Below are positions 1 to 64,000 of a DNA stretch of 64,000 bases, one piece after another. The stretch lies in assembly GCF_041886205.1 (NCBI RefSeq), contig NZ_CP169029.1; one strand, given 5' to 3'. The notes below the pieces were generated by a model, which made no database searches, was not told where the DNA came from, and saw only the letters and a program-made list of their open reading frames with translations. Made by a program: the position numbers and the translations under genes. Numbering within the stretch: the first letter of the stretch is position 1; each line of letters starts with the position of its first letter. Source of the stretch: Escherichia coli. Its GTDB lineage: Bacteria > Pseudomonadota > Gammaproteobacteria > Enterobacterales > Enterobacteriaceae.

Positions 1-590
1 ACAATATCCCGTGGATTCTGGATAACGGGCTGCACTGCGGCAACAGTCTGGTGCAGGCGGAAAACTGGATCAATATCGGCAACCCGGAGCTGATCGGCAA
101 GCGTGCCGGGCATCCGGTACCTGTCGGAACGGGCGGGACACTGCATGACTATGTGCCGTTTTATTTTACCCCCTTCTCGCCAATGCTGATGAACATCCAC
201 AGCGGGCGCGGCGGCATTAAGCAACGCCCCAATGAGGAGATCGTTATTCTGGTCAGCAACTTGCGAAACGTGGCAGCACACGACGTACCCTTCGTGTTTA
301 CCGACAGCCATGCTTACTATAACTGGACCAACTACTACACCAGTCTGGATAGTCTGGACCAGATCGACTGGCCCATTTTGCAGGCACGGGACTTTCGCCG
401 CGATCCAGACGATCCGGCTAAATTTGAACGCTATCAGGCAGAGGCGCTAATCTGGCAACACTGCCCGATCTCTCTGCTGGATGGGATAATTTGTTACAGC
501 GAAGAGGTCAGGTTACAATTAGAACAATGGCTGTTTCAGCGTAATCTAACAATGTCCGTTCACACACGGGCTGGATGGTACTTCTCATGA
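1..590 (+). CDS. darT: DarT-like ssDNA ADP-ribosyltransferase toxin (DUF4433), 5'-partial
   Basis: ORF 51..590 remains open in frame back to base 3 ([12 protein letters not shown]...), so the gene starts left of the window; C-terminal region contains a conserved glutamate context ([20 protein letters not shown]) reminiscent of DUF4433; followed with ATGA overlap by a macrodomain protein, the DarTG operon signature. Confidence 0.55.
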
Positions 591-1654
591 TCACATATAC
601 ACAAGGCAATTTACTGGACGCACCGGTGGAAGCTCTGGTGAATACGGTTAATACCGTCGGTGTCATGGGGAAAGGCATCGCGTTGATGTTTAAAGAGCGC
701 TTCCCCGAAAATATGAAAGTCTATGCCCTCGCCTGCAAACAAAAGCAGGTGATCACCGGCAAAATGTTCATTACCGAAACCGGGGAACTGATGGGACCGC
801 GCTGGATTGTTAATTTTCCGACCAAACAGCACTGGCGCGCTGATTCCCGCATGGAGTGGATTGAAGATGGCTTGCAGGACTTACGCCGCTTTTTGATTGA
901 AGAGAACGTGCAGTCCATCGCCATTCCACCACTGGGCGCAGGCAACGGTGGTTTGAACTGGCCGGACGTTCGGGCGCAGATTGAATCTGCCCTTGGCGAC
1001 CTTCAGGACGTTGATATCCTGATTTACCAACCGACTGAAAAATACCAGAACGTTGCCAAAAGCACTGGCGTAAAAAAGCTCACTCCCGCCAGAGCCGCCA
1101 TCGCTGAACTGGTGCGTCGCTACTGGGTATTGGGGATGGAGTGCAGCCTACTGGAAATCCAGAAACTGGCCTGGCTGTTACAACGCGCCATTGAGCAGCA
1201 TCAACAGGACGATATCCTCAAACTGCGGTTTGAAGCTCACTATTATGGCCCCTATGCGCCCAATCTGAACCATCTGCTTAATGCGCTGGACGGCACCTAT
1301 CTTAAAGCCGAGAAACGCATCCCGGACAGCCAACCGCTGGATGTGATCTGGTTTAACGATCAGAAAAAAGAACACGTTAATGCGTATCTGAACAACGAAG
1401 CCAGAGAGTGGCTACCTGCGCTGGAGCAGGTCAGCCAGTTAATTGACGGCTTTGAATCGCCGTTTGGTCTGGAGTTGCTGGCAACCGTAGACTGGTTGCT
1501 GAGCCGTGGCGAATGTCAACCAACGCTGGATTCCGTTAAGGAAGGGCTGCACCAGTGGCCTGCGGGCGAACGCTGGGCCAGCCGTAAGTTGAGGCTGTTT
1601 GATAATAATAATCTGCAATTTGCCATTAACCGCGTAATGGAGTTCCATTGCTGA
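587..1654 (+). CDS. darG: DarG-like macrodomain antitoxin
   Basis: N-terminal macrodomain motifs ([38 protein letters not shown]); about 355 aa; start ATG at 587 overlaps the stop of the upstream gene. Confidence 0.65.
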
Positions 1655-1672
1655 GGGTTTAAGGAGCGCCTT

Positions 1673-4600
1673 TTGAGTACCGTGGGCCAGCGCGAACGCG
1701 CCACACAGCAGCGTCTGATTCAGTTTTTTGTTGAAGATTTAGGTTACCGCCATCTGAGTCACCGCACCGGGTACACCGGGAACAGCAACATCGACACTAA
1801 TATACTGAGCGCGTGGCTAAAACGGCGCGGCGTTAATGATACGTTGATCACCCGGGCGTTGCGGCAACTGGATTCCGCCGCCGCTCTGGGCGAAGGCAAA
1901 AAACTCTATTACGCCAATAAAGAGGTCTATCGCCTACTGCGTTACGGCGTGAAAGACAAAGAAGGCGCAGGCGAGCAGAACCAAACCGTGTGGCTGATTG
2001 ACTGGGCCAACCCACAAGCCAATGATTTCGCCATCGCCGATGAGGTGACGGTCAAAGGCGAGTACTGCAAGCGCCCGGATCTGGTGCTGTACGTTAACGG
2101 CATTGCGCTGGGCGTGATTGAACTTAAGCGTTCGTCAGTGCACGTCAGCGAAGGCATCCGGCAGAATCTCGATAATCAAAAGAAAACCTTTATCCGCGAT
2201 TTCTTCACCACTATGCAGTTAGTGATGGCGGGCAACGATACGCAGGGCCTGCGCTACGGCACCATCGAAACCCCGGAAAAATACTATCTGGAGTGGAAAG
2301 AAGATAATCCAGGCGACTATACACATAAACTCGACTTTCATTTAAGTCGTCTGTGTAGCAAATCCAGGCTGTTGGATATCGTCCATAATTACATTGCCTT
2401 TGATGTCGGGGTGAAAAAACTCTGCCGCCATAATCAGTTCTTCGGCGTCGAGGCGGCTAAACAACATATTGCCCGTCGTGAAGGCGGTATTATCTGGCAC
2501 ACACAGGGATCGGGTAAAAGCCTGACGATGGTCTGGCTGGCGAAGTGGATCCGTGAAAATGTGCCAAACTCCCGCGTGTTGATTGTGACTGACCGCACCG
2601 AACTGGATGAACAGATCGAAAGCGTGTTTATGGGCGTGAATGAAGATATTTATCGCACCTCCAGCGGCAACGATCTTATCGCAACGCTCAATCATCCTAA
2701 CCCGTGGCTCATTTGCTCGCTGGTGCATAAATTTGGTCGTCGCAGCGAAGCTGAAGACAATGCAGCTACCGACGCCTTTATCACCGAATTACAGCACTCC
2801 CTGACGAAAACATTCCGCGCCAAAGGCGATCTGTTTGTTTTTGTGGACGAGTGCCACCGCACACAATCCGGCAAGCTGCATAACGCCATGACTGCCATTC
2901 TGCCGGACGCCCTGTTTATCGGTTTTACCGGCACACCGCTGATGAAGAAAGATAAGAAGAAGTCGGTTGAGGTGTTCGGCCCTTATATCCATACCTATAA
3001 ATTTGATGAAGCGGTGGCCGACGGTGTGGTGCTGGATCTGCGCTACGAGGCACGCGATATTGACCAGTATCTGACATCAGAGAAAAAGGTCGATGACTGG
3101 TTTGAAGCCAAGACTCGCGGTTTGTCGAATTTAGCTAGGACCCAGCTTAAGCAAAAGTGGGGATCAATGCAGAAGCTGCTCTCCAGCAAGTCGCGGCTGG
3201 AGCAGATCGTTAACGACATTTTGCTGGATATGGATACCCGTCCACGCCTGATGGACGGGCGCGGCAACGCCATGCTGGTATGCAGCAGTATCTATCAAGC
3301 CTGCAAGGTTTACGAGATGTTCAGCCAGACCGAGCTGGCAGGAAAAGTAGCGATTGTGACCAGCTATCGCCCCGATGCCGCCAGCATCAAAGGCGAAGAA
3401 ACGGGCGAAGGGTTAACGGAGAAACTCTCTAAACACGCCACCTATCGTAAAATGTTGGCTGACTATTTTGAACAAAGTGAAGAGAAGGCCGCCGCACGCA
3501 TTACCGAGTTCGAGCGGGAAGTGAAACAGCGTTTTATTGAAGAGCCGGGGCAAATGCGCCTGCTTATCGTGGTGGATAAGCTGCTGACTGGCTTTGACGC
3601 GCCGTCCGCCACCTATCTCTACATTGATAAAACCATGACCGACCATACGCTGTTTCAGGCGATTTGTCGGGTGAACCGGCTGGACGGTGAGGATAAAGAG
3701 TATGGCTATATTATCGATTATAAAGATCTGTTCCGTTCGCTGGATAAAGCGATTACCGATTACACCACGGGCGCGTTTGATGATTACGATCGGGACGATG
3801 TGGCCGGGTTGCTGAAAGACAGGCTAGAGCAGGCGCAACTGGATCTCGACAGCGCGCTGGAGATGGTTCGCAGCTTATGTGAACCCGTCAAAACCCCGCG
3901 CAGCCTGCAGGACTATCAGCACTATTTTTGCGGTGAATCAGGAGAGAATCAGACTTCGTTAAACGAAAAAGAGGCGCTGCGCCTGACATTTTACCAGTGC
4001 GTCGCCCGTCTGCTACGCGCTTATGCCAACATCGCCAATGAAATGCCGGAAGCAGGCTACACTGCCGAAGAGGTAGAGAGCATTCGCGCCGAAGTCGCTG
4101 AATTCGAAAAACTGCGCTATGAGATTAAGCTGACCAGCGGCGATCTTCTGGATATGAAGCGCTTTGAACCCGCTATGCGTCATTTACTGGATATGTATGT
4201 TCGCGCCGATGATAGCGAAGTGCTGATGGATTTTGAAGAGTTAAGTCTGATTGAACTGATTGTCGAGAAAGGCTTGGCGGCGACCGTCGCCCTGCCGGAT
4301 GATATCCGTAATAATCAGGATGCGATGGCGGAAACCATCGAAAACAACGTGCGCAAAACCATCGTGGATGAAAACCCGGTTAACCCAAAATACTATGGAC
4401 GCATGTCGCAACTGCTGGATGAACTGATTACCCTTCGCCGACAAAATGCGCTCAATTATCAGCAGTATCTGGAACGTATCCGCGATTTGTGTAAACAGGT
4501 CATCCGCCCGGAGCAAACCGCCGGAGCGTGCTACCCTGCCACCATGGATACACAAGCAAAGCGCGCCTTCTATGATAACTTCGGCCACGACGAGGTACTG

Positions 4601-4768
4601 GCGACCCGCATAGATACGACGATTCGCTATACCAAAAGGGCAGAGTGGATTGGCGATCGTTTTAAAGAACGGGAAATTGCCAACGCATTACGTGAAGAGA
4701 CCGCCAGCTATAATATTGATATTGATGAGGTGATAGCGCTTGCCCGTCAGCAGAAGGAATATCACTGA
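1673..4768 (+). CDS. hsdR: Type I restriction endonuclease R subunit (HsdR)
   Basis: 1031 aa; N-terminal PD-(D/E)xK nuclease motif (PDLVLYVNGIALGVIELKRS), Walker A (TQGSGKSLTMVW), DECH box (FVFVDECHRTQSG); TTG start with AAGGAG Shine-Dalgarno 7 nt upstream. Confidence 0.85.
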   Translation: MSTVGQRERATQQRLIQFFVEDLGYRHLSHRTGYTGNSNIDTNILSAWLKRRGVNDTLITRALRQLDSAAALGEGKKLYYANKEVYRLLRYGVKDKEGAGEQNQTVWLIDWANPQANDFAIADEVTVKGEYCKRPDLVLYVNGIALGVIELKRSSVHVSEGIRQNLDNQKKTFIRDFFTTMQLVMAGNDTQGLRYGTIETPEKYYLEWKEDNPGDYTHKLDFHLSRLCSKSRLLDIVHNYIAFDVGVKKLCRHNQFFGVEAAKQHIARREGGIIWHTQGSGKSLTMVWLAKWIRENVPNSRVLIVTDRTELDEQIESVFMGVNEDIYRTSSGNDLIATLNHPNPWLICSLVHKFGRRSEAEDNAATDAFITELQHSLTKTFRAKGDLFVFVDECHRTQSGKLHNAMTAILPDALFIGFTGTPLMKKDKKKSVEVFGPYIHTYKFDEAVADGVVLDLRYEARDIDQYLTSEKKVDDWFEAKTRGLSNLARTQLKQKWGSMQKLLSSKSRLEQIVNDILLDMDTRPRLMDGRGNAMLVCSSIYQACKVYEMFSQTELAGKVAIVTSYRPDAASIKGEETGEGLTEKLSKHATYRKMLADYFEQSEEKAAARITEFEREVKQRFIEEPGQMRLLIVVDKLLTGFDAPSATYLYIDKTMTDHTLFQAICRVNRLDGEDKEYGYIIDYKDLFRSLDKAITDYTTGAFDDYDRDDVAGLLKDRLEQAQLDLDSALEMVRSLCEPVKTPRSLQDYQHYFCGESGENQTSLNEKEALRLTFYQCVARLLRAYANIANEMPEAGYTAEEVESIRAEVAEFEKLRYEIKLTSGDLLDMKRFEPAMRHLLDMYVRADDSEVLMDFEELSLIELIVEKGLAATVALPDDIRNNQDAMAETIENNVRKTIVDENPVNPKYYGRMSQLLDELITLRRQNALNYQQYLERIRDLCKQVIRPEQTAGACYPATMDTQAKRAFYDNFGHDEVLATRIDTTIRYTKRAEWIGDRFKEREIANALREETASYNIDIDEVIALARQQKEYH

Positions 4769-5484
4769 TGCCAATCATGCAAATAGGCTCGTTACACTTG
4801 CTGGTCAACCGTAAGGCGATTAAGAATCTGCATATCAGCGTGCTGCCGCCTGATGGCAAAGTCCGCGTTTCAGCGCCGGAACATATGACGGAGACGGCGA
4901 TTCGTATGGCGGTTGCTTCACGCTTTCGCTGGATCAGAAAACAGCAGCAGGATTTCGCCAGACAGCCTCGTCAATCAGAGAGGGAAATGGTCAGCGGAGA
5001 GTGCCACTATCTTTGGGGCCGAAGATATCGCCTACTTGTGATTGAGCGTCACGGGCGTCACGAAGTAAAAGTTGCGGGAAATAATAAGCTCCAGCTTTAT
5101 GTTCAACCGGGAACCCGTGATGAAAATAAGGCATTGGCGTTAAGTGAATTTTATCGACATGAACTAAAACAGCAGGTGGCTAAGCTTCTACCTGAATGGC
5201 AGGACCGAATCGGTGTTCCCCTAACATTCTGGGGCATCAAAAAGATGAAAACCTTTTGGGGCACCTGTAACACTACAACAAAACGAATCTGGCTCAATCT
5301 GGAGCTAATTAAGAAGCCGCCGGAGTGTCTGGAGTATATTCTGGTGCATGAACTGGTTCATCTTCTGGAACGTCACCATAATGCTCGCTTCCGGTTGCAT
5401 ATGGATCGGTTTATTCCTGACTGGCGTGAGCGTCGGGATTTGTTAAATAATATGCCGTTAGCGTTTGAGGCATGGGAGTATTGA
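4768..5484 (+). CDS. DUF45 / M48-like zinc metallopeptidase (YgjP-like)
   Basis: 238 aa with HExxH motif (ILVHELVHLLERHH); start overlaps hsdR stop, so it is translationally coupled. Confidence 0.7.
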   Translation: MPIMQIGSLHLLVNRKAIKNLHISVLPPDGKVRVSAPEHMTETAIRMAVASRFRWIRKQQQDFARQPRQSEREMVSGECHYLWGRRYRLLVIERHGRHEVKVAGNNKLQLYVQPGTRDENKALALSEFYRHELKQQVAKLLPEWQDRIGVPLTFWGIKKMKTFWGTCNTTTKRIWLNLELIKKPPECLEYILVHELVHLLERHHNARFRLHMDRFIPDWRERRDLLNNMPLAFEAWEY

Positions 5485-6005
5485 TTGAGCCTGTAACTGT
5501 TTTTTGTCCATAAATTAACCTTCATTTGATGCTGGATTGAACATATCAAAATCAGACAATTACACAAATCTATGTACAGGCTCAACTCCTGCCATGGAAC
5601 GTAGTACTCACCAATAAGTAAGCATCAATACGGCGCTCCGTTAACGCTTACTAGCATGGTTATCTCCTTAAAAAATTGAGGCGACAACTATGCTGACGCA
5701 GGGGGGTATTGGGTGATCTCCTTCCATGAAAATACGCAGCTTGATTGCATTAAATTTATTTAATTTGCACTAATTTTGTTTAAGTTACATTACCACACGT
5801 GGGATATTGGAATACAAGCAACGCGAGGAATCAGTAAATATACCAATAATTGTATCACCCCTTTAATATTCATTAAGGTTTCAGGCCCTCCGGCACGATT
5901 CACCTGGCGAATCAATTCACGAGTCGCCCCAGAGTCACCGCCAATAAACATGCGATTCAACTCCCGATTCGATTCTCACTAATCTATTGTTTTATATAAA
6001 GATAG

Positions 6006-6063
6006 TCAGTACTGACTCTGTGACGACTCGCCGATGACTTGCCATAGAGTCATCGGCGAGTCG
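6006..6063. repeat. Two adjacent perfect palindromes (14 bp AGTCAGTACTGACT; 16-bp stem CGACTCGCCGATGACT with 8-nt loop)
   Basis: Read directly in an ORF-free AT-rich spacer downstream of the DUF45 gene. Confidence 0.8.
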
Positions 6064-6273
6064 GATCGGCATAATAAAAATTATCATAACGTAATTCTGA
6101 AATTATAACTTTATGATTTTAAATACCTATCAGCAAAAACTTGGTTTTGCATGGGGTGTGGAGATTTTGAGGTAAGAAGCAGGCTATCGTAAAATAGCCT
6201 GCTGGGATGGATTCAGTAATCACCGAATAAATTGCGGAGCAAAAAAACCGCCAATCAAGAGATGGGTTAGCAA

Positions 6274-6609
6274 TCAATTTTCGTATTTAAATTCAATATT
6301 AATCTTTAAAGCCTCTACATCTACTGTCACTTCACAGCCATGCCAGAATGGTTTTTCCTGAGATTTAAAGTTATCTAGAAAATAATTTCTTAATTCCACA
6401 AGAAAATCAAATAAATCACCGTTTGCTTGTGCCCCTGCCGAAAACCAATCAGTATTGCCAGTATCTGCATTTATATAGTCAAATTCACATTTACAATGAT
6501 CATTTTCAGGAGACAGTTCTGCTCTCATGATCACTTTGGATGCATTTTCAGGCGCAATGGATAGCAATACTGAACCTATATCATTATAAATCTCTTGATC
6601 AGTCCTCAC
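6274..6609 (-). CDS. Hypothetical small protein, immunity-protein-like
   Basis: 111-aa ORF starting with GTG immediately after the stop of the upstream ORF, with GGAGGT Shine-Dalgarno embedded in the upstream gene end; AT-rich. Confidence 0.35.
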   Translation of the reverse strand: MRTDQEIYNDIGSVLLSIAPENASKVIMRAELSPENDHCKCEFDYINADTGNTDWFSAGAQANGDLFDFLVELRNYFLDNFKSQEKPFWHGCEVTVDVEALKINIEFKYEN

Positions 6610-6921
6610 CTACTTACCTCCGGGTACATTTTTAAACGTTTCAGATACCGGCCTTATGCTGTTACCTGTATAAGATGGCTGGATATTAACTTTAATGCTC
6701 ACTATCCCTGACTCATCCATCTGCTGCATCAACAGAACGGATAAGTCATTCTTCATTGCCCACGGAATATCTTCACCCAATGCCCTGTCTATGGCTTCGT
6801 GAACCAACAAACTGTTAGCAGGGATGTCACCGTACTTCTCTTTGCAGGCTGTCGGGCTCGAAGCACATGTTGCGATCAGTTCATTACGCTGCTTGAGACT
6901 CAGATCTTCCATTTCTTTCAC
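6610..6921 (-). CDS. Hypothetical small protein, possible toxin C-terminal-domain-like module
   Basis: 103-aa ORF abutting the downstream ORF (TAG then GTG); preceded by a 9-bp-stem hairpin at about 7010-7035. Confidence 0.3.
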   Translation of the reverse strand: MKEMEDLSLKQRNELIATCASSPTACKEKYGDIPANSLLVHEAIDRALGEDIPWAMKNDLSVLLMQQMDESGIVSIKVNIQPSYTGNSIRPVSETFKNVPGGK

Positions 6922-7047
6922 GATCTGACCACAGTCACCACGGGCCTCACAACCTTTCGCCCTCGCCGCAAAGTTATCGATCTGATCAGCACTCAGGTAG
7001 TTATTCTCAACAACAATCCCAACTAAAAGGGTTGGGATTCATTACCC

Positions 7048-7491
7048 TTATGTATAAAGACTATCGTCGTAGGGTGCTTCAGTCAGAATTTTTTGAATTT
7101 CATGTCGTGCTTTTAGCTCCCATGAAAGATTCATATTTGCCATTAACTCAATAAATTTTGGGAACGCGATACGTCGTCCATCTCTGCCTTTAACCCTGTG
7201 TTCTAATTCATATTGGAATGCTGTCTTATAAGCGAGTTCTGACATGATCCAATAAAGTAGCTCATCTAGTGACCTAGTAACCTTCCGCGAGAATTCATAA
7301 CCTCTTTCTGAATGAATGTAATTATATACATTGTTTTCAAATGTAACATATGGTGTGCCATCACCAATTGGAGCGGAACAAAGATTAACTGAATGTCTTG
7401 GGAGACCAGCTTGCAAGGTCAACGCGTCAATTTTCCTTTGTATTTCATTGATATTCAGCAACATATTAGCGAACCTCACGAATATATCCAT
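7048..7491 (-). CDS. Hypothetical protein, immunity-protein-like
   Basis: 147-aa ORF whose ATG lies inside the 3' end of an upstream open frame (overlapping toxin/immunity-style arrangement). Confidence 0.35.
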   Translation of the reverse strand: MDIFVRFANMLLNINEIQRKIDALTLQAGLPRHSVNLCSAPIGDGTPYVTFENNVYNYIHSERGYEFSRKVTRSLDELLYWIMSELAYKTAFQYELEHRVKGRDGRRIAFPKFIELMANMNLSWELKARHEIQKILTEAPYDDSLYT

Positions 7492-7721
7492 TCTTCAATA
7501 GCCATTCCACATTCACTCGATCTTGCATATTAGGTAATATCTGAATCCCCCCTCCAGGCTCACCAAAAGCGGGGGCAATCTTTCCTTGTATAGCAGGCAA
7601 GGGTTTTATTACCTCATATTCATAGTATTTATATGAACGCATCCCGTTTGCAAGGCATCCATTGTTTTGACATGACGGGTAGGTTGCAGCTTTATATCCG
7701 GCTTTATTGCAGCCGTAACGC
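7468..7721 (-). pseudogene. Start-less open frame, possible C-terminal fragment of a truncated polymorphic-toxin gene
   Basis: Open frame on the minus strand (...NKAGYKAATYPSCQNNGCLANGMRSYKYYEYEVIKPLPAIQGKIAPAFGEPGGGIQILPNMQDRVNVEWLLKNGYIREVR*) with no plausible start, ending 21 nt inside the downstream ORF. Confidence 0.25.
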
Positions 7722-7902
7722 TGCGAGCCCCTATGTAATTCGCCGACTCACCCCTTATTTTCACGGCGGACTTCAAGCCCAAAATACTGTTCAGGTTTAG
7801 TGAGTCACGGTCTTACCTGTCTTTGTCATCACTCTGGCCGCCATAGCAACCTTTCAGCATTCACCCTTTTGTTAAGAGTTCATTGTTTAATGGTATCAGC
7901 GA

Positions 7903-8064
7903 TTAATATGGTCTGATACTGACGTGGTTCCTGTCATACTTACGGTCATGGGCGGTTATCGCCCATACTGTTCGTGCCAGCTTGTTTGCCATGGCGACGA
8001 TTGCCACACTGGCTGGACGACGTTTTTTCAGTTCGGTTATCCACGGGCCAGGCTCTTTAGCTAC
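7903..8064 (-). pseudogene. IS110-family transposase, C-terminal part, separated from its 5' part by an IS66-family insertion
   Basis: Minus-strand translation continues the interrupted tnp frame across the target duplication (...KEPGPWITELKKRRPASVAISAMANKL...), a typical IS110-family C-terminal tail. Confidence 0.55.
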
Positions 8065-8094
8065 GTAAGCGACTCGTCAGAACCGTATTGATAT

Positions 8095-9666
8095 TTACTG
8101 AGAGCTCAGATCAACTTTCCAGGGCAACAGATCGCGTACCCGGTTTGCCGGCCAGTCCTGGATATGTTCAATGACGTAACGCAGCCACTTTTCTGGCTCC
8201 ACATTGTTCAGACGGCATGTGCCGATCAGCGAGTACAACACCGCCGCATGTTCACCACCGCTGTCGGAACCCGCGAACATCCAGTTTTTCCGGCCTACGG
8301 CCACTCCCCGTAAGGCGTTCTCTGCGATGTTGTTGTCGATTTCCACCCAGCCATTACTGCAGTACACGTTCAGTGCATCCCACTGTTTCAGCAGGTATGC
8401 GAACGCTTTTGCCGTATCTGAGTGACGCGACAGTGTTTTCATCTGTTGCTGTATCCAGTCATACAGTGACTGCATCAGTGGCGCGGCTCTGGCTTTTCTT
8501 GCCGCCAGACGCTGTTCTGCTGAACAGCCCCGGACCTCTGCCTCGATGGCATACAGTTCACCGATACGCTGCAGGGCTTCCGTGGTGATGTAGGTGGACG
8601 CTCTTGCATGCACATCGTGGATTTTTCTCCGGGCATGAGCCATACACGCGGCTTCCGTTATTCTGCCGGATTCGTATAACGCCCGGTAACCACCGTAAGC
8701 ATCGGCCTGAAGCACACCGCTGTAACCGGCCAGGTGATTTTGTGGATGGATACCTTTCCGGTCCGGACTGTACGCGAACCAGACCGCCGGGGGCATCTGT
8801 GAACCGGCGTTACGGTCATCACGGACGTAGACCCACAGCCGGGCTGTCCGGGTTTTACCGCTGCCCGGCTCCTGGACCGGGACGGGGATATCATCAGCAT
8901 GGACTTTACCGGGCATCAGCACATACTGGCGCAGGACGTCATACAGCGGCTCCAGCAGTTCAGCAACAGCACCTGTCCAGCGCCCCAGTGTGGCACGGCT
9001 CAGCTCCACTCCCTGACGACGGTATATTTCTGACTGGCGGTATAACGGCAGATGGTCTGCATATTTCCCGGTGACAACATGGGCCAGAAGCCCCGCTCCG
9101 GCATAACTGCGTGCAATGGGTTTTGAAGGTACTGGTGCCTGCACGATATGGTCGCACCGGCAACAGGCCTGTTTCGGACGTTGTGTTTCGATAACCTTAA
9201 AGGCGCTGCTGATAAGCTCCAGTTGCTCTGACACATCACATCCCAGAGAACTGAGTTCACCACCACAGGCAGGACAGCATTCCTCTTCCGGCCGGATAAC
9301 CCGGGTTTCACGGGGAAGTGAGGCCGGTAACGGTTTACGGGCTGAAGACTGGCGCAGGGCGGATGGCAGTACCGGGTCATATTGCTCACCCAGCGTTTCC
9401 GCCATTTCTTCCTGAAGTGCGCTGATTCGCTCCTGTGCTTCCTGTATCTGCCGTTCGGTTTTTGCACGAAGTTTTTCTGAGCTTTTACCGAACTGCATAC
9501 GTTGCAGTTTCGCAACCAGCGCCTTCAGCCGGTTGATTTCGGAAGCATAAGCCGCCACCCGCTGTGAGAGCAGGCGGTTGTATTCAGCCATCTGGCGGAT
9601 GGTGTCCTGTTGCGTCTGCAACAGTGCCCGCAGGCGGGCGTTCTCATGAGCAAGTGAGGTGTCCAT
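8095..9666 (-). CDS. IS66-family transposase TnpC
   Basis: 523 aa, N-terminal coiled-coil/leucine-zipper region, CxxC zinc-finger pairs, typical IS66 TnpC length. Confidence 0.85.
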
Positions 9667-9685
9667 ATCCTCACTTTACAACGGG

Positions 9686-10033
9686 TTATATGCGGATTCC
9701 AGCGCGTTCCGTTCGTTTCGGGTGCTTCCAGTTGATACCTTCAAGAAGCATGGATAACTGAGCCGGAGTAAGGTGCACCTTGCCGTCACGGGTGACTGGC
9801 CAGACGAAGCGGCCCCGCTCCAGGCGTTTGGTGAAGAGGCACAGTCCGTCACTGTCAGCCCACAACACTTTTATCTGGTCACCCCGGCGTCCGCGGAAGA
9901 TGAACAGGTGTCCGGAGAACGGGTCATCCTTCAGGACGTTCTGAACTTTTGATGCCAGGCCGTTAAAGCCATTTCGCATATCGGTGATACCTGCAACCAG
10001 CCAGATACGCGAACCTGCAGGGAGAGATATCAT
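9686..10033 (-). CDS. IS66-family TnpB (orfB)
   Basis: 115 aa; WLVAGITDMRNGFNGLASKVQ motif characteristic of IS66 orfB. Confidence 0.85.
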   Translation of the reverse strand: MISLPAGSRIWLVAGITDMRNGFNGLASKVQNVLKDDPFSGHLFIFRGRRGDQIKVLWADSDGLCLFTKRLERGRFVWPVTRDGKVHLTPAQLSMLLEGINWKHPKRTERAGIRI

Positions 10034-10710
10034 CAGTGGCTGCTCCCTTTTATTTCGCGGATAAGTGTCTGTAATAACGCCGGCGTCAGTTTACCTTTAA
10101 GCCTGAGAGTTCCGGCCGGCAGAACCAGCTCACAACACAGACTGTCGGACGGTGTATTTATCTGCTCTGGTTCCTGTGCGGGGGCCGGGATTTTATTATC
10201 CGGCTCCGGCGTTAACGTCACGGGAAGCAGTGCCGGCATATTTTTTCCGGAAGGCAGCAGGCCACCTTTCCGGTATTGATGGCGCCAGTTGAAGAGCAGG
10301 TTATCGTTGATTCCGTTTTCCCGGGCGATCTGCGCCACACAGGCTCCGGGCTGCAGTGACTGCTCCACTAAGGCGATTTTAAACTCATAAGGGAAGTTGG
10401 GCCGCCGGGGACGTTTTTTTACCACGGGGGCTTCGGATATAACGGTGCTTTCAGGACGTACGACTGGTACCGTGGAAAATTGTCCGTAAAGGCAGGCATC
10501 AAGTTCCTGCTCCGACATGCCTGCGGGCAAAGGCCACGAAAGGCCAGCTCTCCGAAAGCGCACGAACATACTACAAACTGTTGATTTTGGTACACCCAGG
10601 CGACGCCCGGCCACAACCCGGGGTAAATGTTCTTCAAAGTGAAGACGTAAAGCTTCAGTGATCCAGGTCCGGTGTTTCATACGATAGTGTCCATTAAAAA
10701 TGATGGACAT
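10033..10710 (-). CDS. IS66-family orfA (HTH accessory protein, extended form)
   Basis: 225 aa; C-terminal IS66 orfA-like region (FKIALVEQSLQPGACVAQIARENGINDNLLFNWRHQY); start/stop overlap with orfB. Confidence 0.7.
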   Translation of the reverse strand: MSIIFNGHYRMKHRTWITEALRLHFEEHLPRVVAGRRLGVPKSTVCSMFVRFRRAGLSWPLPAGMSEQELDACLYGQFSTVPVVRPESTVISEAPVVKKRPRRPNFPYEFKIALVEQSLQPGACVAQIARENGINDNLLFNWRHQYRKGGLLPSGKNMPALLPVTLTPEPDNKIPAPAQEPEQINTPSDSLCCELVLPAGTLRLKGKLTPALLQTLIREIKGSSH

Positions 10711-10763
10711 TATTTTTGTAGAGCCGGAGGAAACAGACCAGACGGTTTAAATGAGCCGGTTAC

Positions 10764-11629
10764 TTAGCTACTAATGCCACCGCTCTTGCACCGTGGATAA
10801 ATAATGTCCTGAGATAAGTGTCACCACGTTTGCTTATCCCCAGCAGACGTACTTTCCCTCCGGAGCCAGTTTGTTTTGGAACCAGACCAACATATGCGGC
10901 GAACTCTCGCCCCGATTTAAACGCTGATGCTTCCCCCATGGTGGCCACCGCTGCCGTCGCAATAAGTGGTCCAACGCCAGGAATATCCAGCAACCGCTTA
11001 CAGGTTTCATTCTGCCTCGCCACGCTGGTAAGCTGTTTTTCAATATCCTCTATCAGTGAGTCCAGCTCATTCAGTCGGTTGTACTGGTTTTCCAGAACCA
11101 TAATGAGATACGGTGGCAGTCTCTCTTTCATCCGTTCCAGTGCTTCGGGGAACTCCCGCTCCATCGCTGCCCGGCCTTTGTGGATGGTTTCACCAAACTC
11201 CAGTAACGTCCCGTGCAGGGCATTAATTTGTGCGGTCCGGAACTTCACCAGTTGCATGCGGGTACGGTGCAGAACCAGTACCGACTGCTGTTCTTCTGTT
11301 TTTACGGCGATTTCTTTACCCGGCTGCTGAACCGCCATCCAGATAGCCCGGGCATCCATCACATCATTCTTATTGCCCATGACGAATGCCTTAACGAAGC
11401 GGGCCTGCAACAACCGGACTTTATGACCAAGTTTTGTCAGTTCCCGTGCCCAGTGCTGAGAACCTCCACAGGCCTCCATACCAATCAGGCATGGCTCACG
11501 GTTGCCGAAGAACATCAGAAAATCCTGTCTACGCAACTGTTTATCAACCACTTCACCTGTGTGCTCATTGATGAAGTGAATCTGAATGACATGTTTTGCG
11601 ATATCAACGCCAACCGGTGTATATTTCAT
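10764..11629 (-). pseudogene. IS110-family transposase, N-terminal 288 codons, truncated by the IS66-family insertion
   Basis: N-terminus MKYTPVGVDIAKHV (DEDD/RuvC-like) and C-terminal Tnp domain (DIPGVGPLIATAAV...YVGLVPKQTGSGGK...ISKRGDTYLR); its stop codon is supplied by the terminal bases of the IS66-family element. Confidence 0.7.
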
Positions 11630-11771
11630 TTGTGGAGTCTCCAGTCTGAGGGAGCTTTATGCATCCCGTATTGGGCACTATGATGCCGGAAATCTGCGAG
11701 GCTCCACACCTGCCAGTTTCACCCTTTTAACCATCATACTGCTCCGTGTTTAATTGTGTGGGATGCGTTCA

Positions 11772-11942
11772 TTACATTTTCACCATTTTGCCACTGCGGC
11801 CCCGGAAGACGAAGATATGCCCGGAGAACGGGTCATCTTTCAGCGTGTTCTGCACCTTCGAAGCCAGGCCGTTGAAGCCACAACGCATATCTGTGATGCC
11901 AGCGATGATCCAGATTCTGGTACCGGTCGGCAGCGTTATCAT
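11772..11942 (-). pseudogene. IS66-family orfB fragment (first ~50 codons) of a second, truncated IS66-family copy
   Basis: Translation MITLPTGTRIWIIAGITDMRCGFNGLASKVQNTLKDDPFSGHIFVFRGRSG then diverges; homologous to the intact orfB at 17905..18252. Confidence 0.6.
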
Positions 11943-12613
11943 CGGATACCCCCTTTCATTTCGCGAATGAGCACCCTAAGAAGCTCCGGAGTAAGGGGGG
12001 CAAACAGTTTTACCACACCTGATTTAAGATGCAGCTCACACTGTGGTGAGTCTACGGTAGTGTCATTCTGGCTTTCATCAGACTTGTTTCGCCAGAAAGG
12101 ATTTGTCACCGGTTTGACAGGGTCAGGAGTCTCAGTGATTGCTACCGGAACGGCCTGACATTCTTGGAGATCCTCATCATACAGTAAGCCCTCTTCATAC
12201 AGTCTTTTCCAGTTAAACAACAGATTGTCATTAATATTGTGCTCTCTGGCGATCCGTGCAACGACTGTACCAGGCTGTAATGCCTGTTTTACCAGCCTGA
12301 TTTTAAATTCACGACTGTAGGAGGTTCGTCGTTCTTTTCGCCATGTGCTTTCGCTGATTTGAGGCTCGGTTAATACCTTCTTTCTGTTGGCATAAAGTAT
12401 GGCATCAAGTTGGGCGACTGAAAGTGATTCAGGTAATGGCCAGGTAATACCGGAGGCATTAAATCGTTGAAAGAGATTATGAATAGTGGAATGACTGAGA
12501 CCTAACTGCAGGGCGATAGCCCGGACAGATAATTGCTCGTCGAATCTTAGACGTAATGCGTCTGGCAAATAAGAGCGAAAGCCGGTGATATCTTTTGTTG
12601 TCTGAGAATTCAT
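11939..12613 (-). CDS. IS66-family orfA (copy 2, extended form)
   Basis: Homologous to the orfA at 10033..10710 (IRLVKQALQPGTVVARIAREHNINDNLLFNWKRLY); probable start MNSQTT at 12613. Confidence 0.6.
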   Translation of the reverse strand: MNSQTTKDITGFRSYLPDALRLRFDEQLSVRAIALQLGLSHSTIHNLFQRFNASGITWPLPESLSVAQLDAILYANRKKVLTEPQISESTWRKERRTSYSREFKIRLVKQALQPGTVVARIAREHNINDNLLFNWKRLYEEGLLYDEDLQECQAVPVAITETPDPVKPVTNPFWRNKSDESQNDTTVDSPQCELHLKSGVVKLFAPLTPELLRVLIREMKGGIR

Positions 12614-12945
12614 CGTTCGTGTCCATCTATATAGATGGACGCGATTGTTGCCAGACAGGACAACCATCACAAAACGTCACAGACGGAGCCTTACATCTCA
12701 GCTGTAGCACACGCAGGATCAATTCCGGATTATCTGCCAGTACCGCCTTTCGTGCATTCATCTTAAATGTCCTTTTACTGCGAAAATGGACATTAGTATC
12801 GGAAACAGGAAAGGGAGGCGAAAGACGGTTTAAATGATGCGCTTACTGTTGTCTGGGAATTCATCGTTTGTGTCCATCAATATAGTTGGGCACGATTGTT
12901 GCCAGACAGGACAATTTTCACAAGACGTCGCAGATGGGGCGCTTA
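12596..12945. repeat. Imperfect ~90-bp direct repeat of an IS66-family terminus / orfA 5' region (12596-12700 and 12853-12945) containing the 20-bp perfect palindrome GTCCATCTATATAGATGGAC
   Basis: Aligned by eye; both copies carry GAATTCATCG...GTCCAT...GATTGTTGCCAGACAGGACAA; a CGCTTAC-type terminus follows at 12843-12850 and 12937-12943. Confidence 0.6.
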
Positions 12946-13267
12946 CCAATAACTCGGCAGGGAGTTATCTGTGCGAGGATATTTGTGTTATGCTGTAATA
13001 TAATAATTCAATGTGTTCAGGAACAGTAATATGCTACAGTTTCTACTTTCTTGTATTTAATAAATTGTTCCGTATCGCTAAAAGCAGGTCTTTCAGAAGT
13101 CAAAAGGATTCTGTGGTCCCAGTATTTTTAGTTATCTTATTTTTATATCTAATTTGTAATACTTATAGCATTTTCATTCTTCCTAATGGAAGGCTGTAAT
13201 AATCTTTGAGCTTAGGAACATCAAAATTATGCATCTCATTAATTTTGTCAGTCACACGACCTCTGGT

Positions 13268-13304
13268 AAAAATAAAACCCACAGAAATATGCCATTTCTA
13301 TGGG
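13268..13304 (-). terminator. Rho-independent terminator downstream of the MFS transporter gene
   Basis: Minus-strand hairpin CCCATAGAAATGGCATATTTCTGTGGG followed by TTTTATTTTT. Confidence 0.55.
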
Positions 13305-13325
13305 CTTCGTAAGAATCAATATATT

Positions 13326-14609
13326 TTAGTTACATTTAGCTCTAAGTGTTTGTAGTTTCATCGCAATGAGTAAAAGGACAACAAGAATAAGTGATAACGT
13401 TAAGAGAAGAGCATAGAAACCATTCCAGTGGTATATTTCTATTATTTTAGACAATGGATAGCCAGCCGCGGATGCACCAAGATATGCGAATAAACTAACA
13501 AAACCAGTAGAAGCACCAGATGCATATTTATGTGAGTTTTCAGCAGCTGCCATTGCGATCAGAAATTGTGGACCAAAGATAAAGAAGCCAGTGATGAAAA
13601 ATAACAACGAAAAAACATATTTACTATCGATAGAAACCAACCATAGACATGCAGAAGCAATGATTATACCAATTGTATAAATAACATTCATTTGAGAGCG
13701 ATTGCCCTTAAACAGAATATCTGATCCCCATCCAGCTACGATAGCACCAAAAAAGCCTCCAACCTCAAACATCATTACTGTTGCATTTGCTGTTAGCAAG
13801 TCATATTTATGAGTCTCAATCAAATACAAATTTCCCCAGTCATTGATTCCTGTACGAATAACATAAATAACTGCATATGATATTGCCAATACCCAAATTA
13901 TATTATTTTTAAATATATAATCTTTTAAGATATTCCATTGTGACAACCCTATACCTTGTTCTTCATGATTAATCTCAGCTATATCATTACGCCACTCTCC
14001 AACTGTTGGTAATCCCATCGATCTTGGTCGATCACGCAATAAGAAACATAATAAAATGCCAATAATAACAGCAATGGCCCCCGGAATAATCATGCCATAA
14101 CGCCAACCTAGCCATAAGGCAACACTACCTGATAAAATAGGGATAATTGCTCCACCGATATTATGAGATGTATTCCATATGGACCACCAGAATCCACGTT
14201 CATTTCGGGAATACCAAGTATTTAAAATTTTTGAACACGGAGGCCATCCCCATCCCTGAAAAAAAGCATTAACCATCCATAAAAATATAAACAAAGGTAT
14301 AGATGATGTTAAACCAAACAATATATTGACACATCCAGTCATTATCAATCCAATCCCCATAAACCATCTTGGATTAGAACGATCACCTATAACTCCAGAA
14401 ATAAATTTTGATGCCCCATAAGTTAGATAAAATGCCGTTCCGACCATACCAATATCTGATTTTGTAATACCTAAATCAGATAGCATCTCAGGCATTACGA
14501 AGTTAAAGCTCTTTCGTGTGAAATAAAATACAGCATATCCTATATAGCTCACAATCATTAAATGAAGTCGCCAATATCTATATGTTTTATCAATATCAGT
14601 TTTACTCAT
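13326..14609 (-). CDS. MFS transporter, organophosphate:phosphate antiporter family (UhpC/UhpT/GlpT/PgtP-like)
   Basis: About 427 aa, 12 predicted hydrophobic segments, family-typical motifs (DRSNPRWF, FFQGWGWPP); AT-rich; likely start MSKTDIDK at 14609. Confidence 0.7.
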   Translation of the reverse strand: MSKTDIDKTYRYWRLHLMIVSYIGYAVFYFTRKSFNFVMPEMLSDLGITKSDIGMVGTAFYLTYGASKFISGVIGDRSNPRWFMGIGLIMTGCVNILFGLTSSIPLFIFLWMVNAFFQGWGWPPCSKILNTWYSRNERGFWWSIWNTSHNIGGAIIPILSGSVALWLGWRYGMIIPGAIAVIIGILLCFLLRDRPRSMGLPTVGEWRNDIAEINHEEQGIGLSQWNILKDYIFKNNIIWVLAISYAVIYVIRTGINDWGNLYLIETHKYDLLTANATVMMFEVGGFFGAIVAGWGSDILFKGNRSQMNVIYTIGIIIASACLWLVSIDSKYVFSLLFFITGFFIFGPQFLIAMAAAENSHKYASGASTGFVSLFAYLGASAAGYPLSKIIEIYHWNGFYALLLTLSLILVVLLLIAMKLQTLRAKCN

Positions 14610-14956
14610 TGTTATTTCTTTGTCAGGAGACTCTGAAAATATGGACATATATAACCTCTTTTATTATGAAATATTTTCAATAATAATCCGTTAGTAATCC
14701 TATCATAGGGTAATGCCTCATCATGTTAAAATGATCACATTTATAATCATGTCAAAAAGAACAACAGAAAAAATGATTTAAAATCAATTAAATATAATTT
14801 CAACATATTGTTGTTATTAAAACATTGGTGGTAAATGTAAAGCGAGAACAGTTTGTAACAGTGACTCCTTGCAGACTAAGTTAGAGTCTCCTGATCTTAC
14901 CCAGCAATAGTGGACACGCGGCTAAGTGAGTAAACTCTCAGTCAGAGGTGACTCAC

Positions 14957-15256
14957 ATGACAAAAACAGTATCAACCAGTAAAAAACCCCGTAAACAGCA
15001 TTCGCCTGAATTTCGCAGTGAAGCCCTGAAGCTTGCTGAACGCATCGGTGTTACTGCCGCAGCCCGTGAACTCAGCCTGTATGAATCACAGCTCTACAAC
15101 TGGCGCAGTAAACAGCAAAATCAGCAGACGTCTTCTGAACGTGAACTGGAGATGTCTACCGAGATTGCACGTCTCAAACGCCAGCTGGCAGAACGGGATG
15201 AAGAGCTGGCTATCCTCCAAAAGGCCGCGACATACTTCGCGAAGCGCCTGAAATGA
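14957..15256 (+). CDS. insE: IS3 OrfA (InsE)
   Basis: Translation [32 protein letters not shown]... matches my recollection of IS3 InsE. Confidence 0.85.
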
Positions 15257-16119
15257 AGTATGTCTTTATTGAAAAACATCAGGCTGAGTTCAGCATCAAA
15301 GCAATGTGCCGCGTGCTCCGGGTGGCCCGCAGCGGCTGGTATACGTGGTGTCAGCGGCGGACAAGGATAAGCACGCGTCAGCAGTTCCGCCAACACTGCG
15401 ACAGCGTTGTCCTCGCGGCTTTTACCCGGTCAAAACAGCGTTACGGTGCCCCACGCCTGACGGATGAACTGCGTGCTCAGGGTTACCCCTTTAACGTAAA
15501 AACCGTGGCGGCAAGCCTGCGCCGTCAGGGACTGAGGGCAAAGGCCTCCCGGAAGTTCAGCCCGGTCAGCTACCGCGCACACGGCCTGCCTGTGTCAGAA
15601 AATCTGTTGGAGCAGGATTTTTACGCCAGTGGCCCGAACCAGAAGTGGGCAGGAGACATCACGTACTCACGTACAGATGAAGGCTGGCTGTATCTGGCAG
15701 TGGTCATTGACCTGTGGTCACGTGCCGTTATTGGCTGGTCAATGTCGCCACGCATGACGGCGCAACTGGCCTGCGATGCCCTGCAGATGGCGCTGTGGCG
15801 GCGTAAGAGGCCCCGGAACGTTATCGTTCACACGGACCGTGGAGGCCAGTACTGTTCAGCAGATTATCAGGCGCAACTGAAGCGGCATAATCTACGTGGA
15901 AGTATGAGCGCAAAAGGTTGCTGCTACGATAATGCCTGCGTGGAAAGCTTCTTTCATTCGCTGAAAGTGGAATGTATCCATGGAGAACACTTTATCAGCC
16001 GGGAAATAATGCGGGCAACGGTGTTTAATTATATCGAATGTGATTACAATCGGTGGCGGCGGCACAGTTGGTGTGGCGGCCTCAGTCCGGAACAATTTGA
16101 AAACAAGAACCTCGCTTAG
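15253..16119 (+). CDS. insF: IS3 OrfB (InsF, DDE transposase/integrase core)
   Basis: 288 aa; rve-type catalytic core; overlaps orfA as expected for -1 frameshift expression. Confidence 0.9.
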
Positions 16120-16248
16120 GCCTGTGTCCATATTACGTGGGTAGGATCAATAAGCATATCCAGAGGTGGTGTACAAGCCAGAGTAAAACGTGAGTTTTAT
16201 TTGGTAAAATCGTAAGCGCCCTTTGTAGAGCGTAGTGTAAGCAGGGGT

Positions 16249-17885
16249 TTACAGAACGAGGTTCCAGTGCAACAACTCTTCCACCCGGTTTGACGGCCAT
16301 TCACTGATACAGCTGATGACCTCACGCAACCAGCTTTCCGGATCCACTCCTTTCAGCCAGCATGTCGCCAGCAGGCTGTACAGGATCGCTGCGCTCTGAC
16401 CTCCCGTGTCTGAGCCGAAGAATAGCCAGTTGCGTCGCCCTAGGGCGACACAACGCAGTGTGTTTTCTGCGATATTATTGTCCAGCTCCACACGCCCGTC
16501 CTCACAACAGAGCGACAGCGATTCACGGTGGTTCAGCATATAGCTGAACGCTTTCCCCAGCTCTGCATGCACCGACAACGTCTCCATCTGTTCTGTCAGC
16601 CACGCGAACAACGCCTTCATCTGCGGGACGCTTTTCTCCTGCCGTTCTGCCAGCCGTTTCTCTGCCGGTGACCCCGGATTGTCGCTTCCACCACATACAG
16701 CCCGGCTATATGCTTCAGCGCCTCCGTTGTCATCGCTGCCGGCCGGCGAACATGCTCATCATGGATCTTTCTCCTTGCATGCGCCATGCAGGCGGCTTCC
16801 CTGATCCGCCCTGACTCATAAAGCGCATCGTAACCGGCAAACGCATCTGCCTGCAGGATACCTTTCCACTCCGCCAGATGCCCCTGCGGGTGACAGCCCC
16901 GACGATCTGCACTGTAAGCGAACCACGCCGCTGGCGGAGCCGCTGAACCGCGGTTCCGGTCATCGAGCACATACACCCACAGCCGGCCCGTCCGGGTTTT
17001 ACCGCTCCCCGGCTCCAGCACTTTCACCGGGGTGTCGTCCGTGTGCTATTTGCTGCTCTCTCTCCATCACGTAGCGGTTCAGCGCATCGTGCAGGGGACT
17101 GAGTCGTTCTGCGGTCATCGCCACCCACCGGACCAGCGTGTTTCGGCTCAGTTCCACACCCTGGTGGCTGAAGATGACGGACTGACGATGCAGCGGGGTA
17201 TGGTCACAGTATTTACTCACCAGGATGCGGGCCAGCAGGTCCGCACCGGCCACACTGCGGGTCAGCGGTTTCGGGGGAGTGGTGCCTGGACTATCACATC
17301 GCAGCGGCTGCAGGCCAGCTTCGGGCGCACCGTTTCGATGACCTTAAAGGAGCTGCGGATTATCTCCAGTTGCTCTGAGACGGTTTCACTCATAACCTTC
17401 AGGTCGCCGCCGCATTTCGGGCAGACAGTCTCTGTCGGGGGGATGCGCCGGGTTTCACGTGACAGGTCTGCCGGCAGTTTCTGACGACGGGAGCGGCGTG
17501 CAGGCCGGTCCTGTGGGGCGACCGCCACCGGGGGCTCTGCCTGCTCAACCGTACCGACAGCGGGCTCATCGTCCTGCAGACAGCGTTTTGCCGCTGCAAG
17601 ACGGTTTTCCAGCTCAGCCAGCCGCTTCTCTGCCTGGCGGATTTTATTTTCCAGTTTATTGCGGCTTTTCTCCGAACTCTGCCCGAACAGCATCCGCCGC
17701 AGCTTATCAAGCTGTGCCTTCAGCCGTTCGATTTCCTGTTCGTAGTCGGCAACCTGTCCGGCGTACTGGCGCAGCCGGGCCTGCTGCTTTTTCATGGTAA
17801 CATTTAGCTGTTCCACAGCAACCTGCTGCTGACGCAACAGGGCTTTCAGCTGGTCGATATTATCAGGAAGCGGGATATTTTTCAT
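16249..17885 (-). pseudogene. IS66-family tnpC pseudogene (multiple frameshifts)
   Basis: Four consecutive minus-strand ORF pieces (17262..17885, 16999..17253, 16617..17027, 16249..16620) together resemble one TnpC. Confidence 0.7.
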
Positions 17886-17904
17886 CCTGCCCAGGTAAAG
17901 GGAT

Positions 17905-18252
17905 TCAGATCCGCAGACTATTACTTTTCGACCTTCCCGGTTGCATCCAGACTATACCCTCCAGCAGCATGGCAAGCTGTGCCGGGGTCAGATACACCTT
18001 TCCCTCCCGGGCGACCGGCCAGATGAACGTTCCCCGTTCAAGTCTTTTCATATAGATGCAGAGCCCTCCGCTGTCTGCCCACAGGAGTTTTACCAGCCTG
18101 CCCCTGCGTCCCCGGAAGATGAAGAGATGGCCGGAGATCGGGTCATCCTTCAGGGTGTTCTGGACCTTTGCGGCCAGACCGTTGAAGCCGTTTCTCATGT
18201 CGGTGATGCCGGCCACGAGCCAGATAAGGCAGCCAGCCGGAAGCGTAATCAT
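17905..18252 (-). CDS. IS66-family TnpB (orfB)
   Basis: 115 aa, close homologue of the orfB at 9686..10033. Confidence 0.8.
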   Translation of the reverse strand: MITLPAGCLIWLVAGITDMRNGFNGLAAKVQNTLKDDPISGHLFIFRGRRGRLVKLLWADSGGLCIYMKRLERGTFIWPVAREGKVYLTPAQLAMLLEGIVWMQPGRSKSNSLRI

Positions 18253-18659
18253 ACTGTGCTCCTGCCGGCGAGTTCGCGGACGATCCGGAGCTGTTTCTCC
18301 GGGTCAGGATTGTCGAGTGTGAGGGTGCCGTGGCGAAGCGTCAGCGAGCAGGTTGACCCCGTTCCCTGACCAGACAGAGCCGGAGACTGCCGGGTGGTGG
18401 AGTCAGGTACAATTTCGACCGGAAGTGCCGCAGGAGGGGATACAGATGGAACGGGAGCTGGCAGCCGGCGGAATACCCGGCCTTCTTTACGCCACAGACG
18501 GATCCATTTAAAAAGGACGTTATCGTTGACCCCGTGCGTACGGGCAATATCCGCAACATTGGCGTCCGGTCGGGTAGCCAGTTCGACCAGCCTGAGTTTG
18601 AATTCGCTGGAATAAACGCGGCGGGGTTCGGTCCGCCAGGCCCGGGTTTCAGATTCCAT
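18249..18659 (-). CDS. IS66-family orfA
   Basis: 136 aa; FKLRLVELATRPDANVADIARTHGVNDNVLFKWIR motif. Confidence 0.75.
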   Translation of the reverse strand: MESETRAWRTEPRRVYSSEFKLRLVELATRPDANVADIARTHGVNDNVLFKWIRLWRKEGRVFRRLPAPVPSVSPPAALPVEIVPDSTTRQSPALSGQGTGSTCSLTLRHGTLTLDNPDPEKQLRIVRELAGRSTV

Positions 18660-18796
18660 AACTTAGATGTCCGTCTGTTTCAGATGGGCGTCTAAGTTAG
18701 CGTTTTCACTCGACTGCCTGAAGACGTCTCTGACGGGTCGCTTACGTAAAATCAACCACGGGAAGCTCAACGGTGAAGTACTTTACCAGTTGATCA

Positions 18797-19090
<294 letters not shown>

Positions 19091-19288
19091 AATCGTGATC
19101 ATTTTTTGTTGACCACTACAAACATTTATGTTTTTTTATGCGAATGAAGTTATCCTTCCTTTCTGCCTGGTTGTCTCATTCATACAGATATCTGGCAGAC
19201 ATAACTTGTTGTGAAAAGTAGATGCTTACCGCATGTCTGATGCACTTTTGTATAAAGGCAAAGTATTTCAGCAAATGGAAATGATTAT

Positions 19289-19789
19289 ATGAACAACACA
19301 GACTCATTAGAAAAAATAATCAAACATCAACAAAACAACGATCCAAAATACCCCTGCCAGGAGCATCTGTTGATACAACTCTGTATCCGCGTAAACAAAA
19401 AAATACAGGATAATATATCGAGTTTACTCAGTGGATATGGAATAAATTATTAAACATATATGGTTCTTACCATATTATCCACAGCAGATAATCATTGTCT
19501 TTCGCCCTCAAAGATAAGCAGAGAACTCCAGTTTACCAGAACAAACATTACCCGCATTACAGATTTTTTAGAAAAAGCAGGGTATATAGAAAGAACTGAT
19601 AGCAGAGAGGATCGCCGTGCTAAAAAAATCAGTCTGACATCAGATGGTCTGTCCTTTATTCAGAACGTCAATATTGCACAAAGTCTGCACCTGAAAGAAA
19701 TCTGGAGCCCGCTGACCCATGCAGAGTGTGAACTGTTTGAAGACATTAATAAAAAATTACTGACGCATATTGCTGATGTGTGTCCCTAA
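19289..19789 (+). pseudogene. MarR-family regulator (PapX/SfaX-like) with in-frame TAA at 19451-19453
   Basis: Single frame reads MNNTDSLEKIIKHQQNNDPKYPCQEHLLIQLCIRVNKKIQDNISSLLSGYGINY*TYMVLTILSTADNHCLSPSKISRELQFTRTNITRITDFLEKAGYIERTDSREDRRAKKISLTSDG...; winged-helix MarR signature with DRR motif. Confidence 0.5.
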
Positions 19790-20460
19790 AGCATGAAGAG
19801 TTTGAGGAAACTGAAGAGCTTCAAGCAATGAATCATATAATAAGCAGGCATAAGAGCGACATAACTACAGGCGGAAACAGCGATACAAGAAAACTACTGG
19901 TTTAGGTCACAATGCAGCAAAATGACAAACTCATACGACGGTTCTTGTGAATGATGCGGTGCCTAACCCGCAAATATCAGCATGATTCACCGTAGAACTT
20001 ACTGATACAAGATAACGTAATGATTGAGCTTATCTCATATGGGGTAACGCGCAATAAAAATAGTTGCAACATTGTTTATAATTGTTCAATCTATCTTATT
20101 TTTATTAATATAGTTGAGCTTCTCAACACATTACTTTAAAGTTCTACACTAAAGAGAACAAAATTATCACAACGGATATGGAGATACTTTCAGGCCAGTC
20201 AAACCGGTTTAACTGATATGGTTGAATACACGCTTGACTATGAATGGTTTATGGTATTCAGTCCCGATAACTATGGGGCCAGTTTTGTGTAGCTTTCAAC
20301 TTTAGTTGTTTTCACTCATCATAGATGATGCAATAAAAACATCATTTTCTCACGCATTGCATATTGCTGGTATATCCATATCGCATGTAGCACAGAGTGT
20401 TGACTAAATTATAGAAATATGATTTTTTATCTCATTGACAAAGAAGTTAAGGACCGAGAG

Positions 20461-20886
20461 ATGAGTTTTAATACCACACACGAGAAATCTGAAATCTATC
20501 GTCTGATCCTTAGAGAAAGTGAACTCATTACAGCATGGGTAAAATCTGGAGACACGCCGTCAGCAGTTTACGGAAAACTACGTGATAAAAACCCGGATAT
20601 AATCTTTTCGATAAATGGCTTTTTATATAACCTACGTAACTTTAACTATGCACTATATGAAACAGCCACAAAGAACAAAAGCAAAACAAGGTTAATAATA
20701 CTCAACCATTATGATGATATTGCATCAGCTATCCGTGCTGGTCATACGCTTAAAGGTGTTTACAAACTCGTATGCCCACATATAACATATAACTGTTTTA
20801 TTACACAACTCAGGAAAACCTATCCTGACCTGCATTCTCAGGGTAAAGCGAATCGCAGCAACAAAAACAGAATAATAGCTAACTGA
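20461..20886 (+). CDS. Hypothetical protein (141 aa), AT-rich orphan
   Basis: ORF with AAGGA Shine-Dalgarno 9 nt upstream of ATG at 20461; no recognisable motif. Confidence 0.4.
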   Translation: MSFNTTHEKSEIYRLILRESELITAWVKSGDTPSAVYGKLRDKNPDIIFSINGFLYNLRNFNYALYETATKNKSKTRLIILNHYDDIASAIRAGHTLKGVYKLVCPHITYNCFITQLRKTYPDLHSQGKANRSNKNRIIAN

Positions 20887-21194
20887 TGATATATAAAATG
20901 TTTTACACTATATCTTTTATTGTAACTAAAATTACTTTGATCCTACAAAAAGAAAGGTAAGAAGGGGTTTAAAAGATCATCACGAGACAACTGTTCTAGT
21001 TTTTTAAGCCCCCCATTAATTTAAAAAGCAGATACCAAGCATGAATAAGATTATATAAATTTCATTACATACAATTCATTACTGTCCGGACAAATATTGT
21101 TGTTTATAAAATATAACACACCAATTGTAAAGCTGTGAGCTCATGCTACTTTTAACAGAATTTTTAAACAAGAGGGAATGGGAGACCATTAATA

Positions 21195-21380
21195 ATGCAA
21201 GAAACAAAAACCAACCGCAAATCTAACTGTACAAACTGCAATATTCCTGGATGTAAGCAAACCCCATTTTGCAAGTACTGTCGTAGTGTCAAAGACATAT
21301 CCGGAGCTAGACGCTCTTTATATCTCCATGTAGCAATATTCATCATTATTATTGTACTTACTATTATTTCAGTACTTTGA
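21195..21380 (+). CDS. Hypothetical small Cys-rich protein with hydrophobic C-terminal segment
   Basis: 61 aa; CTNCNIPGCKQTPFCKYC cysteine cluster followed by a hydrophobic stretch (VAIFIIIIVLTIISVL); Shine-Dalgarno-like GGGAG upstream. Confidence 0.25.
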   Translation: MQETKTNRKSNCTNCNIPGCKQTPFCKYCRSVKDISGARRSLYLHVAIFIIIIVLTIISVL

Positions 21381-22053
21381 CAAGCCTTTTTGCACCAACT
21401 GATGTACACAATCAGATTTCAGCCTGTCCGTAATAATTATATTTGATATTACATTAACGCTCTTTAACTGTAGGACAGCACAGCGTAAATTGTTGAATAG
21501 TTCATTTAAAAAATCATAAGGATAAAAAACCAACACTTAAAACATTGTTCTTTTTCAAGAACACATATTTAAATAAAATAACAAACCGCTACCAACTTTA
21601 AAACATTAAAAAAACTGTGAGAGATTACTCTGAAAAGAGTTCATAGCTTTTTAATAAACCATATAAAGTAAACAATACATATGTTAACCCCCCAGAAAAA
21701 ACGTGACAAGAACATAACACCATAAGCAGATACCATATACACGCACACCACCATAACGAATTGGTCACTGGTTCATGACAAACCGTTCATAATTGCTAAA
21801 AATATTAATACACCATCATATAGACTTTCATGTCTAATGAAAAAATATTTATACTCCAGAATAGCCACAACCTTTATAAAATTCAGCTCATTAGAATATA
21901 AATGCATATGCCAATGAACAGAATACATTCTCATCCTTATTGAGGAACATACTGCCTGAGAGAAAAATCATCACTCAGACTTTGAAATAACATTGTCGAA
22001 TTCATATTATACAAAAGGGGAGTCATTCCCCTTTTTTAGCTTAGGTACTCAGT

Positions 22054-22875
22054 TTATAAGGAAATGGCAGAATACTCTGTGTTTATCCATGAGTGTTCCT
22101 TTTCCCAGGTGAATATCCATTTACGTACTGGTCCGGCCATCACGTTAAGGTAATAACTGTCATACCCGGCCATCGTCGCCACCGGGTGGTACCCTTTCGG
22201 CACCATGACCACGTCACGGTTATAGACCGCCATACATTCATCAAGTGTGCGGTCATCGGTATACACCCGCTGCATGCAGAACCCCTGTTCCGGGTTGAGG
22301 CGATGGTAATAGGTCTCCTCCAGATAGCTCTCCTGAGGCGGGTTATTCGTATCGTGTTTATGGCTCGGGTACGAACTGGTACAGCCTTCGTTGGTCCAGA
22401 CCTCGACGACCAGCAGGCTGTCAGCGGGCTTGTCTTCCGGCAAAATATTATGCACATAACGCTGGTTGTGGCCGTTACCGCGCGCTTCGCCATCGATATC
22501 CTGAGGTGCAATCAACCGCGTCGGGTATGTCCCTTTTCCCGGAGCGGTACAGACTGCCAGCTCCAGTTTCGTCAGCGCCTTCACCTGCACTGCCTCCTGC
22601 GGGGTGACGTAAACTGCCCAAGGTTTGATGCGCTCGAACGGGCTCATCCGCTCCCCGATATCAGTAAACTGTGCAGAAGGAGTGCTGATGAAAGCGCGCC
22701 CGGCCACCAGCACCAGACAGCGCTCTTCACTGACAGCGGGCAGCGTCAGTTGCTGCCCTTCCTCAAGTTCATAGGCCTCAAAGCCAACATATCCCCATCC
22801 GGCGCTTTCCGGCGTGACAGACTGAGTCCGCCCCTCAGCGTTCGGCTGTTGCCAGCGTGATAACAAACGTGACAT
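22054..22875 (-). CDS. iolB: 5-deoxy-glucuronate isomerase IolB
   Basis: 273 aa, KduI/IolB cupin-like; located in the iol operon. Confidence 0.8.
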   Translation of the reverse strand: MSRLLSRWQQPNAEGRTQSVTPESAGWGYVGFEAYELEEGQQLTLPAVSEERCLVLVAGRAFISTPSAQFTDIGERMSPFERIKPWAVYVTPQEAVQVKALTKLELAVCTAPGKGTYPTRLIAPQDIDGEARGNGHNQRYVHNILPEDKPADSLLVVEVWTNEGCTSSYPSHKHDTNNPPQESYLEETYYHRLNPEQGFCMQRVYTDDRTLDECMAVYNRDVVMVPKGYHPVATMAGYDSYYLNVMAGPVRKWIFTWEKEHSWINTEYSAISL

Positions 22876-22884
22876 GTCACCTCC

Positions 22885-23811
22885 TCAGATAAGCCCGGCG
22901 TCGCGCGCCAGGCGGCTCAGATTGTTATATCCCAGACGGGCGTAGGTCAGCGGATGGGCGATCGCCGGGTCCTGTTCAGCCTCCACCACCAGCCAACCGT
23001 GATAATCCTGCGTTTTCAGCAGTTGCATAATCGGCGGATAATCCACGCAGCCGTCACCCGGCACGGTAAACACGCCGCTCAGCACCGCGTCGAGGAAGCT
23101 GGTTTTACGGTTTTTGACGTCCGCCAGCACGTCGGCGCGCACATCTTTGCAGTGAACATGATTGATGCGCGATGCCCATCGCTGTGCCACCGCCAACGGA
23201 TCGGCCCCGGCAAAGGTCAGGTGGCCGGTATCCAGCAGTAAACCAACCTCCTCACCCGTGTGGAGCATCAGGTTGTCCACGTCTTGAGCGGACTCAATCA
23301 CCGTGCCCATATGATGGTGGTAAGCAATCTGTACCCCCTGTTGCTGCGTATAGCGGGCGAACACGGTGAGCTTCTCACCATACTCTTTCCAGCATTCCTG
23401 CGGGAAACGTGGGCGCAGGTGAACCGGCGTCTGCTGCTCACCGTGAATGCAGCCACTCACTTCCGCAAAAACCAGTACTTTTGCACCCAGCTCTCGCAGC
23501 AGCGTCAGATGCGACTGCACAGCAGCAATCTCGTCCTCTACACTGCGTTCCAACAGGCGGCCGGAATACCAGCCGGAGACCAACTGCAGGTCGTGGCGCT
23601 GCAAAATGGGGCCGAGCAGGCGCGCTTCTCGCGGGAATTTATTGCCCAGTTCGAAGCCGGCAAAACCGGCCTCTTTCCCTTCACTCAGGCAGGTCTCCAG
23701 AGATGTCTCCGCGCCCAGTGAAGGCAGATCATCGTTCGTCCACGTCAGCGGGTTGATGCCCAGTTGTACACTCATTGTCGTCTCCATTATGCGTGTCCGC
23801 GCTCGCGCCAC
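22885..23811 (-). CDS. iolE: Inosose dehydratase IolE (likely start MSVQLG at 23775)
   Basis: Xylose-isomerase-like TIM barrel; sequence GINPLTWTNDD typical of IolE. Confidence 0.8.
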   Translation of the reverse strand: MARARTRIMETTMSVQLGINPLTWTNDDLPSLGAETSLETCLSEGKEAGFAGFELGNKFPREARLLGPILQRHDLQLVSGWYSGRLLERSVEDEIAAVQSHLTLLRELGAKVLVFAEVSGCIHGEQQTPVHLRPRFPQECWKEYGEKLTVFARYTQQQGVQIAYHHHMGTVIESAQDVDNLMLHTGEEVGLLLDTGHLTFAGADPLAVAQRWASRINHVHCKDVRADVLADVKNRKTSFLDAVLSGVFTVPGDGCVDYPPIMQLLKTQDYHGWLVVEAEQDPAIAHPLTYARLGYNNLSRLARDAGLI

Positions 23812-25691
23812 CAGGCGATAAGCTGCAGGTAGTTGTCCCGGATGCGCGCCACCAACTGCGCATCGTCAATATCGTATTTCAGCCATGCGCGGGAGGCATC
23901 GCCAAACAGCGTGCGCCCCACGGCGAAGCCTTTCACCAGCGCCTGCCCCGCGGCAGCTTTGAAGTCGGCACGCAACTGTTCCGCCGGAGCATCCAGACCG
24001 AGGATCACCACGCCGCGGCAGTGCGGGTCCCGGCGCGCGATAATCTCGCTCAGTGCCGTCCAGCCTTCGGCGGAGAGCGGCGGCAGTTTCCACCAGTCGG
24101 GGTAAATGCCAAGGTTGTAGAAGCGGGAAATGGCACGCAGATAAAGTTCGTCACTGCGCGGCATAGTGGCGGGTAATATCACCTCCAGCAGCAGTTCATG
24201 TCCGGACTGACAGCAGGCGTGGTACACCTCGGCGATTTTCTGCTCCTGCTCCAGACGCAAGCCGTGGGCATCTTCCGGATGGAAAAAGACCAGGCACTTC
24301 ACCACATGCTCCTGCGGCCAACTGATAAGCTGGGTACCAATGTTACCGTGCTCCATCTCCAGCGGACGCGAGCCTGGCAGTTCAATGGGACGACCAATCC
24401 ACCACCCTTCGCCGGTAATGGCGTTCAGCGCATCCTGACCAAAGGTGCCATCGCACAGCAGGCCGGCTTTCCCCTCCAGCCCGGCAGAGCTTGCCGCCTC
24501 TCGGCTGGCCTGCAGGATCAGCTGTTTCAGCGCCGGAATACGCTTAAGCGACGCGCCGCACTGCAGCGCCATATCTTCCAGTTGACTGCGGTGATCGAAC
24601 GCCATCACGCACAGCTCCGGCCATTCGCGGCGGCGGGTGGTCACCCGGTGCAGATGGTTAAGACGCGGGTCAATGTCCGGGCGCGGAACGAGCGCGGCGC
24701 GGGAGAGGTAATCATCCAGCTCAATTTTGCTCGGCATCGCCGGTGCACAGCCGTGGCGCGAGACCACCAGCGCCCCACAGGCGTTGGCGTAGCGGCACGC
24801 CTGTTCCCAGCCCTCGTCGTTCAGGTAACCGCGCAGCAGGCCAGACATAAACGCATCTCCCGCGCCAAGGACGTTAAGCACCTCCACACGCACGCCGGTC
24901 ACCGTCAGGCCGTCATCCAGCCGAGGTGGAATGGCATCGGTATACACCGAACAGCCCAGCGCGCCGCGCTTGCAAACCAGTGTCGCCTTGCTGACGTGGC
25001 GCACCTGCGCCAGCGCCTGCAACGTATCGGTGCTGCCCCCCGCAATGTGAAACTCCTCTTCGGTGCCGACAACGACGTCGAAAAGGTGTAGCACCTCCTG
25101 AAGTTCACGGGTAACCTGTTCGGCAACGATAAAACGCGTTTCGCCGTCTCCTAGAGAGGTTAGTCCCCACAGCACTGGACGGTAGTCGATGTCCAGCACC
25201 GTGCGCACGCCGTGACGGCGGGCGTAATTCAGCGCCGTCAGCACCGCCTCGCGGGTCTGCGGGTGAGAAAGGTGAGTCCCGGTGATGGCAATACACCGTG
25301 CGGAGGCAATGTAGCTTTCGTCCACATCGCTGGCAGTAATCGCCATATCCGCGCAGTTATCGCGATAAAAAATCAGAGGAAAGGTGTCCCGGTCTTTAAT
25401 GCCGAGTAGCACCAGCGCCGTGAGGCGTTCTTTATCGGTGATCAGATGGCTGGTATCGCAGCCCACCTGGTTTAACTCTTCCCGCAGGAAGCGCCCCATA
25501 TGTTCATCGCCAACGCGCGCCAGCATTGACGAGCGTAAGCCCTGACGCGCGGTACCGTACGCCACGTTGCCGGACGAGCCGCCGAGATATTTGGCGAAGC
25601 TCGACACATCCTCCAGGCGGGCACCAATCTGCTGGCTGTAGAGGTCTACCGCCACGCGGCCCATGCATATCACATCAAACTGCTTTTCCAC
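23787..25691 (-). CDS. iolC: 5-dehydro-2-deoxygluconokinase IolC with C-terminal DUF2090/aldolase-like extension
   Basis: 634 aa; N-terminal PfkB-type sugar kinase (GAGDAF motif) plus ~300-aa C-terminal domain. Confidence 0.75.
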   Translation of the reverse strand: MEKQFDVICMGRVAVDLYSQQIGARLEDVSSFAKYLGGSSGNVAYGTARQGLRSSMLARVGDEHMGRFLREELNQVGCDTSHLITDKERLTALVLLGIKDRDTFPLIFYRDNCADMAITASDVDESYIASARCIAITGTHLSHPQTREAVLTALNYARRHGVRTVLDIDYRPVLWGLTSLGDGETRFIVAEQVTRELQEVLHLFDVVVGTEEEFHIAGGSTDTLQALAQVRHVSKATLVCKRGALGCSVYTDAIPPRLDDGLTVTGVRVEVLNVLGAGDAFMSGLLRGYLNDEGWEQACRYANACGALVVSRHGCAPAMPSKIELDDYLSRAALVPRPDIDPRLNHLHRVTTRRREWPELCVMAFDHRSQLEDMALQCGASLKRIPALKQLILQASREAASSAGLEGKAGLLCDGTFGQDALNAITGEGWWIGRPIELPGSRPLEMEHGNIGTQLISWPQEHVVKCLVFFHPEDAHGLRLEQEQKIAEVYHACCQSGHELLLEVILPATMPRSDELYLRAISRFYNLGIYPDWWKLPPLSAEGWTALSEIIARRDPHCRGVVILGLDAPAEQLRADFKAAAGQALVKGFAVGRTLFGDASRAWLKYDIDDAQLVARIRDNYLQLIAWWRERGHA

Positions 25692-25703
25692 GTTGAACCC
25701 TCT

Positions 25704-26837
25704 TCAGACAATGTCATTCACGTTCAGCCAGAGGCCCTGCTGGTGTGAGAGTGCGATGGCATCCAGCACACGCGAGACCTTCCAGCCCTCTTCGAAGTCC
25801 GGCCACATCGGTGCGTCGGTGGCGATGCCGTCTACCAGATCACGCACTTCCACCGTTTTTTGATCGTTAAAGCCGATACCATGACCTGCGCCCATGCAAA
25901 ACGCGCCGTAATCCGGGTGTGCCGGACCGACCAACAGTGTCCGGAACCCCTGACGGTTCACCGGATCATCATGCAGATAGAGCTTTATCTCTGCCATCCG
26001 CTCTTGGGTAAAACTGATCGCTCCTTTGGTACCAGTAATGACGTATGACAGCCCCATCTTGCGGCCGCAGGCGACACGGGAAGTTTCAATGACGCCCTGC
26101 GCCCCGCCCGCAAAGCGCACCATCGCGTGGGCCTGATCTTCATTTTCCACGGTGACCATTTCCGACGATCCGGCCTTTGCCGGACGTGCCGGTACCACAA
26201 TTTTCAGATCGCCACAAACCTGCTCAATCTCTCCCACAAGATACTGGGCCATATTGACGATATGTGCCGCCAGGTCACCCAGAGCCCCCAGTCCGGCGGT
26301 CTCTTTAAAACAGTGCCAGTGAATAGGGGAAAGCGGGTCGGCCATATAGTCTTCGTTGTGGGTTCCGTAGAAGTGGATCACCTCACCAATTTCGCCGCGC
26401 GCAATAATCTCTTTCGCCAACTGTGCCGTCGGGTTTTTCATGTAATTGAAACCCACCAGCGTTTTCACCCCTGCCCGCTTCGCAGCGTCGACCATCTCAC
26501 GCGCGTCGTGGGCATTCAGTGCCAGCGGCTTTTCCGAATAGACGTGCTTGCCGTGGCGGATCGCCTCCAGCGCCATCTCTTTGTGAAGATGGTTAGGGGA
26601 GCAAATATCCACCACATCAATGGCCGGGTCGACCACGAGCACCCGCCAGTCTCCGGTTGAGCGATTGAAGCCAAACGCCTGCGCGCGTTCTGCCGCCAGC
26701 GCCGGATTCACCTCAGCCACCATCTCGCGCACCAGTTTGCCGCGCAGATTGAACACCGTCGGTGCCTGGGCATAGGCAATGGCATGCGCCTTGCCAATAT
26801 ACCCGGTGCCAATCAATCCAATACGAACCTCTTTCAT
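25704..26837 (-). CDS. Gfo/Idh/MocA-family oxidoreductase (second inositol dehydrogenase-like enzyme)
   Basis: Rossmann motif IGLIGTGYIGKAH; ~377 aa from MKEVRIG. Confidence 0.75.
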   Translation of the reverse strand: MKEVRIGLIGTGYIGKAHAIAYAQAPTVFNLRGKLVREMVAEVNPALAAERAQAFGFNRSTGDWRVLVVDPAIDVVDICSPNHLHKEMALEAIRHGKHVYSEKPLALNAHDAREMVDAAKRAGVKTLVGFNYMKNPTAQLAKEIIARGEIGEVIHFYGTHNEDYMADPLSPIHWHCFKETAGLGALGDLAAHIVNMAQYLVGEIEQVCGDLKIVVPARPAKAGSSEMVTVENEDQAHAMVRFAGGAQGVIETSRVACGRKMGLSYVITGTKGAISFTQERMAEIKLYLHDDPVNRQGFRTLLVGPAHPDYGAFCMGAGHGIGFNDQKTVEVRDLVDGIATDAPMWPDFEEGWKVSRVLDAIALSHQQGLWLNVNDIV

Positions 26838-26845
26838 CGTGATCC

Positions 26846-27874
26846 TCACAGTGCGCCGCGACGGCTCTTGGCATAGGTGTCGAATGCCACCGCCAGAACG
26901 ATAATTAATCCGGTGATAATTTGCTGGTAGTAGGCCGAGACGTTCATCAGTACCAGGCCATTAATCAGAATGCCCATGATGATGGAGCCGATGATAGTGC
27001 CGCCGATGCGCCCATATCCCCCCATCAACGACGTGCCGCCAATAACCACCGAGGCAATAACACGCAGCTCAAAGGAGATCCCGGCAACCGCCTCAGCGCT
27101 CCCCAGACGAGCGCTCAGGATGAAGCCCGCCAGCCCCGCCAGACAGCCAATCAGCACATAGACGCTAACCAGCACACGCTTCACGTTTACCCCAGCCAGA
27201 CGTGCCGCCTCCGGGTTGCCACCGATGGCATAGACGAAGCGCCCCCAACGGGTTTTATGCAGTGCCAGATAACCACCAATGGCAACGATGGCGAAGATCC
27301 AGATCGGAATGGAGATGCCGAGCAATTCCCCTCGTCCCCACCAGCGATAACCCTGATCGAAGCCGGCAATCGGCGCACCGTCGTTAATCACGAGCGTCAG
27401 ACCACGCCAGATGGTCATCCCGCCAAGGGTGACGATGAACGGTGGTAGGCGCAGGCGGGTGACGCCCAGACCGTGCAGGAAGCCAATCGCTGTACCCATG
27501 GTCAGACAAATCCCCAGCCCAATCAGCCAGCTCATACCGCCCCAAGCGTTCGGATCGACTGTGGTGAAATTGTCGCCTTTGATCACGTACGCCGCTGTCA
27601 TGGCGCACACTGCCAGAATAGAGCCCACGGAGAGGTCGATCCCAGCGGTCAGAATGACGAAGGTCATCCCCACGGCCATGATCCCGTAGATGGAGACTTC
27701 GGTCAGGATGTTGAAAATATTGCGTTCAGAGAAAAAATTACTGTTCTGCGACTGAAAGAAGATCAGCAGCAGGATCATGAAAATCAGTACCCCGAAGCGC
27801 TCGAAGAAGGCAATGGGATCGATGCGTCCGGCGCGTTTTACCGGGACCTGCGTTTTAGGAATCATCTGCGTCAT
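26846..27874 (-). CDS. Sugar ABC transporter permease (ribose/monosaccharide type)
   Basis: 342 aa, multiple hydrophobic segments, start overlaps upstream gene. Confidence 0.8.
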   Translation of the reverse strand: MTQMIPKTQVPVKRAGRIDPIAFFERFGVLIFMILLLIFFQSQNSNFFSERNIFNILTEVSIYGIMAVGMTFVILTAGIDLSVGSILAVCAMTAAYVIKGDNFTTVDPNAWGGMSWLIGLGICLTMGTAIGFLHGLGVTRLRLPPFIVTLGGMTIWRGLTLVINDGAPIAGFDQGYRWWGRGELLGISIPIWIFAIVAIGGYLALHKTRWGRFVYAIGGNPEAARLAGVNVKRVLVSVYVLIGCLAGLAGFILSARLGSAEAVAGISFELRVIASVVIGGTSLMGGYGRIGGTIIGSIIMGILINGLVLMNVSAYYQQIITGLIIVLAVAFDTYAKSRRGAL

Positions 27875-27885
27875 GAGAAACTCCG

Positions 27886-29433
27886 TTATGCCGCGTTCAG
27901 GGCGTTGTGGTTGATAGCCATCATCGTCATCAGCCGTTCTTCGTTAGCGTCGTCACCGTGGATCTCGCCAGTTAACCGGCCTTCACTAAGGGTGATGATC
28001 CGGTCAGACACCGCCATCACTTCAGGCAGATCGGAGGAGATCACGATCACCGCCACGCCCTTTTTCGCCATATCAAACAGCACCTGGTGCACTTCCGATT
28101 TGGTTCCAACGTCGATGCCACGTGTCGGCTCATCGACAATCAACACCCGTGGATTGAGCGCCATGCAGCGCGCGAGGATAACTTTCTGCTGGTTGCCGCC
28201 AGAGAGCTTACGCACCTCCTGCGTGCTGTTGACCATTTTGATCTGCAGCGCCTGGCGGTAGGACTCAATCAGGTCGTCCTCTTTGCGGGTATTCACAAAC
28301 CAGCGCCACTGCAACAGCGAGGAGAGGCAGGAGAGCGACAGGTTGTCGCGAATCGACAGACCCAGCACCGCCCCCTCTTTTTTGCGATCTTCCGGCACCA
28401 GCGCCAGCCCTTGCTCCAGCGCATAAAGTGGGTCACGCGGCTGGTACGGCACGCCGTCCAGCTCAAAGCTGCCGGTGGTAAAGGCGTCGGCGCCAAACAG
28501 GCAGCGCGCTACCTCAGTACGACCAGCCCCCACCAGCCCAGCGATACCCAGAACTTCCCCTGCATGGACGTGAAAACTGATGTCATGCAGGGCGATGCCG
28601 TGTGGATCCAGCGGCGGTTTTTCCCGGCTTAACCCCTTCACCGACAAACGGACAGGTTTGTCTTCATGGTGGGTTTCGCTGGCAGGGCGGCGGTTAAAGG
28701 CCACATCACGCCCTACCATCAGGCGGATCAACTGCTCTACGTTCGTCTCCGTCACTGCGCCGGTGCCGGTGAAACGGCCATCCTGGAAAACGGTGAAACG
28801 ATCGCAAAGCTGGAAAACTTCATGCAGACGGTGAGTAACGTAAATAATGCTCACGCCGCGGTTTTTAAGCTCCCGCACCACGCGGTGCAGGCTTTCCACC
28901 TCGCTGTCACTCAGGGCGGCGGAGGGTTCATCCATGATGATCAGCCTGGCATTGAGGGTCAGCGCCCGGGCAATCTCCACCATCTGCTGCTGGGCCACGC
29001 TCAGACGGGCGACTGGCGTGGTGGGTGCGACATTCAGTTGCAGATAATCGAGAATCACCTGCGCTTCCTGATTGACCGCTTTTTCGTCGACGATCAGGTT
29101 ACGTTTACGCGGTTCGCGTCCGAGAAACATGTTTTCCGCAACGGTCATATTGGGCAGCAGGTTGAATTCCTGATAGATGGTGATAATGCCCTTGTTCTGC
29201 CGTTCTACCGGGGAGTCGTCCACCGGCAGCGTTTCGCCATTGAACCAGATCTCCCCGCGCGTTTGTGGCTGTGCGCCCGCGAGTGCCTTCAACAGCGTGG
29301 ATTTCCCAGCGCCGTTTTCGCCCAGCAAAGCGTGAATTTCACCCGTGCCGACGGTGAGCTGGGCGCTGCTCAGCGCCCATACGCCGGAAAAGCTTTTTGC
29401 CAGGTCGGTTACTTTCAGTAAGGGTTGCGACAT
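27886..29433 (-). CDS. Sugar ABC transporter ATP-binding protein (duplicated ABC domains)
   Basis: 515 aa; Walker A GENGAGKST, signature LSGGNQQK. Confidence 0.85.
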   Translation of the reverse strand: MSQPLLKVTDLAKSFSGVWALSSAQLTVGTGEIHALLGENGAGKSTLLKALAGAQPQTRGEIWFNGETLPVDDSPVERQNKGIITIYQEFNLLPNMTVAENMFLGREPRKRNLIVDEKAVNQEAQVILDYLQLNVAPTTPVARLSVAQQQMVEIARALTLNARLIIMDEPSAALSDSEVESLHRVVRELKNRGVSIIYVTHRLHEVFQLCDRFTVFQDGRFTGTGAVTETNVEQLIRLMVGRDVAFNRRPASETHHEDKPVRLSVKGLSREKPPLDPHGIALHDISFHVHAGEVLGIAGLVGAGRTEVARCLFGADAFTTGSFELDGVPYQPRDPLYALEQGLALVPEDRKKEGAVLGLSIRDNLSLSCLSSLLQWRWFVNTRKEDDLIESYRQALQIKMVNSTQEVRKLSGGNQQKVILARCMALNPRVLIVDEPTRGIDVGTKSEVHQVLFDMAKKGVAVIVISSDLPEVMAVSDRIITLSEGRLTGEIHGDDANEERLMTMMAINHNALNAA

Positions 29434-29484
29434 CAGCCTGCTCCTTATTTATGGGGAGCCGCCCGTACGGCGGCTCCAGACAAA

Positions 29485-30414
29485 TCAGTTACCGGCCTCA
29501 GCAATACGCTCAGCCTGTTGCAGGTTCTCTTTGGTGATCAGCGTCGGCGGATAGTCCGCACCGGTGATAGTTTTTTTCTCACGCACGTTAGCCACCAGTT
29601 GGCTCATCGCCGTGGTCACCGCAAAGCCGGGACGCTGATCCGCCGTAACCGCCAGCCAGCCGTCGCGCACGCGGGCCAGTGCTTCCGGTACCGCATCAAA
29701 ACCGGTGACCAGGATTTCACCCGGTTTCACACCCTGACTCTGCAGCGCTTCAATCGCCCCCAGCGCCATATCATCGTTGGCAGAGAGGATCACCTGAGGA
29801 CGTTTTGGCAGCGACGGCAAAACGCTTTCGACAATGCGCATCCCTTCCGAGCGCATCCAGTTGCCGGTCTGATCGGCGACGATCTTGTACATATCCCCGC
29901 CAGCCTTCAGGCTGTCGCGGATCCCTTTGGTGCGTTCAATGTTGGAGGAGGAACCCGGTTGACCGGTCAACAGAATGATCTCCGCGCCGTTGGGGAATTT
30001 GGTTTTGACGAAGTCGCCAATCGCCTGGCCGCCCTTGTAGTTGTTGGCACCAAAGTGCGGCACTTTTTTCTGGCTGTCGACAGAGCGGTCAAGCGTAACG
30101 ACCGGCAGCTTCGTATCCTGAATTTCATCTACCGCACTGGAGACCGCGTTCACATCGTTCGGGGAGACAATAAAGCCCTGCGCACCACGGGTGATGGCGT
30201 TTTCCAGGTCAGCCACCTGCTTCGGTGAGCTGCCCTGACCGTCCAGTACCTGAAGTTTCACCCCCATCTCTTTTGCGGCTTTCACCGCCGTGCGCTGCAT
30301 GTGAACTTCAAACGGCATGGCCAGGTTTGGCGTACTGAAAACAATTTGCTCGTTTTCGGCTATGGCGGCCCCGGATGTCATGGCGATTAGGGCGGCTAAG
30401 ATCAGTTTTTTCAT
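29485..30414 (-). CDS. Periplasmic sugar-binding protein of the ABC importer (putative inositol-binding)
   Basis: Signal peptide MKKLILAALIAMTSGAAIA; ATG at 30412-30414; the longer upstream ORF extension is rejected. Confidence 0.8.
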   Translation of the reverse strand: MKKLILAALIAMTSGAAIAENEQIVFSTPNLAMPFEVHMQRTAVKAAKEMGVKLQVLDGQGSSPKQVADLENAITRGAQGFIVSPNDVNAVSSAVDEIQDTKLPVVTLDRSVDSQKKVPHFGANNYKGGQAIGDFVKTKFPNGAEIILLTGQPGSSSNIERTKGIRDSLKAGGDMYKIVADQTGNWMRSEGMRIVESVLPSLPKRPQVILSANDDMALGAIEALQSQGVKPGEILVTGFDAVPEALARVRDGWLAVTADQRPGFAVTTAMSQLVANVREKKTITGADYPPTLITKENLQQAERIAEAGN

Positions 30415-30445
30415 TATTATGTCTCTCTGTGTAGGGTTGTTGTGT

Positions 30446-31432
30446 TTAGAGGACGATCTCACGCTGGCAACGCAGTGATTCCAGCGCTTTATCCGCGAGG
30501 TACAGCGCACGTTCACCATCATCGCCGCTGCAATCAGGCACCGCTTCGCCGCGCAGAACCGCAACAAAGTGCTCCCATTCCGCTGCGTAAGCGGATTTGT
30601 AGCGTTGCAGGAAGAAGTGTTCCGGCAGCGCGCTGGTGCAACCCTGTTTGCCGTAGTGCTGCACCTGGTTTTCAAGGATATTGCCCGCGCACAGCAGCCC
30701 TTCGGAACCGTGTAGCTCCAGGCGCTGGTCGTAGCCGTATGAAGAGCGGCGACTGTTGACGATGGTCGCCATCGCGCCGGAGGCATATTTCAGAACGATA
30801 AATGCGGTGTCGATATCTCCCGCTTCGCCAATCGCCGGATCCACCAGATTGCTGCCCTGGGCATACACCGACACCGGCTCTTCACCCATGATGAAGCGTG
30901 CCATGTCAAAGTCGTGGATGGTCATATCACGGAACATGCCGCCGGAAACACGCACGTACACCGCAGGCGGTGGAGACGGATCGCGGGAGATGATCAGCAG
31001 TGATTCCGGTTTGCCGATACGCCCGGCCTGAGTGTCGGTTTTCACGCGACGGAACTGTGGGTCAAAGCGGCGGTTAAAACCGATAAACAGCGGTACGTCA
31101 TACTCTTTGACCACTTTCAGGCAGTCGCGTACGCGGGCAAGATCAAGGTGTACCGGTTTTTCACAGAAAATGGCTTTGCCGTAACGGGCGGCCATTTCAA
31201 TCAGATCCGCGTGGGTGTCGGTCGCGGAGGCGATCAATACGGCATGAACGTTCGGGTCGGTCATCGCCTCATCCAGGCTCTGCTGGCGCGCCTGATACTG
31301 TGTCGCGAGACGCGTGGCGAACTCCTGATTCGGGTCTACCACAGACCAGAGCGTGGTCGCACTATGGCTGGCGATGTTAGCTGCATGTACCTGGCCAATT
31401 CGGCCAGCGCCCAGTAAAGCAATGTTAAACAT
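30446..31432 (-). CDS. iolG: myo-Inositol 2-dehydrogenase IolG (Gfo/Idh/MocA family)
   Basis: 328 aa; N-terminal Rossmann motif ALLGAGRIGQVHA. Confidence 0.8.
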   Translation of the reverse strand: MFNIALLGAGRIGQVHAANIASHSATTLWSVVDPNQEFATRLATQYQARQQSLDEAMTDPNVHAVLIASATDTHADLIEMAARYGKAIFCEKPVHLDLARVRDCLKVVKEYDVPLFIGFNRRFDPQFRRVKTDTQAGRIGKPESLLIISRDPSPPPAVYVRVSGGMFRDMTIHDFDMARFIMGEEPVSVYAQGSNLVDPAIGEAGDIDTAFIVLKYASGAMATIVNSRRSSYGYDQRLELHGSEGLLCAGNILENQVQHYGKQGCTSALPEHFFLQRYKSAYAAEWEHFVAVLRGEAVPDCSGDDGERALYLADKALESLRCQREIVL

Positions 31433-31626
31433 AACGGCTCCCGGTGTTGATGAATGCGGTGAACTAACGACACTACAAATAAAACATTTATTTCATTTTT
31501 ATAAATAGTGAAAATTATATTTTGAGTGACAGTTAACACTTTTGAGATGTATTAGATAAATTTTGTTATCAATCTCACAACGCCGAGGAAGATATGTCCC
31601 TCCATTACAAGGGGGGGAGGGAATAA

Positions 31627-31656
31627 AAACTGTACCATCCCCTCTCCCGTTGGGAG
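31627..31656 (-). terminator. Perfect 14-bp-stem palindrome, probable terminator after iolD
   Basis: CCATCCCCTCTCCC-GTT-GGGAGAGGGGATGG; T-rich run follows on the minus strand. Confidence 0.5.
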
Positions 31657-31716
31657 AGGGGATGGGTGAGAGGAAAAAAGAAAAATGAAATGAAAATTTC
31701 GTTACGACAGGAAAAC

Positions 31717-33642
31717 TCAATACTGACGAGCTTTTTTCACCTGAGCCTGTGTTTGCTCGGCGGCCTGGCGCACTGCTGGCGACTCTGCCACCTGTGCGTT
31801 GCCGGTTCGCCACCATGACGCGTAATCATGGGTCATGGTTTTTGGTAGCACTTTGATGTCGAGGAGCGTCGGTCCCGGGTGAGCGCGCGAGGCTTCCAGC
31901 GCCGCCAGCAGGCTTTTCTCATTATGTACCCGCCATGCGCGGCAACCGTAGCTTTCCGCGTTTTGCGCAAAATCGACCTTCACCAACGGCCCGTCAAGCT
32001 GACCTGTTTTCGGATTACGGTAACGATTTTCTGTGCCAAAACTCCCCATTCCGTGCCCCATCTGCAGGTTATTAATGCAGCCAAAGCTGGCGTTATCAAA
32101 CAGCAGAATGGTGACCTTAATTCCCTCCTGTACGGCAGTTTGCAGCTCTGAGTGCAGCATCATGTACGAACCATCGCCTACCATGGCATACACCGGCTGC
32201 TGAGGTTTTGCCAGCTTCGCACCAATAGCCGCTGCGACCTCATACCCCATGCAGGAGTAACCATACTCCAGATGGTAACTGTCAGGCGTTTTAACCTGCC
32301 AGAGGCGTTGCAAATCCCCTGGCAGCGATCCGGCCGCCCCCACCACAATGGCGTTATCCTCAATATGCTGGTTAATGAGCCCCAACACCCGCGTCTGGGT
32401 CAGGTGTGTGTTGAGCGTTTCACCGTATTCCATTAGCTGTGCATCAAGGTGCCCTGCCACTTCGGGAACGTCGTCAGGATGCCACTGGCGTTCCCACAGT
32501 CGACAGCATTCATCGTGCCAAGCGGATTTCGCATGGGCAATCGCCTCCCCCCAGCCACTACGATAATCTTTCAGTGCGTGGGTCAACGCTGTCAGACCAG
32601 TTCGGGCATCGGCAATGAGCGCGGTGGCATCCAGCTTCAAGGAGTCAAACTCAGCCACGTTCAGCAGCAGGAACTCGACGTCGGGATGAGAAAAGAGCGC
32701 CTTAGAGCCGGTAGTAAAATCCGTCAGGCGCGTGCCGATGCCAATCACTAAGTCAGCCTGCGGCGCAAGCTGGTTGGCAGCCATTCCGCCCGTCACGCCC
32801 ACCCCGCCCAGATTAAGCGGGTGGTCACTTACCAGCGCCCCCTTACCGGCCTGGGTTTCGGCAAACGGCAATTGCAGCACTTCAACAAATTCCCGTAACG
32901 CCTCATGCGCACCGGAGTAACGCACGCCACCGCCGCACACCACCAGTGGACGGCGCTTGCGGGAAATCAATGCATGAGCCTGCGCCAGTCGCTGCGGGTC
33001 AGGCGGACGGCGTTCAATATGATGCACCCGACGCGCAAAGAAACTCAGGGGGTAATCCCAGGCCTCCCCCTGCACATCCTGAGGTAGGCAAATGGTCACC
33101 GCCCCTGTATTTGCGGGGTCAGTAAGCGTTCGCATCGCACTTAACATCGCGCTCATAAGCTGTTCAGGACGGTTGATGCGGTCCCAGTAGCGGGAAACCG
33201 GGCGGAAGCAATCGTTGGTACTGATGCTGAGATCGTGATACTGCTCGATCTGCTGCAACACGGGGTCAGGCTGGCGGCAGGCGTAGATATCCCCTGGCAG
33301 TAGCAGCAGTGGAATGCGGTTCGCCGTGGCCGTCGCTGCCGCCGTCACCATATTGGCAGCGCCAGGCCCAACGGATGAGGTGACAGCAAAAATACGCTGA
33401 CGGCGATGCTGTTTGGCGAATCCCGTCGCCATATGGGCAATCCCCTGCTCGTTACAGCCTTGCATCACCTGCAGATGACCAGGATCCTGCTCCAGCGCCT
33501 GGCCGATACCGAGCACGTTACCGTGCCCAAAGATCGTTGCCACGCCCTCCACAAAGGGCGTTTCTTTACCATCAACGCTAACATATTGTTGGTTAAGAAA
33601 TCTGACCAGAGCCTGGGCCATAGTCATACGTTCGGTTTGCAT
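31717..33642 (-). CDS. iolD: 3D-(3,5/4)-trihydroxycyclohexane-1,2-dione hydrolase IolD (TPP-dependent)
   Basis: 641 aa; thiamine-diphosphate enzyme motifs (GDGSYMM). Confidence 0.85.
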
Positions 33643-33653
33643 AAAACCCCCTG

Positions 33654-35159
33654 TCAGCCCAGAGTCGGCATGGAGAACGCTGCACCTGTCTCCTGCTGCA
33701 TTTCCGGCCAGCGTGCAGTGATGGTTTTCATTCGGGTGTAGAAACGCACGCCATCGTTCCCGTGAACATTGAGCGCGCCAAAAATGGAACGTTTCCAGCC
33801 ACCGAAACAGTGGAATGCCATTGGCACCGGGATCGGCACGTTGACCCCCACCATACCCGCCTGCACCTCTTCACAAAAGCGGCGTGCGCAGCCACCGTCA
33901 CGGGTGAAAATGGCCGAGCCATTACCATATTCGTGTCGGTTAATCAGATCCACCGCGCTGGCGTAATCTGCTACGCGCACCACAGAAAGCACCGGTCCGA
34001 AAATTTCTTCTTTATAGATGGTCATCTCCGGGGTGACGTTATCGAACAGAGTCGGCCCAACGAAATAGCCCTGCTCGTGCCCTTTCACGCTGAGGCCACG
34101 CCCGTCCACACGCAGGTTAGCCCCCTGAGCTTCGCCACTGTCGATATAGCCCAACACTTTGCTGCGGTGTGCGGCGGAGATCAGCGGCCCCATCTCGTTT
34201 TCTGGCGTCTGGTTCAGGCCAGGTCCGACGCGCAGCGAAGCGATCTTTTTTTCCAGCCGGGCGCAGAGTTCATCAGCCGTTTTATCGCCAACCGCCACCA
34301 CCACGGAAAGCGCCATGCAGCGTTCTCCTGCCGCACCATAAGCTGCGCCCATTATGGCGTTTGTCGCCATATCCATATCGGCATCCGGCATTAAAATGCA
34401 GTGGTTTTTCGCACCGCCGAGCGCCTGACAGCGCTTACCGTGGGCGGACGCAGTCAGGTACATGTATTCGGCAATCGGTGTTGAACCGACAAAACTGACG
34501 GCCTGCACGCGCGGGTCGGTCAGGAGCACATCAACGGATTCTTTATCGCCCTGCACCACGTTGAATACGCCGTCCGGCAGGCCTGCCTCTTTCAGCAGTT
34601 TCGCCAGCGCGAGCGCCAGAGACGGATCTTTTTCCGACGGTTTCAGCACGAAGGTGTTGCCTGTCGCCAGAGCTATCGGGAACATCCACATTGGCACCAT
34701 CGCCGGGAAGTTAAACGGCGTGATCCCGGCGCAGACCCCGAGCGGCTGCATCAGTGAGTGGCTGTCGACACCTGTGCCAACGTTCGCAGAGTGTTCGCCT
34801 TTTTGCAGATGTGGGATGCCGCAGGCGAATTCTACCACTTCCAGACCACGGGTCAGTTCACCTACTGCATCTGAGAAGACCTTACCGTGTTCTTCACTGA
34901 TAATACGGGCCAGACGCACCATATTCTCTTCAAGCAACGCTTTGAAGCGGAACATCACACGCGCGCGCTTGAGTGGAGCAAAACGTGCCCACGCGGGAAA
35001 CGCCAACTGTGCTGCGGCAATCGCCTGTTCGGTTTCCTGTGCCGTACTCATCACCACCTGGCGAATCTGCTCGCCAGTGGCCGGGTTGAAGATAGCCTGA
35101 ATGCGCTGGCCTGAACCGGTGACACATTCGCCGTGAATAAAATTCGCTACCGTCTCCAT
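33654..35159 (-). CDS. iolA: Methylmalonate-semialdehyde dehydrogenase IolA/MmsA
   Basis: 501 aa aldehyde dehydrogenase with catalytic Cys context and FTGST-like motif. Confidence 0.85.
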
Positions 35160-35449
35160 CCTTAACCTCTCGCTGTTGATACGTGACTGTTACCTGAACG
35201 TTATGTACTGAACACTATATATGAAACAAATATTCCATTTTAAGTTGAAATAAAATAAATAATGATTATTGTGATCAAGGATGGATTTTTATGTGAACAG
35301 CCAGCATCACTGACTCAGCCTGAGCTATTAGGAGTTTCGGGCGAGGAAATGACTGAAGCTTCTGTTTCATTTTTGCTGCCAGGTGGATGGCCAACATTTA
35401 AAAGACGCGGTTTTGCGTTTAGAATCATGAGACTGGATAGGGGGATAAC

Positions 35450-36310
35450 ATGACGACAGCAACCAGCCTGAACGAACTACAAAAGCAAATCCGCGATCGC
35501 TACGATAGCCTGAGCAAAAGGCTGCAGCAGGTCTCCCGCTATGTACTGGATAATACGAACAGTGTCGCGTTTGATACGGTTGCGGTCATAGCCGAACGTG
35601 CCGATGTTCCACCCTCTACACTGATTCGTTTTGCCAATGCCTTTGACTTCACCGGCTTCAACGAAATGAAACAGTTATTTCGTATGCACCTGGTGGAGGA
35701 AACCGCCAGCTACAGCGATCGTGCGCGACTGTTCCGCGAAATGGAGAGCGAAGCCGTACCTGAAACGCCGCTCGATATTTTGCAGGAGTTCGCCAGTTCG
35801 AACTCGCAGGCGCTGCAGCAGTTGGCTGCCCGCGCCGAACCGGAGATGCTGGAGCACGCCGTACAACTACTGGCCTACGCCGACACCATTTACATCGCCG
35901 GATTACGCAGATCCTTTAGCATTGCTGCTTATCTTACCTATGCTTTAAGCCACCTAGAGTGCCGCCCTATTCTGCTTGACGGGATGGGCGGCATGCTGCG
36001 CGAACAGATCAGCCGTATTAAGGCGTGCGACATTGTGGTGTCGATCAGTTTCTCGCCGTACGCGGAAGAAACGGTGATGGTCAGCAAAACCGCCGCCAGC
36101 GTCGGCGCTCGGCAGATTGTGATTACGGATAGCCAGATCAGCCCACTGGCAACGTTCAGTGATCTCTGCTTTGTGGTGAAAGAGGCTCAGGTGGACGCAT
36201 TTCGGTCTCAGTCGGCAACATTGTGTCTGGTGCAGTCGTTAGTGGTCGCGCTAGCTTACCGTTTAGGAGATAAAAAACATAATAATACCCAGGAAAACAG
36301 TAACCAATAA
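35450..36310 (+). CDS. iolR: RpiR/MurR-family transcriptional regulator IolR (HTH + SIS domain)
   Basis: 286 aa; divergent from iolA. Confidence 0.75.
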   Translation: MTTATSLNELQKQIRDRYDSLSKRLQQVSRYVLDNTNSVAFDTVAVIAERADVPPSTLIRFANAFDFTGFNEMKQLFRMHLVEETASYSDRARLFREMESEAVPETPLDILQEFASSNSQALQQLAARAEPEMLEHAVQLLAYADTIYIAGLRRSFSIAAYLTYALSHLECRPILLDGMGGMLREQISRIKACDIVVSISFSPYAEETVMVSKTAASVGARQIVITDSQISPLATFSDLCFVVKEAQVDAFRSQSATLCLVQSLVVALAYRLGDKKHNNTQENSNQ

Positions 36311-36504
36311 TAACCAATGAACTCCTCCCCCGAGTCCATATAAGAGTAAATGATTCGGTGCCAGTAGCGATACAGACTTCAGATTGAATATCAACTGTAC
36401 TGCTATCTCCCTAAAAGGTCATGCCCCATGTGAGCGTACAACGAGAGCCTTAATCCTTAATAGCGAAGAAGATTTCTCTAGTAGGTGGTAATGTAACCCA
36501 GATA

Positions 36505-36898
36505 TAACGGCTTCTTTAAACAGTTTATTTACCATCGTTTTCTTACCTAGCAGGCGCTGAAGTTCTTTAATTTTATTCATGGCGGCAGCAAGTTCAGAGG
36601 CCGGAATACCCTGTTCTTCGGCTGTCACAGTAGTGAAGCTTCCTTCAAGGTAATGATACGCCAGAGAAATAACTGGCTGGCAGCCACACCGTGTTGCCGG
36701 GCAACAAGGGAGACCGTCATTCCCGGTTCAAAACTCTGCTGAACAATAGCGATCTTTTCCTGTGTAGTACGCCGTCTGCGTTTCTCCGGTCCTAAGACAT
36801 CAATCATCTGCTCTCCAATGACTAGTCTAAAAACTAGTATTAAGACTATCACTTATTTAAGTGATACTGGTTGTCTGGAGATTCAGGGGGCCAGTCTA
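36505..36898 (-). mobile_element. IS2 remnant (left end with partial orfA/insC)
   Basis: Terminal sequence TAGACTGGCCCCCTGAATCTCCAGACAACCAGTATCACTTAAATAAGTGATAGTCTTAATACTAG (reverse complement) and orfA translation [50 protein letters not shown]; homology is lost after ~KEAV. Confidence 0.65.
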
Positions 36899-37328
36899 TA
36901 CACTACCTCAGGTAGATGATGAGATCAGATACAGGGATCAACTGACGGTGAGCGCAGGCCCGCGAGTGCCCTGATTTAGCGCTGGTTTTGCTTTCCCATC
37001 GAAGGGCCCATACATCATCACGCCCGCGAAACAGTCGACAAAATAACGCAACTTTCTCATCCGTGGATAATACGGAAACGCACTGCACAGGACTCTGCGG
37101 TTTACGTCACCATTCAATCCCATAAGCTTCAAGTTATGTTTGCCCTCAGTGCAGCTAATTCATCACTGTCAGATTTATGAACCATAGTCGTTACCTGTAT
37201 CCGATCCACTGAGGCACCACGGCAGAAATTCGGGTCCCCTACACTGATGACAAAGCCGCCCTCTTCTGCCTATTAACTCAAGCACCTCCCAACAACTTAC
37301 AGAAACTTAATCCTAATACAACTGTAAT

Positions 37329-37892
37329 TCAGTTGTGTCGTGGTCGGCCGCGGTTGCTTTTTTCGGGAAGCCTGCTACGGCCCAGAATAATACCGTGTTC
37401 TTTCTGATCCTGTTTAGCCAGATAGCTAAGGGCGTAACGTAAGTTGTCTACCGCGGACTTATCACTATAGTGCATCACGTGATCGATACGCACCGGGTAT
37501 TTGTCTTTAGCCCGGCAAAGGTGAAAGTAACCCTCCCCTTCCGTGATCTGCCTCCAGATATCTCCCAGTTGCCTGGATATCTGATAAGAGTTCTTGTGAC
37601 GTTGCCCATCCAGGTAGCCGACAAAATGAATATGAAGCCCTTTGTTTTGTGTATATTCCATTACCCAGTAATATCCCGCCAACATCGATTGGGTTTCGCT
37701 AAGTAAGCGGTATATTTCCATACACATACTGTGCTTACAGCCATGACCAAAACTGGGCGTGTCTTTCCTGTAGGCAAAATCAATTCTGAAAGGTAACAGT
37801 TTAGAAAAACGTTGAAACAGACCTTCCATGTGTTCATTCACGTCTTTCAGAATCATGAAGTCCATTTCGTAATTGGGATTAGCATTATACAT
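37329..37892 (-). CDS. YagK/YfjJ-family (inovirus Gp2-like) protein
   Basis: 187 aa; motif GLHIHFVGYLDG; typical partner of AlpA/YfjI in CP4-57-like elements. Confidence 0.65.
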   Translation of the reverse strand: MYNANPNYEMDFMILKDVNEHMEGLFQRFSKLLPFRIDFAYRKDTPSFGHGCKHSMCMEIYRLLSETQSMLAGYYWVMEYTQNKGLHIHFVGYLDGQRHKNSYQISRQLGDIWRQITEGEGYFHLCRAKDKYPVRIDHVMHYSDKSAVDNLRYALSYLAKQDQKEHGIILGRSRLPEKSNRGRPRHN

Positions 37893-38858
37893 TTTATAGT
37901 CCTTACTTTATAAAACTGACAGGAAAGTGGAATTACATAAATACTGAGAGTACAGAAACGCCGTACCGCGGCATTAATAAACGAGGTAACCAGCAGCACA
38001 GACAACCTGATAAAACTGTTTCGTATTACCTCATTACAGTAATAGGGTAATGATTCAGAATACAGTAAGACTCTCTTAAACTGAGGACCAGAACGAATTA
38101 CAATAAAAAACACACCTCATATAATTGAGTTTAAGAAAGCACCATTCAATTACTTACAGGAAATAATCTGATCTTCACAAAAGTCAGCATTGAATAGCCA
38201 CAGGCAACATCGCTATTAGTATTGCCGTACCATTAAGTAAAAACAGAGACTCTGCAGAGAGAGCCTACAGATATTTAATCTCACAATAAGAAGATTATTT
38301 CATACAGAAAAGATTATATTTACCCATAAACTGTAACGGAGCTATAACGTACGAACTAAAGACAATATACTCTAATAGTGTTCTGGTACGTAACTAGTAT
38401 TAAATACAAACCAGACATACATTCAGTGGATTAACTTTCTCAATATTACGCTATAAGTGTAGTAACATAATTTACACATAACTAAACTCCATACACCACC
38501 ACACTGTAGTGTATGGAGATATATGTATTACGCACATACAGAATACTTAGCATAAAGAGGAGTGATATTACGATAGAAAGAGATAAGACAACATAACAGA
38601 TAACATAACTCCCATTAATAATACTAATTAACCTAAATTATTTATTGAACACGAAAACAATGAAGGCCCCACCTCACCTCAGACTAAAGCCGACAATATC
38701 CTGAGCAACACTCTATCCAATAGTAAATAGTGGTTACACCAGTTATATTTACTGACTGACCTGTACCAGAGTTTTCTAATACAACGCTGACATGGTAAAG
38801 ACATTAGTCTCCTCCGCAAGTAGCAGAGGAGACTATATGTACTCAACGATTAAGTCGT

Positions 38859-39176
38859 TCAGAGGTCAAAGTTAGGTGCGACACACAACGTTTTTCCCTC
38901 AATAACCGGTACAACTCTGTTTTGTTCATACAGTAAATCCAGTAACCAGTTGATTTTATCCTTTTTCCGGAAACGGTTCGGACCACGCTGTAAAATGTCA
39001 TTTTTTTTCATACAGAGGATCCCCTTCTCAATACAATAGCTTTTTATCCAGTTGAAAAGTTCAAGCTCCTCTGGAATGAGTCGCACAGGTACGGTCAGGG
39101 CAGAGTTGTCAAAAGTTAACGGATTAGACAACCGCACATACTCATTACCGTACCATATTGCTAATTCTCTCGCCAT
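38859..39176 (-). pseudogene. DUF3987 (YfjI-like) gene, C-terminal fragment, disrupted by IS186
   Basis: Frame continues from the IS186 junction. Confidence 0.5.
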
Positions 39177-39202
39177 TTCTGCAGTGTAAGGGGAAATATC
39201 CC

Positions 39203-40541
39203 CATAAGCGCTAACTTAAGGGTTGTGGTATTACGCCTGATATGATTTAACGTGCCGATGAATTACTCTCACGATAACTGGTCAGCAATTCTGGCCCATA
39301 TTGGTAAGCCCGAAGAACTGGATACTTCGGCACGTAATGCCGGGGCTCTAACCCGCCGCCGCGAAATTCGTGATGCTGCAACTCTGCTACGTCTGGGGCT
39401 GGCTTACGGCCCCGGGGGGATGTCATTACGTGAAGTCACTGCATGGGCTCAGCTCCATGACGTTGCAACATTATCTGACGTGGCTCTCCTGAAGCGGCTG
39501 CGGAATGCCGCCGACTGGTTTGGCATACTTGCCGCACAAACACTTGCTGTACGCGCCGCAGTTACGGGTTGTACAAGCGGAAAGAGATTGCGTCTTGTCG
39601 ATGGAACAGCAATCAGTGCGCCCGGGGGCGGCAGCGCTGAATGGCGACTACATATGGGATATGATCCTCATACCTGTCAGTTCACTGATTTTGAGCTAAC
39701 CGACAGCAGAGACGCTGAACGGCTGGACCGATTTGCGCAAACGGCAGACGAGATACGCATTGCTGACCGGGGATTCGGTTCGCGTCCCGAATGTATCCGC
39801 TCACTTGCTTTTGGAGAAGCTGATTATATCGTCCGGGTTCACTGGCGAGGATTGCGCTGGTTAACTGCAGAAGGAATGCGCTTTGACATGATGGGTTTTC
39901 TGCGCGGGCTGGATTGCGGTAAGAACGGTGAAACCACTGTAATGATAGGCAATTCAGGTAATAAAAAAGCCGGAGCTCCCTTTCCGGCACGTCTCATTGC
40001 CGTATCACTTCCTCCCGAAAAAGCATTAATCAGTAAAACCCGACTGCTCAGCGAGAATCGTCGAAAAGGACGAGTAGTTCAGGCGGAAACGCTGGAAGCA
40101 GCGGGCCATGTGCTATTGCTAACATCATTACCGGAAGATGAATATTCAGCAGAGCAAGTGGCTGATTGTTACCGTCTGCGATGGCAAATTGAACTGGCTT
40201 TTAAGCGGCTCAAAAGTTTGCTGCACCTGGATGCTTTGCGTGCAAAGGAACCTGAACTCGCGAAAGCGTGGATATTTGCTAATCTACTCGCCGCATTTTT
40301 AATTGACGACATAATCCAGCCATCGCTGGATTTCCCCCCCAGAAGTGCCGGATCCGAAAAGAAGAACTAACTCGTTGTGGAGAATAACAAAAATGGTCAT
40401 CTGGAGCTTACAGGTGGCCATTCGTGGGACAGTATCCCTGACAGCCTACAAAACGCAATTGAAGAACGCGAGGCATCGTCTTAACGAGGCACCGAGGCGT
40501 CGCATTCTTCAGATGGTTCAACCCTTAAGTTAGCGCTTATG
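39203..40541 (+). mobile_element. IS186 (IS4 family) with 11-bp target duplication GGAAATATCCC
   Basis: 23-bp inverted repeats CATAAGCGCTAACTTAAGGGTTG at 39203-39225 and 40519-40541; direct repeats at 39192-39202 and 40542-40552. Confidence 0.85.
39252..40370 (+). CDS. insL: IS186 transposase (InsL)
   Basis: 372 aa; translation MNYSHDNWSAILAHIGKPEELDTSARNAGALTRRREIRDAATLLRLGLAYG... matches my recollection of IS186 InsL. Confidence 0.85.
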   Translation: MPMNYSHDNWSAILAHIGKPEELDTSARNAGALTRRREIRDAATLLRLGLAYGPGGMSLREVTAWAQLHDVATLSDVALLKRLRNAADWFGILAAQTLAVRAAVTGCTSGKRLRLVDGTAISAPGGGSAEWRLHMGYDPHTCQFTDFELTDSRDAERLDRFAQTADEIRIADRGFGSRPECIRSLAFGEADYIVRVHWRGLRWLTAEGMRFDMMGFLRGLDCGKNGETTVMIGNSGNKKAGAPFPARLIAVSLPPEKALISKTRLLSENRRKGRVVQAETLEAAGHVLLLTSLPEDEYSAEQVADCYRLRWQIELAFKRLKSLLHLDALRAKEPELAKAWIFANLLAAFLIDDIIQPSLDFPPRSAGSEKKN

Positions 40542-41660
40542 GGAAATATCCCCCTCTTCACCGCTCGAATGGTAAATAAGTCCTGCCAGTCTTGCCATAT
40601 ACTCTGCATTTTTAGCAGCATATTCCCGGCAATGTCTTAAAGGCCCCAATCCCCCCAGCTTCGATTCCACATCATTGTAATAATCCGTCCAGATTCTGGC
40701 AGCCTGAGGAGAAAAGTGAAGGCAACGTCGTTCACCACTCATCGCCAGACTTTCATCAATAAGCTCATTGATCCTCTCTTCAAACAAATCCTGATACTGT
40801 GATGAATAATTATCTCCGGTTATTATCCTTGTCCCCTGCGTTGATGTTGGTTGACACATCAAAAACCTTGCATGATGTCCTGACGTTTTCACAATTTCTT
40901 TTTTTCGCGTACAAAAACCTTTGTGGTAAACATCAGGCTGAATCATCACCGATATCGTCAGTCTTGGCTCCTTCAAATTAATTCCGGGAGATGATTTCCT
41001 GTCGATGAAAAGAGAACCTCCATCCCACAAAGTGTTAATAATTCCCAGTTTACTCATGGCCCGGCTGTCAAAAATTACCCCCCCTTCACTGGATACAAGA
41101 GCAAAAGAGCGATTGCTGTCGGAATAATATTTTAACATTCCCTCTATCGTTGTCTCATTAAAAATTGTTCGACGTATCTGCGGCGGAACAGGAGGTTTAT
41201 TCAGATGCGTTTCAAGCTCTGATTCTGTTGCCTTGTAATCTTTACCGGCACGAATCTCTTTATGAAATTTTGATTCCAGCGCTTTTTGTTTTTGCTCCCA
41301 TATTTCCTTTTCTGTACTGTAATTCTCAACCAGTTTCGCGTATTCTTCCGCCAGGGCTTCATCCCTGAGATAAAATGCTTTCATAAACACTTTATCCACG
41401 GTCGTTTTCCTTTCACCGGAATCAGCCAGAATCAGAGAGTAAAGATTAACAGGCCCATGTAAATTTCCAGGTCTGCACACGTCAATCTGATTCTGACAGG
41501 CAATTGAGATCGCTGTTAATGCGGATGTTGCCACCATAGCCAAAGGTGCCTGTGTATTTTTTTGAGTTTCAATTATTGCATTTCTCACCAGCGGTGGTAG
41601 TGCATATATCGGATAAGGATTTTCTGGTGCAAGTAAGCACATAAAAGCCTCTCTTTTCAT
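40530..41660 (-). pseudogene. DUF3987 (YfjI-like) gene, N-terminal 376 codons, disrupted by IS186
   Basis: Resembles CP4-57 YfjI; frame ends inside the IS186 terminal repeat. Confidence 0.55.
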
Positions 41661-41860
41661 TAATGGGTTAGTAAAATAGCAGCAAATCCCGCTACAATAG
41701 CGAAAATAGCTGCTATTCAGACCTGATGCTCTGAGAAATACAGAGCATTTGTAGATCTGATGTTTAATAAACCGATAAGGTTAATTCAGTGAAGACTGTA
41801 TTATTCACCACGAAATATCATTCATATTTCTCATTCTTAATACCTCCAGAAATTATTTCA

Positions 41861-42200
41861 CTAATACCTTTCCCCCGGTCTTTTCCCTTTCTCCAGAACC
41901 ATAGTGTAAATATTAACGGCCCCACGTAAATTTCCGGGACTGCATACGTCAACCTGATTCTGACAGGCAATTGACATCGCTGTTAATACTGACATTGCAA
42001 CCAGAGTCAGAGGTACTTGTTTATTGTATTGAGCTTTAATTATTGCCTTCCCTATCATTGATGGTCATGCATATACTGAATACGGCATATCCGGTTTGAT
42101 GTAAGACATAAATGCTTCCTTTTTCGTAATACGTTTCGGTTATAGCAGCAATTACCGCTACAATAGCGACAATAGCTGCTCTTTCAACAATGAATGCTGG
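41861..42200 (-). repeat. Degenerate tandem duplicate of the yfjI-like 5' end and upstream region
   Basis: 41900-42190 aligns with 41440-41700; the 65-aa ORF 41861..42058 repeats the N-terminal motif (...SIACQNQVDVCSPGNL...). Confidence 0.55.
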
Positions 42201-42284
42201 AAATTCTGTTTATCAATTAAACTTCTGGATAAATTGTTCTTATGCTTCTTTTTCCTCCTGAGGTGATCACGTGATGACAAAAAC

Positions 42285-42593
42285 TTATCTGCTCATGGTC
42301 ATATCTGAAGAAAGCGTATGTCGCACTTCGTCATTAACACCTTTGACTGCTGATCTGGCAGGTACAGTATGTAAAGTAAGCCATTCGTCAATAGCTGATG
42401 AACGCCAGCCCACAGAACCACTACCAAGACGTACCGGCCTGGGGAAGGTTGCATCGTAGTATTTCGATAACGGATTCATTTTTTCGTAAATTGTCGAACG
42501 AGATATACCTAACAATTGGCTCAGTTCAGGCATCCGTAAGATGCGTGAAGGAGTCCAGCAGTATCCGGATTGATCTGGCATTTTATCCCCCAT
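42285..42593 (-). CDS. alpA: AlpA-family phage regulatory protein
   Basis: Motif RILRMPELSQLLGISRSTIYEKMN...YDATFPRPVRLGSGSVGWRSSAIDEWL. Confidence 0.7.
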   Translation of the reverse strand: MGDKMPDQSGYCWTPSRILRMPELSQLLGISRSTIYEKMNPLSKYYDATFPRPVRLGSGSVGWRSSAIDEWLTLHTVPARSAVKGVNDEVRHTLSSDMTMSR

Positions 42594-42786
42594 AGTGTGG
42601 TGAACTGTCGTTACAGTTTGTATTCCCCGGGTAAATTTGTCTGCGTAAAAAAATGGGCTGAGCAAAAAGACAATAAATAATTAAAAATCAATACGATAGA
42701 AAACAACAGCATTATTGTTATTTTACTTTCACCTTATCGCTGTCGATTCTCATTATCATTCATTGGTAAAAAACAGCAAAAGAGGC

Positions 42787-43553
42787 CCTGGTAATGACTC
42801 CAGTCAGTAGTACAGTGTTTTCGACAAATGAACCAATGGCTTTTCGTGAATTTCCAGGGAGCGTGAAAAGCAAATCGTTTTCCGGGCTGGTCGTTTGATG
42901 TGAGTACGAAGTGTCAGATTGTTGCACTCAATGCGCCGGGTAAATATCTTGCCGACAAGATGCTTATCCTGTGGCATTTCTCTGGTATAACTGCTCCGGT
43001 TGTCTCTGGTTATCATGCCTGTGGAGAATGGCTTCAGGAGTTCCGGCAACTCACGACATGTTTCATCAGTGCGAGGACCAAAAGTGTAAGCCAGCACACC
43101 TCCAGATTTGGTGTTATACGCATACCAGTGCCACTGCTGACGAGCTTTGTTTTCGACAAAACTCCATTGTTCATCAAGTTCGCAGATAAGCGTCACATCG
43201 GCACTGGCGACTGGAGATGTGGTTACTTTGCGTGGTGAGCGTTTTATAAAGTGAGAATGACGGTGTTGATATCCACCTTCAGCGTTCTGGAACTATCGCG
43301 AACCCCGACTCCGTTATGAACCATTTCAACAATTTGCTCTTTAATGCCTGGTTTTCGGGTTTCGTAGATGTAATTCAGTTGAAATACACACGTTTGCAGG
43401 ATTAGCACTGGAAACGCTCATGATCTGAGGTGCTGTGATCATAATGGTACACTTTATAGGAATTACAGCTGGGAGAATGTACTGTAACTGTTGCCATATG
43501 GTCTCCAGATACCAATAGAATACCACATTAATCTATCGTCAGAAGGCATCACC
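42787..43553 (-). mobile_element. Divergent IS1-family element
   Basis: 767 bp; IS1-like termini (GGTAATGACTCCAG... and ...GAAGGCATCACC); InsA-like C-terminus (MVHNGVGVRDSSRTLKVDINTVIL) and InsB-like ORF. Confidence 0.6.
42804..43196 (-). CDS. IS1-family InsB-like protein
   Basis: 130 aa; resembles IS1 InsB (DEQW...RQ.W..YAY...TQRIE.NL.LR.H..R). Confidence 0.6.
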   Translation of the reverse strand: MTLICELDEQWSFVENKARQQWHWYAYNTKSGGVLAYTFGPRTDETCRELPELLKPFSTGMITRDNRSSYTREMPQDKHLVGKIFTRRIECNNLTLRTHIKRPARKTICFSRSLEIHEKPLVHLSKTLYY

Positions 43554-43693
43554 GGGGCCTTCTGACATAATCTGTTAATACGTGTACTATTACCCTGTTC
43601 AGAAAATATTGATTCAAAAATGAAAACCAGTTAACAGAAAAGCAAAATGATATAATGTTAAAATTTTATATAGTGCAATAAAAGGAGAATGTT

Positions 43694-45511
43694 ATGTATA
43701 ATTTTATCACTATAATGTATGATGTCTTTTCATGTTTTGGTGTTCTGGCTAAAAACCAGAATACCCGTGACATCCGAAATATTAAAAATTTTTCCTCACA
43801 TCAATATTCACTGGGCGACATGTTTGATGAATTAATAAACATTATTGATAAAGAACAAGTATTGAGTACAGAACAACGAAAAGTTATATTTAGGAGATAT
43901 GAAGATCTCTATGTTAAGCTAATGCACTATTCTGTTTTTACAGACCAAACACATCAAATAATAAAACAAAAATATTTTAATGACATTGTACCAATGATTC
44001 TCGCACTCGACATCAGGAACACATATCGCCCGGATAATGAGATGGCATTTTACTATCATATTCATTCTTTTCTCACTCAGATACCGGATAATGAGGATGA
44101 TATATATCATGCTGCAAGGACATATCTGCGAAATTACGTTAAGTTATGTTTATCCGGATACACACCAGCGAATGCGCATTTCAAAGATATCTTTGATGGC
44201 GTATATGAATTCATTCGTAATATTCGCAAAAACAGTACACCAGGAAAAACAAAACTTATCGCAACTATCAACACATGCAAAGAAACCTGTAAACATCTGC
44301 TTTATTTAAGTAATGAAGACAAGGAAAAAATAATTTCTGACTTAGATAAAGTTCAGGTTGCATGTTATTATCTCACTATATTACTGGCTTTCGAAAGACG
44401 AACTTCATTAACAAGCACCCTGGCAACTTTATATAAAATGCTGATAAGCGAAAGAGAAGTTTCAGAATATGAATGCCAGTTATTATATTTAACCAACCCA
44501 ATAGATGTAATGAATATACTGAACAAATACATATATTACTTTCCTAATGAAAACTCACCATTTTATACACTGAAAATTGACAGTGCATTATCGTGGGATG
44601 CCATTGACGCAATACGAGACTATAGTATTTCTGATATTTATCTTTATCCTGAACAAAAAACAATAAATTGTGTCGTTGAGATTGAAAACATTGTCTTTGG
44701 CGGTTACATTTATACATTGAACAACGGCGTCACATTACAAAACATAGAAAACACTTTAAAAGATTCTTCATGCCATTATGTCTTAAATGGCTATACAGAA
44801 TTTGTTAACTGTTTGATACAACTTACTTCAGGAAAGACTGAAAGTGTTCATCGCACCATCAATAAACTGAACTATGAGAAATTACCTTTTGGATTTATCA
44901 TTGCCGCGTTTGCTATACTAAAGATAGCATTTAAAATAAAATTCAGTAAAAATCATGTAAATATCCGAGCATTATTAAATGACATCAATTATTTTATGAC
45001 TTATCAGGGCGAGTCCATTAACCTTATTTCACTGGATCACGAATACCCAGAGTCCTGTCTTCAAAATGACACAAACACATATTTATTAGGAAGAGTAATA
45101 TTTCTGTATAACTCAATGATTTATAAGTTCATAAACTGTCAGGAACATGAAACCAATAACATTCACTCAGCTATGATAAATAACCTATTACAGGAAGTTG
45201 ATATAGCCCTTGGTAAAATAAATAACATTATAGACAGCAGAAACATATCAGCCCCCCATGAACTGGCAAATATTCTTACCCGCGAAAAAATACTTACAAC
45301 ACGGGAAAAAAAAGGAAACCTGATAAGCCTGTTTGATGGATTCACTTTATTCCATTGTGTTGGAATGATAACCTTTCTTATCCATTATCTCAGAACACCT
45401 GAAGAAAAAGTTGAAAATATATTTATGTTATATGGTGCAGATAAAAACAATAAACTACGCAGAAGACTGATTTATGACGCACTAGGAATAATTCAGTCTC
45501 AGCAGGAGTGA
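43694..45511 (+). CDS. Hypothetical protein, 605 aa, AT-rich orphan in the int-alpA variable slot
   Basis: Long uninterrupted ORF; very low GC versus flanks; no motif I can recognise. Confidence 0.5.
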   Translation: MYNFITIMYDVFSCFGVLAKNQNTRDIRNIKNFSSHQYSLGDMFDELINIIDKEQVLSTEQRKVIFRRYEDLYVKLMHYSVFTDQTHQIIKQKYFNDIVPMILALDIRNTYRPDNEMAFYYHIHSFLTQIPDNEDDIYHAARTYLRNYVKLCLSGYTPANAHFKDIFDGVYEFIRNIRKNSTPGKTKLIATINTCKETCKHLLYLSNEDKEKIISDLDKVQVACYYLTILLAFERRTSLTSTLATLYKMLISEREVSEYECQLLYLTNPIDVMNILNKYIYYFPNENSPFYTLKIDSALSWDAIDAIRDYSISDIYLYPEQKTINCVVEIENIVFGGYIYTLNNGVTLQNIENTLKDSSCHYVLNGYTEFVNCLIQLTSGKTESVHRTINKLNYEKLPFGFIIAAFAILKIAFKIKFSKNHVNIRALLNDINYFMTYQGESINLISLDHEYPESCLQNDTNTYLLGRVIFLYNSMIYKFINCQEHETNNIHSAMINNLLQEVDIALGKINNIIDSRNISAPHELANILTREKILTTREKKGNLISLFDGFTLFHCVGMITFLIHYLRTPEEKVENIFMLYGADKNNKLRRRLIYDALGIIQSQQE

Positions 45512-45698
45512 AACGTTAAAACAGGCAAATTGTTTTTTATAAATAGGAGATTGTTGAGTAATCCCCTGTTTATAAAAATACGCTTTCCTGACGATCTGAT
45601 AATTATCAGCTCAATACATTTGACATAAAAGCGGTTCCTTAATTACTACTGCCACGATCACATATCAAATCATGATCGTACAATATACATTTTCACTA

Positions 45699-46901
45699 TT
45701 ATTTATTCACAATTTGAGACATCACATAATCCGCCCATGCCTGCATCATCGGTACACGCTGCTCCAGTAGATCAGTACGATGATATGCCGCCTCAACCTT
45801 ATTTTTCAGCGTATGAGCGAGCGCCCTTTCCGCCAGATCCCGCGAATACCCCTGTTCACTACACCAGTCCCTGAATGTTGAGCGAAAACCATGTGCCGTG
45901 GCAACTCGCCCCGGAATGTCACTGACGGCTTTCTTTTTACGCAGAAAACTTGTCAACACCATATCGGAAAGGATCTGCTGCTTTCTGGGTGAAGGGAACA
46001 CCAGTTCATCATGCAGGCCACGTATATTTTCCAGAATGTAAATAGCCTGCCGGGATAAAGGAACACGATGCTGTAGCCTGGCTTTCATTCTTTCTGCAGG
46101 TATAGTCCATACCCGCTTATGAAAATCAATTTCAGCCCAGCGCATTCCCCTGGCTTCGCCCGAGCGAGTTGCTGTAAGTATCACCATTAATAACAGTGCG
46201 CGGGTAACATTATAAGGTTCATCACTATACACACTGGTCGCCACAAAAAGCGGTAACTGCCTCCAGGGCATTGCTGGTTGGTGTTCATCACGTCCTCTTG
46301 TCTGCTGAGGAAGCAAATGGTCAACCACATCAACAGGATTTGCCACACAAAAACCGTGCGCCCATCCCCACTGCATAACAACATGAATGCGCTGTTTAAC
46401 CCGGCTTGCCGTTTCTGACAAGGTTAACCAGACTGGACGCAGTGTTTCTGCCACGTCCGCAGCCGTAATCGAATCCAGCGTTTTTGCTCCCAGTTGAGGA
46501 AACGCGTAATTCTCAAGCGTCGATAACCACTGCCTTACATGCTTTGGATTTTCCCATCCTGGAGACAATTCTGCATGTACACGCCTGGCTGCATCGGCAA
46601 ATGTTGGGATAACGACTTTCTCAGATTCAGCCTTTTTAATCTCCAGAGGATCATCACCTGCAGCAAGTTGCTCTCGCATTATCCGGGCAGTACGTGCAGC
46701 TTCAGCAATACTGACCTCTGGGTAAGTTCCCAATCCAGCATTACGTCTTTTTTGTGTCACCGGACTTACATAACGAAAAACCCATTTCCCCCGCCCCTTT
46801 ACTGAAGAAGGATGAAGGGTCAGTCCGGTAATTCCCCCATGGGGCAATGGTTTGTCATCAGGTTTGATATGTCTTGCTTTCGTATCCGTCAATACTGCCA
46901 T
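45699..46901 (-). CDS. int: Tyrosine integrase, P4/CP4-57 type
   Basis: 400 aa; N-terminal MAVLTDTKARHIKPDDKPLPHGG... and C-terminal catalytic region (HGFRSTFRDW...LAH...Y). Confidence 0.85.
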   Translation of the reverse strand: MAVLTDTKARHIKPDDKPLPHGGITGLTLHPSSVKGRGKWVFRYVSPVTQKRRNAGLGTYPEVSIAEAARTARIMREQLAAGDDPLEIKKAESEKVVIPTFADAARRVHAELSPGWENPKHVRQWLSTLENYAFPQLGAKTLDSITAADVAETLRPVWLTLSETASRVKQRIHVVMQWGWAHGFCVANPVDVVDHLLPQQTRGRDEHQPAMPWRQLPLFVATSVYSDEPYNVTRALLLMVILTATRSGEARGMRWAEIDFHKRVWTIPAERMKARLQHRVPLSRQAIYILENIRGLHDELVFPSPRKQQILSDMVLTSFLRKKKAVSDIPGRVATAHGFRSTFRDWCSEQGYSRDLAERALAHTLKNKVEAAYHRTDLLEQRVPMMQAWADYVMSQIVNK

Positions 46902-47061
46902 ACGCTAATTCCCGTCACTCTGGTATGCCATCCAGTATGCCATTAGTCTCTCGCTTCACTAAGAATACATTAGATAATATCGGACAACAAAAAGTGTAAT
47001 ACATTGTTTATAATGAAATTATATAACACCCCTGGATTAAGTCAGATTTATTTCAGGCGGT

Positions 47062-47522
47062 CCCCCTCACCGCCATATTTAAAGAAGAGCTCGTACGAAA
47101 GTACGGGCTTTTTTTTCGTATATTGCACACACCGGGGGGATGAGAATCCCCGACCGGGGGTCGACAACTGGCGGCAGCCAGTTGGACAGACCGTGAACGC
47201 AGTGAGCGGGCTGCCCGCAGGGCGAGCGAAGCGAGTCAATCCCCCCCTCACCGCCATATTTAAAGAAGAGCTCGTACGAAAGTACGGGCTTTTTTTTTCG
47301 TATATTGCACACACCGGGGGGATGAGAATCCCCGACCGGGGGTCGACAACTGGCGACAGCCAGTTGGACAGACCGTGAACGCAGTGAGCGGGCTGCCCGC
47401 AGGGCGAGCGAAGCGAGTCAATCCCCCCCTCACCGCCATATTTAAAGAAGAGCTCGTACGAAAGTACGGGCTTTTTTTCGTGTATTGCACACACCGGGGG
47501 GATGAGAATCCCCGACCGGGAT
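47062..47522 (+). repeat. Tandem ~180-bp repeats (about 2.6 copies), each beginning with a tRNA-Ser(GGA)-like 3'-end copy (attachment core)
   Basis: Unit starts at about 47062, 47243 and 47424; copies 2 and 3 carry AATCCCCCCCTCACCGCCA; each unit also contains a hairpin plus T-run (GCTCGTACGAAAGTACGGGCTTTTTTT) and further stem-loops. Confidence 0.7.
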
Positions 47523-47528
47523 ACTTAG

Positions 47529-48215
47529 TTAATGCAACGGTTCACTCTTTGTCGCCGCGACTAATGGGCGAATTTTGTCACGAGTCTCCCAGACCGGAGG
47601 GATTTCCTCCAATTTAGTGACAGAAGCTCGTACAAAAGGCACTCGTGCAAGAGTCATAATCGTATCCAACCAACGGTCACGAATAATGCGATCCGCCCTT
47701 TCATGACTCGGGTCATCCAGCTCAATAACACAGACTATTTTATTGTTCTTCTTTGAAACCAGAACATAATCCATTGCCATGCCATTATAAATTGCAAAGA
47801 AACGCTTTCTTTCTTCTTCGCTAAACTCAGGTTGTTCTGGATAGTTGAGCAAGCGCCCCAGAGAGACCTGGCAATGGATATGACAATAATGTCCAAACCA
47901 TTTCTCCAGATTATCGAAATACATTTTTTCACAACGCGTGATTAACCACTCTTTTCCTTCCAATAAAATACCTTCGGCAACCATTCCCTGAAATAACTCA
48001 TCTCGTTCTTGCCAACGAGAGTCACGATAGGTTTTCTGCGGTATATAGGTCCTTGTCGACGACTTAGCAGCAGGGGAAGTTGCAGATGAAGGGACTGGTT
48101 GCGATTTAGCGATGATTACCGATGAGGCAACTTTTCGGAGTGTCAATTTTCTGGCAACAGCAAAACCGGCGACAAATGCAATTGTCAAACAAGTTACAAA
48201 AGCCATAAAGCTCAT
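47529..48215 (-). CDS. DUF2726-like membrane-anchored protein (restriction-endonuclease-like fold)
   Basis: 228 aa; N-terminal TM helix; C-terminal motif KIVCVIELDDPSHERADRIIRDRWLD. Confidence 0.45.
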   Translation of the reverse strand: MSFMAFVTCLTIAFVAGFAVARKLTLRKVASSVIIAKSQPVPSSATSPAAKSSTRTYIPQKTYRDSRWQERDELFQGMVAEGILLEGKEWLITRCEKMYFDNLEKWFGHYCHIHCQVSLGRLLNYPEQPEFSEEERKRFFAIYNGMAMDYVLVSKKNNKIVCVIELDDPSHERADRIIRDRWLDTIMTLARVPFVRASVTKLEEIPPVWETRDKIRPLVAATKSEPLH

Positions 48216-48766
48216 AATTAATTTTCACTTATCCATGTTGATTATATTTCATTACCAATGTTACTCGCTGAAGCGTGTTACATGCCAACAATGCAACGAT
48301 CAATATATAGTTAGTATCATGTTTTGATTATTACAACCATCCCTATTTTGCCATTGCAGCTTGCCTTCCACAAAAAAAATAACAACAAACAATATTAGCC
48401 AAAGAATTAATTAAGATTAACCTTGCATTTATAATATTATCCCTAAAGAATAAATCAGAGGAATATATTCGGTGTTAATCAGTCAGTCAAATTATGGCCC
48501 ATTGTTGATTAAACCTCATAAGCAAAATTGGCACCAGATCTCCTGTACAGGTTGAATGGCCGAAAAAAGATAGGCAGATGCTCGCTTTTTTGGCTTCTGG
48601 AAGAAAAACTCTCCGCACTGGCAGTATTACACTGGTCTGATGCTATGACGAAAAATGCCTGGTAAGAGTATCTAAACCAGACTCCAGTTCAGCTTATCAA
48701 CACGCTCAAAGTCGCCCCCCTGAACGCTAACCTGAAGTTAAAGTCTTTGCTGTTAATGAAATAAAA

Positions 48767-48790
48767 CAAAGCCCGGTTCGCCCGGGCTCT
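48767..48790 (-). terminator. Rho-independent terminator of phoH
   Basis: Minus-strand GCCCGGGCGAACCGGGC hairpin followed by TTTGTTTT. Confidence 0.55.
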
Positions 48791-48805
48791 GCACCGATAA
48801 CACAC

Positions 48806-49729
48806 TTAACTGTATGCATGCAGCGTACGTTGGCAAAGTGCCGAACGTACGCAATCCTCTTTACCGAACCGGACGATCCCAACCATTTCATCTTCTTCGA
48901 AACGTTCCAGCGCGTCACTTAATCCGGAGCACACGCCGCGAGGCAAATCGCATTGCGTGATATCACCGTTGACGATAACTGTCACGTTCTCCCCGAGGCG
49001 GGTTAAAAACATTTTCATTTGCGCGGCAGTCACATTCTGCGCCTCGTCAAGAATGACGACTGCATTTTCAAAGGTACGTCCACGCATATAGGCGAAAGGC
49101 GCAATTTCCACCTTCCCTATTTCCGGTCGCAGGCAGTACTGCATAAAGGAAGCCCCTAAGCGCCGGACCAGCACGTCGTAAACCGGGCGAAAATAGGGAG
49201 CAAACTTTTCTGCGATATCTCCAGGTAAGAAGCCAAGATCTTCATCGGCTTGCAGAACTGGACGGGTGACGATAATCCTGTCGACATCCTTATGTATCAG
49301 GGCCTCTGCCGCTTTTGCTGCGCTGATCCAGGTTTTTCCGCACCCGGCTTCGCCCGTGGCGAATATCAGCTGCTTACTCTCAATAGCCTTCAGATAGTGC
49401 AATTGCGCTTCATTACGCGCGAGGATGGGCGAAGTATCGCGACTGTCGCGGGCCATACCAATGGCTTCTACGCCGCTCATTTGCACAAGCGAGGTGACCG
49501 ATTCTTCTTCACGCTGCTTATGGCTGCGCGAATCCCGTCTCAGCACACGTTTTGCCTCGCGACGAGCTTTGATCACTGCTTTTTGTCTTCCCATGGAGAG
49601 CACCTTGAGTTGTTTGTATTCATCACACGCGCCGTTGGCAGCGCGATTATGCGCACGAACATCAGAGGGTTGGCTTCCTTGTAAGCCATAGTTTGCTTTT
49701 GGATAAAATGCCGAAAAACGGCTACGCAC
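48806..49729 (-). CDS. phoH: PhoH (phosphate-starvation-inducible ATPase); start codon uncertain
   Basis: PhoH/YbeZ motifs (GEAGCGKT, VILDEAQN); synteny with efeB. Confidence 0.85.
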   Translation of the reverse strand: MRSRFSAFYPKANYGLQGSQPSDVRAHNRAANGACDEYKQLKVLSMGRQKAVIKARREAKRVLRRDSRSHKQREEESVTSLVQMSGVEAIGMARDSRDTSPILARNEAQLHYLKAIESKQLIFATGEAGCGKTWISAAKAAEALIHKDVDRIIVTRPVLQADEDLGFLPGDIAEKFAPYFRPVYDVLVRRLGASFMQYCLRPEIGKVEIAPFAYMRGRTFENAVVILDEAQNVTAAQMKMFLTRLGENVTVIVNGDITQCDLPRGVCSGLSDALERFEEDEMVGIVRFGKEDCVRSALCQRTLHAYS

Positions 49730-50069
49730 ACCGTTTGCGGCGTCGGTAACACGAGTAAAGAGAGGAAGTGAGAAAAATACAGAGTGACGAAGTTGCTACC
49801 GGAGGAGAAAACTCCGCGAGTGGTGGCGCGTTGATTATCTAAAACATGTCCAGTATAGGACGTTACCATCCGCGATCTCCATAGTGACTGACTATCACTG
49901 CCGGGAACTTCCGCTGCTACTTAATAAGTACAACAGATCTCGCATTTATTGCAACAATATATTTACTTATATTTAACTATAAAACACCATTTTAGTGACA
50001 TTAGTTTCTACTGGAAAGATGACAGAGTGATGACAGTGATGAAAAAAGCTGTGTGCTTTCAGCAGGATT

Positions 50070-50405
50070 TGCATCAGGCATCAGTGCACGATCGCCGGAT
50101 GCGGCGTAAACGCCTTATCCAGCCTACCAAACCCGCACCGATTATAGGCATGATAAGACGCGCAAGCGTCGCATCAGGCATCAGTGCACGATCGCCGGAT
50201 GCGGCGTAAACGCCTTATCCAGCCTACCAAACCCGCACCGATTGTAGGCATGATAAGACGCGCAAGCGTCGCATCAGGCATCAGCGCACGAACGCCGGAT
50301 GCGGCATCAACGCCTTATCCCGCCTACCGAACCCGCACCGATTGTAGGCATGATAAGACGCGCAAGCGTCGCATCAGGCATCAGCGCACGAATGCCTTAT
50401 TCGCC
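50070..50405. repeat. REP/BIME cluster (three tandem units)
   Basis: Repeated GCCGGATGCGGCGTAAACGCCTTATCCAGCCTAC and partner palindromes between efeB and phoH. Confidence 0.75.
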
Positions 50406-50413
50406 TAAAAACA

Positions 50414-51685
50414 TTAAACCCGCAATAACGCGCTTCCGAGATAATCATTCGCGTCCTTCACTCCCGGCAGCGCAAAAAAATAACCGCCGCCGATGGGTTT
50501 AACGTATTCCTCCAGCGCTTCGCCATTGAGCCTTTTTTGTACTGTCAGGAAGCCTTTTTCCAGATCGTGTTGGTAGCAGACAAACAGTAGCCCCATATCC
50601 AGTTGCCCGGAGTTGGTGACGCCCAGTGAATAACTGTAGCCACGACGCAGCATCAGGCTGGACTCACTCTCCGCCGTACGGGGATTCGCCAGCCGGATAT
50701 GGCTGTCCAGCGCGATCACCTTCCCTTCAGGGTCGCTGGCGTAATCAGGCACATCATGCTCATGCTGCATTCCCAGCGGCGCACCGGTTTGCTTATCACG
50801 GCCAAAAATCGTCTGCTGTTCTTTCAGCGGCGTTCTGTCCCAAAATTCCACTCGAAACTGAATCAAGCGTACTGCCTGATAGCTGCCACCAATTGTCCAC
50901 GCAGGCTCCTGCTGATCTGCCGTTACCCACACCACTTTTTGCATCAACTTATCATTCTGGCTATCGGGATTGGCAGTGCCGTCTTTGAAACCCAGCAAAT
51001 TAATCGGCGTCTCTTTGCCTTTACTACGCGCTGCGTGATCGGAAATAAACCCTTCCCGCTTCCAGCGCACACTGAGCAAATCCGGCGTGTGTTTGATGAT
51101 ATCGCGCAGCGCATGGATCACCGTGTCCTGGGTGTTGGCGCAAATTTGTAGCAACACATCACCATGACATAACGCCGCATCCAGCGAGTCGTTGGGGAAA
51201 CGCGTCATCTTCTGCAACTTTTTCGGCATCTGTGGCGCAAGGCCAAACCGCTCATCAAACAATGAGTGGCCCACCGATAACGTTATGGTGAGATTATCGG
51301 GCGCAATGTAGCCGCCAAGAATGCCGGAATCGAGTGGTGGCAGGCGCGGATTTGGCGTTTCTGGTGCCGCTCCGCCCTGAGTCAGAAAAGCAAAACGCTG
51401 AGTCAACAAGCGAAACAACCGTTCAAGATCGGCTTTATCGCTGGCAAGCACATCAAACGCCACCAGCATCATTGCGGCCTGTTGTGGCGTCAGGATCCCT
51501 GCCTGATGCTCACCATAAAACGGCTGTTTCTCATTGCGTGCATCCGGTGAAAGCGTGCCCGGTGCACTTTGCGTTTTTTGTGCATGAACGACCGGACAAC
51601 TTCCCGCCAGCGCCAGCGCACCAATCCCTTTCAGTAAACGTCGGCGTGACGGTTCATTCACGCCGTTTTCATCTTCATACTGCAT
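50414..51685 (-). CDS. efeB: Dye-decolorizing (Dyp-type) peroxidase EfeB, Tat-secreted
   Basis: 423 aa; twin-arginine signal [16 protein letters not shown]. Confidence 0.9.
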
Positions 51686-51690
51686 AACGC

Positions 51691-52818
51691 TTAATCCAGT
51701 CCCAGCACACCGCGAAGTTGCGCCAGATCTTCCGCCAGCGCAGTAATCGGTCCTTTCAGTGCATTCCGGTCGGCATCGGTCAATTTGTCGTAGGTTTCAA
51801 AACCGTCTTTAGTACGGTATTTCGCCAGAATGGTATCGACCTTTTTAAAGTTGGCATCGACTTTTGCCAGCAGTTCCGGGTTGGCTTTTTGCAGTTGTGG
51901 ACGCAGCAAATCGACAATTTTCTGCGAGCCTTCAACGTTAGCCTGGAAATCCCACAGATCGGTGTGGCTGTAGCGATCTTCTTCACCGCTAATTTTGCTG
52001 GCTGCCACTTCCTCAATCAGTCCGGCTGCGCCGCCGACCACTTTTGAAGGTGGGAAAGCCAGTTCACTGATGCGTTTTTGCAAATCGACCACATCTGTAT
52101 AAAGCTGCTCAGCGTACTGATCCATCCCTTTGGTGGTGTTGTCGCCAAACAATGCTTTTTCCAGACGGTGGAAACCAGTGAATTTTGGGTCGGCGGCTTT
52201 TTGCTCGTAATCATCTTCACGGGCGTCAATGCTGCCATCCAGATCGGAGAACAGTTCAGCAATCGGTTCAATGCGCTCATAGTGCTGGCGCGTCGGCGCA
52301 TACAGTGCTTTCGCTTTTTCGATATCGCCAGCTTTAATCGCGTCGGTAAAGGCTTTGGTGTCGGTCACCAGCTGCGTGGTTTCCGCCATGACATACGCTT
52401 TATATGCAGTAATTGCACCACCAAGACTTAACAGCGCATCACTTTGCGCCGCATCCGCCGTTGCCTCACCTTTGACGATCAACTTCCCTTTCGGGTTAGT
52501 CAGCAGACCGCAGGTCATATCGTATTCGCCAGGCTGTAAATTCGCCGTCATTTTCTGGCTAAAACCAGGGGCGATATTTTCCCGCTCTTCCACCACCATC
52601 ACGCCTTTGAGGATCTCCCACTCCAGCGCCTTCTGGCTATGGTTCTGAATAATGAACTGTGTTTTCCCGGCGTTAACCGTAATGGTCATCGGTTCGCACT
52701 GCTTATCCGTCACGGTCACTTTGACCTGCGGCACATCAGCGGCGTTAGCCATAAAAGCAGAAGAAAACAGCGCAGCCACGCTCAACTGCAATGCGTTACG
52801 GCGGAAGTTAATGGTCAT
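51691..52818 (-). CDS. efeO: Iron uptake system component EfeO
   Basis: 375 aa; signal peptide; cupredoxin/M75 region; synteny. Confidence 0.9.
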
Positions 52819-52875
52819 GACGAGACTATCCCTTTAAAGTATGTTGTAACTAAGCAAGAGTTTGCGTCGTATTTG

Positions 52876-53715
52876 TTACGCGGAGCGAGACGCTGTCGCC
52901 CCTGCGCGTGGTGGCAGAGCAAATGCCACCAGCGCCGGGATGAGATAAATAAACCAGACGGCGACTTCGCTGACGCTCGGCGCTTCCTGATAGCCAAAAA
53001 TCCCTTCCATCAGCGTGCCAAACAGCGAGTGAGTTGAGAGCACCGCACTCATATCGAAGGCGATTTCCTGAAAGTGGTTCCACAATCCGGCTTCATGAAA
53101 TGCGCGAATGGCACCAGCTGCCAGCCCTGCGGCGACGAAGAGAATAAACAGGCTGGTCCATTTAAAAAATGCACCAAGATTGAGGCGAATACCGCCCCAG
53201 TAGAGCAGGAAGCCTAGCACCACGGCAGTAGCAAGACCGAGCATTGCACCCAGCGGCGGCCAGATCCCGACATCTTGTTGAAATGCCGCCAGCAGGAAAA
53301 AGACCGACTCCAGCCCTTCCCTTGCAACGGCAAAAAAGACCATCATCACCAGCGCCCAGCCATGATGATTTCCACGCTGCAATGCGCTATCGACTGCCTG
53401 TTCCAGTTGCACTTTGACGTTGCGCGACACTTTGCGCATCCAGAAAACCATCCAGGTAAGGATCACCACGGCGATCACCGCCACGATACCTTCAAACAGT
53501 TCCTGTTCTTTTTGCGGAAATTCGCCGGTGGTTTCGTTAATGAAGATACCCAAGCCCAGGCACAACGCAGCGGCAAGCAACACGCCAATCCACATCACAC
53601 CAATCCATCGGCCTCGCTGGGTACGCTTAAGATAGCTGGCAATCAAACTGACAATCAGCGCGGCTTCAAGTCCTTCGCGCAACATAATGAGAAACGGAAC
53701 AAACATGCCACCCAC
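52876..53715 (-). CDS. efeU: Ferrous iron permease EfeU (FTR1 family), apparently intact
   Basis: 279 aa; REGLE-type motifs (REGLEAALIV and REGLESVFF). Confidence 0.85.
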   Translation of the reverse strand: MGGMFVPFLIMLREGLEAALIVSLIASYLKRTQRGRWIGVMWIGVLLAAALCLGLGIFINETTGEFPQKEQELFEGIVAVIAVVILTWMVFWMRKVSRNVKVQLEQAVDSALQRGNHHGWALVMMVFFAVAREGLESVFFLLAAFQQDVGIWPPLGAMLGLATAVVLGFLLYWGGIRLNLGAFFKWTSLFILFVAAGLAAGAIRAFHEAGLWNHFQEIAFDMSAVLSTHSLFGTLMEGIFGYQEAPSVSEVAVWFIYLIPALVAFALPPRAGATASRSA

Positions 53716-53763
53716 CCTTAAACGTTTTTCTGAGTCAATCTATGCAAAGAAAAGTAAATCGCA

Positions 53764-53783
53764 GTGATAGCGATTATCATTAC
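53764..53783 (-). promoter_or_regulatory. Putative Fur box upstream of efeU
   Basis: GTGATAGCGATTATCATTAC resembles the GATAATGATAATCATTATC consensus. Confidence 0.4.
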
Positions 53784-53915
53784 GGCAAAGAAAAACACAA
53801 GCGGAATGTTTATAAAATGATGTTGGAATGTAAACAAAGAGAGGTAATGCCAGGGGATATAAACGATTATTCCAGGGTAGAAAGATGGGATTGTTTGCAA
53901 AGAACCATGTGTTCT

Positions 53916-53955
53916 TGCCGGATGCCGCGTAAACGCCATATCCAGCCGACAAAAC
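53916..53955. repeat. REP element between efeU and putP
   Basis: GCCGGATGCCGCGTAAACGCCATATCCAGCC. Confidence 0.6.
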
Positions 53956-54248
53956 TGTCCAGACTCAATGCATCAGAGCTTCCATGTAAAACTGATAAGC
54001 GGGTGTATCAAGCAATTTCGTCCATCCGCGATTATCAAATCTAACTTTTTGCCCGGAACATAATAACAGCTCGGGTGTTGGTGGCGTCAAAATCGCTGAA
54101 GCGTTCCCCTAAGGCCGGGACAGCAGGGGGCGGCGGCGATTGGCCGCCCCCTGCGCGCTCCCTGCACCATTCAATTTATATGGCGAGGCACATTAAGGGA
54201 GCGCAACCCGCTGCTGAAGCCAAACAAAACCGCCGCAGGCTAAGTCCC

Positions 54249-55757
<1,509 letters not shown>

Positions 55758-55945
55758 CTAAAGTCTCCAAAAAATTATTATCGGCAATGTCGAAACTTGC
55801 CGTTATATCTGCCACCGGAACGGGGTAACAGAGTTTATGTTTTACCAGGGCGACCGTATCCTGCCGGAAGCGCTGGTTATTCACAATCGATTTAACACAC
55901 CATTTACATTAAATTTTAGTGCTCAGCGACACTATTTTTCATCAG

Positions 55946-56153
55946 GTTGCACTCTCTCACATTTTTTGCGGTTGCACCTTTCAAAAATGTTAACTGCCGC
56001 AGAGAAAAAGTCTGAGTTATTTTTTTAATCACTGTCATATCGATTTCTTTTATTAACATTTCATTCATTTTTAAGCTTGCTACGCAAGTCACATTTAACA
56101 TGGTTGCACAAAGTTGCAACATCATGGATATTTCACGATAACGTTAAGTTGCA
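55946..56153. promoter_or_regulatory. put control region with five GTTGCA PutA operator motifs
   Basis: GTTGCA at 55946, 55971, 56103, 56113 and 56148 in the putP-putA intergenic region. Confidence 0.6.
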
Positions 56154-56179
56154 CCTTTCAGAACAACAGGAGTAATGGC

Positions 56180-59100
56180 ATGGGAACCACCACCATGGGG
56201 GTTAAGCTGGACGACGCGACGCGTGAGCGTATTAAGTCTGCCGCGACACGTATCGATCGCACGCCACACTGGTTAATTAAGCAGGCGATTTTTTCTTATC
56301 TCGAACAACTGGAAAACAGCGATACTCTGCCGGAGCTACCTGCGCTGCTTTCTGGCGCTGCCAATGAGAGCGATGAAGCACCGACTCCGGCAGAGGAACC
56401 ACACCAGCCATTCCTCGACTTTGCCGAGCAAATTTTGCCCCAGTCGGTTTCCCGCGCCGCGATCACCGCAGCCTATCGCCGCCCGGAAACCGAAGCGGTT
56501 TCTATGCTGCTGGAACAAGCCCGCCTGCCGCAGCCAGTTGCTGAACAGGCACACAAACTGGCGTATCAACTGGCCGATAAACTGCGTAATCAAAAAAATG
56601 CCAGTGGCCGCGCAGGTATGGTCCAGGGGTTATTGCAGGAGTTTTCGCTGTCATCGCAGGAAGGCGTGGCGCTGATGTGTCTGGCGGAAGCGTTGTTGCG
56701 TATTCCCGACAAAGCCACCCGTGATGCGTTAATTCGCGACAAAATCAGCAACGGTAACTGGCAGTCACACATTGGTCGTAGCCCGTCACTGTTTGTTAAT
56801 GCCGCTACCTGGGGGCTGTTGTTTACTGGCAAACTGGTTTCCACCCATAACGAAGCCAGCCTCTCCCGCTCGCTGAACCGCATTATCGGTAAGAGCGGTG
56901 AACCGCTGATCCGCAAAGGTGTGGATATGGCGATGCGCCTGATGGGCGAGCAGTTCGTCACTGGCGAAACCATTGCGGAAGCGTTAGCCAATGCCCGCAA
57001 GCTGGAAGAGAAAGGTTTCCGTTACTCTTACGATATGCTGGGCGAAGCCGCGCTGACCGCCGCAGATGCACAGGCGTATATGGTTTCCTATCAGCAGGCG
57101 ATTCACGCCATTGGTAAAGCGTCCAATGGTCGTGGCATCTATGAAGGTCCGGGCATTTCAATCAAGCTGTCGGCGCTGCATCCGCGTTACAGCCGCGCCC
57201 AGTATGACCGGGTAATGGAAGAGCTTTACCCACGTCTGAAATCACTCACCCTGCTGGCGCGTCAGTACGATATTGGTATCAACATTGACGCCGAAGAGGC
57301 CGATCGTCTGGAGATCTCCCTCGATCTGCTGGAAAAACTCTGTTTCGAGCCTGAGCTGGCAGGCTGGAACGGTATCGGTTTTGTTATTCAGGCTTATCAA
57401 AAACGCTGCCCACTGGTGATTGATTACCTGATTGATCTCGCCACCCGCAGCCGTCGCCGTCTGATGATTCGCCTGGTGAAAGGCGCGTACTGGGATAGTG
57501 AAATCAAGCGTGCGCAGATGGACGGCCTTGAAGGCTATCCGGTTTATACCCGCAAGGTGTATACCGACGTTTCATATCTCGCCTGTGCGAAAAAGCTGCT
57601 GGCGGTGCCGAATCTAATCTACCCGCAGTTCGCGACGCACAACGCCCATACGCTGGCAGCGATTTATCAACTGGCAGGTCAAAACTACTATCCGGGTCAG
57701 TACGAGTTCCAGTGCCTGCATGGTATGGGCGAGCCACTGTATGAGCAGGTCACCGGGAAAGTTGCCGACGGCAAACTTAACCGTCCGTGTCGTATTTATG
57801 CTCCGGTTGGCACACATGAAACGCTGCTGGCGTATCTGGTGCGTCGCCTGCTGGAAAACGGTGCTAACACCTCGTTTGTTAACCGTATTGCCGACACCTC
57901 TTTGCCACTGGATGAACTGGTCGCCGATCCGGTCACTGCTGTAGAAAAACTGGCGCAACAGGAAGGGCAAACTGGATTACCGCATCCGAAAATTCCCCTG
58001 CCGCGCGATCTTTACGGTCACGGGCGCGACAACTCGGCAGGGCTGGATCTCGCTAACGAACACCGGCTGGCCTCGCTCTCTTCTGCCCTGCTCAATAGTG
58101 CACTGCAAAAATGGCAGGCCTTGCCAATGCTGGAACAACCGGTAGCGGCAGGTGAGATGTCGCCCGTTATTAACCCTGCGGAACCGAAAGATATTGTGGG
58201 CTTTGTGCGTGAAGCCACGCCGCGTGAAGTAGAACAGGCGCTGGAAAGTGCGGTTAATAACGCGCCAATCTGGTTTGCCACTCCTCCGGCTGAACGCGCG
58301 GCAATTTTGCATCGCGCTGCCGTGCTGATGGAAAGCCAGATGCAGCAACTGATTGGTATTCTGGTGCGTGAAGCCGGAAAAACCTTCAGTAACGCCATTG
58401 CCGAAGTGCGCGAAGCGGTCGATTTTCTCCACTACTACGCCGGACAGGTGCGGGATGATTTCGCTAACGAAACCCATCGTCCATTAGGGCCTGTGGTATG
58501 TATCAGCCCGTGGAACTTCCCGCTGGCGATTTTCACCGGGCAGATCGCTGCCGCACTGGCGGCAGGTAACAGCGTACTGGCAAAACCGGCAGAACAAACG
58601 CCGCTGATTGCCGCGCAAGGGATCGCCATTTTGCTGGAAGCGGGTGTACCGCCAGGCGTGGTGCAATTGCTGCCAGGTCGGGGTGAAACCGTGGGCGCGC
58701 AACTGACGGGTGATGATCGCGTGCGCGGGGTGATGTTTACCGGTTCAACCGAAGTCGCTACGTTACTGCAGCGCAATATCGCCAGCCGCCTGGACGCTCA
58801 GGGTCGCCCTATTCCGCTCATCGCTGAAACCGGCGGCATGAACGCGATGATTGTCGATTCTTCAGCACTGACCGAACAAGTAGTAATAGATGTGCTGGCC
58901 TCGGCGTTCGACAGTGCGGGTCAGCGTTGTTCGGCACTGCGCGTGCTGTGCCTGCAAGATGAGATTGCCGACCACACGTTGAAAATGTTGCGCGGCGCAA
59001 TGGCCGAATGTCGGATGGGTAATCCGGGTCGCCTGACCACTGATATCGGTCCGGTGATTGATAGCGAAGCGAAAGCCAATATCGAGCGTCATATTCAGAC

Positions 59101-60142
59101 CATGCGTAGCAAAGGCCGTCCGGTGTTCCAGGCGGTGCGGGAAAACAGTGAAGATGCCCGTGAATGGCAAAGCGGAACCTTTGTCGCCCCGACGCTGATC
59201 GAACTGGATGACTTTGCCGAATTGCACAAAGAGGTCTTTGGTCCGGTGCTGCATGTGGTGCGTTACAACCGTAACCAGCTGCCAGAGCTGATCGAGCAGA
59301 TTAACGCTTCCGGTTATGGTCTGACGCTTGGCGTTCATACGCGTATTGATGAAACCATCGCCCAGGTCACTGGCTCAGCCCATGTTGGTAACCTGTATGT
59401 TAACCGTAATATGGTGGGCGCAGTGGTTGGGGTGCAGCCATTCGGCGGCGAAGGGTTGTCCGGTACCGGGCCGAAAGCAGGCGGTCCGCTCTATCTCTAC
59501 CGTCTGCTGGCGAATCGCCCGGAAAGTGCGCTGGCAGTAACGCTCGCGCGTCAGGATGCAGAGTATCCGGTCGATGCGCAGTTGAAAGCCGCATTGACTC
59601 AGCCGCTAAATGCACTGCGGGAATGGGCAGCAAATCGTCCAGAATTGCAGGCGTTATGTACGCAATATGGCGAGCTGGCGCAGGCAGGAACACAACGATT
59701 GCTGCCGGGGCCGACGGGTGAACGCAACACCTGGACGCTGCTGCCGCGTGAGCGCGTATTGTGTATCGCGGATGATGAACAGGATGCGCTGACTCAGCTC
59801 GCCGCCGTGCTGGCGGTGGGCAGCCAGGTACTGTGGCCGGATGACGCGCTGCATCGTCAGTTAGTGAAGGTATTGCCATCGGCAGTCAGCGAACGTATTC
59901 AACTGGCGAAAGTGGAAAATATAACCGCTCAACCCTTTGATGCGGTGATCTTCCACGGTGATTCGGATCAGCTTCGCGCATTGTGTGAAGCCGTTGCCGC
60001 GCGGGATGGCGCAATTGTTTCGGTGCAGGGTTTTGCCCGTGGCGAAAGCAATATCCTGCTGGAACGGCTGTATATCGAACGTTCGCTGAGTGTGAATACC
60101 GCTGCCGCTGGCGGTAACGCCAGTTTAATGACGATCGGTTAA
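56180..60142 (+). CDS. putA: Bifunctional proline dehydrogenase / P5C dehydrogenase and repressor PutA
   Basis: 1320 aa from MGTTTMGVKLDDATRERIK (ribbon-helix-helix N-terminus); the longer upstream ORF start is rejected. Confidence 0.9.
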   Translation: MGTTTMGVKLDDATRERIKSAATRIDRTPHWLIKQAIFSYLEQLENSDTLPELPALLSGAANESDEAPTPAEEPHQPFLDFAEQILPQSVSRAAITAAYRRPETEAVSMLLEQARLPQPVAEQAHKLAYQLADKLRNQKNASGRAGMVQGLLQEFSLSSQEGVALMCLAEALLRIPDKATRDALIRDKISNGNWQSHIGRSPSLFVNAATWGLLFTGKLVSTHNEASLSRSLNRIIGKSGEPLIRKGVDMAMRLMGEQFVTGETIAEALANARKLEEKGFRYSYDMLGEAALTAADAQAYMVSYQQAIHAIGKASNGRGIYEGPGISIKLSALHPRYSRAQYDRVMEELYPRLKSLTLLARQYDIGINIDAEEADRLEISLDLLEKLCFEPELAGWNGIGFVIQAYQKRCPLVIDYLIDLATRSRRRLMIRLVKGAYWDSEIKRAQMDGLEGYPVYTRKVYTDVSYLACAKKLLAVPNLIYPQFATHNAHTLAAIYQLAGQNYYPGQYEFQCLHGMGEPLYEQVTGKVADGKLNRPCRIYAPVGTHETLLAYLVRRLLENGANTSFVNRIADTSLPLDELVADPVTAVEKLAQQEGQTGLPHPKIPLPRDLYGHGRDNSAGLDLANEHRLASLSSALLNSALQKWQALPMLEQPVAAGEMSPVINPAEPKDIVGFVREATPREVEQALESAVNNAPIWFATPPAERAAILHRAAVLMESQMQQLIGILVREAGKTFSNAIAEVREAVDFLHYYAGQVRDDFANETHRPLGPVVCISPWNFPLAIFTGQIAAALAAGNSVLAKPAEQTPLIAAQGIAILLEAGVPPGVVQLLPGRGETVGAQLTGDDRVRGVMFTGSTEVATLLQRNIASRLDAQGRPIPLIAETGGMNAMIVDSSALTEQVVIDVLASAFDSAGQRCSALRVLCLQDEIADHTLKMLRGAMAECRMGNPGRLTTDIGPVIDSEAKANIERHIQTMRSKGRPVFQAVRENSEDAREWQSGTFVAPTLIELDDFAELHKEVFGPVLHVVRYNRNQLPELIEQINASGYGLTLGVHTRIDETIAQVTGSAHVGNLYVNRNMVGAVVGVQPFGGEGLSGTGPKAGGPLYLYRLLANRPESALAVTLARQDAEYPVDAQLKAALTQPLNALREWAANRPELQALCTQYGELAQAGTQRLLPGPTGERNTWTLLPRERVLCIADDEQDALTQLAAVLAVGSQVLWPDDALHRQLVKVLPSAVSERIQLAKVENITAQPFDAVIFHGDSDQLRALCEAVAARDGAIVSVQGFARGESNILLERLYIERSLSVNTAAAGGNASLMTIG

Positions 60143-60181
60143 ACAGGTAGCCGGAGGATGTTACAACCTCCTCCGGCATCT

Positions 60182-60820
60182 TTAACGTGGTCGAATCCCC
60201 TCAATAATAATCCGCTGCACGTTTTCAACCGTTTGATTGAAAAATATCTCATCGCGCAACGTCGCGCCTGTCACCGCCTCCACCTGAGGGGCGAAATCGG
60301 CGTAATGTTGAGTGGAAGCCCAAATCATAAAAATCAAATGCTGCGGATCAATCGGCGCGAGTTTGCCGCTTTTGACCCAACCGGCAATCAGCGCCGATTT
60401 CTCATCAATTAATGCCTTCAAATCACCCGTCAGTTCATCCATTAACAACGGCGCGCCTGCCAGCATCTCCATACAAAACAGACGTGAAGCCTGCGGATAA
60501 TCGCGTGAGACTTCCAGCTTAAGACGGATGTACTCTTTGATCGCCGCCAGCGGGGCGAAATCTTCACGAAACGCTTTTAACGGTGCCAGCCAGATATCGA
60601 GAATCTGCCGCAGCACGGCAATATACAGCGCCTCTTTTGACGGAAAGTAATACAGCAGATTGGTTTTTGAAACACCCGCCAACTCTGCGATCTGCTCCAG
60701 CCTTGTGCCGTGAAAACCGAATTGTGAAAAAGTGTCCAGTGCTGCGCTAAGAATCGCTTTTTTCTTCGCGCTTACTGCGCGCGAACGTTTACCCGTTGTT
60801 TTCACTGCGCCTTGCGTCAT
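60182..60820 (-). CDS. rutR: TetR-family regulator RutR
   Basis: Start MTQGAVKTTGKRSRAV; TetR HTH; divergent from rutA. Confidence 0.85.
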   Translation of the reverse strand: MTQGAVKTTGKRSRAVSAKKKAILSAALDTFSQFGFHGTRLEQIAELAGVSKTNLLYYFPSKEALYIAVLRQILDIWLAPLKAFREDFAPLAAIKEYIRLKLEVSRDYPQASRLFCMEMLAGAPLLMDELTGDLKALIDEKSALIAGWVKSGKLAPIDPQHLIFMIWASTQHYADFAPQVEAVTGATLRDEIFFNQTVENVQRIIIEGIRPR

Positions 60821-60926
60821 GCGCTCTCCCCTCTTGTAGATTGGCAACAGGATAGCAAAACCCCCGCCCGGCCTCGACCTTCTGCACTCTCATCGCGCAC
60901 GGATGCATGTTTTATGTGCAACTGTT

Positions 60927-60943
60927 TTGACCGTTTAGTCCAC
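60927..60943. promoter_or_regulatory. Putative RutR operator
   Basis: TTGACCGTTTAGTCCAC resembles the TTGACCAnnTGGTCAA consensus. Confidence 0.3.
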
Positions 60944-61006
60944 TTTTTACCAGATATTTTAGATAACGCAATGTTAACACATTAATAACATTCACTTTTT
61001 AAAAAC

Positions 61007-61022
61007 TGGCATCCGCTTTGCA
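61007..61022 (+). promoter_or_regulatory. Sigma-54 promoter of the rut operon
   Basis: TGGCAT-N5-TTGCA with correct -24/-12 spacing about 30 bp upstream of rutA. Confidence 0.5.
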
Positions 61023-61050
61023 AACAATCCATTACGCGGCTGAAAAGGAT

Positions 61051-62891
<1,841 letters not shown>

Positions 62892-62902
62892 GGAGTTTAA
62901 CG

Positions 62903-63289
62903 ATGCCAAAATCCGTAATTATTCCCGCTGGCAGCAGCGCACCGCTGGCCCCCTTCGTTCCCGGCACGCTGGCTGATAGCGTGGTGTATGTCTCCGGTAC
63001 GCTGGCTTTTGATCAACATAATAACGTGCTGTTTGCCGATGACCCAAAGGCGCAAACCCGCCACGTTCTGGAAACTATCCGCAAGGTGATCGAGACGGCG
63101 GGTGGCACGATGGCGGATGTGACCTTCAACAGCATCTTTATTACCGACTGGAAAAATTACGCCGCGATTAACGAAATCTACGCCGAGTTTTTTCCGGGTG
63201 ATAAACCGGCGCGATTCTGCATTCAGTGCGGACTGGTAAAACCTGACGCGCTGGTGGAAATCGCCACAATTGCGCATATCGCCAAGTGA
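62903..63289 (+). CDS. rutC: Aminoacrylate peracid reductase RutC (RidA/YjgF family)
   Basis: 128 aa. Confidence 0.85.
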
Positions 63290-63295
63290 GGCCGC

Positions 63296-64000
63296 GATGA
63301 AACTTTCACTCTCACCTCCCCCTTATGCTGATGCGCCCGTAGTGGTGTTGATTTCGGGTCTTGGCGGTAGCGGCAGTTACTGGTTACCGCAACTGGCGGT
63401 GCTGGAGCAGGAGTATCAGGTAGTCTGTTACGACCAGCGCGGCACCGGCAATAATCCCGACACGCTGGCAGAAGATTACAGTATCACCCAGATGGCAGCG
63501 GAACTGCATCAGGCGCTGATAGCCGCAGGGATTGAGCATTACGCAGTGGTCGGCCATGCGCTCGGTGCGCTGGTGGGAATGCAGCTGGCGCTGGATTATC
63601 CCGCGTCGGTAACTGTGCTGGTCAGCGTTAACGGCTGGCTACGAATAAACGCCCATACGCGCCGCTGTTTTCAGGTTCGCGAACGATTACTGTATAGCGG
63701 CGGCGCGCAGGCATGGGTGGAAGCGCAGCCGTTGTTCCTCTATCCCGCCGACTGGATGGCGGCCCGTGCACCTCGCCTTGAGGCAGAAGACGCGCTGGCA
63801 CTGGCGCATTTTCAGGGCAAAAATAATTTACTGCGTCGACTTAACGCCCTCAAACGCGCTGACTTTAGTCACCATGCGGATCGCATCCGCTGCCCGGTGC
63901 AAATCATCTGCGCCAGTGATGATCTGCTGGTGCCATCAGCATGTTCCAGTGAACTTCATGCCGCCCTGCCCGATAGCCAGAAAATGGTGATGCGCTATGG
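63296..64000 (+). CDS. rutD: Aminoacrylate hydrolase RutD (alpha/beta hydrolase), 3'-partial
   Basis: [29 protein letters not shown]...; nucleophile motif GHALGA; runs off the window end. Confidence 0.8.

Follow-up and report, generated by a model that had tools for sequence, protein, structure and literature searches.

The window, that is, the whole 64 kb stretch of Escherichia coli DNA analyzed here, contains an intact gene for a UhpC-like MFS protein that lies between insertion sequences (Table 1). The 440-aa ORF is free of interruption over its whole length, and the N-terminus of its product is conserved among orthologs from residue 1. The GC content is 0.31–0.37 over positions 13000–14750 as against 0.50–0.62 on either side; that of the gene alone is 0.35 (0.26 at third codon positions), whereas that of the flanks is 0.51 and that of K-12 uhpC is 0.55. 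Because uhpBC is resident in 5417 of 5426 E. coli genomes, the window gene represents an extra, foreign copy; in short, it is a horizontally acquired, compositionally foreign accessory gene. An earlier reading made from the letters alone (the sequence-only reading) had described it as an AT-rich gene amid IS elements, of a UhpC/UhpT/GlpT-like family, with no cognate two-component regulator nearby. All three points hold: the composition and the surrounding IS66-type remnants and IS3 bear out the first, the family models reported below (NF008661 and Pfam MFS_1) confirm the second, and a tblastn search of the entire 64 kb with K-12 UhpA, UhpB and UhpT as queries gave no match to uhpA or uhpB. Its statement that IS3 lies about 280 bp upstream is roughly right, since the terminal base of IS3 is 243 bp from the ATG and orfA starts at about 300 bp, and the span that it delimited (13268..14891) runs from just beyond the terminator to the last base ahead of IS3. 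An iol (myo-inositol) operon is located about 7 kb from the gene. A functional link to this operon was ruled out, as the same DNA occurs in pap and F17 fimbrial islands that have no iol genes.

The neighborhood of the gene is made up of degraded copies of IS66, IS110 and IS3. Two IS66-type ends stand in tandem to its left (12600–12689 and 12851–12940), and the direct repeat D1 at the second, orphan end is 86% identical to the first. This orphan end takes the place of sequence that runs about 35 bp further in other alleles. On the opposite side, the left end of IS3 faces the promoter region of the transporter gene, and the transposase is transcribed away from it. No 3-bp target duplication was found around IS3, whose left and right flanks read TCC and ATA; this points to a rearrangement beside the gene. 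In alleles that have no IS3 at this place, another IS adjoins, in either orientation. A composite transposon was therefore ruled out: the ISs at the two ends differ (IS66-type and IS3), a target duplication is missing, and the neighbors are not the same from allele to allele. In the lineage of the window, the flanks of the cassette would have been trimmed by the IS66-type end on one side and by IS3 on the other.

Table 1. Features at the transporter locus, in coordinates of the window
Feature	Position	Strand	Basis
IS66-like accessory gene tnpA, 243 aa	11939..12670	minus	ORF list; RefSeq annotation of identical stretch
Orphan IS66-type terminal repeat region (GTAAGCGCCCC...), abutting the cassette	12851..12946	minus	direct repeat D1, alignment
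AT-rich cassette, 1945 bp (379 bp downstream, gene, 243 bp upstream)	12947..14891		megablast, boundary alignments
Intrinsic-terminator-like hairpin and T-run	13264..13308	minus	16-pair stem, loop of 3, T-rich tail
CDS of UhpC-subfamily OPA family MFS protein, 440 aa	13326..14648	minus	ORF list, NF008661, Pfam MFS_1, identity to K-12 UhpC
Putative ribosome-binding site AAAGAGG, 6 nt ahead of the ATG	14655..14661	minus	read from sequence
Sigma-70-like promoter TTAACA-16 nt-TATGAT, 10/12 matches	14702..14729	minus	consensus scan
CRP-like site TGTGATCATTTTAACA, 1 mismatch to TGTGA-N6-TCACA	14724..14739	minus	overlaps the -35 hexamer
IS3, 1258 bp	14892..16149	plus	ends read in sequence; orfA/orfB ORFs; RefSeq 'IS3-like element IS3 family transposase'

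The AT-rich cassette recurs as one block across E. coli islands of otherwise unlike content, and the E. coli copies are always found in IS-rich islands. A megablast search recognized it in 20 of 5426 complete E. coli genomes, in full length in 12 and only as truncated remnants, such as those at loci L011 and L012, in the other eight. The window-type gene is thus present in 0.2–0.4% of E. coli genomes, as against 99.8% for the core uhpC. Three diverged E. coli alleles are full-length, with dN/dS values of 0.08–0.10, although such low values could stem from the donor lineages and not from E. coli itself; selection for the gene in E. coli may be weak, because it is intact in only 12 of the 5426 genomes and truncated in eight others. 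Related copies are kept on conjugative plasmids of Citrobacter and on contigs of Salmonella. A 1867-bp 'plasmid' of strain JML285, on which the gene is found, was considered as an excised circle and rejected; it is simply colinear with positions 12781..14647 of the window and is more likely an assembly artefact. A literature search yielded nothing relevant on the protein of the window gene or on a uhpC-like gene in E. coli.

The protein scored 658.3 bits against the UhpC-subfamily model NF008661 of NCBIfam (cut-off 564), 431.3 bits against the OPA family model TIGR00881 (TC 2.A.1.4; cut-off 407.75) and 195.8 bits against Pfam MFS_1 (E = 1.3e-57). In contrast, it remained below the cut-offs of the models for UhpT (NF007107; 234 vs 497), GlpT (TIGR00712; 336 vs 632.55) and PgtP (NF047787; 213 vs 750). 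Its identity to K-12 UhpC is 54% over the full length, and that to UhpT is 30%. By these sequence models, it is a member of the UhpC subfamily of the OPA family. The AF2 model (pLDDT 82, pTM 0.84) has the expected pattern of the 12-helix MFS fold, and its top Foldseek matches were the human glucose-6-phosphate (G6P) exchanger SLC37A4 and E. coli GlpT (probability 1.00; TM-scores 0.72–0.85). Both were also matched by sequence, GlpT (1pw4) with E = 2.4e-82 in an alignment over residues 2–430 and SLC37A4 with E of about 1e-66. As references for the substrate site, we used the arginines of TM1 and TM7 (R45 and R269 in GlpT, R46 and R275 in UhpT) together with K80 and H165 of GlpT. The GlpT/UhpT core residues R45, K46, K81, H162, R265, D270 and E295 are all present in the window protein and do not vary among the 36 clade members, while the positions of D388 and K391 of UhpT are occupied by Thr and Val, as in UhpC. 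Genuine UhpC sensors conserve the binding-site residues just as well; these residues therefore do not discriminate between carriers and sensors, and we discarded them as a criterion.

The phylogeny and the gene neighborhoods are more informative. In a neighbor-joining tree, the window protein falls in a clade of Morganellaceae and Pasteurellaceae proteins that is sister to the uhpAB-linked UhpC sensors, with a bootstrap value of 199/200. Fifteen positions are fixed differently between this clade and the canonical UhpC clade, and members of the former are 54–57% identical to the G6P-specific UhpC. Within 6 kb, uhpA or uhpB accompanies none of the 36 members but every one of the 41 canonical UhpC genes, and gene tables list solitary contexts in Providencia, Actinobacillus, Salmonella and one Citrobacter plasmid. 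The window gene thus neither groups among the uhpAB-linked proteins nor stands in an operon with uhpAB, and it shares with HPTcp of Chlamydia the state of a UhpC-like gene without UhpAB. Since no member of the clade has uhpAB within 6 kb, a role as sensor would not be its ancestral function, and the lack of linkage in 36 of 36 genes, as distinct from the sensors with linkage in 41 of 41, favors a stand-alone transporter. Judged from gene order and phylogeny, members of the gene family naturally stand without a regulator, so that its absence here is not an outcome of stranding by IS elements. The sequence-only reading had proposed an orphan sensor or transporter: the orphan state stands, the choice narrows toward the transporter, and the stranding by IS elements as its cause is withdrawn. 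The automatic RefSeq name 'glucose-6-phosphate receptor UhpC' probably misdescribes the entire clade of Morganella, Providencia, Pasteurellaceae and Citrobacter-plasmid proteins.

The closest relatives by amino acid identity are found in Morganella morganii (89%), followed by Providencia (79–81%) and the Pasteurellaceae (68–75%). None of the sampled species fits as the direct donor: the Morganella copy, the nearest in protein sequence, has a GC content of 0.45, the composition is matched by Providencia and some Pasteurellaceae, whose identity reaches only 72–81%, and synonymous sites are saturated against every sampled species. The donor was probably a low-GC relative of Morganella and Providencia. 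In blastn and tblastx searches for a remnant of a donor neighbor gene, both flanks of the gene matched nothing among the collected loci except the E. coli copies. A distinct solitary UhpC-like gene, in P. vermicola, directly follows a gene of the inositol-monophosphatase family.

As far as can be predicted from its sequence, the cassette keeps its own promoter-like region, CRP-like site, ribosome-binding site and terminator. The sigma-70-like promoter, about 55–80 nt upstream of the ATG, is a consensus match only, and such matches are no more frequent in the AT-rich stretch than by chance (12 found vs 9.9 expected); it is conserved in the KC-Dl-1 and CFS3292 alleles. CRP-like matches are likewise not rare over the whole window (2 found vs 1.9 expected). 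Within positions -100 to -70 from the ATG, however, a CRP-like site with at most one mismatch is present in eight of 21 non-redundant orthologs, as against 0.019 expected from shuffled sequences, and a site at about -90 is common to the window gene and Pasteurellaceae orthologs. The CRP-like site is absent from the upstream region of the Providencia and Morganella orthologs. In the window, its phasing relative to the predicted -10 hexamer is about -36.5 to -39.5, as compared with -41.5 in the classical arrangement. The terminator-like hairpin begins 17 nt past the stop codon. The 243 bp upstream of the ATG are kept in alleles that lack IS3 there, together with about 40 bp further upstream. A search of Rfam for structured RNAs or riboswitches gave no match at E <= 1 in the leader or in the 379-bp tail.

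Taken together, these results lead us to favor, with somewhat better than even confidence, the view that the gene is mobile, carries its own signals and encodes a self-sufficient hexose-phosphate:phosphate antiporter of the UhpC subfamily (OPA family) that is independent of UhpAB. The protein would act alone as an inner-membrane carrier and, by analogy with its relatives, would exchange an external hexose-6-phosphate, most likely G6P, for internal inorganic phosphate, presumably by means of the paired TM1 and TM7 arginines and of the Lys and His in the binding site of OPA proteins. The chlamydial UhpC is a G6P transporter according to a statement in PMC4281921, which cites Schwoppe 2002, and E. 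coli UhpC has a G6P transport activity of its own (PMC8154325; PMC9306846), which runs at a low rate. Transcription would start from the gene's own promoter, probably under the control of cAMP-CRP, so that neither UhpAB nor an IS promoter would be needed; because the DNA has only about 31–35% GC, damping of expression by H-NS is possible. The cassette itself seems to be passive cargo among the IS-rich islands of E. coli.

Alternative explanations concern, on the one hand, the expression of the gene. IS elements can create or carry outward promoters, and with the left end of IS3 243 bp upstream of the ATG, IS3 or a hybrid promoter created by it might drive the gene, as the sequence-only reading had supposed. 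Such dependence would not be needed, because a promoter-like site, a CRP-like site and a ribosome-binding site exist inside the native 243 bp that are conserved where IS3 is missing. Furthermore, transcription of the IS3 transposase leads away from the gene, a consensus scan found no promoter-like site on the strand of the gene within 14892–15100 (and hence none facing it in the first 200 bp of IS3), the CRP-like and promoter-like sites are well inside native sequence, and the IS3-less alleles carry the same upstream DNA next to different ISs in either orientation. An IS-derived promoter is, in our estimation, extremely unlikely. A further reading holds that the intact ORF is a silent or decaying passenger, unexpressed or useless in E. 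coli and hitch-hiking in an IS graveyard toward loss. The rarity of the cassette, the eight of 20 genomes with nothing but truncated remnants, the degraded IS66, IS110 and IS3 copies around it and the rearrangement indicated by IS3 without target duplication all suit this reading, and H-NS typically targets DNA of 31–35% GC for silencing in E. coli. On the other hand, the three diverged alleles have remained full-length with low dN/dS, the promoter region, ribosome-binding site and terminator are conserved along with the gene, and the relatives on Citrobacter conjugative plasmids and Salmonella contigs have been retained, so we hold the passenger reading to be not very likely.

The remaining alternatives accept a working protein and differ in its role. 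It might be a stand-alone OPA antiporter for another substrate, such as the phosphate of inositol, of a heptose or of a different hexose, or a phosphonate, for example fosfomycin. Its clade has diverged to 54–57% identity from the G6P-specific UhpC, with 15 clade-specific substitutions, and inositol-related genes occur both next to the solitary P. vermicola gene and, as the iol operon, some 7 kb away in the window. There is, however, no conserved metabolic neighbor, because the cassette sits in other E. coli islands without iol genes; the nearest characterized relatives (E. coli UhpC and, per the literature, chlamydial UhpC) act on G6P, and the best structural matches are G6P exchangers, SLC37A4 among them. 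We consider a different substrate unlikely. Alternatively, the foreign protein could be an accessory G6P receptor that docks on the chromosomal UhpB and changes the induction of uhpT, either as a second sensor input or as a dominant interferer. It passes the UhpC model and shares 54% of its residues with K-12 UhpC along the full length, E. coli UhpC joins sensing with transport (PMC8154325), and the host almost certainly contains a partner kinase because nearly all E. coli (5417/5426) carry uhpABC. This role is nonetheless quite unlikely in view of the position of the protein outside the uhpAB-linked sensor clade (bootstrap 199/200), the absence of any uhpAB-adjoining gene among the 36 clade members, and the 15 positions fixed differently between the clades. 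That the protein is a true transceptor, which both imports G6P itself and cross-talks with the resident UhpB, is more doubtful still; if it were so, the induction of uhpT, the scavenging of hexose phosphates in the gut and the uptake of fosfomycin would be altered in the carrier strains. Much more likely than the transceptor is the broader proposition that the 'UhpC' proteins of the Morganellaceae/Pasteurellaceae clade are, throughout, carriers that work without UhpAB, probably under CRP control, and have been misnamed as receptors.

If the window gene encodes a working stand-alone carrier, a small and mostly cattle-associated set of E. coli gains an uptake of G6P that is independent of induction by UhpABC. 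If the entire clade consists of UhpAB-independent carriers, they represent, alongside UhpT and AfuABC, a third way for Gram-negative bacteria to take up sugar phosphates; uptake by AfuABC has been linked to gut colonization (PMC4546632). The understanding of the family is unchanged by the finding, its practical consequence is small, and the twist that it gives to annotation is modest. Fosfomycin enters the cell through OPA-family carriers such as UhpT and GlpT, so an extra carrier of this family could matter for fosfomycin susceptibility.

Among known systems, the window protein shares with K-12 UhpC (b3667), the sensor or transceptor of the UhpABC-UhpT system, the NF008661 subfamily, the length, the binding-site residues and the MFS fold. 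However, the window gene is located outside a uhpABC operon, belongs to a separate clade, has a foreign GC content and is rare, not core. UhpT, GlpT and human SLC37A4 have in common with it the OPA family, the fold, the arginine pair and the Lys and His, yet its scores fall well short of the curated UhpT, GlpT and PgtP cut-offs, and its identity to UhpT is only 30%. The UhpC of Chlamydia pneumoniae and C. trachomatis (HPTcp), likewise a UhpC-type carrier without a UhpAB partner, resembles it in context and, by the function reported for it, serves as the model for the role proposed here; in Chlamydia, however, it belongs to the core genes of an obligate intracellular organism, whereas the window gene travels as mobile cargo and its host, a free-living enterobacterium, already possesses UhpT. 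The solitary 'UhpC' genes of Morganella, Providencia and Pasteurellaceae, which owe their name to automatic annotation only, are like the window gene in being single, without uhpAB and in the same clade, but they reside in ordinary chromosomal surroundings, whereas the copies of E. coli and of the Citrobacter plasmids are flanked by ISs.

The gene situated between the IS66-type remnants and IS3 encodes an intact, selected member of the organophosphate:phosphate antiporter (OPA) family, belonging to the UhpC subfamily and having a complete binding site. The best NCBIfam model was that of the UhpC subfamily (NF008661; 658 bits vs a cut-off of 564), the general OPA-family model TIGR00881 was also passed (431 vs 408), and Pfam recognized a single MFS_1 domain; the family assignment of the sequence-only reading was therefore correct. 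Identity with UhpT, GlpT or PgtP was rejected because the protein fell far under the cut-offs of all three equivalog models. It is 54% identical to K-12 UhpC over the whole length, vs 30% to UhpT. The solved structures closest by sequence, GlpT (E = 2.4e-82) and the human glucose-6-phosphate exchanger SLC37A4, were also the top fold matches of an AlphaFold model built with 15 relatives (pLDDT 82, pTM 0.84), which shows the MFS helix pattern. The GlpT residues that form the OPA binding site and gating network (R45, K46, K80, H165, R269, D274 and E299) all have counterparts in the protein (R45, K46, K81, H162, R265, D270 and E295).

The window consists of E. coli chromosomal DNA, of which 12700-15000 is 99.9-100% identical to the bovine strains ZYB39, C10, C11 and ZYB62. 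The GC content is 0.31-0.37 over 13000-14750 vs 0.50-0.62 in the flanks, and that of the gene is 0.35 (0.26 at third positions) vs 0.51 in its surroundings. What had been noticed from the sequence alone, namely an AT-rich gene with IS66 remnants on its left, IS3 on its right and no regulator pair nearby, was borne out in every particular, and a tblastn search with K-12 UhpA, UhpB and UhpT found neither uhpA nor uhpB anywhere in the 64-kb window.

Positions of the gene, its predicted signals and neighboring features in the window
Feature	Position	Remarks
Uninterrupted ORF, 440 codons	14648 -> 13326	minus strand
Ribosome-binding site AAAGAGG		6 nt upstream of the ATG
Hairpin (16-pair stem), then T-run	13308..13274	17 nt past the stop codon
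Sigma-70-like promoter TTAACA-16-TATGAT	14729..14702	predicted
CRP-like site TGTGATCATTTTAACA	14739..14724	overlaps the -35 hexamer; 1 mismatch vs CRP core consensus
IS66-like tnpA	11939..12670	left of the gene
IS66-type ends, tandem pair	12600-12689 and 12851-12940	86% identical, 251 bp apart
IS3 (TGATCTTACCCAGC...)	14892 to 16149	right of the gene; full-length, 1258 bp; orfA/orfB intact
IS66-type end (GTAAGCGCCC)	~16213	right of IS3
MarR-family regulator	19289-19789	pseudogene (internal stop)
iolB, iolE, iolC-like, ABC transporter, iolG, iolD, mmsA	22054-35159	
CRP-like site TGTTATCAATCTCACA	31564-31579	iolG-iolD intergenic region

The inner IS66-type end is part of the element with tnpA, and the outer one, which runs out at 12946, is an orphan end directly adjoining the AT-rich cassette (12947..14891, 1945 bp). 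IS3 lies 243 bp from the ATG and its transcription is directed away from the gene. A 3-bp target duplication was not found at IS3 (TCC on the left vs ATA on the right). At least one side was thus altered by rearrangement after insertion, and the flanks suggest an IS3-mediated deletion or recombination; on the right, a further IS66-type end replaces the cassette continuation of other strains. A composite transposon was rejected for the cassette.

About 7 kb to the right, the same AT-rich island holds a complete iol cluster for myo-inositol catabolism, in which an ABC sugar transporter and the sole other CRP-like site of the window with one mismatch or fewer are found. The MarR-family pseudogene, so classified in the matching RefSeq genome annotation, is surrounded by AT-rich DNA, with the IS cluster on one side and the iol genes on the other. 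The segment 1-7011 matches islands that in other strains carry a type I restriction subunit R, a DarT/DarG toxin-antitoxin pair, an M48 metallopeptidase and cdiA-related genes. Among the complete genomes of the collection, coverage of 1-13000 does not exceed 54%, and this module arrangement is thus absent from them.

A scan with one genome per species yielded 80 loci, each of which was searched with K-12 UhpA, UhpB and UhpT. Among the best of them, amino acid identity to the window protein is 89% in Morganella morganii, 86-87% in M. psychrotolerans, 79-81% in Providencia, 68-75% in many Pasteurellaceae, and 54-61% in Aeromonas, Serratia, Yersinia, Edwardsiella, Vibrio and Photobacterium. All 41 loci of the 54-61% group have the classical uhpABC operon, with uhpA-uhpB immediately upstream; within 6 kb, this pair was found in none of the 36 loci of the Morganellaceae/Pasteurellaceae group, E. 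coli copies included. The proposed check by phylogeny (neighbor-joining, rooted with UhpT) placed the protein among UhpC relatives, inside the solitary Morganellaceae/Pasteurellaceae clade (bootstrap 199/200), sister to the uhpAB-linked sensors; E. coli, Morganella and one metagenomic sequence were united in 197/200 replicates, and the E. coli alleles in 200/200. The gene tables of Providencia huaxiensis, Actinobacillus delphinicola, Salmonella contigs and a Citrobacter freundii plasmid show single genes in mutually unrelated contexts. Since the Citrobacter copy (88% protein identity, between IS26 and IS5) is on a conjugative IncFIB plasmid, the clade also moves on plasmids; river-water C. freundii plasmids with the copy are pRHBSTW-00714_3 (locus L096, 5827-7161) and NZ_CP056528.1. 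In short, the lack of an adjacent uhpAB is the norm in this gene lineage and was not caused by the IS cluster: the gene is an orphan, as had been supposed, in that no regulator adjoins it, but this is its native condition and not a result of stranding. Providencia vermicola (L008, 5166-7308) has another solitary UhpC-like gene, 60% identical to the window protein and outside this clade, with an inositol-monophosphatase-family gene 44 bp upstream; the pairing hints at a possible link between some solitary UhpC-like carriers and other phosphorylated substrates.

The cassette is present in 20 of the 5426 complete E. coli genomes and is full-length in 12, eight of which came from cattle or a cattle farm and the rest from two humans, a pig and a beluga whale; because several are near-identical isolates, the cattle association is only suggestive. 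The alleles show 99.9, 96.8, 95.0 and 94.7% DNA identity (truncated remnants, 89% and 86%), and their surroundings differ in each case: a pap island with IS66 directed toward the gene in KC-Dl-1, an F17 fimbrial island near cadA-lysS with IS66 in the opposite orientation in CFS3292, a truncated copy in the human isolate 550, and a remnant adjoining pgtP-pgtCBA in UPEC_U013. This last remnant (~550 bp, 86% identical; L012, 8001-8556) lies ~1.7 kb from the complete pgtP-pgtCBA (10298-16521), a system for phosphoglycerate transport in a uropathogenic island; one IS-rich region thus contains two different foreign OPA-family genes. Boundary alignments indicate that other alleles extend ~35-40 bp beyond both cassette ends before diverging; in the window lineage, the orphan IS66-type end and IS3 stand in place of these extensions. 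The 1867-bp 'plasmid JML285_P7' (L099, NZ_AP024121.1), deposited as a complete circle from E. coli JML285, is colinear with 12781-14647, comprising the cassette without its promoter together with 166 bp of the orphan IS66-type end. The JML285 chromosome also holds a cassette copy. Because JML285_P7 has no replication gene, an assembly artefact is a likelier explanation than a plasmid or an excised circle.

Comparison of the alleles gives a dN/dS of 0.08-0.10 (dS ~0.09-0.10), and the coding sequence has therefore been under purifying selection. Synonymous sites are saturated relative to Morganella and Providencia, the composition resembles low-GC Providencia and Pasteurellaceae, unlike Morganella, and the cassette flanks have no match outside E. 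coli; the true donor species is outside the sampled set. Core uhpBC is present in 5417 of the 5426 genomes. It is thus almost certain that the host possesses a Uhp system of its own, to which the gene adds a foreign paralog.

The predicted promoter lies in the 243 bp upstream of the ATG, which are kept in alleles without IS3. On their own, the promoter and CRP matches are weak evidence, since promoter-like matches in the AT-rich stretch (12 observed, 9.9 expected) and CRP-like matches in the window (2 observed vs 1.9 expected) are at chance level. The comparative result is stronger: among 21 non-redundant orthologs, eight (the E. coli cassette and seven Pasteurellaceae) have a CRP-like site with one mismatch or fewer at 70-100 nt ahead of the ATG, vs 0.019 expected from shuffling (maximum 1 in 2000 trials); in this interval none was found in Providencia and Morganella orthologs. 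Because its phasing to the predicted -10 is ~-36.5 to -39.5, vs the class II value of -41.5, the predicted site is described as CRP-like with class-II-like geometry. The sequence-only reading had suggested dependence on an IS promoter; with the upstream region conserved and no gene-strand promoter-like site found in the first 200 bp of IS3, an IS-derived promoter is unnecessary and unsupported, and we regard it as most improbable. H-NS in E. coli typically targets DNA of such AT-rich composition, so expression may be low in laboratory conditions; set beside the purifying selection, a silent or decaying passenger appears unlikely.

We consider it fairly probable that the protein would act as a stand-alone hexose-6-phosphate:phosphate antiporter, with its expression driven by the gene's own promoter and probably dependent on cAMP-CRP. 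The Chlamydia UhpC homolog is described, in a passage of PMC4281921 citing Schwoppe et al. 2002, as the glucose-6-phosphate transporter of that organism, and E. coli UhpC, a sensor, itself transports glucose-6-phosphate at a low rate (PMC8154325; PMC9306846). A 2015 study named only UhpABCT beside AfuABC for Gram-negative sugar-phosphate uptake (PMC4546632), and the solitary clade is therefore uncharacterised. The same mechanism with another organophosphate substrate, which partly overlaps this reading, seems rather unlikely. An accessory receptor feeding the host UhpB is likewise unlikely for a gene whose clade never accompanies UhpAB (within 6 kb, 36 loci).

The finding is real and ordinary: RefSeq annotation already covers the gene, and nothing is new in its architecture. 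The protein is built like UhpC, GlpT and SLC37A4. By sequence it belongs to the UhpC subfamily, but it differs from the UhpC receptor both in operon linkage with uhpAB and in placement among the linked proteins, and the label 'the G6P receptor' is therefore not appropriate for it. Its working mode may instead be like that of the chlamydial-type solitary UhpC carrier, and the only point added here is that the automatic name probably misleads as to function throughout a whole mobile clade.

Follow-up and report, generated by a model that had tools for sequence, protein, structure and literature searches.

The IS3 element and its flanks

The window, meaning the whole analysed stretch of 64,000 nucleotides of Escherichia coli DNA, contains one complete IS3 copy situated between an orphan uhpC-like gene and an IS66-family element (Table 1). 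The copy starts with TGATCTTACCC at 14892 and ends with GGGTAGGATCA at 16149. Its length of ~1258 bp, imperfect terminal inverted repeats, TG start and CA end are those of IS3, and also the two-ORF organisation is present, orfA (HTH) overlapping orfB (DDE/rve) with a -1 programmed frameshift according to the annotation. An AAAAG motif found by sequence in the overlap is presumably the -1 programmed frameshift site. Genome ZYB62 is 100% identical to the window over 14400-16650, and the matching copy there bears the RefSeq name 'IS3-like element IS3 family transposase, programmed frameshift'.

Table 1. Coordinates of the IS3 copy, its flanks and the neighbouring features in the window.
Feature	Position	Strand	Details
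Orphan uhpC-like MFS gene	13326..14648	-	MFS_1, E=1e-57
Left flank TCC	14889..14891		Secondary junction; IS3-free relatives continue as ...GAGTCTCC / TTCTAAA(A)TTAGACGG... (L004, L006, L007)
Complete IS3	14892..16149	+	1258 bp, intact ends, orfA/orfB; sole IS3 in the window
Left terminal inverted repeat	14892..14930	+	Imperfect, ~39 bp; from alignment of both IS3 ends
orfA	14957..15256	+	99 aa; HTH_Tnp_1, PF01527, E=5e-10
AAAAG slippery motif	15219..15223	+	In the orfA/orfB overlap
orfB	15253..16119	+	288 aa; DDE integrase core: rve PF00665 E=2e-27, rve_2, HTH_21
Right terminal inverted repeat	16111..16149	+	Imperfect, ~39 bp; from alignment of both IS3 ends
Right flank ATA	16150..16152		Surviving copy of the 3-bp duplication made at insertion (from empty versus filled sites)
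IS66-family element	16212..18745	-	2534 bp, both termini (GTAAGCG... / ...CGCTTAC)
Module of ~21.8 kb	14892..36673		IS3, IS66 element, MarR, iol myo-inositol cluster, MurR/RpiR, IS2-like remnant
Right module boundary	36557..36898	-	Crossover zone 36557-36674, in the IS2-like orfA remnant; terminus at 36898

Compared with the K-12 copies IS3B-E, the window IS3 has the same termini base for base, and 1255 of its 1258 bases are equal, the differences being at IS3 nt 200, 777 and 1003. The T-to-C change at nt 777 (window 15668) replaces Leu by Ser in OrfB (DITYLRT to DITYSRT), four residues past an Asp that we take to be probably the first catalytic D. Each of the four window-type copies that were read has this change, the other IS3 copies examined all lack it, and the nt 1003 variant is likewise private to the window-type copies.

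The IS3 copy is flanked by TCC and ATA, as the original prediction had stated, and the interval given there (14889-16152) equals the element with 3 bp on each side; the identical 3-bp direct repeats of a simple insertion are absent. That IS3 normally makes 3-bp repeats, as was also claimed, agrees with the flanks ATA/ATA in CE0026f and 33F4, ATC/ATC in K-12 IS3B and GTC/GTC in K-12 IS3E. The lack of a matching duplication held up in a boundary-slip check, in which no shift of 1-2 bp equalized the sequence ...GAGTCTCC before the left end and ATAAGCAT after the right end. An artefact, either misplaced IS3 boundaries or a duplication lost through point mutation, was given a negligible probability: the termini are those of K-12 IS3, the length is exactly 1258 bp, the right end was placed exactly between 16149 and ATA by comparison of empty and filled sites in other genomes, and the left flank as a whole, far beyond the 3 bp, has no relation to the ancestral one. 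On these grounds both boundary error and decay of the duplication were rejected.

The IS66-family element, 62 bp from IS3, retains its own target duplication in contrast to the neighbouring IS3: the 8-bp sequence GTAAAATC is intact at 16204-16211 and 18746-18753. The tnpC of this element is split into four ORFs, and the corresponding element of CE0026f has an internal deletion of ~950 bp. On the other side of IS3 lies the uhpC-like gene, for which the annotations of JML285 and 33F4 record a frameshift. Its neighbourhood varies among at least three island contexts, with PerC/pap genes in one, F17 fimbrial genes in another and the window arrangement in a further one. JML285 also includes a separate 1,867-bp record beginning inside the uhpC-like gene, which is probably an assembly leftover.

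Several other features were observed in the serX-linked island of the window and its surroundings. Positions 1-5484 hold a defence-gene cluster with darG, a type I restriction R subunit and an M48 peptidase, and in ZYB62 darT lies directly upstream of darG. At ~6160-6167 the window has an empty site where ZYB62 carries an additional ISEc23 (IS66 family) of ~2.5 kb, which shows that the window does not come from ZYB62 itself; an 8-bp overlap of the alignment blocks suggests that this ISEc23 has an 8-bp duplication. Past the IS2 terminus, at ~36900-37190, the window contains a truncated gene named 'TOTE conflict system archaeo-eukaryotic primase domain' in the RefSeq annotation of ZYB62. A primase-like protein on a serX-integrated element, the IS-excision enhancer IEE, is known from O157. 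At 47136-48763 the window lacks ~10.9 kb present in ZYB62 and K-12 (ymdE/ycdU, IS3D, dgcT, pgaABCD), which is replaced by ~1.6 kb of REP-like repeats and a 228-aa ORF (47529-48215), the similarity returning at phoH. With pgaABCD absent, the poly-GlcNAc biofilm operon appears to be missing in the window strain.

Original insertion site and derived forms

The arrangement uhpC-IS3-IS66 of the window was found in five of the 5,426 complete E. coli genomes that formed the comparison set: ZYB62, ZYB39, C10, C11 and JML285. The empty site, ...CTACTGATA / AGCATATCC..., was present in three genomes. In two of these, 400660 and GPEC349-628, the sequence was read (...GGCCTACTGATA / AGCATATCC..., the left part ending in CTGATA), and in the third, GPEC1176, the site was identified from matches to both flanks alone. 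In the empty site, a VasL-gene remnant abuts a 62-bp spacer, which is followed by the IS66-family element. The filled site, ...CTACTG-ATA-IS3-ATA-AGCATATCC..., with a perfect 3-bp duplication, was found in four genomes and read in CE0026f and 33F4. Altogether, 15 genomes carry the right flank. The right junction, IS3 / ATAAGCATATCC, is identical in combination with three left flanks, TCC, ATA and GAC.

In the right flank (2-2.9 kb), the window-type genomes differ from the other IS3-bearing genomes by 9-13 substitutions and from the empty-site genome 400660 by 37-47, giving the grouping ((window-type, other IS3-bearing), empty site). This grouping, together with the site comparison, points to a single insertion at ATA behind all the IS3-bearing forms. 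The site comparison shows that IS3 first inserted between the VasL-gene remnant and the IS66-family element, duplicating ATA, and that the right junction of the window (IRR / ATA) is the original one, the left junction having been exchanged after the insertion.

A derived form of the same insertion was found in genomes related to those with the filled site. In CE0026f and 33F4, the island is located at tRNA-Phe (pheU), and outward from the left end of IS3 follow the VasL remnant, a C5 methyltransferase, an ATPase, a response regulator, ISSso4 and a truncated IS3 (nt 1-449). The truncated copy is in direct orientation, 10,512 bp away, and abuts a UpaE-like autotransporter remnant. CE0011b, strain 11 and EC15 carry the order autotransporter-GAC-full IS3-ATA-IS66, which is exactly the product expected if the truncated and the full IS3 had recombined and the 10,512 bp had been deleted. 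The IS3 of strain 11 and EC15 (L014/L015) has the full haplotype of the ancestral-site copy. The IS3 of CE0011b (L003 4002-5259) is a mosaic, K-12-like at nt 200-612 and ancestral-like at nt 1214, the K-12-like stretch extending past the 449-nt truncated partner of CE0026f. Such differing IS3 haplotypes with the same GAC/ATA flanks point to more than one homologous event or to later gene conversion.

The sister genomes thus show directly that this IS3 can lose its matching duplication by a homology-driven exchange. Like the window copy, the IS3 of CE0011b, strain 11 and EC15 has the identical right junction, has lost its left flank and duplication, and lies beside a deletion. Unlike in the window, the partner (IS3 nt 1-449) and the deleted DNA of the sister case are visible in CE0026f and 33F4; no partner or intermediate of the window case was found in the sampled genomes.

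Replacement of the left flank and the iol module

In the window, the left end of IS3 interrupts the upstream region of uhpC after 243 bp (14649-14891). The IS3-free relatives KC-Dl-1, 33F4 and CFS3292 are continuous across this breakpoint, reading ...AGTTAGAGTCTCC / TTCTAAA(A)TTAGACGGAG..., so that the window has lost the DNA that normally follows TCC. The comparison also shows that in the window lineage everything left of the IS3 left end has been replaced by the orphan-uhpC upstream region. DNA of the VasL side was limited to seven genomes, and all five window-type genomes lack it. In a chimeric-query search, 33F4, 32F4, 33E and CFS3292, none of them window-type, were the sole records that had their best match on the TTCTAAA/potE side. 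The failure to detect either lost side in the window-type genomes points to a non-reciprocal event, a deletion or a replacement.

These two absences also bear on an inversion or reciprocal translocation between two IS3 copies, which would have left a reciprocal hybrid elsewhere in the genome and was judged extremely unlikely. Inverted IS copies that recombine likewise yield hybrid flanks, and the module is in the serX island in the window type versus pheU in the ancestral-type genomes. However, the reciprocal copy would read ...CTACTGATA-IS3-TCCTTCTAAA... in a window-type genome, and no reciprocal junction was found in the 5,426 complete E. coli genomes searched. The second IS3 of ZYB62 (L011 15212-16469) was rejected as a partner, its flanks CAC/AAA being identical to those of K-12 IS3D. 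With neither lost flank detected in window-type genomes and no reciprocal copy, inversion was rejected. The original prediction had proposed an IS3-mediated deletion or inversion: deletion, or replacement, is in accordance with the exchanged left flank, and the inversion part fell with the two undetected sides. The comparison with other E. coli genomes suggested there recovered the ancestral arrangement, both the empty and the ATA/ATA sites, but not the partner IS3.

That the left end of IS3 became attached to a DNA break already present, without the staggered cuts of the transposase (the break-insertion idea of Ngan et al.), was considered very unlikely. Such an event would give a duplication-less copy beside a deletion, and it has been put forward for IS of other families (PMC11708052). 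However, the IS3 was already resident with a normal duplication, so that no new insertion needs explaining, and the authors of PMC11708052 explain all their IS150 cases as ordinary adjacent deletions. Inversion, break capture, a decayed duplication and misplaced boundaries are all regarded as unlikely or excluded.

Two mechanisms were weighed further, and on these the opposite edge of the iol module has a bearing. From the first base of IS3 to ~36673, the window and the pheU-island module of CE0026f share ~99.4% identity. Mismatches between the two number one in 36000-36673 and 35 in 36674-36871, and beyond that the homology is zero. Identity to CE0026f in the IS2-like remnant drops sharply from ~99.9% to ~82%, and a switch as sharp as this in IS2-like sequence is the signature expected of a homologous crossover. 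In ZYB62, which is of the window type, both sides of the module are in an island between serX/ghrA and ycdU; its location in CE0026f and CE0011b is a pheU island. The module of ~22 kb thus has IS homology at both edges and resides in different islands in different strains.

The flank exchange after insertion and its non-reciprocal outcome emerge from the site comparisons, and the mechanism that we infer for them, with a probability somewhat above one half, is RecA-type homologous recombination of IS3 with a further IS3 sequence at the TCC site. A partner IS3, full or partial, located at TCC upstream of uhpC would have recombined with the resident IS3, by one of two routes. The first would be a deletion between two directly repeated IS3 copies. 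In the second, two crossovers, this one in IS3 on the left and another in IS2-type sequence on the right, would together have placed the ~22 kb iol module into the serX-linked island. The resulting hybrid IS3 would have one flank from each parental insertion, and a matching duplication would consequently be absent. Homologous recombination is favoured because of the sister precedent, the crossover at the other module boundary and the changed island context. Three further observations support it or the post-insertion exchange that it presupposes: IS3-free relatives have uninterrupted sequence across the left breakpoint, other genomes contain both the empty site and the perfect ATA/ATA filled site, and one and the same IRR / ATAAGCATATCC junction occurs with the flanks TCC, ATA and GAC.

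A donor IS3 with its own duplication at TCC would read ACGTGGGTAGGATCA-TCC-TTCTAAA(A)TTAGACGG. A chimeric 703-nt query of the donor junction, in which the right end of IS3 (GGGTAGGATCA) is followed by TCC-TTCTAAA, matched no place with a coverage of at least 80% in the 5,426 complete E. coli genomes. The same junction had no matches in the JGI metagenomes and none in a one-genome-per-species set, which is a weak test with one genome each. No plasmid copy of the uhpC-upstream left flank was found either, the sole match being the 1.9 kb JML285 fragment, and the window itself contains no second IS3 or IS3 fragment that could have been the partner. As regards the flanks of a hybrid IS, the right half is documented by the ATA site, and for the left half no IS3 with its own duplication at TCC was found. 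The window IS3 and the ancestral-site copy have seven differences spread over nt 372-1214, which at 0.56% equals the density in the flanking module. With copies at least 99.4% alike and differences evenly spread, a crossover switch inside the window IS3 was not locatable from the SNP haplotypes. The even spread would be equally compatible with a wholly orthologous IS3, as predicted by an adjacent deletion.

An adjacent deletion mediated by the IS3 transposase (intramolecular or one-ended) was the main alternative and was considered rather unlikely. The left end of IS3 would have been joined to TCC / TTC farther along the molecule, removing the intervening DNA with the VasL remnant, sparing the right junction and making no duplication. 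That one end of the IS3 has its original flank and the other a new one is in accordance with this, and so are the failure to detect either lost side in window-type genomes, the unsuccessful search for a partner IS3 in complete E. coli genomes, metagenomes, the species set and plasmids, and the uniform divergence of IS3 from the ancestral copy at the level of the module. Furthermore, of the 83 IS events in the Lenski LTEE, 14 were duplication-less IS150 cases (PMC11708052). However, the deletion would have to start from uhpC...GAGTCTCCTTCTAAA contiguous with VasL-CTACTGATA-IS3, and no sampled genome has the uhpC and VasL sides on one molecule in the right order: in 33F4 they are ~1.5 Mb apart, and CE0026f lacks the uhpC copy. 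Against it are also the visible homologous partner in the sole documented flank change at this IS3 and the other module boundary, which is a homologous crossover and no transposase joint.

The iol module might tentatively be regarded as a cassette shuttled between the pheU and serX islands, with the full IS3 and the IS2-type sequence serving as portable homology arms. The duplication-less IS3 would then be the scar of a cassette exchange and not that of a local deletion.

Comparison with known IS rearrangements

IS copies with hybrid flanks are a textbook result of IS-IS recombination or adjacent deletion. Also the duplication-less IS3 of the window is an ordinary, already known phenomenon and involves no new mechanism, since only two of the five IS3 copies of K-12 MG1655 (L019-L023) have a perfect 3-bp duplication, IS3B (ATC/ATC) and IS3E (GTC/GTC). 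Of the others, IS3A is 3 nt short at the left end, and the flanks are ATC/ACC in IS3C and CAC/AAA in IS3D. IS3D, between ymdE and dgcT, has the flanks CAC/AAA in both K-12 and ZYB62, which indicates an old shared copy without duplication. The main value of the present case lies in annotation and in the history of the island, IS3 marking the left edge of the ~22 kb iol module. The empty, the filled and two derived states have all been sampled, so that one IS3 insertion can be seen to have seeded repeated flank exchanges.

The K-12 copies (IS3A-IS3E) resemble the window IS3 in the length of 1258 bp, the identical termini and the orfA/orfB organisation, with three nucleotide differences. The window copy differs from them in its private SNPs at nt 777 and 1003 and in its locus, the uhpC/IS66 junction in a serX-linked island.

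IS-IS recombination and adjacent deletion are standard causes of missing duplications (PMC11708052). The 14 events of the LTEE, from three populations, were adjacent deletions by IS150, a member of the IS3 family, without duplications (PMC11708052). They resemble the window case in that an IS3-family element stays intact in place, one side is lost and the copy is left without a duplication. Unlike the window case, they were followed through time, as stepwise deletions on one molecule (PMC11708052). In the window, another island context supplies the new flank, and a different IS contains the second boundary of the module.

Follow-up and report, generated by a model that had tools for sequence, protein, structure and literature searches.

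The IS66 family of insertion sequences (ISfinder) has as its prototypes IS66 of Agrobacterium Ti plasmids and IS679 of the E. coli plasmid pB171. Its members carry tnpA, tnpB and tnpC in this order, the first two overlapping in ATGA, and encode a TnpC with leucine-zipper, zinc-finger, DDE_Tnp_IS66 and C-terminal domains. The ends carry GTAAGCG and the element is flanked by a target duplication, for which PMC6778807 gives a length of 8 bp in IS66, after Machida et al. (1984). For the family as a whole, that article refers to Han et al. (2001) and Gourbeyre et al. (2010). The window analyzed here, a stretch of 64,000 nucleotides from the E. coli contig NZ_CP169029.1, harbors an element that shares this organization and differs from the described members in that its tnpC is a pseudogene.

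A complete IS66-family element and its intact relative

The element consists of the following parts:

16212-18745, minus strand: complete IS66-family element, 2534 bp, with ends read from the sequence
18716-18745, minus strand: left terminal inverted repeat region, GTAAGCGACCCGTCAGAGACGTCTTCAGGC, its first 30 nt equal to those of the intact E. fergusonii copies
18249-18659, minus strand: tnpA, open, encoding a helix-turn-helix accessory protein of 136 aa (reading frame and profile matches)
17905-18252, minus strand: tnpB, open, IS66 Orf2 type, 115 aa (reading frame and profile matches)
16249-17885, minus strand: tnpC pseudogene in four open reading frame pieces (reading frames, tblastn and profiles)
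16212-16241, minus strand: right terminal inverted repeat region, ending CTACAAAGGGCGCTTAC, with 28 of 30 nt equal to the E. fergusonii copies
18746-18753: target-site duplication, tnpA-side copy, GTAAAATC on the plus and GATTTTAC on the minus strand, abutting the element end
16204-16211: target-site duplication, tnpC-side copy, GTAAAATC, abutting the element end

Read on the minus strand, the element starts with GTAAGCGACCCG and ends with GGGCGCTTAC. GTAAGCG points inward at both ends (GTAAGCG…CGCTTAC), and the repeat is imperfect past the first 7 nt. All three genes lie on one strand in the order tnpA-tnpB-tnpC; tnpA and tnpB overlap in ATGA at 18249-18252, and tnpC follows after a gap of 19 bp. 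TnpA matches PF01527 (E=8e-13) and NF047595 (78.3 bits against a cutoff of 74), and TnpB matches PF05717 (E=1e-35) as well as NF033819. The tnpC pieces tile PF13007, PF13005, PF03050 (profile positions 3-68, 77-204 and 209-283) and PF13817 in order. By its gene order, the domains of TnpA, TnpB and TnpC, the GTAAGCG ends and the 8-bp duplication, the stretch 16212-18745 belongs to the IS66 family. Its G+C content is 58.8%, compared with 49.9% for the window.

The same insertion sequence is present in Escherichia fergusonii chromosomes with 93.5-94.8% nucleotide identity over all 2534 bp (loci L019, L020 and L018). These loci were reached via the TnpA cluster, some proteins of which are assigned to Escherichia fergusonii by NCBI; the E. 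fergusonii TnpA is 95.6% identical to that of the window. Locus L019 (AP027926.1, 735459-743869) is 94.7% identical over the full length, has all three genes intact and is flanked by the duplication GATTTGTC; its uninterrupted TnpC scores 443 bits against NF033517. L020, which shares 99.9% identity with L019, lies at a different site with the duplication CGCGCCAG; it has a 31-bp deletion in tnpB, and L018 carries a stop codon in tnpC. The E. fergusonii copies resemble the window element in gene order, in the lengths of tnpA (136 aa) and tnpB (115 aa) and in both ends. They differ in occupying several loci with their own duplications, in the uninterrupted 537-aa TnpC of L019 and L020, and in the lack of 21 bp (7 codons, window positions 17798-17818) near the TnpC N-terminus, an in-frame indel for which all E. 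coli copies have the longer form. No such intact copy was found among 5426 complete E. coli genomes. A cognate intact transposase is provided only by E. fergusonii-type copies and not by the window.

The plasmid collection contained no full-length element, only a 42-bp right-end fragment and distant tnpB matches. This fragment (16212-16253) occurs with 97.6% identity on many plasmids of E. coli and E. albertii, where it is unannotated and probably represents solo ends that belong to related IS66 elements. Longer members of the TnpC-fragment cluster (P0122, P0128, P0135) were considered as copies of this insertion sequence and discarded, as they belong to a different IS66 element.

Inactivation of tnpC

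The transposase gene had been described in the earlier note as decayed into four frames by several frameshifts. The pieces in fact alternate between two frames, as their end coordinates modulo 3 are 2, 0, 2 and 0 and their tblastn frames 3, 2, 3 and 2. Two alternating frames across four pieces imply three frameshifts, so that this part of the description holds, and a nonsense codon that it had missed is present in addition. The lesions were located by alignment with the intact relative and with 13 E. coli copies, all taken from complete genomes:

17262-17885, minus strand: tnpC piece 1, 207 aa
17273-17277, minus strand: frameshift 1, -1 bp, a run of five C, compared with six bases in relatives (CCCCCC, CCTCCC or CCCTCC)
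16999-17253, minus strand: tnpC piece 2, 84 aa
17057-17064, minus strand: frameshift 2, +4 bp by microsatellite expansion, (GA)4 compared with (GA)2 in the intact relative
17046-17048, minus strand: nonsense codon in the ancestral frame, CAG>TAG, by C>T at 17048
16617-17027, minus strand: tnpC piece 3, 136 aa
16669/16670, minus strand: frameshift 3, loss of one A, GTCAACC>GTCACC
16249-16620, minus strand: tnpC piece 4, 123 aa

The earlier note had proposed to find the frameshifts by alignment with the intact TnpC of another IS66-family element in the window (copy 1). Segments of 46-70% identity were obtained in this way, which gave approximate positions; the exact ones came from the sister copies and the E. 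fergusonii copy. At each of the four lesion sites the latter has the ancestral sequence. Repair of all four lesions yields a conceptual TnpC of 544 aa, which matches PF03050 with 315 bits (profile positions 2-283 of 284) together with PF13005, PF13007 and PF13817, and to which the 537-aa TnpC of L019 is 92.6% identical. This E. fergusonii protein was not returned when the repaired TnpC was used in a word-indexed protein search, in which the best full-length match reached 69%; negatives of that search should not be taken as absence. Among strains the (GA)n tract at 17057-17064 has 2, 4 or 5 units and behaves like a small microsatellite.

An autonomous insertion sequence has an uninterrupted transposase frame, and here that frame is broken by three frameshifts and one nonsense codon. 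All three genes are reportedly required for transposition of IS679, so the window copy should be inert. The earlier statement that the copy is immobilised on its own agrees with a dead transposase gene, and we infer that it would be unable to transpose unaided.

The C-run and the (GA)n repeat, in which two of the three frameshifts are located, are prone to slippage, as would be expected if they were homopolymer and microsatellite miscalls in sequencing or assembly that conceal an intact tnpC. However, the same indels occur in ZYB62, ZYB39, C10, C11 and JML285, which come from different sequencing groups. The whole 2534-bp allele is present at 100% identity in ZYB62 and ZYB39, and the copies of C10, C11 and JML285 are 99.8% identical with the same indel states; the decayed allele was found in six complete genomes. 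The exact 207-aa and 84-aa frameshift products are encoded on 228 and 252 public contigs, respectively (NCBI, ENA, Logan). Moreover, the frame is also destroyed by the TAG codon, which is a substitution, and the lesions are nested across lineages. Thus the frameshifts are real and not sequencing errors, for which there is practically no probability left. The earlier note would have given up its claim if the frameshifts disappeared on resequencing, and they persist, as the identical allele is found in independent genomes.

A full-length TnpC could also be obtained from the interrupted gene by programmed recoding, through ribosomal frameshifting or transcriptional slippage. Programmed -1 frameshifting is used by IS1 and IS3, and the IS3 adjoining the element is annotated accordingly. 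For the present tnpC, however, three separate recoding events and readthrough of a stop codon would be demanded, and neither C5 nor (GA)4 is a canonical slippery heptamer. Intact TnpC proteins of the IS66 family are encoded by a single open reading frame. In sister copies and in the intact relative the reading frame continues through these sites, which identifies them as derived mutations rather than conserved signals. Recoding is accordingly given almost no credence, and tnpC is regarded as a pseudogene.

This feature is ordinary and already known. RefSeq/PGAP lists the locus as an IS66 family transposase, frameshifted, with tnpA and tnpB called (RG33_RS29710 in C11; FFF71_RS04200 in JML285). 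The annotation differs from the present analysis in that it gives neither the number and order of the lesions nor the target duplication or the link to E. fergusonii.

A single locus beside the iol island

The perfect 8-bp target duplication claimed in the earlier note was confirmed. GTAAAATC abuts both ends of the element. The 8-mer occurs four times in the window compared with 2.35 expected, so a bare occurrence carries little meaning; the chance of a match at two fixed positions is 4^-8 by our own arithmetic. When the flanks are joined, they align without gaps to an uninterrupted paralogous stretch in strain D8, which contains a single copy, GGTTTTAC, and sits within a group II intron ltrA pseudogene. 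The duplication is therefore genuine. An orthologous empty site was not found in E. coli, where only the paralog in the ltrA pseudogene spans the junction. The target DNA (about 16178-16211 and 18754-18820) is 84-91% identical to a stretch in group II intron ltrA (reverse transcriptase/maturase) genes and pseudogenes, counterparts of which lie on other E. coli chromosomes and on plasmids. By this resemblance, the element is inserted into what was already mobile-element debris.

Matches to the element were detected in 38 of the 5426 complete E. coli genomes, 29 of which contain the tnpA-tnpB half. The left junction with its copy of the duplication is identical in all 13 loci from complete genomes, the right junction is identical in the 11 of these that keep the right end, and both junctions are identical in 10 further contigs carrying the decayed allele. 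At every E. coli locus examined the element follows a MarR regulator, a hypothetical gene and an integrase-core pseudogene, in this order, beside the iol island. No second E. coli insertion site was found among the loci examined; two of the 29 genomes contain a second, unplaced match to tnpA, so that a further site may exist there. The iol cluster for myo-inositol catabolism is complete in the window (22054-36310). In addition to iolB, E, G and D it includes an ABC transporter and a regulator of the MurR/RpiR type. The relic accompanies it in all strains examined, and the outer neighbors of the island vary by strain.

In every E. coli copy examined tnpC is inactivated, and the lesions differ. 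Besides the window allele, the following states were observed:

L005, L012: tnpC without frameshift 1
L004, L011: tnpC without frameshift 1, with a different insertion, +C
L006: frame restored by (GA)5, with the TAG codon thereby exposed and flagged as 'internal stop' in the annotation
L007 type: 8-bp duplication near codon 59 and truncation by IS256
L008 type: tnpC chimeric with another IS66 element past element position 1834
L013 type: 968-bp deletion

The lesions at 17057-17064, 17048 and 16669/70 are common to a wider clade, and the deletion in the C-run is confined to the clade of the window. This distribution suggests that frameshift 1 (17273-17277) is the youngest lesion. Past position 1834 in L008 (NZ_CP080260.1), as well as in P0002, P0055 and P0067, the 3' half of tnpC falls to about 60% identity. 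Judged by this switch, these copies are chimeras and give evidence of recombination between IS66-family members.

The earlier note had left room for rescue in trans by copy 1, an element at a distance of 6 kb:

8065-10762, minus strand: ISCro1-like IS66-family element (copy 1), 2698 bp, apparently intact, with TnpA of 225 aa, TnpB of 115 aa and TnpC of 523 aa

Copy 1 is flanked by the 8-bp duplication GTAGCTAA, splits an ISEc11-like transposase gene of the IS110 family (flanks 7903-8064 and 10763-11629) and is assigned to the ISCro1 family by PGAP. It shares family, architecture and duplication length with the relic. However, the proteins are only 54.8% (TnpC), 73.9% (TnpB) and 36.4% (TnpA) identical, TnpA of copy 1 has an N-terminal extension, and one of its ends begins with GTAACCG. 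On these comparisons copy 1 is a different insertion sequence. An ISEc23 copy at 3.7-6.1 kb, suggested by the annotation of ZYB62, is absent from the window; the ZYB62 match covers only about 6.9-37.4 kb.

If the relic were a non-autonomous passenger still mobilised by copy 1, the three open genes and the own duplication of the latter would provide the source of the transposase. Both elements belong to one family, the ends of the relic hardly differ from those of intact relatives, and the right end of copy 1, GTAAGCGACTCGTCAGAACCGT, is alike in 19 of 22 positions, compared by eye, to the left end of the relic, GTAAGCGACCCGTCAGAGACGT. The other end of copy 1 (GTAACCG), however, is a poor match to the right end of the relic, and the low identity of TnpC and TnpA argues against exchange of transposases. 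We are not aware of any report in which one IS66-family member mobilised a different one. A non-autonomous element would be expected with the same allele at several sites, but one junction was found throughout the 13 and 10 loci, with the two unplaced tnpA matches mentioned above. All decayed-allele copies examined share the same junctions and the same duplication, including that of ZYB62, in which an ISCro1-like element is present, and thus give no sign of movement. Complementation by copy 1 is therefore without support, and mobilisation of the relic by this element in trans is considered very unlikely.

The reading we prefer, with a probability of roughly 0.93, is that of a fossil insertion sequence derived from one old insertion, passively inherited and decaying separately in each lineage. 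An IS66-family element would have transposed once into group II intron-like debris beside the E. coli iol island, and this single event would have generated the 8-bp duplication GTAAAATC. The copy would since have been inherited passively with the island. Free of selection, tnpC may have gathered slippage mutations and a stop codon in nested order, and other lineages would have lost it independently. Under this scenario tnpA and tnpB would still be open only as short targets, with neutral drift there too. Since the ends are almost unchanged, the element might in principle still be a substrate for a cognate transposase such as that of E. fergusonii; nothing within the window supplies one. The nested and alternative lesions are ready markers with which to trace how the E. 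coli iol island was inherited and spread horizontally. Beyond such housekeeping the locus is of little importance and represents textbook decay of an insertion sequence after fixation.

Accessory genes and neighboring elements

The accessory genes tnpA and tnpB had been considered intact and preserved. They are indeed open and keep their ATGA overlap, but no constraint is apparent. Among 14 E. coli copies, 16 nonsynonymous variants compare with 2 synonymous ones; one of the 16 is a stop codon in tnpA, present in two copies, and the annotations of C10 and C11 give a shortened tnpA. These counts fit neutrality, and an omega of 0.3 or less is rejected (p about 2e-4). Thus tnpA and tnpB are not kept by selection and drift neutrally. 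By our own arithmetic from the gene lengths, all four lesions would land in tnpC by target size alone with a chance of about 0.22. Open accessory genes beside a dead transposase therefore call for caution, as they do not imply selection.

In other systems, shortened transposases act as inhibitors of transposition; examples are the Tn5 inhibitor and InsA of IS1. The 207-aa N-terminal stub of TnpC retains PF13007 and PF13005, that is, the leucine zipper and the zinc finger but no catalytic domain, and together with tnpA and tnpB it might have been recruited to regulate or inhibit related IS66 elements of the island. In tnpC segment 1 the ratio of nonsynonymous to synonymous variants is 0.42. Constraint in the past might account for this value, but the clades diverge unevenly along the element, which makes exchange of sequence with functional relatives the likelier source. 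Co-option is opposed by the neutral pattern of tnpA and tnpB, which are knocked out in some strains, and by other lineages that truncate TnpC elsewhere, near codons 59 and 148; such differing truncation points speak against a conserved product. It is therefore judged highly improbable. An equally slight chance is given to the idea that tnpA, tnpB and the stub might be expressed and restrain the related intact ISCro1-like element at a distance of 6 kb, either as a brake acting in trans or as a sink that takes up host factors; if this were true, the relic would be a regulator and not junk. The neutral drift of a fossil element is preferred to both.

Other mobile elements surround the relic. A third IS66-family remnant at 11775-12946 comprises tnpA (11939-12613/12670) and a truncated tnpB (11775-11942). 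It contains GTAAGCG motifs at 12840-12846 and 12940-12946 on the minus strand and a 94-nt direct repeat (12596-12689/12847-12940, 86% identical), and the pair of motifs with the repeat suggests a duplicated left end. A full-length IS3 of 1258 bp (14893-16150) lies 53 bp from the duplication of the relic; it is flanked by the triplet tcc on one side and ata on the other and hence has no target duplication. The DNA beyond IS3 varies by strain (uhpC, an autotransporter or a VasL remnant), and the contig L026 lacks IS3. This variation points to rearrangement mediated by IS3.

A search across the whole window yielded no tRNA. Just past the open reading frame of a tyrosine integrase (45699-46901), a 182-bp unit is repeated 2.5 times with 98% identity (47062-47520), and each unit contains a terminator-like hairpin followed by a T-run. 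A match to the Rfam family Ysr251 (188 bits) and a 100-bp tandem array matching naRNA4 were also recorded (48811-49004 and 50071-50391). The array looks like a REP/BIME cluster, which is ordinary for E. coli.

Follow-up and report, generated by a model that had tools for sequence, protein, structure and literature searches.

A PapX/SfaX-like MarR-family regulator pseudogene with an in-frame stop codon beside the chromosomal iol island of Escherichia coli

The window, the whole stretch of 64,000 nucleotides of Escherichia coli DNA analysed here, carries on its plus strand a 166-codon pseudogene of a PapX/SfaX-like regulator of the MarR family (19289–19789), assigned by translation, Pfam, alignment and RefSeq annotation. 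The reading frame opens with ATG at 19289, is interrupted by an in-frame TAA at 19451–19453 (codon 55), has its next in-frame ATG at 19460 and closes with TAA at 19787–19789. The 54 codons preceding the stop (19289–19450, plus strand), the two codons that follow it (ACA TAT, encoding Thr and Tyr) and the 109 codons that run from Met58 (19460–19789, plus strand) are all in one frame. The read-through translation (166 residues) matches the Pfam MarR family [PF01047, E = 9.3e-12] over residues 52–111, across the stop, as well as MarR_2 [PF12802, E = 6.6e-11], with both matches lying within residues 50–111. Since the MarR match crosses the stop and the opposite strand of 19289–19789 has no open reading frame of 60 aa or more in the ORF list, the two open reading frames are the halves of one gene. 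The 109-aa ORF is often called by gene callers as a separate ‘transcriptional regulator’.

Upstream of the regulator lies an integrase-core remnant of the IS3 family (18815–19036, plus strand; RefSeq annotation of strain ZYB62 mapped to the window), followed, moving away, by a broken IS66, an IS3, uhpC, fragments of IS110 and IS66, a toxin/immunity remnant and a type I restriction-modification system. No fimbrial genes are found upstream of the regulator in the window, and the gene thus does not occupy the 3′ end of a fimbrial operon. The original prediction that insertion sequence debris rather than a fimbrial operon precedes the gene is borne out, with uhpC and the type I restriction-modification system as additional neighbours. 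In the broken IS66-family element (approximately 16456–18659, minus strand) the transposase is split into ORFs of 136, 84 and 207 aa upstream of intact tnpB and tnpA. The uhpC gene (glucose-6-phosphate receptor, approximately 13326–14648, minus strand) lies isolated among IS elements and apart from the uhp operon, a layout common to all five complete genomes that share the TAA (described below). Further out (approximately 7048–7660, minus strand), a gene of the immunity-63 family sits beside a C-terminal fragment of a TNT-domain toxin, apparently an orphan remnant of a toxin tip and its immunity gene.

Downstream, the constant neighbour of the regulator is a gene for a 141-aa hypothetical protein (WP_000009634.1; 20461–20886, plus strand), for which there is no PHROG match and no significant Pfam match (DUF5338, E = 0.038). 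It is always located between the regulator and iolB, in an AT-rich spacer. The iolB gene itself (22054–22875, minus strand; identified from the ORF list, annotation and an island probe) is the first gene of a myo-inositol catabolism cluster. The GC content is 0.37 in the regulator gene, 0.34 in the spacer to iolB and 0.58 in the iol genes.

The regulator is clearly of the PapX/SfaX type. Without a single gap over 166 residues, its read-through translation has 71.5% amino-acid identity to PapX [strain 605, WP_001298062.1] and 72.3% to SfaX [IHE3034, WP_011478152.1], with about 80% identity at the nucleotide level; the stand-alone paralogue of the pheV island (WP_001301088.1) is closer still, with 81% of the amino acids and 87% of the nucleotides identical. 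The predicted recognition helix (FTRTNITRITDFLEK) and the predicted wing (DSREDRRAKKISLTS) are each identical in the window gene, PapX, SfaX and the pheV-island paralogue. Loci with 80–87% nucleotide identity occur in about 1,340 genomes, where RefSeq names them papX, sfaX or MarR family transcriptional regulator. The family assignment made from the first inspection of the sequence therefore stands, and an unrelated short MarR protein lacking the N-terminal part, the case that had been named as fatal to it, is ruled out because both halves align gap-free to PapX and SfaX. Among NCBIfam models the best match is MprA/EmrR (NF008122; 123.7 bits over residues 6–163), below its curated cut-off of 157 bits, which rules out an MprA/EmrR equivalog. 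Among solved structures there is no close relative, the best match being a generic MarR protein (E = 2e-12). The published residue numbering of the differences between PapX and FocX [T35A, A97T and M103T (Luterbach & Mobley, PMC6246914)] fits the 166-aa frame, and ATG19289 is thus the equivalent of the papX start used experimentally. The 17-codon N-terminal extension that RefSeq gives to PapX and SfaX is out of frame in the window lineage. Three database members of the family (P0016, P0017 and P0022), all from contigs of 0.9–7.2 kb, look like chimeras of X-gene lineages; P0016 joins a SfaX-like N-terminal half to the C-terminal half of the iol orphan and P0017 has the reverse arrangement. They could be real recombinants or assembly artefacts.

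The intact allele of the gene [WP_001066241.1, in FDAARGOS_1058 and APEC E123] differs from the window gene at a single base, 19452, where C is replaced by A and the Ser codon TCA becomes TAA. When 14 family members (64–98% identity) are aligned, all of them have Ser at position 55. The window gene accordingly lacks the 166-aa full-length frame of the X regulators, its TAA falling at codon 55. The interruption had been described at the outset as a lone in-frame TAA between 54 and 109 codons, and this is exact in its coordinates and frame, with the whole of the 166 residues colinear with PapX and SfaX; the accompanying claim that the regulator is inactivated is likewise upheld by a lone nonsense codon one base away from an intact allele. 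In ZYB62, where the gene has exactly the same sequence, the RefSeq label is ‘MarR family transcriptional regulator, pseudo, internal stop’. We conclude that 19289–19789 is very probably an unremarkable E. coli pseudogene, in which a stand-alone paralogue of PapX, SfaX and FocX has lost its function. The pseudogene is already known in the sense that RefSeq flags this exact sequence, the intact protein has RefSeq accessions and the family is well studied; a literature search returned nothing relevant on an orphan or inositol-linked papX.

As modelled with AlphaFold2 (mean pLDDT 75.6; 88–94 in the winged helix-turn-helix), the protein of the intact allele has the six-helix fold and β wing of MarR proteins. 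An N-terminal helix (residues 3–17) precedes α1 (residues 23–49), the predicted dimerization helix, which is followed by α2 (54–65), α3 (73–80), the recognition helix α4 (84–97), the wing strands (100–116), α5 (118–139) and α6 (144–164). Codon 55 is thus located at the boundary of α1 and α2, between the helices 23–49 and 54–65. The first 54 codons are predicted to encode only the two N-terminal helices (3–17 and 23–49) and no DNA-binding element, while the ORF from Met58 would encode part of α2, the winged helix-turn-helix, α5 and α6. In MarR proteins of solved structure (e.g. MarR itself, 1JGS), the dimer interface is formed by α1 together with α5 and α6.

Four complete bovine genomes (C10, C11, ZYB62 and ZYB39) share the 501-bp gene at 100% identity, and 41 further complete genomes carry it at 99.0–99.8%. 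A 113-bp probe places the TAA in five of these 45 E. coli genomes, the four bovine strains and the human isolate JML285, each of which has one X-family locus. The window as a whole matches no complete genome of the collection exactly; against ZYB62 there are five mismatches over 24.8 kb, and outside 7100–31900 the two differ structurally (IS content, rearranged flanks). The gene has been disrupted in other ways as well. The A7 tract at 19397–19403 (plus strand) is A8, a frameshift, in six other complete genomes, five of them poultry-associated and the sixth JML285, where the insertion comes on top of the TAA. Br_112_kylling has lost a T at 19564, one NCBI assembly has an additional G at 19359 and another lacks AG at 19359–60. 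In total, a disrupted allele is present in at least 11 of the 45 complete genomes, a count in which some homopolymer indels could be long-read errors; against this, five genomes share A8 together with the linked SNP 19722 C→T, and the AG deletion is outside homopolymers. A 139-aa entry (P0010) was considered as a sixth lesion and ruled out, since the genomes concerned have the intact 166-aa gene in their RefSeq annotation and the short form reflects the start choice of another annotator.

Had the TAA been a sequencing or assembly error, as the original prediction allowed, the gene would be intact in the organism. That the change is one base only would fit such an error, but the five complete genomes that have this base come from no fewer than three laboratories, and drafts from ENA, Logan and NCBI, assembled separately from different read sets, agree with them; moreover, it is a substitution outside any homopolymer run. 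The exact product of the 109-aa ORF is on 722 contigs and in 845 index blocks of the collection, and six of the eight non-redundant places read among its matches have the TAA, ENA and Logan assemblies of separate runs being among the six; independent NCBI draft assemblies have it as well. As the TAA recurs in complete genomes and also in drafts and SRA-derived assemblies of independent origin, an error is ruled out for practical purposes, and the TAA is a real and fairly common allele. The broken IS66 pattern recurs in draft assemblies with the TAA, which suggests a single origin of the TAA haplotype. Equally negligible is the idea that the TAA is read through or recoded to give the full-length protein. 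The frame is maintained past the stop, but the ancestral codon is a plain Ser TCA, and the frameshifts in other strains indicate that the lineage copes with breaks in the full-length frame. In E. coli, no stop codon is more efficient than TAA, and TAA is not a codon for selenocysteine or pyrrolysine.

A different fate of the allele would be a working short regulator, for which ribosomes would have to stop at 19451–19453, re-initiate at ATG19460 and make an α1-less 109-aa protein with retained or altered DNA binding, for instance as a monomer or a weak dimer. Starting 6 nt past the stop, the 109-codon ORF has no lesion of its own, and the recognition helix, the wing, α5 and α6 are all kept. Re-initiation so close behind a stop does happen in bacteria; at 19460 it is possible, some 109-aa protein may be made, and its complete winged helix-turn-helix, α5 and α6 may confer residual or altered activity. 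On the other hand, the sole GGA upstream of ATG19460 is 17–19 nt away, too far for a Shine–Dalgarno sequence (the equivalent GGA of ATG19289 is about 9–12 nt upstream), and de novo initiation at 19460 is therefore expected to be weak. Met58 is also inside the predicted α2, with α1 absent altogether. Most of the disrupting lesions leave the Met58 ORF intact, three of the four others (A8, the additional G and the AG deletion) being upstream of it, but this clustering is biased because two of the lesions were found by a search with the exact 109-aa product; the T deletion at 19564 destroys the C-terminal ORF too. The TAA allele is frequent, and a 109-aa form from the same Met is also found in the PapX/FocX cluster. 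Taken together, these points leave a functional short regulator quite improbable. The truncated product from Met58 that had been proposed for the locus thus has an open reading frame to encode it, but neither a correctly spaced Shine–Dalgarno sequence nor the predicted α1, and is conceivable but has little in its favour. A dominant-negative effect on another X protein is unlikely, given the single X-family locus of the TAA genomes. The 109-aa form just mentioned (P0051, MVLTTLF...) stands for 221 clustered sequences of the PapX/FocX type, so that in fimbrial X genes, too, alleles with a disrupted N-terminal part or differing choices of start codon may be common.

As to selection, the dN/dS between the paralogue lineages is 0.25–0.36, from which it follows that the intact gene was once working and was kept by purifying selection. 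Four further inactivating changes in the same gene, all of them indels, suggest relaxed or negative selection on this accessory regulator. Because the TAA allele is common, with the 109-aa ORF on hundreds of contigs, it is, at a minimum, not strongly deleterious and may even be favoured. A stronger proposal, that S55*, A7→A8, the additional G, the AG deletion and the T deletion in livestock-associated E. coli with the iol island reflect selection for loss of a motility repressor, or for the α1-less 109-aa variant, and not neutral decay, is one that we regard as speculative and rather unlikely to hold.

The position of the regulator away from any fimbrial operon is a property of the lineage. 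Where the allele is intact, the regulator is likewise preceded by this IS3-family remnant, and downstream of it come WP_000009634.1, iolB, iolE and the other genes of the iol cluster. Across 5,426 complete E. coli genomes, a probe consisting of the hypothetical gene and iolB identified 46 iol islands on the chromosome, and the regulator lineage is present in 45 of the 46, together with the same 141-aa gene; the regulator is thus a fixed passenger at the edge of the iol island. It is intact in at least 34 of the 45 complete carrier genomes. Loss of a fimbrial operon in this strain alone is ruled out, as none of the 45 carriers has one, those with the intact allele included. The description of the regulator as orphaned is consequently correct in that no fimbrial operon accompanies it, but the condition is not specific to the strain. 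The settings of the island differ, lying beside tRNA-Arg in ATCC 8739 and beside a Druantia defence system in FDAARGOS_1058 and APEC E123. A divergent second iolB–iolE (about 86.6% identity) is found on seven E. coli plasmids of 90–170 kb, which have neither an X gene nor the hypothetical gene.

Homology to the papX and sfaX loci begins near 19110–19120, downstream of the IS3-family remnant, and ends approximately 40 bp past the stop codon of the gene, a junction that would fit an old event in which an insertion sequence cut the gene off from a fimbrial operon. The retained segment includes a putative proximal promoter of the papX type (19109–19147, plus strand), recognized from the upstream alignment, with TTGACC (19109–19114), a 19-nt spacer, TTTTAT (19134–19139) and an A at 19147. 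The proximal promoter of papX and focX has −35 and −10 elements 19 bp apart and a start mapped by 5′RACE to an A 144 bp before the ATG (PMC6246914), and we located the counterpart in papX as TTGTCA, 19 nt, TTTTAT and then an A exactly 144 bp before the ATG of the 166-aa frame. A generic sigma-70 scan upstream of the regulator detected no promoter; the scan allows spacers of 16–18 nt only, and the published papX-type spacer of 19 nt is beyond its range. Transcription from the retained promoter is plausible.

These observations can be assembled into a history of the locus. The ancestor of the lineage would have been cut from a fimbrial operon at the IS3-family junction, and the regulator now accompanies the chromosomal iol island, fixed at its edge, with its papX-type promoter elements kept. 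In the sub-lineage of the window, a C→A transversion at 19452 changed Ser55 from TCA to TAA. Translation from ATG19289 thus stops after 54 residues, leaving a peptide of N-terminal helices that is not expected to bind DNA. The site recognized by PapX-type proteins is palindromic, and they bind it as dimers (PMC6246914). A product restarted at Met58, lacking α1, would presumably form no dimer for such an operator, because α1 is part of the MarR dimer interface. The net effect would be that the repression exerted by the intact protein is lost; by homology, its target would be the motility master operon flhDC. PapX-type genes repress flhDC; by homology, the intact orphan probably acts in a comparable way, and the TAA would abolish this. 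In ST131, disruption of papX raised motility and MprA is also a motility repressor (PMC5425062). Deletion or overexpression of vatX left motility unchanged (PMC6246914); since not every X protein affects motility, the motility role of the orphan is proposed with caution.

As a discovery the locus carries little weight, being an ordinary, annotated pseudogene. Its practical relevance would be in screens for virulence genes, which could miscount stand-alone X genes as fimbrial markers, as they share approximately 80% nucleotide identity with papX, sfaX and focX; such miscounting would affect strains without P, S or F1C fimbriae. The lineage also offers natural null alleles in the absence of other X genes for the study of cross-talk between the X family and motility.

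In comparison with the known systems, the window gene shares with PapX (P-fimbrial operon of UPEC CFT073) the MarR winged-helix architecture, a colinear length of 166 aa and a homologous upstream region. The two differ in location and integrity; papX follows the fimbrial gene papG at the 3′ end of the pap operon, whereas the window gene is elsewhere and has a nonsense codon. SfaX(II) and FocX, of the S and F1C operons, have the same architecture and upstream homology, but sfaX follows sfaH–sfaY in the sfa operon, whereas the window gene has an IS3-family remnant in front of it and the hypothetical gene and iol cluster behind it. VatX, encoded by a MarR-like X gene beside the vat autotransporter in CFT073 and 44% identical to PapX, resembles the window gene, going by its published description, in being an X-family regulator outside a fimbrial operon (PMC6246914). 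The closest paralogue is the orphan X gene of the pheV island (e.g. in strain TUM14759), which also stands alone among IS elements with no fimbrial operon. Unlike the window gene, it is in another island (pheV tRNA, IS100 downstream), is intact and has kept more of the papX-type upstream sequence.

Follow-up and report, generated by a model that had tools for sequence, protein, structure and literature searches.

An AT-rich Escherichia coli island cassette of a MarR-family gene, a putative tandem helix-turn-helix protein and a small Cys-cluster protein with a predicted tail anchor

Introduction

An AT-rich insert with a regulatory role is part of the iol island of Salmonella (PMC6288124, PMC10783015), and regulation of the iol genes there involves ReiD, a member of the AraC family (PMC9430895), together with the small RNA RssR. 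The E. coli chromosomal region described here lies within a stretch of 64,000 nucleotides (the window) and likewise places AT-rich DNA beside iol genes. It encodes a MarR-family regulator and two proteins of 141 and 61 residues, termed orf141 and orf61. Several small regulators of virulence and adhesins that E. coli acquired horizontally, namely PerC/Pch, PapB, Hha and MarR-type proteins like SlyA and PapX, are, as is orf141, encoded by short genes in AT-rich islands, although none has a sequence relationship to it. [quoted passage not shown] All occur on DNA that is mobile or has been acquired horizontally. orf141 differs from both in carrying two modules in tandem, with neither the catalytic DDE domain nor the StbA-type C-terminal domain.

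For orf61 the nearest parallels are small membrane proteins. ElaB and YqjD are C-tail-anchored inner-membrane proteins of E. coli, Hok and TisB are type I toxins, and MgrB is a small membrane regulator. With ElaB and YqjD, orf61 shares a basic stretch and, after it, one hydrophobic helix placed right at the C-terminus. With Hok, TisB and MgrB it shares small size, one hydrophobic helix and the fact of having been missed by annotation, but it differs from these three in its C-terminal anchor, its predicted cytoplasmic Cys knuckle and the absence of an Rfam antisense RNA or a family match. The N-terminus recalls those of the zinc_ribbon_2/DZR type, with two CxxC pairs 10 residues apart and an F-C-x-Y-C second knuckle. 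Unlike zinc-ribbon-plus-transmembrane proteins, however, orf61 has a fifth conserved Cys, totals just 61 residues and has neither an extracytoplasmic domain nor a Pfam match.

A three-gene cassette beside the iol genes

The coordinates and sequences first given for orf141 and orf61 match those obtained on re-checking (Table 1). The original prediction placed both reading frames in AT-rich DNA between a regulator and the iol genes, and this description holds: they lie between a MarR pseudogene and iolB, and the GC content across 19.0–22.0 kb is 31–37%, compared with 55–65% in the iol genes. The further description of the two as orphans has to be abandoned, since together with the MarR gene they make up a cassette which is also found away from iol genes.

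Table 1. Features of the cassette and its borders (positions in the window)
Feature	Position	Strand	Basis or remark
Leading gene of the cassette, for a MarR-family regulator	19289..19789	+	MprA model, E 8.6e-25; PGAP annotation
Island-specific spacer of ~500 bp, without counterpart in the L011 cassette	19790..20293		
Conserved region upstream of orf141, presumed promoter/operator, with AAGGA RBS	20294..20460	+	
orf141, WP_000009634.1	20461..20886	+	All-helical; two homologous ~57-residue repeats
orf141–orf61 spacer, unalignable between cassette versions	20887..21194		
GGAG Shine–Dalgarno, separated by 10 nt from the orf61 ATG	21181..21184	+	
orf61, small-protein gene without RefSeq annotation	21195..21380	+	60%-identical homologue in L011/L012/L013; dN/dS 0.24
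Cys cluster C-x2-C-x4-C-x5-C-x2-C, residues 12–29	21228..21281	+	Invariant in both versions; zinc-knuckle- or mini-zinc-ribbon-like
C-terminal hydrophobic segment (predicted tail anchor), preceded by basic DISGARRSL	21318..21377	+	Kyte–Doolittle; AlphaFold2
GC-rich hairpin with T and A runs on either side, just past the iolB stop	22017..22036		

In the window strain the MarR gene is interrupted by a stop codon after codon 54 and is a pseudogene; in ATCC 8739 it is intact (166 aa). It belongs to the winged-helix MarR family by its PGAP annotation and its match to the MprA model (E = 8.6e-25, under the curated equivalog cutoff). The cassette resides on a tRNA-Arg island that roughly 0.8% of complete E. 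coli genomes possess, and directly adjoins iolB in 45/45 island-bearing complete genomes. Remnants of defence genes (DUF262, a DEAD/DEAH helicase and a BREX ATPase fragment) are found upstream on the island.

A diverged second version of the cassette occurs on another E. coli island, in the contigs L011, L012 and L013, which carry no iol genes. Here genes for a MarR protein, a 143 aa protein and a 62 aa protein retain the same order and orientation, with amino acid identities to the window version of 61%, 78% and 60%, respectively. The MarR copy in L011 matches Pfam MarR/MarR_2, and the surroundings of that cassette comprise a DUF465 gene and a ParB-like/PAPS-reductase pair. MarR, orf141 and orf61 therefore travel as one unit, which neighbours the iol cluster without a tie to inositol catabolism as such. 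The seemingly orphaned MarR gene is part of this mobile three-gene unit and not of inositol metabolism.

Control of the adjoining iol genes by orf141 and orf61, in the manner of ReiD and RssR, would account for the constant proximity to iolB and has a precedent in the AT-rich insert of the Salmonella island (PMC6288124, PMC10783015). It is nevertheless very unlikely. The L011 cassette does without iol genes, the cassette is ~25 points lower in GC content than the iol genes, and iolB is convergent with the cassette and closed off by a probable terminator. Moreover, ReiD is an AraC-family protein (PMC9430895), whilst orf141 gives no match to HTH_AraC or HTH_18 and lacks the marks of a ReiD-type iol activator. 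The ReiD/RssR analogy was rejected on the grounds of family membership and of the cassettes without iol genes.

orf141, a tandem-repeat protein of a rare family

Translation of orf141 is placed at the ATG at 20461 in preference to an in-frame ATG at 20419, which would give 155 aa, because the former agrees with the homologues and with RefSeq (WP_000009634.1). When the AT-rich stretch is simulated as a first-order Markov chain, 1% of the simulations contain a reading frame of at least 141 aa. The protein is a tandem duplication of one ~57-residue helical module: its repeats span residues ~8–70 and ~74–134, a comparison of half with half by hhalign gives E = 1.3e-9 at 96% probability, and the AlphaFold2 model (pLDDT 81) is all helical.

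Profile comparisons suggest that orf141 is probably a tandem helix-turn-helix DNA-binding protein. The pattern of the module, G-x-S/T-L-x-x-[IV]-[YH]-x-x-L ... [ST]-[YF]-x-x-F-x-x-x-L-[RK]-x-x-Y-P-[DE]-L, aligns at sub-significance to helix 2, turn and helix 3 of StbA (10.1101/2022.04.29.490116) and to residues 23–60 of the IS26 transposase. The repeat profile finds the StbA helix-turn-helix at a weak, sub-significant E = 0.064, and a single-repeat profile finds the same IS26 residues at an hhalign E = 1e-4, again weak and counted as sub-significant. The full-length profile yields no meaningful alignment to the IS26 transposase, and a PDB sequence search with full-length profiles returned chance-level matches only. 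A relative with seven repeats (P0013) matches the N-terminal region of the IS6 transposase model with E = 1e-9 when the whole protein is scored, each stretch alone lying below threshold.

Four versions of orf141, at 57–77% identity, are conserved end to end, and the family has only 10 representatives among 1.84 billion proteins. A metagenome scan retrieved solely E. coli-like loci, of which 11 were near-identical copies and one belonged to the EC476 type. The relatives adjoin PerC genes (in three separate contexts), MarR, Hha and PapB/AraC genes and a fimbrial operon. Since only the MarR-linked branch comes with orf61, and the PerC-linked relatives lack it, orf61 is no general partner of the family. 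The recurrence of orf141 relatives in pathogenicity-type islands suggests that the family may bear on the switching-on of acquired virulence and adhesin genes. Since one relative sits just upstream of a PerC gene, identity with PerB was considered, and rejected, as the PerB of pMAR2 is by eye unrelated.

Neither orf141 nor orf61 has a significant match in NCBIfam, Pfam, PHROGs or PADLOC, in keeping with the initial view that they belong to no recognisable family, and literature searches by protein accession and keyword returned nothing on either. No matches were obtained by tblastn of the family members orf141, P0006 and P0007 against PLSDB (72,556 plasmids) or of orf141 against GenBank phages, and IMG/VR scans for both families recovered no relatives. 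A plasmid or phage origin was rejected on these results. The role in phage exclusion that had been envisaged finds no backing either. A phage-exclusion or defence module formed by the two proteins would sit naturally downstream of the defence-gene remnants of the island, but is extremely improbable given that neither matches any PADLOC model of known anti-phage defence or any PHROG, that the phage and viral collections hold no relatives, and that the relatives adjoin regulator and adhesin genes, not defence genes.

orf61, an unannotated small-protein gene

The AT-rich stretch contains four reading frames of at least 61 aa where a first-order Markov model predicts 2.6 +/- 1.6. Because its length alone falls short of significance, the reality of orf61 rests on conservation. 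Between the two cassette versions dN/dS is 0.08 for MarR, 0.26 for orf141 and 0.24 for orf61, and for the last a Fisher test of synonymous against non-synonymous changes gives p = 6e-5, from a single pairwise comparison over 61 codons. Frame +0 is the sole frame open in both versions, the antisense reading frame being broken in L011, and the 150-nt flanks of orf61 are no more alike in the window and L011 than shuffled sequence. Conservation is thus confined to the coding frame, which argues that orf61 is a genuine small-protein gene. Judged by their substitution patterns, both orf141 and orf61 are protein-coding and have evolved under purifying selection. The original prediction was to be given up in the event of no conservation beyond this strain; the check was run, and because conservation exists, in the form of the 60%-identical homologue of orf61, that objection fails.

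The opposing view, that orf61 is a chance reading frame or a decaying remnant and that its similarity to L011 arises from something other than selection on a protein, draws on several observations. Chance would be expected to yield frames this long in such DNA, RefSeq annotates none here, nucleotide diversity in orf61 is the highest at the locus (pi = 0.0149), and the frame is disrupted in about 10/45 complete genomes. Just two sequence versions are known, and the searches found no relatives in species-representative genomes and none outside E. coli. Such a view is nonetheless unlikely, for it leaves unexplained a similarity restricted to orf61, the synonymous excess in the one shared open frame, the presence in both versions of a start codon and Shine–Dalgarno sequence (GAGG in L011, at a similar distance), and the retention of key protein features at an overall identity of 60%.

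These features include all five Cys residues (C12-x2-C15-x4-C20-x5-C26-x2-C29), the NIPGC and DISGARRSL stretches and the C-terminal hydrophobic helix. The best 19-residue Kyte–Doolittle mean is 2.85 (residues 42–60), with 3.14 in L011. AlphaFold2 predicts a helix over residues 24–60, with pLDDT 85–95 over residues 41–61, so that the predicted protein has the single hydrophobic helix within the last ~25 residues, and no signal peptide, expected of a tail anchor. Both versions carry the two conserved CxxC pairs of a putative zinc knuckle. However, the model has a pLDDT of about 55 over residues 10–40, with no beta hairpins and no predicted zinc ribbon, and no Pfam zinc-ribbon model matches even at E <= 10. 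The early characterisation of the small protein as membrane-anchored and zinc-ribbon-like is therefore supported at the level of predicted features, which are conserved in the homologue. The locus adds to the E. coli accessory genome a well-supported, unannotated small protein of predicted membrane location and an uncharacterised family of DNA-binding type.

Recurrent loss of orf61

Among island-bearing genomes the two genes have fared differently. The ribosome-binding site and start codon of orf61 are unchanged in 33/45 complete genomes; about 9/45 have lost the start through an ATG to ATA change, and one of the 45 has TAA at codon 2 together with an 11-bp deletion, so that roughly a fifth carry a disrupted gene. 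At least two of these knock-outs in complete genomes are independent, and two more are seen in lower-quality assemblies. In a sample of 14 sequences, orf61 shows the ATG to ATA change, a nonsense mutation and a frameshift, whilst orf141 has four variable sites, three of them synonymous and the other I47V. No lesion of orf141 was seen wherever it was examined in these genomes. Polymorphism among intact orf61 alleles is mostly synonymous, and the gene is therefore not simply drifting. It provides a natural example of a conserved gene that is knocked out repeatedly, in which the question of cost, benefit and toxicity is easy to test.

Repeated loss is equally compatible with a gene that is costly or toxic and with one that is dispensable. 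The main rival to a regulatory role is that orf61 is a small membrane toxin, either standing alone or toxin-antitoxin-like with repression by orf141 or MarR, whose losses reflect the cost of leaky expression. Its shortness and very hydrophobic helix, the repeated knock-outs beside an orf141 in which no lesion was seen where examined and the synonymous character of its surviving variation would all be in keeping with this. The idea is nevertheless doubtful. In Pfam, NCBIfam and PADLOC orf61 has no match to a toxin family, and an Rfam search of 18.5–22.5 kb at E <= 1 gave no antisense or other RNA family except a chance histone stem-loop match. A conserved Cys knuckle and an anchor at the C-terminus instead of the N-terminus are unlike the known type I toxins, and the gap to orf141 (308 bp in the window, 228 bp in L011) is unlike the close spacing of type II operons, for which a toxin or antitoxin match is also missing.

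A putative regulatory cassette

The most likely function is regulatory, the cassette including a membrane-anchored partner that is dispensable, and it is the gene neighbourhoods of the relatives (PerC, MarR, Hha, PapB and AraC) which favour a regulatory role. A probability of roughly one half is given to this reading of the region as an AT-rich, horizontally acquired cassette of a MarR gene, tandem-repeat orf141 and tail-anchored, Cys-cluster orf61. orf141 would bind DNA through two helix-turn-helix-like units and, in the manner of the PerC, PapB, AraC, Hha and MarR proteins encoded beside its relatives, would be a transcription factor for horizontally acquired DNA that H-NS probably silences. 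orf61 would insert into the inner membrane via its C-terminal helix. Its putative metal-binding knuckle would face the cytoplasm, a prediction made by applying the positive-inside rule to the GARRSL stretch. orf61 may be a dispensable modulator that acts from the membrane, for instance by tethering or titrating a regulator of the cassette.

A more elaborate and decidedly speculative version would make orf61, as a tail-anchored zinc-knuckle peptide, the membrane arm of a three-part switch, reversibly tethering the tandem helix-turn-helix or MarR protein to the inner membrane until a redox or metal signal, sensed via the five Cys residues, releases the regulator. If true, this would be a miniature, anti-sigma-like form of sequestration for xenogeneic regulators, turning on acquired genes. 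Unless the cassette is shown to have a regulatory or toxic activity, its impact is likely to be modest.

Non-coding elements

The region upstream of orf141 is the likely operator in the regulatory reading. Positions 20294–20410 align to the entire MarR–orf143 spacer of L011, with 89/117 aligned bases identical, and population diversity across 20294–20460 is low, at 1.2 SNP per 100 bp. A promoter scan found sites no more numerous than in shuffled sequence, and none upstream of orf61. The hairpin past iolB is probably a two-way terminator, closing both the cassette side and the iol operon. Strain 20KM2222 carries an IS1 insertion in the spacer that separates orf141 from orf61.

A conserved three-gene cassette in an AT-rich island

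Both ORFs, orf141 and orf61, lie exactly at the positions originally predicted, in a stretch of 31–37% GC (19.0–22.05 kb) bordered on one side by insertion-sequence debris and on the other by the iol genes. RefSeq annotates orf141 as the hypothetical protein WP_000009634.1 and calls no gene at the position of orf61. The window belongs to an E. coli chromosome and across 2.85 kb is 100% identical to the bovine strains ZYB62 and ZYB39. The island stretch is present in about 45 of 5,426 complete E. coli genomes, adjoined every time by the iol cluster.

Features of the cassette and its surroundings in the window
Feature	Position	Strand	Remarks
uhpC-like MFS gene	~13300–14650		Alone amid IS66, IS3 and IS110 fragments
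IS66-family element	16600–18660		tnpA, tnpB and a tnpC that is split into several frames; directly 5' of the cassette
Integrase-core fragment	~18.8–19.05 kb		
MarR-family regulator gene	19289–19789		Upstream of orf141
Island-specific spacer	19790–20293		~500 bp long, from the MarR stop to the conserved spacer
Conserved spacer	20294–20410		~120 bp upstream of orf141; likely promoter or operator
orf141	20461–20886	+	141 aa
Variant base	21180		Just 5' of GGAG
orf61	21195–21380	+	61 aa
AT-rich stretch	21381–22016		~640 bp between convergent orf61 and iolB
Deleted segment	21388–21441		54 bp, from 7 bp past the orf61 stop
AT-rich hairpin	21542–21586		
iolB, iolE, iolC		−	55–65% GC; other side from the IS66/IS3 debris

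The ORFs had been described as orphans, which does not hold. A second, diverged version of the cassette on three E. coli contigs (L011, L012 and L013) carries a relative of orf141 at 78% identity directly 3' of a MarR gene, as in the window, and just 3' of this a homologue of orf61 at 60% identity, which tblastn with the 61-aa sequence as query picked out among the fetched loci and which has its own ATG and GAGG ribosome-binding site. The conservation beyond this strain for which the original prediction called is thus found for both genes. Downstream of the cassette in L011 come a DUF465 gene and a ParB-like/PAPS-reductase pair instead of iol genes. The unit is therefore MarR–orf141–orf61, independent of inositol catabolism. 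Regulation of the iol genes by the cassette, which their constant proximity in the island might suggest, is disfavoured since a copy exists without them.

Coding capacity and selection

Length says different things of the two ORFs. An ORF of at least 141 aa arose in 1% of first-order Markov simulations of the AT-rich stretch, whilst four ORFs of at least 61 aa were observed against 2.6 ± 1.6 expected; such ORFs are common by chance, and length alone is therefore no ground to accept orf61. A chance ORF is nevertheless disfavoured, since the conservation of orf61 is frame-specific. The window and L011 versions align ungapped at 70% nucleotide identity, whereas the 150 nt either side are at the shuffled level (93/150 identical versus 90 ± 3.3). 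Among the six frames compared, the proposed one alone is open in both versions, an 81-aa antisense ORF in the window being broken in L011. Nei–Gojobori estimates of dN/dS between the two cassettes were 0.08 for MarR, 0.26 for orf141 and 0.24 for orf61, the last from 23.2 synonymous differences in 40.5 sites and 30.8 non-synonymous differences in 142.5 sites (Fisher p = 6e-5). From these sequence comparisons we conclude that orf141 and orf61 are, or until recently were, genuine protein-coding genes, in the case of orf61 on a single pairwise comparison.

The spacers differ in their conservation. The conserved spacer upstream of orf141 retains 89 of 117 aligned bases in the second cassette, and is likely to hold a promoter or operator. 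The island-specific spacer preceding it has no counterpart in the second cassette, where the whole spacer after MarR measures only 180 bp, although it is at least 99.3% identical across all 45 genomes.

The orf141 protein

The absence of a recognisable family, as originally stated, is borne out: NCBIfam, Pfam, PHROGs and PADLOC gave no significant match for either protein, the sole recurrent Pfam signal for orf141 being DUF5338 (best E = 3e-3). Only 10 members of the orf141 family came out of an exhaustive HMMER search covering 1.84 billion representative proteins. Relatives of orf141 at 78%, 58% and 59% identity are conserved end to end.

AlphaFold2, from a four-sequence alignment, predicts an all-helical protein (mean pLDDT 81), and the first half of orf141 is homologous to the second (hhalign E = 1.3e-9, probability 96%). 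P0013, a 417-aa relative from a sediment metagenome (L034, 413–1666), repeats the same ~57-residue unit about seven times in tandem. Structure comparison gave only weak neighbours, led by winged-helix and HTH DNA-binding domains, single or in tandem: histone H1, Fur, AraC-type domains and the N-termini of the TnsB, TnsD and Mos1 transposases. The best PDB match of a single-repeat profile is StbA of plasmid R388, below significance at E = 0.064, with the repeat aligning over helix 2, the turn and helix 3 of the crystallographic HTH (10.1101/2022.04.29.490116). The same profile aligns to residues 23–60 of the IS26 transposase, for which a verified sequence was used (hhalign E = 1e-4, probability 58%). 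P0013 matches the corresponding N-terminal region of the NCBIfam IS6 transposase model at a whole-protein E of 1e-9, no single stretch passing alone. Since no HTH-type match is significant by itself and the full-length orf141 profile failed to match the IS26 transposase, we infer a tandem HTH DNA-binding protein rather than assign membership of a known family.

The genes found around orf141 relatives are consistent with a regulatory role. The relatives adjoin PerC in three separate contexts. In other E. coli islands (fetched loci L003, 5502–6401; L005, 5610–6462; L018, 266–1057) they are paired with a PerC-family gene in either order, 15–190 bp apart, and each pair may work as a regulator of two genes in the vicinity of PapB, AraC and autotransporter genes. 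Other neighbours are PapB and AraC regulators with an autotransporter, a fimbrial operon with an EAL protein, Hha with conjugation genes, and PilI. Such surroundings are typical of small regulators that control adhesin and virulence genes gained by horizontal transfer. The identification of orf141 itself as PerB was ruled out on comparison with PerB.

The orf61 protein and its repeated loss

The small protein has a CxxC-x10-CxxC knuckle, whose two pairs enclose a fifth Cys, followed by a conserved basic stretch and a strongly hydrophobic C-terminal helix. Both versions share all five Cys, NIPGC, F-C-x-Y-C, DISGARRSL and the hydrophobic tail. It had been pictured as zinc-ribbon-like and membrane-anchored; the Cys pattern and tail are indeed conserved in L011, whilst no zinc-ribbon family in Pfam matched. 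By the established positive-inside rule the knuckle should lie on the cytoplasmic side. The AlphaFold2 model is unreliable for residues 1–40. Species-representative genomes and viral contigs yielded no relatives, and a search of 5.8 billion protein clusters, limited by the under-calling of small ORFs, returned island allele variants only, some of them disrupted.

Variation was examined in 14 island sequences (the window, two complete genomes, one Logan read-assembly contig and 10 metagenome contigs). In orf141 there are four variable sites in 426 bp, three synonymous and one I47V. Diversity is highest in orf61, with 12 variable columns in 186 bp; in an 11-sequence set, pi was 0.0149 for orf61, ~0.011 for the flanking spacers and 0.003 for orf141 and iolB. 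In this sample, alleles whose start is intact differ by a single amino-acid replacement (T6I) and by three synonymous changes. Those starting with ATA also carry P18L and R39K, at otherwise invariant positions, together with the 54-bp post-stop deletion of the RM11911-type lineage; P18L is also present in another database entry whose start is intact.

The 45 complete genomes were sorted with a 70-bp probe over the orf61 ribosome-binding site and start codon. In 33 this region is identical to the probe. The start is ATA in about nine, two verified directly and the others inferred from the same pattern of one mismatch plus deletion. Base 21180, a G, is changed in two, becoming T in LSN03-016011/A and A in EC15 (giving AGGAG); GGAG itself is kept in both. 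One genome, verified directly, has codon 2 changed from CAA to TAA and an 11-bp deletion in the tail. The small gene is thus dispensable, and complete genomes show at least two independent losses of it. A nonsense mutation in one low-coverage contig and a 2-bp insertion frameshift in another come from lower-quality assemblies and might be errors. In orf141 none of the sequences inspected showed a frameshift or stop. Decay also affects the cassette's first gene in some lineages: MarR, intact in ATCC 8739 and RM11911 (166 aa, WP_001066242.1), is interrupted by a stop after codon 54 in the window strain (ZYB62 type).

A probable mobile regulatory cassette

The evidence best supports reading the locus as a regulatory cassette that is mobile. 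In it, MarR and the tandem-HTH-like orf141 would bind and regulate acquired, probably H-NS-bound DNA, and orf61, small, Cys-bearing and tail-anchored, would serve as a modulator in the membrane that strains can dispense with. The chief alternative takes orf61 for a small membrane toxin, as was among the original suggestions, the cost of which would explain its repeated loss; the data cannot separate modulator from toxin. Phage exclusion, also proposed, is disfavoured, as no defence or phage link emerged from PADLOC, PHROGs or the phage and viral collections: tblastn of orf141 against plasmid and phage collections gave no match, nor were its relatives found in an IMG/VR scan. The parts of the cassette are familiar in kind, being a MarR regulator, an HTH-like repeat protein and a small membrane protein; what the families, structures and papers searched do not contain is the orf141 family, its architecture of tandem repeats or the combination of the three genes, and the literature search gave no description of either protein.

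Borders and flanking sequence

In ATCC 8739 the island begins at a tRNA-Arg gene with an integrase. In the window the IS66-family element and integrase-core fragment lie 5' of the cassette, so the left border has been cut by insertion sequences. The whole MarR–orf141–orf61–iol island is two-fold in some complete genomes, four records giving two places; in E. coli CE0011b (L035) the copies lie at 1.61 and 3.83 Mb, with the upstream DUF262, helicase and IS3 flank. One genome has an IS1 element inserted between orf141 and orf61.

The stretch between orf61 and iolB has many SNPs and indels in the population, and no annotated gene, conserved ORF or Rfam family was found in it; its hairpin matches Histone3 at chance level only. 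The GC content of the uhpC-like gene drops to 28–38% in its last ~650 bp, the part profiled, and farther upstream lie a TNT-domain toxin fragment and an 'immunity 63' gene (ZYB62 annotation).

Follow-up and report, generated by a model that had tools for sequence, protein, structure and literature searches.

myo-Inositol is a sugar-alcohol of plants and feed. The closest described relatives of the locus analyzed here are the chromosomal inositol catabolism (iol) clusters of the Enterobacter cloacae complex, Lelliottia and Citrobacter (IolCatGC sensu Weber & Fuchs 2022). Another known system is the module of Caulobacter crescentus and Sinorhizobium meliloti, in which, by genetic evidence, growth on inositol depends on the transporter IbpA-IatA-IatP; the IolR box of Caulobacter is GGAA-N6-TTCC, and an unlinked IolJ-like aldolase has been proposed for this species (PMC2597717). 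The island of Salmonella enterica (GEI4417/4436), which has an E. coli counterpart of the ED1a type, encodes IolT1/IolT2, ReiD, SrfJ, IolG2 and IolI1 and is split into several scattered operons. In Salmonella, H-NS keeps the iol genes silent, and lag phases are very long (PMC10783015, PMC5349611).

The window, i.e., the whole stretch of 64,000 nucleotides analyzed here, carries eleven intact genes at positions 22054-36310, with an ABC importer and a divergent iolR. We are largely confident that this block is a horizontally acquired, intact myo-inositol catabolic module of the Enterobacter/Lelliottia/Citrobacter type, carried as cargo in a tyrosine-integrase island. Judging from its genes, it should allow the few E. 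coli that carry it (~1%) to import and burn myo-inositol. The genes are as follows:

22054-22875, minus strand: iolB, 5-deoxy-glucuronate isomerase, 273 aa (TIGR04378, 321.5 bits, cut-off 205)
22885-23775, minus strand: iolE, myo-inosose-2 dehydratase (TIGR04379, 428.5 bits, cut-off 290)
23787-25691, minus strand: iolC-DUF2090 fusion (NF047869, 942.5 bits, cut-off 600; TIGR04382, 430.5 bits, cut-off 300)
25704-26837, minus strand: second Gfo/Idh/MocA dehydrogenase, 377 aa (no NCBIfam cut-off reached)
26846-27874, minus strand: ABC permease, IatP-like, CUT2 family (RbsC-like, 279.9 bits, below the cut-off of 398)
27886-29433, minus strand: ABC ATPase with two ATP-binding cassettes, IatA-like (AraG/XylG/RbsA-like, 500-529 bits, below every cut-off)
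29485-30414, minus strand: periplasmic inositol-binding protein with signal peptide, IbpA-like (structure matches)
30446-31432, minus strand: iolG, inositol 2-dehydrogenase (TIGR04380, 440.9 bits, cut-off 355)
31717-33642, minus strand: iolD, thiamine diphosphate-dependent ring-opening acylhydrolase (TIGR04377, 934.1 bits, cut-off 715)
33654-35159, minus strand: iolA (mmsA), CoA-acylating malonate/methylmalonate-semialdehyde dehydrogenase (TIGR01722, 672.9 bits, cut-off 448.5)
35450-36310, plus strand: iolR, RpiR-family repressor (Pfam HTH_6 and SIS)

All reading frames are full length without internal stops, and all six catabolic families score above the curated NCBIfam cut-offs. The HMM E-values, 1e-96 to 1e-284, exclude chance matches. 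The block matches the annotated one of strain ZYB62 at 100% identity, and the IolB protein is identical to WP_000088748.1; the start codon of iolE was taken from the RefSeq annotation. The cluster is already known from annotation as well as from genome surveys. The initial annotation had listed IolG, IolE, IolD, IolB, IolC, the aldolase domain and IolA as a complete set, on which NCBIfam and Pfam agree, together with IolR and an ABC importer, which the Pfam domains of IolR and the matches of the binding protein bear out. Its coordinates and content hold, but it omitted the eleventh gene, the second Gfo/Idh/MocA dehydrogenase. According to Pfam, the IolC fusion comprises PfkB (residues 6-321) and DUF2090 (residues 324-631). 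It is a predicted 5-dehydro-2-deoxygluconokinase joined to an aldolase that replaces IolJ, so that the aldolase is part of the fusion in the block, in contrast to the unlinked enzyme proposed for Caulobacter.

From these assignments, inositol would be caught by the periplasmic binding protein and imported via the two-cassette ATPase and the permease. IolG would oxidize it to 2-keto-myo-inositol, to which the second dehydrogenase probably channels scyllo-inositol. This intermediate would then be dehydrated by IolE, the ring opened by IolD, and the product isomerized by IolB. Phosphorylation of the IolB product is ascribed to the PfkB half of the IolC fusion, and cleavage into dihydroxyacetone phosphate and malonate semialdehyde to the DUF2090 half. 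Finally, IolA would convert malonate semialdehyde to acetyl-CoA and CO2. Growth of carriers on inositol is predicted on this basis.

The importer genes are CUT2/ribose-like and missed the NCBIfam cut-offs for ribose, xylose, arabinose, allose and galactose. The permease is 96-99% identical to those of the Lelliottia, Enterobacter and Citrobacter loci and 90-96% to those of more distant genera. The binding protein, with the N-terminus MKKLILAALIAMTSGAAIA, matches PDB entry 4rxm with 454 bits, Caulobacter IbpA (4irx) with 240 and ribose-binding protein with ~134. We take 4rxm to be a complex with myo-inositol, and the importer is likely specific for inositol. The second dehydrogenase gene is kept at the same position in all related loci. 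Its top NCBIfam match is levoglucosan dehydrogenase (365 bits, cut-off 650), and its closest solved relative is 5ya8 (327 bits), entitled [quoted passage not shown] It is probably a scyllo-inositol-type dehydrogenase. This likeness, the ABC components below all curated cut-offs and a weak match of the binding protein to the rhizopine-binding family (47.8 bits, cut-off 420) would also suit a main substrate other than myo-inositol, such as scyllo- or D-chiro-inositol, pinitol or a rhizopine-like compound. We consider this very unlikely, as IolG scores above the equivalog threshold for inositol 2-dehydrogenase, the binding protein is much nearer to 4rxm and Caulobacter IbpA, and the block has no IolI-type isomerase for D-chiro-inositol, whereas the Salmonella-type cluster has one. 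Moreover, other isomers feed the same pathway anyway and would supplement myo-inositol as the substrate rather than replace it.

The block shares its CUT2 binding-protein importer and RpiR-type IolR with the module of Caulobacter and Sinorhizobium, but it forms one compact 14-kb unit with iolG and the transporter genes in one operon. With the Salmonella and ED1a-type islands, it has iolA, iolB, the iolC fusion, iolD, iolE and iolG in common, and both types are accessory in enteric bacteria. Over 268 aa, IolR shares 62% identity with a homolog from a Salmonella-like cluster, annotated as “myo-inositol utilization transcriptional regulator IolR.” In contrast, the iolD DNA of the two types is only about 69% identical, and the transporters, additional genes and scattered operons listed above for Salmonella are all absent from the block. 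The difference between an ABC importer and the MFS transporters IolT, pointed out in the initial annotation, is visible within E. coli itself, where eight genomes carry the Salmonella/ED1a-type cluster with iolT1/iolT2, reiD and srfJ.

The following elements were located in the two control regions:

31479-31496, minus strand: candidate IolR operator ATGAAATAAATGTTTTAT upstream of iolG
31564-31579, minus strand: CRP-like site TGTGAGATTGATAACA upstream of iolG, 9/10 positions of TGTGA-N6-TCACA
31635-31665, minus strand: intrinsic terminator after iolD, 14-bp G+C-rich stem followed by a U-run (terminator scan)
35160-35449, no strand: divergent iolA/iolR control region, ~80 bp conserved across 15 loci
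35221-35238, in the iolA/iolR control region: candidate IolR operator ATGAAACAAATATTCCAT

The first box, of the form GAAA-N6-TTTT, falls within a stretch that is conserved in 16 loci, from Enterobacter to Dickeya. The second lies within the spacer of a predicted minus-strand promoter, TTAAAA-18-TATAGT (35243-35214), the predicted iolA promoter. With the forms GAAA-N6-TTCC and GAAA-N6-TTTT, the candidates depart from the Caulobacter GGAA-N6-TTCC box and are more AT-rich; what the Caulobacter/Sinorhizobium module and the block share are palindrome-like boxes with six-base spacers upstream of catabolic and transport genes. As the search pattern was built from these two sites, the evidence for them is limited to their conservation, which suggests that both 18-bp boxes act as operators. 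The CRP-like site is likewise conserved across genera and may bind CRP; in the iolA/iolR control region, a conserved block contains TGTGA at 35270-35285. The RNA of 117 nt that includes the terminator hairpin (31600-31716) folds with −32.9 kcal/mol (z = −4.2). Because of the conserved promoter footprints and the terminator, we infer three transcription units under IolR: iolR; iolA-iolD, closed by this strong terminator; and iolG-binding protein-ATPase-permease-dehydrogenase-iolC-iolE-iolB. The RpiR-type IolR would repress the two catabolic promoters at the GAAA-N6-TTYY boxes and be released when its SIS domain binds the inducer, which is likely a phosphorylated pathway intermediate. Catabolite control would be added through the CRP-like sites.

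Both control regions and the entire left flank are AT-rich, and the Salmonella iol island is under the control of H-NS, CRP and others, with lags of up to 34 h (PMC10783015, PMC5349611). Given the AT-rich promoters and the silencing in Salmonella, expression in E. coli may, by analogy, be weak or bistable. The cluster could even be genuine but cryptic, silenced (e.g., by H-NS at the AT-rich promoters and flank) or tightly repressed by IolR and persisting by hitch-hiking in the island; carriers would then fail to grow on inositol in ordinary conditions. A truncated variant occurs in strain 744, and the searchable literature yielded no phenotype and no growth, transport or expression data for E. 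coli carriers. We nevertheless judge a cryptic cluster unlikely, since all eleven reading frames are intact and the promoter footprints are conserved. Most records that match the block at ≥ 99% hold the whole of it in one place, and 43 chromosomes carry full-length iolD at 98.9-100% identity. Furthermore, iolABCDEG-iatA is enriched in a subset of isolates from a dairy study (22% vs 3%; PMC10604827), which suggests selection.

A horizontally acquired module fits the composition and surroundings of the block, where the following features were found:

19001-22053, no strand: AT-rich left flank, which also adjoins iolB in other strains
19289-19789, plus strand: MarR-family pseudogene in the left flank
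20461-20886, plus strand: hypothetical gene in the left flank
36497-36925, minus strand: IS2-like remnant, left end and decayed orfA (IS2-family similarity, pseudogene annotation)
45699-46901, minus strand: tyrosine integrase, annotated as tyrosine-type recombinase/integrase WP_000279878.1

The GC content is 0.571 in the block, 0.344 in the left flank and 0.415 in the right flank (36311-39200), in line with the GC-rich block beside AT-rich DNA described initially. GC3 is 0.669 compared with 0.595 in neighboring core genes. The left flank further contains ~1.2 kb of non-coding DNA and a hairpin at 22017-22030. It lies beside iolB in ZYB62, C10, strain 744 and an assembly labelled ATCC 8739, although the islands differ; a genome sequence search found no genome in which the left and right flanks are joined without iol. 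The IS2 remnant reported on the right is confirmed as a fragment that resembles IS2 but is not IS2 itself: of its ~430 bp, ~36497-36902 are ~90-92% identical to IS2-family copies, and the extension to 36925 is based on the IS2 left-end sequence. Its InsC-like reading frames are frameshifted, and it is annotated as a transposase pseudogene. To the right of the block lie an AlpA-like gene and a YfjI-like gene interrupted by an IS4-family element. The integrase (NF007246, 185.9 bits, below the cut-off of 434) forms the right end of the island beside the core genes phoH-efeBOU-putPA-rut; no tRNA gene or att repeat was found in the window. These integrative-element genes support the integrative backbone proposed earlier, yet iol is not a separate island within it: the 14.2-kb module sits as cargo in a mosaic, IS-degraded island.

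Among 5,426 complete E. coli genomes, about 44-49 (~0.8-0.9%) carry the block at ≥ 99% identity and 59 carry any iolD. In a survey of 20,632 E. coli genomes, fewer than 2% were positive (PMC9430895). Inositol use is therefore not a core trait of the species, in agreement with the initial annotation. Many carriers of the block come from cattle and poultry. The block occurs in at least four contexts: a serX-side island, the island ending beside phoH, an argW island with fec, and a site beside cdiBA. An ancestral presence of the cluster in E. coli, followed by loss from most lineages, is scarcely credible. Enterobacteriaceae relatives commonly have it (PMC9430895), but nothing specific favors this view, and against it stand the prevalence of ~1%, differing islands with integrases and IS elements, a GC content of 0.57 between flanks of 0.34 and 0.41, copies ≥ 99.6% identical in unrelated strains, and three unrelated iol cluster types within the species. 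The horizontal acquisition asserted in the initial annotation is backed by the raised GC and GC3, the different contexts, the near-identical copies and the gene order in other genera.

The clusters of Lelliottia, the E. cloacae complex and Citrobacter have the same eleven genes in the same order and orientation, an order also found in further genera, and share the promoter footprints and the type of palindromic element in the iolD-iolG spacer. They lie in their own chromosomal contexts, whereas the E. coli block lies in an AT-rich, IS-laden island. Their nucleotide identity to the block is 84-89% and their amino acid identity 86-99% per gene, with Lelliottia nimipressuralis at 89.4%, Enterobacter sichuanensis at 88.9%, E. 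cloacae at 88.7% and Citrobacter at ~84% of the nucleotides. A search of 100,044 species representatives found no donor at ≥ 95% nucleotide identity, so that the donor can be given only as a clade. With 89% identical nucleotides, the amino acid identity is still 92-99%, which indicates purifying selection on the block.

Related blocks are found on plasmids of E. coli, Yersinia ruckeri and Salmonella, and such plasmids are plausible vehicles. In seven E. coli genomes, a version with 89% identity is plasmid-borne, and the typed plasmids are IncF. This version (e.g., on the IncFIA/IncFII plasmid p14EC033c) has the same eleven genes and order and is 88.5-88.9% identical over 22080-36258. It is a separate acquisition and is nearer to Enterobacter/Lelliottia (91-92%) than to the block on E. 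coli chromosomes. It resides on conjugative plasmids beside IS30 and duplicated umuD/ardA segments, and its hosts come from pigs and humans, whereas those of the chromosomal block come from cattle and poultry.

The block at 22054-36310 comprises 11 closely spaced genes, of which ten lie on the minus strand and one runs divergently on the plus strand. Every ORF is full length, and at the DNA level the block has 100% identity to its annotated counterpart in the bovine E. coli strain ZYB62. Six of the 11 genes exceed curated NCBIfam whole-protein cut-offs.

NCBIfam scores of the six genes, with the cut-off in brackets
IolB: 321.5 (205)
IolE: 428.5 (290)
IolC fusion, bifunctional 5-dehydro-2-deoxygluconokinase/aldolase: NF047869, 942.5 (600)
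IolG, inositol 2-dehydrogenase, the entry step: TIGR04380, 440.9 (355)
IolD: 934.1 (715)
IolA, CoA-acylating (methyl)malonate-semialdehyde dehydrogenase: TIGR01722, 672.9 (448.5)

The four members of the published IolCatGC criterion lie side by side in the block, and each of them exceeds its NCBIfam cut-off. Pfam resolves the kinase/aldolase fusion into PfkB and DUF2090, and the “aldolase-like domain” of the initial annotation is the DUF2090 half. The aldolase of the block is of the DUF2090 type and is not homologous to class II IolJ. With both the aldolase step (IolJ function) and IolA present, the predicted route to DHAP and acetyl-CoA would be complete. A complete pathway together with IolR and an ABC importer had been proposed from the sequence, and the six NCBIfam matches, the HTH_6 and SIS domains of the regulator, and a CUT2-class transporter trio agree with this. 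The genes named there are all in place, but the list missed the 11th, a Gfo/Idh/MocA dehydrogenase.

The transporter genes lie on one strand between iolG and iolC:

29485-30414: binding protein, with a signal peptide
27886-29433: two-cassette ATPase
26846-27874: permease

The trio belongs to the ribose-like CUT2 class, and none of its members attains the NCBIfam cut-off of any named sugar system. The best solved relatives of the binding protein are 4rxm (454 bits), which we take to be a myo-inositol complex from Mannheimia, and Caulobacter IbpA (4irx, 240 bits); for ribose-binding proteins the score is about 134 bits. IbpA-IatA-IatP is a genetically defined inositol importer in Caulobacter and Sinorhizobium (PMC2597717). 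With an IbpA-homologous binding protein and an operon linked to iol genes, the trio fits a predicted inositol importer of this type. The Gfo/Idh/MocA dehydrogenase is closest to the scyllo-inositol/L-glucose dehydrogenase 5ya8 (327 bits). Because it stays below every curated cut-off, we propose only as a candidate role that it channels scyllo-inositol into the pathway.

The regulator carries HTH_6 (residues 10-86) and SIS (141-267) domains by Pfam and is 62% identical over 268 aa to a Salmonella-type protein annotated as IolR in E. coli Ecol_AZ146. We aligned two intergenic regions over 15-16 related loci, with Enterobacter and Dickeya as the extremes of the range. Within spacers that have otherwise diverged, blocks of sharp conservation contain two candidate operators; a predicted CRP-like site lies upstream of iolG.

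35221-35238: candidate IolR box, 18 bp, ATGAAACAAATATTCCAT, inside a conserved block
31479-31496: candidate IolR box, 18 bp, ATGAAATAAATGTTTTAT, inside a conserved block
31564-31579: predicted near-consensus CRP-like site, TGTGAGATTGATAACA

The boxes, GAAA-N6-TTCC and GAAA-N6-TTTT (form GAAA-N6-TTYY), resemble but do not match the RpiR-type IolR operator GGAA-N6-TTCC. The box at 35221-35238 falls within the spacer of the predicted iolA promoter. A 14-bp G+C-rich hairpin followed by a U-run lies 3' of iolD, and the surrounding 117 nt fold at -32.9 kcal/mol (z = -4.2). From the conserved blocks and boxes, the predicted iolA promoter, the CRP-like site, and this hairpin, we infer three putative transcription units, namely iolR, iolA-iolD, and iolG through iolB. 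An Rfam scan of window 18000-49000 gave no known RNA inside the block. The main rival to a readily expressed cluster is that the iol genes are cryptic or slowly induced in E. coli, as in Salmonella; the literature searched gave no growth phenotype on myo-inositol for carriers of the block.

Within the stretch 31590-31670, the terminator after iolD is a palindromic unit of the type CCCCTCTCCC...GGGAGAGGGG. The same unit occurs in one to several copies in the iolD-iolG spacer of Enterobacter and Lelliottia loci, and it resembles a REP-type repeat that came along from the donor genome.

A census of iolD in 5,426 complete E. coli genomes returned 59 positives of three kinds.

iolD-positive complete E. 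coli genomes
Chromosomal block, window type: 44 genomes; iolD 98.9-100% identical to the window; about 19-20 from cattle, 6-7 poultry, 7 human
Plasmid version (IncFIA/IncFII for p14EC033c): 7 genomes; iolD 84%, block 88.8%; pigs and humans
Salmonella/ED1a-type: 8 genomes; iolD about 69%; iolT1/iolT2, reiD, srfJ, iolG2 and iolI1 present; nearly all human

We give the carriers of the block as 44-49 genomes, because two counts of 49 (identity of at least 99%; coverage of at least 80%) need not comprise the same records. The features of the Salmonella GEI4417/4436 type (IolT1/IolT2, ReiD, SrfJ, IolG2/IolI) are all absent from the window block, whereas the other, Salmonella/ED1a-type E. coli cluster has them. 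The contrast drawn initially between an ABC importer here and the MFS IolT transporters of Salmonella is therefore justified. Inositol-positive E. coli amount to about 1% in biotyping tables, and iol carriage would account for these occasional positives. Published counts place iol-positive E. coli below 2% of 20,632 genomes and describe the ED1a cluster as Salmonella-like (PMC9430895), so inositol use is indeed not a core trait of the species, in accordance with the census.

In the gut, phytate in the diet yields free inositol, a nutrient beyond the reach of typical E. coli. An intact module could therefore provide a private carbon source for its carriers, roughly 1% of strains, many of which come from cattle and poultry. 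This bears on the colonisation and persistence of livestock-associated and multidrug-resistant lineages; in dairy isolates, iolABCDEG-iatA is enriched among multidrug-resistant strains (22% vs 3%; PMC10604827). Earlier work has already established the pathway, the types of importer and regulator, and how rare such clusters are in E. coli. The genes bear correct names in RefSeq, dozens of public genomes have them annotated, and the literature mentions them, so the finding is real but ordinary. What we add is descriptive: the three cluster types, a clade for the donor, the arrangement of operons and operators, and a unit that moves between islands. Both the observation and the interpretation of the initial annotation are supported with three small corrections (an 11th gene, a block that is cargo and not itself an island, and the lack of an att site in view).

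The same 11-gene order was found in many genera when one genome per species was scanned. Nucleotide identities to the closest loci were computed over window 22082-36270.

Nucleotide identity of related loci to the window block
Lelliottia nimipressuralis: 89.4%
Enterobacter sichuanensis: 88.9%
E. cloacae: 88.7%
Citrobacter: about 84%

The order is kept at falling identity in Yokenella, Pluralibacter, Edwardsiella, Yersinia, Buttiauxella, Cedecea, and Dickeya. Amino-acid identity per gene reaches 92-99% for the best loci. No donor with at least 95% nucleotide identity was present among 100,044 species representatives. Since no sampled species reaches this value, the donor can be placed no more closely than in the Enterobacter/Lelliottia clade or among its unsampled relatives.

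The copy on plasmids is a separate acquisition, nearer to Enterobacter/Lelliottia (91-92%) than to the chromosomal E. coli copy. Plasmids do carry the iol module, as shown by related blocks on plasmids of Yersinia ruckeri and Salmonella. On p14EC033c (NZ_CP024150.1, 7000-31000), the block sits between duplicated ardA/umuD segments, beside IS30. Just past iolR, this plasmid has 290 bp that match, at 82% identity, an IS fragment located some 3 kb to the left of the chromosomal block.

The composition of the block sets it apart from its flanks.

Base composition
iol block: GC 0.571, GC3 0.669
Neighbouring core genes: GC3 0.595
Left flank, 19001-22053: GC 0.344
Right flank, 36311-39200: GC 0.415

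This GC difference, the several island contexts, and the same gene order in other genera argue for horizontal acquisition, as had been proposed. The breakpoints of the acquired segment are bracketed only to 22017-22080 and 36262-36497. That blastn homology stops at about 22080 and 36262 raised the idea of a cut within the 3' ends of both iolB and iolR; we rejected it because the two proteins have C-terminal tails that differ from genus to genus. The IolB tail in the window, WINTEYSA, still resembles the native WINRDYPA.

On the right, the block is followed by an IS2-like element of about 430 bp, roughly 91% identical to IS2 copies, which confirms the IS2 remnant noted before. A composite transposon was rejected, as the right element is a truncated IS2-like fragment and the nearest left IS fragment is of another kind (an integrase-core pseudogene). 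Further right come decayed genes of the island backbone, one YfjI-like and one AlpA-like gene, and a tyrosine integrase:

38859-39176 and 40530-41660: YfjI-like gene in two parts
about 39200-40540: IS4-family element splitting it (transposase ORF 39252-40370; NF033592, 133 bits vs a cut-off of 115)
45699-46901: 400-aa ORF annotated as tyrosine-type recombinase/integrase WP_000279878.1 (NF007246, 185.9 vs a cut-off of 434)

The YfjI-like gene is unbroken in ZYB62, and the strain of the window thus differs from its best match. The integrase adjoins the core genes phoH-efeBOU-putPA-rut. The left side has several copies of IS66/IS3/IS110 elements, besides a MarR pseudogene and a hypothetical gene; an orphan uhpC and a cluster of DarTG and type I restriction-modification genes are also there. 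An integrative-element setting had been suggested; the tyrosine integrase at one end is consistent with it, but the 64-kb window contains no tRNA gene and no copy of the serX 3' end (up to 3 mismatches) as an att repeat. In ZYB62, serX lies about 70 kb off, at the integrase-distal end. The block is foreign as claimed, but it is cargo in a larger island, which is mosaic and probably rearranged, and not an island of its own.

The iol unit (MarR pseudogene, hypothetical gene, AT-rich spacer, iol block, and IS2-like remnant) is located in the serX-side island in ZYB62 and adjoins cdiBA in strain C10. In NZ_CP043852.1, labelled ATCC 8739, it is found in the argW island beside fecIRABCDE, and strain 744 has a shortened copy there. 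A query of 1.5 kb of each flank joined together found no genome in which both flanks meet without iol. The same query revealed the deletion variant in strain 744, where only iolB and part of iolE are left, and it also bore out the IS2-like fragment. The census matches include no other record named ATCC 8739, so we do not take the type culture itself to carry iol. NZ_CP043852.1 is presumably about 58 kb longer than the type genome, and its label may be wrong.

In the argW island of NZ_CP043852.1, the unit lies about 2 kb from fecIRABCDE, and this proximity may be one reason why iol and fec are enriched together in multidrug-resistant dairy isolates. We regard as rather doubtful the wider reading that the ~18-kb unit is a livestock-gut adaptation module, shuffled by shared-backbone recombination among islands (serX side, phoH side, argW with fec, and by cdiBA). 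It would widen the diet to phytate-derived myo-inositol and, through the second dehydrogenase, scyllo-inositol, and its fec linkage would feed the iol/fec co-enrichment in multidrug-resistant calf isolates.

The island of ZYB62 spans about 70 kb (record 2893409-2963517), with serX at the end distal to the integrase. Its yeeS-T-U/cbtA end lies by the tRNA gene and its integrase by ycdU, the reverse of the usual layout. In the strain of the window, the same integrase abuts phoH, and the pga-ycdU segment is absent from that side. Further features of the island and its edges are:

51-1654: DarT fragment and DarG at the left edge, by correspondence with the ZYB62 annotation
1673-4768 and 4768-5484: type I restriction R subunit and M48 peptidase of the same defence cluster, likewise by correspondence
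13326-14648, minus strand: orphan uhpC-like MFS sensor gene in a segment of 33-34% GC, bracketed by IS66/IS110 and IS3 copies
43694-45511, plus strand: 605-aa ORF in very AT-rich DNA next to the integrase, hypothetical in related genomes and with no NCBIfam match
47004-47494: tandem repeats between integrase and core genes, with overlapping ORFs encoding repeated peptide motifs

The uhpC-like gene is far from any uhpAB/uhpT and co-travels with the iol unit in ZYB62, C10, C11, and JML285. The place equivalent to the tandem repeats is annotated “RtT sRNA” in strain YZ22PE106, with no Rfam hit at the gathering score for the repeats themselves, and the stretch could be the real attachment region of the island. 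At 48811-49000 (plus strand), antisense to phoH, Rfam matches the Yersinia antisense sRNA Ysr251 with 176.5 bits (gathering score 100), the match being truncated by the edge of the scanned stretch.
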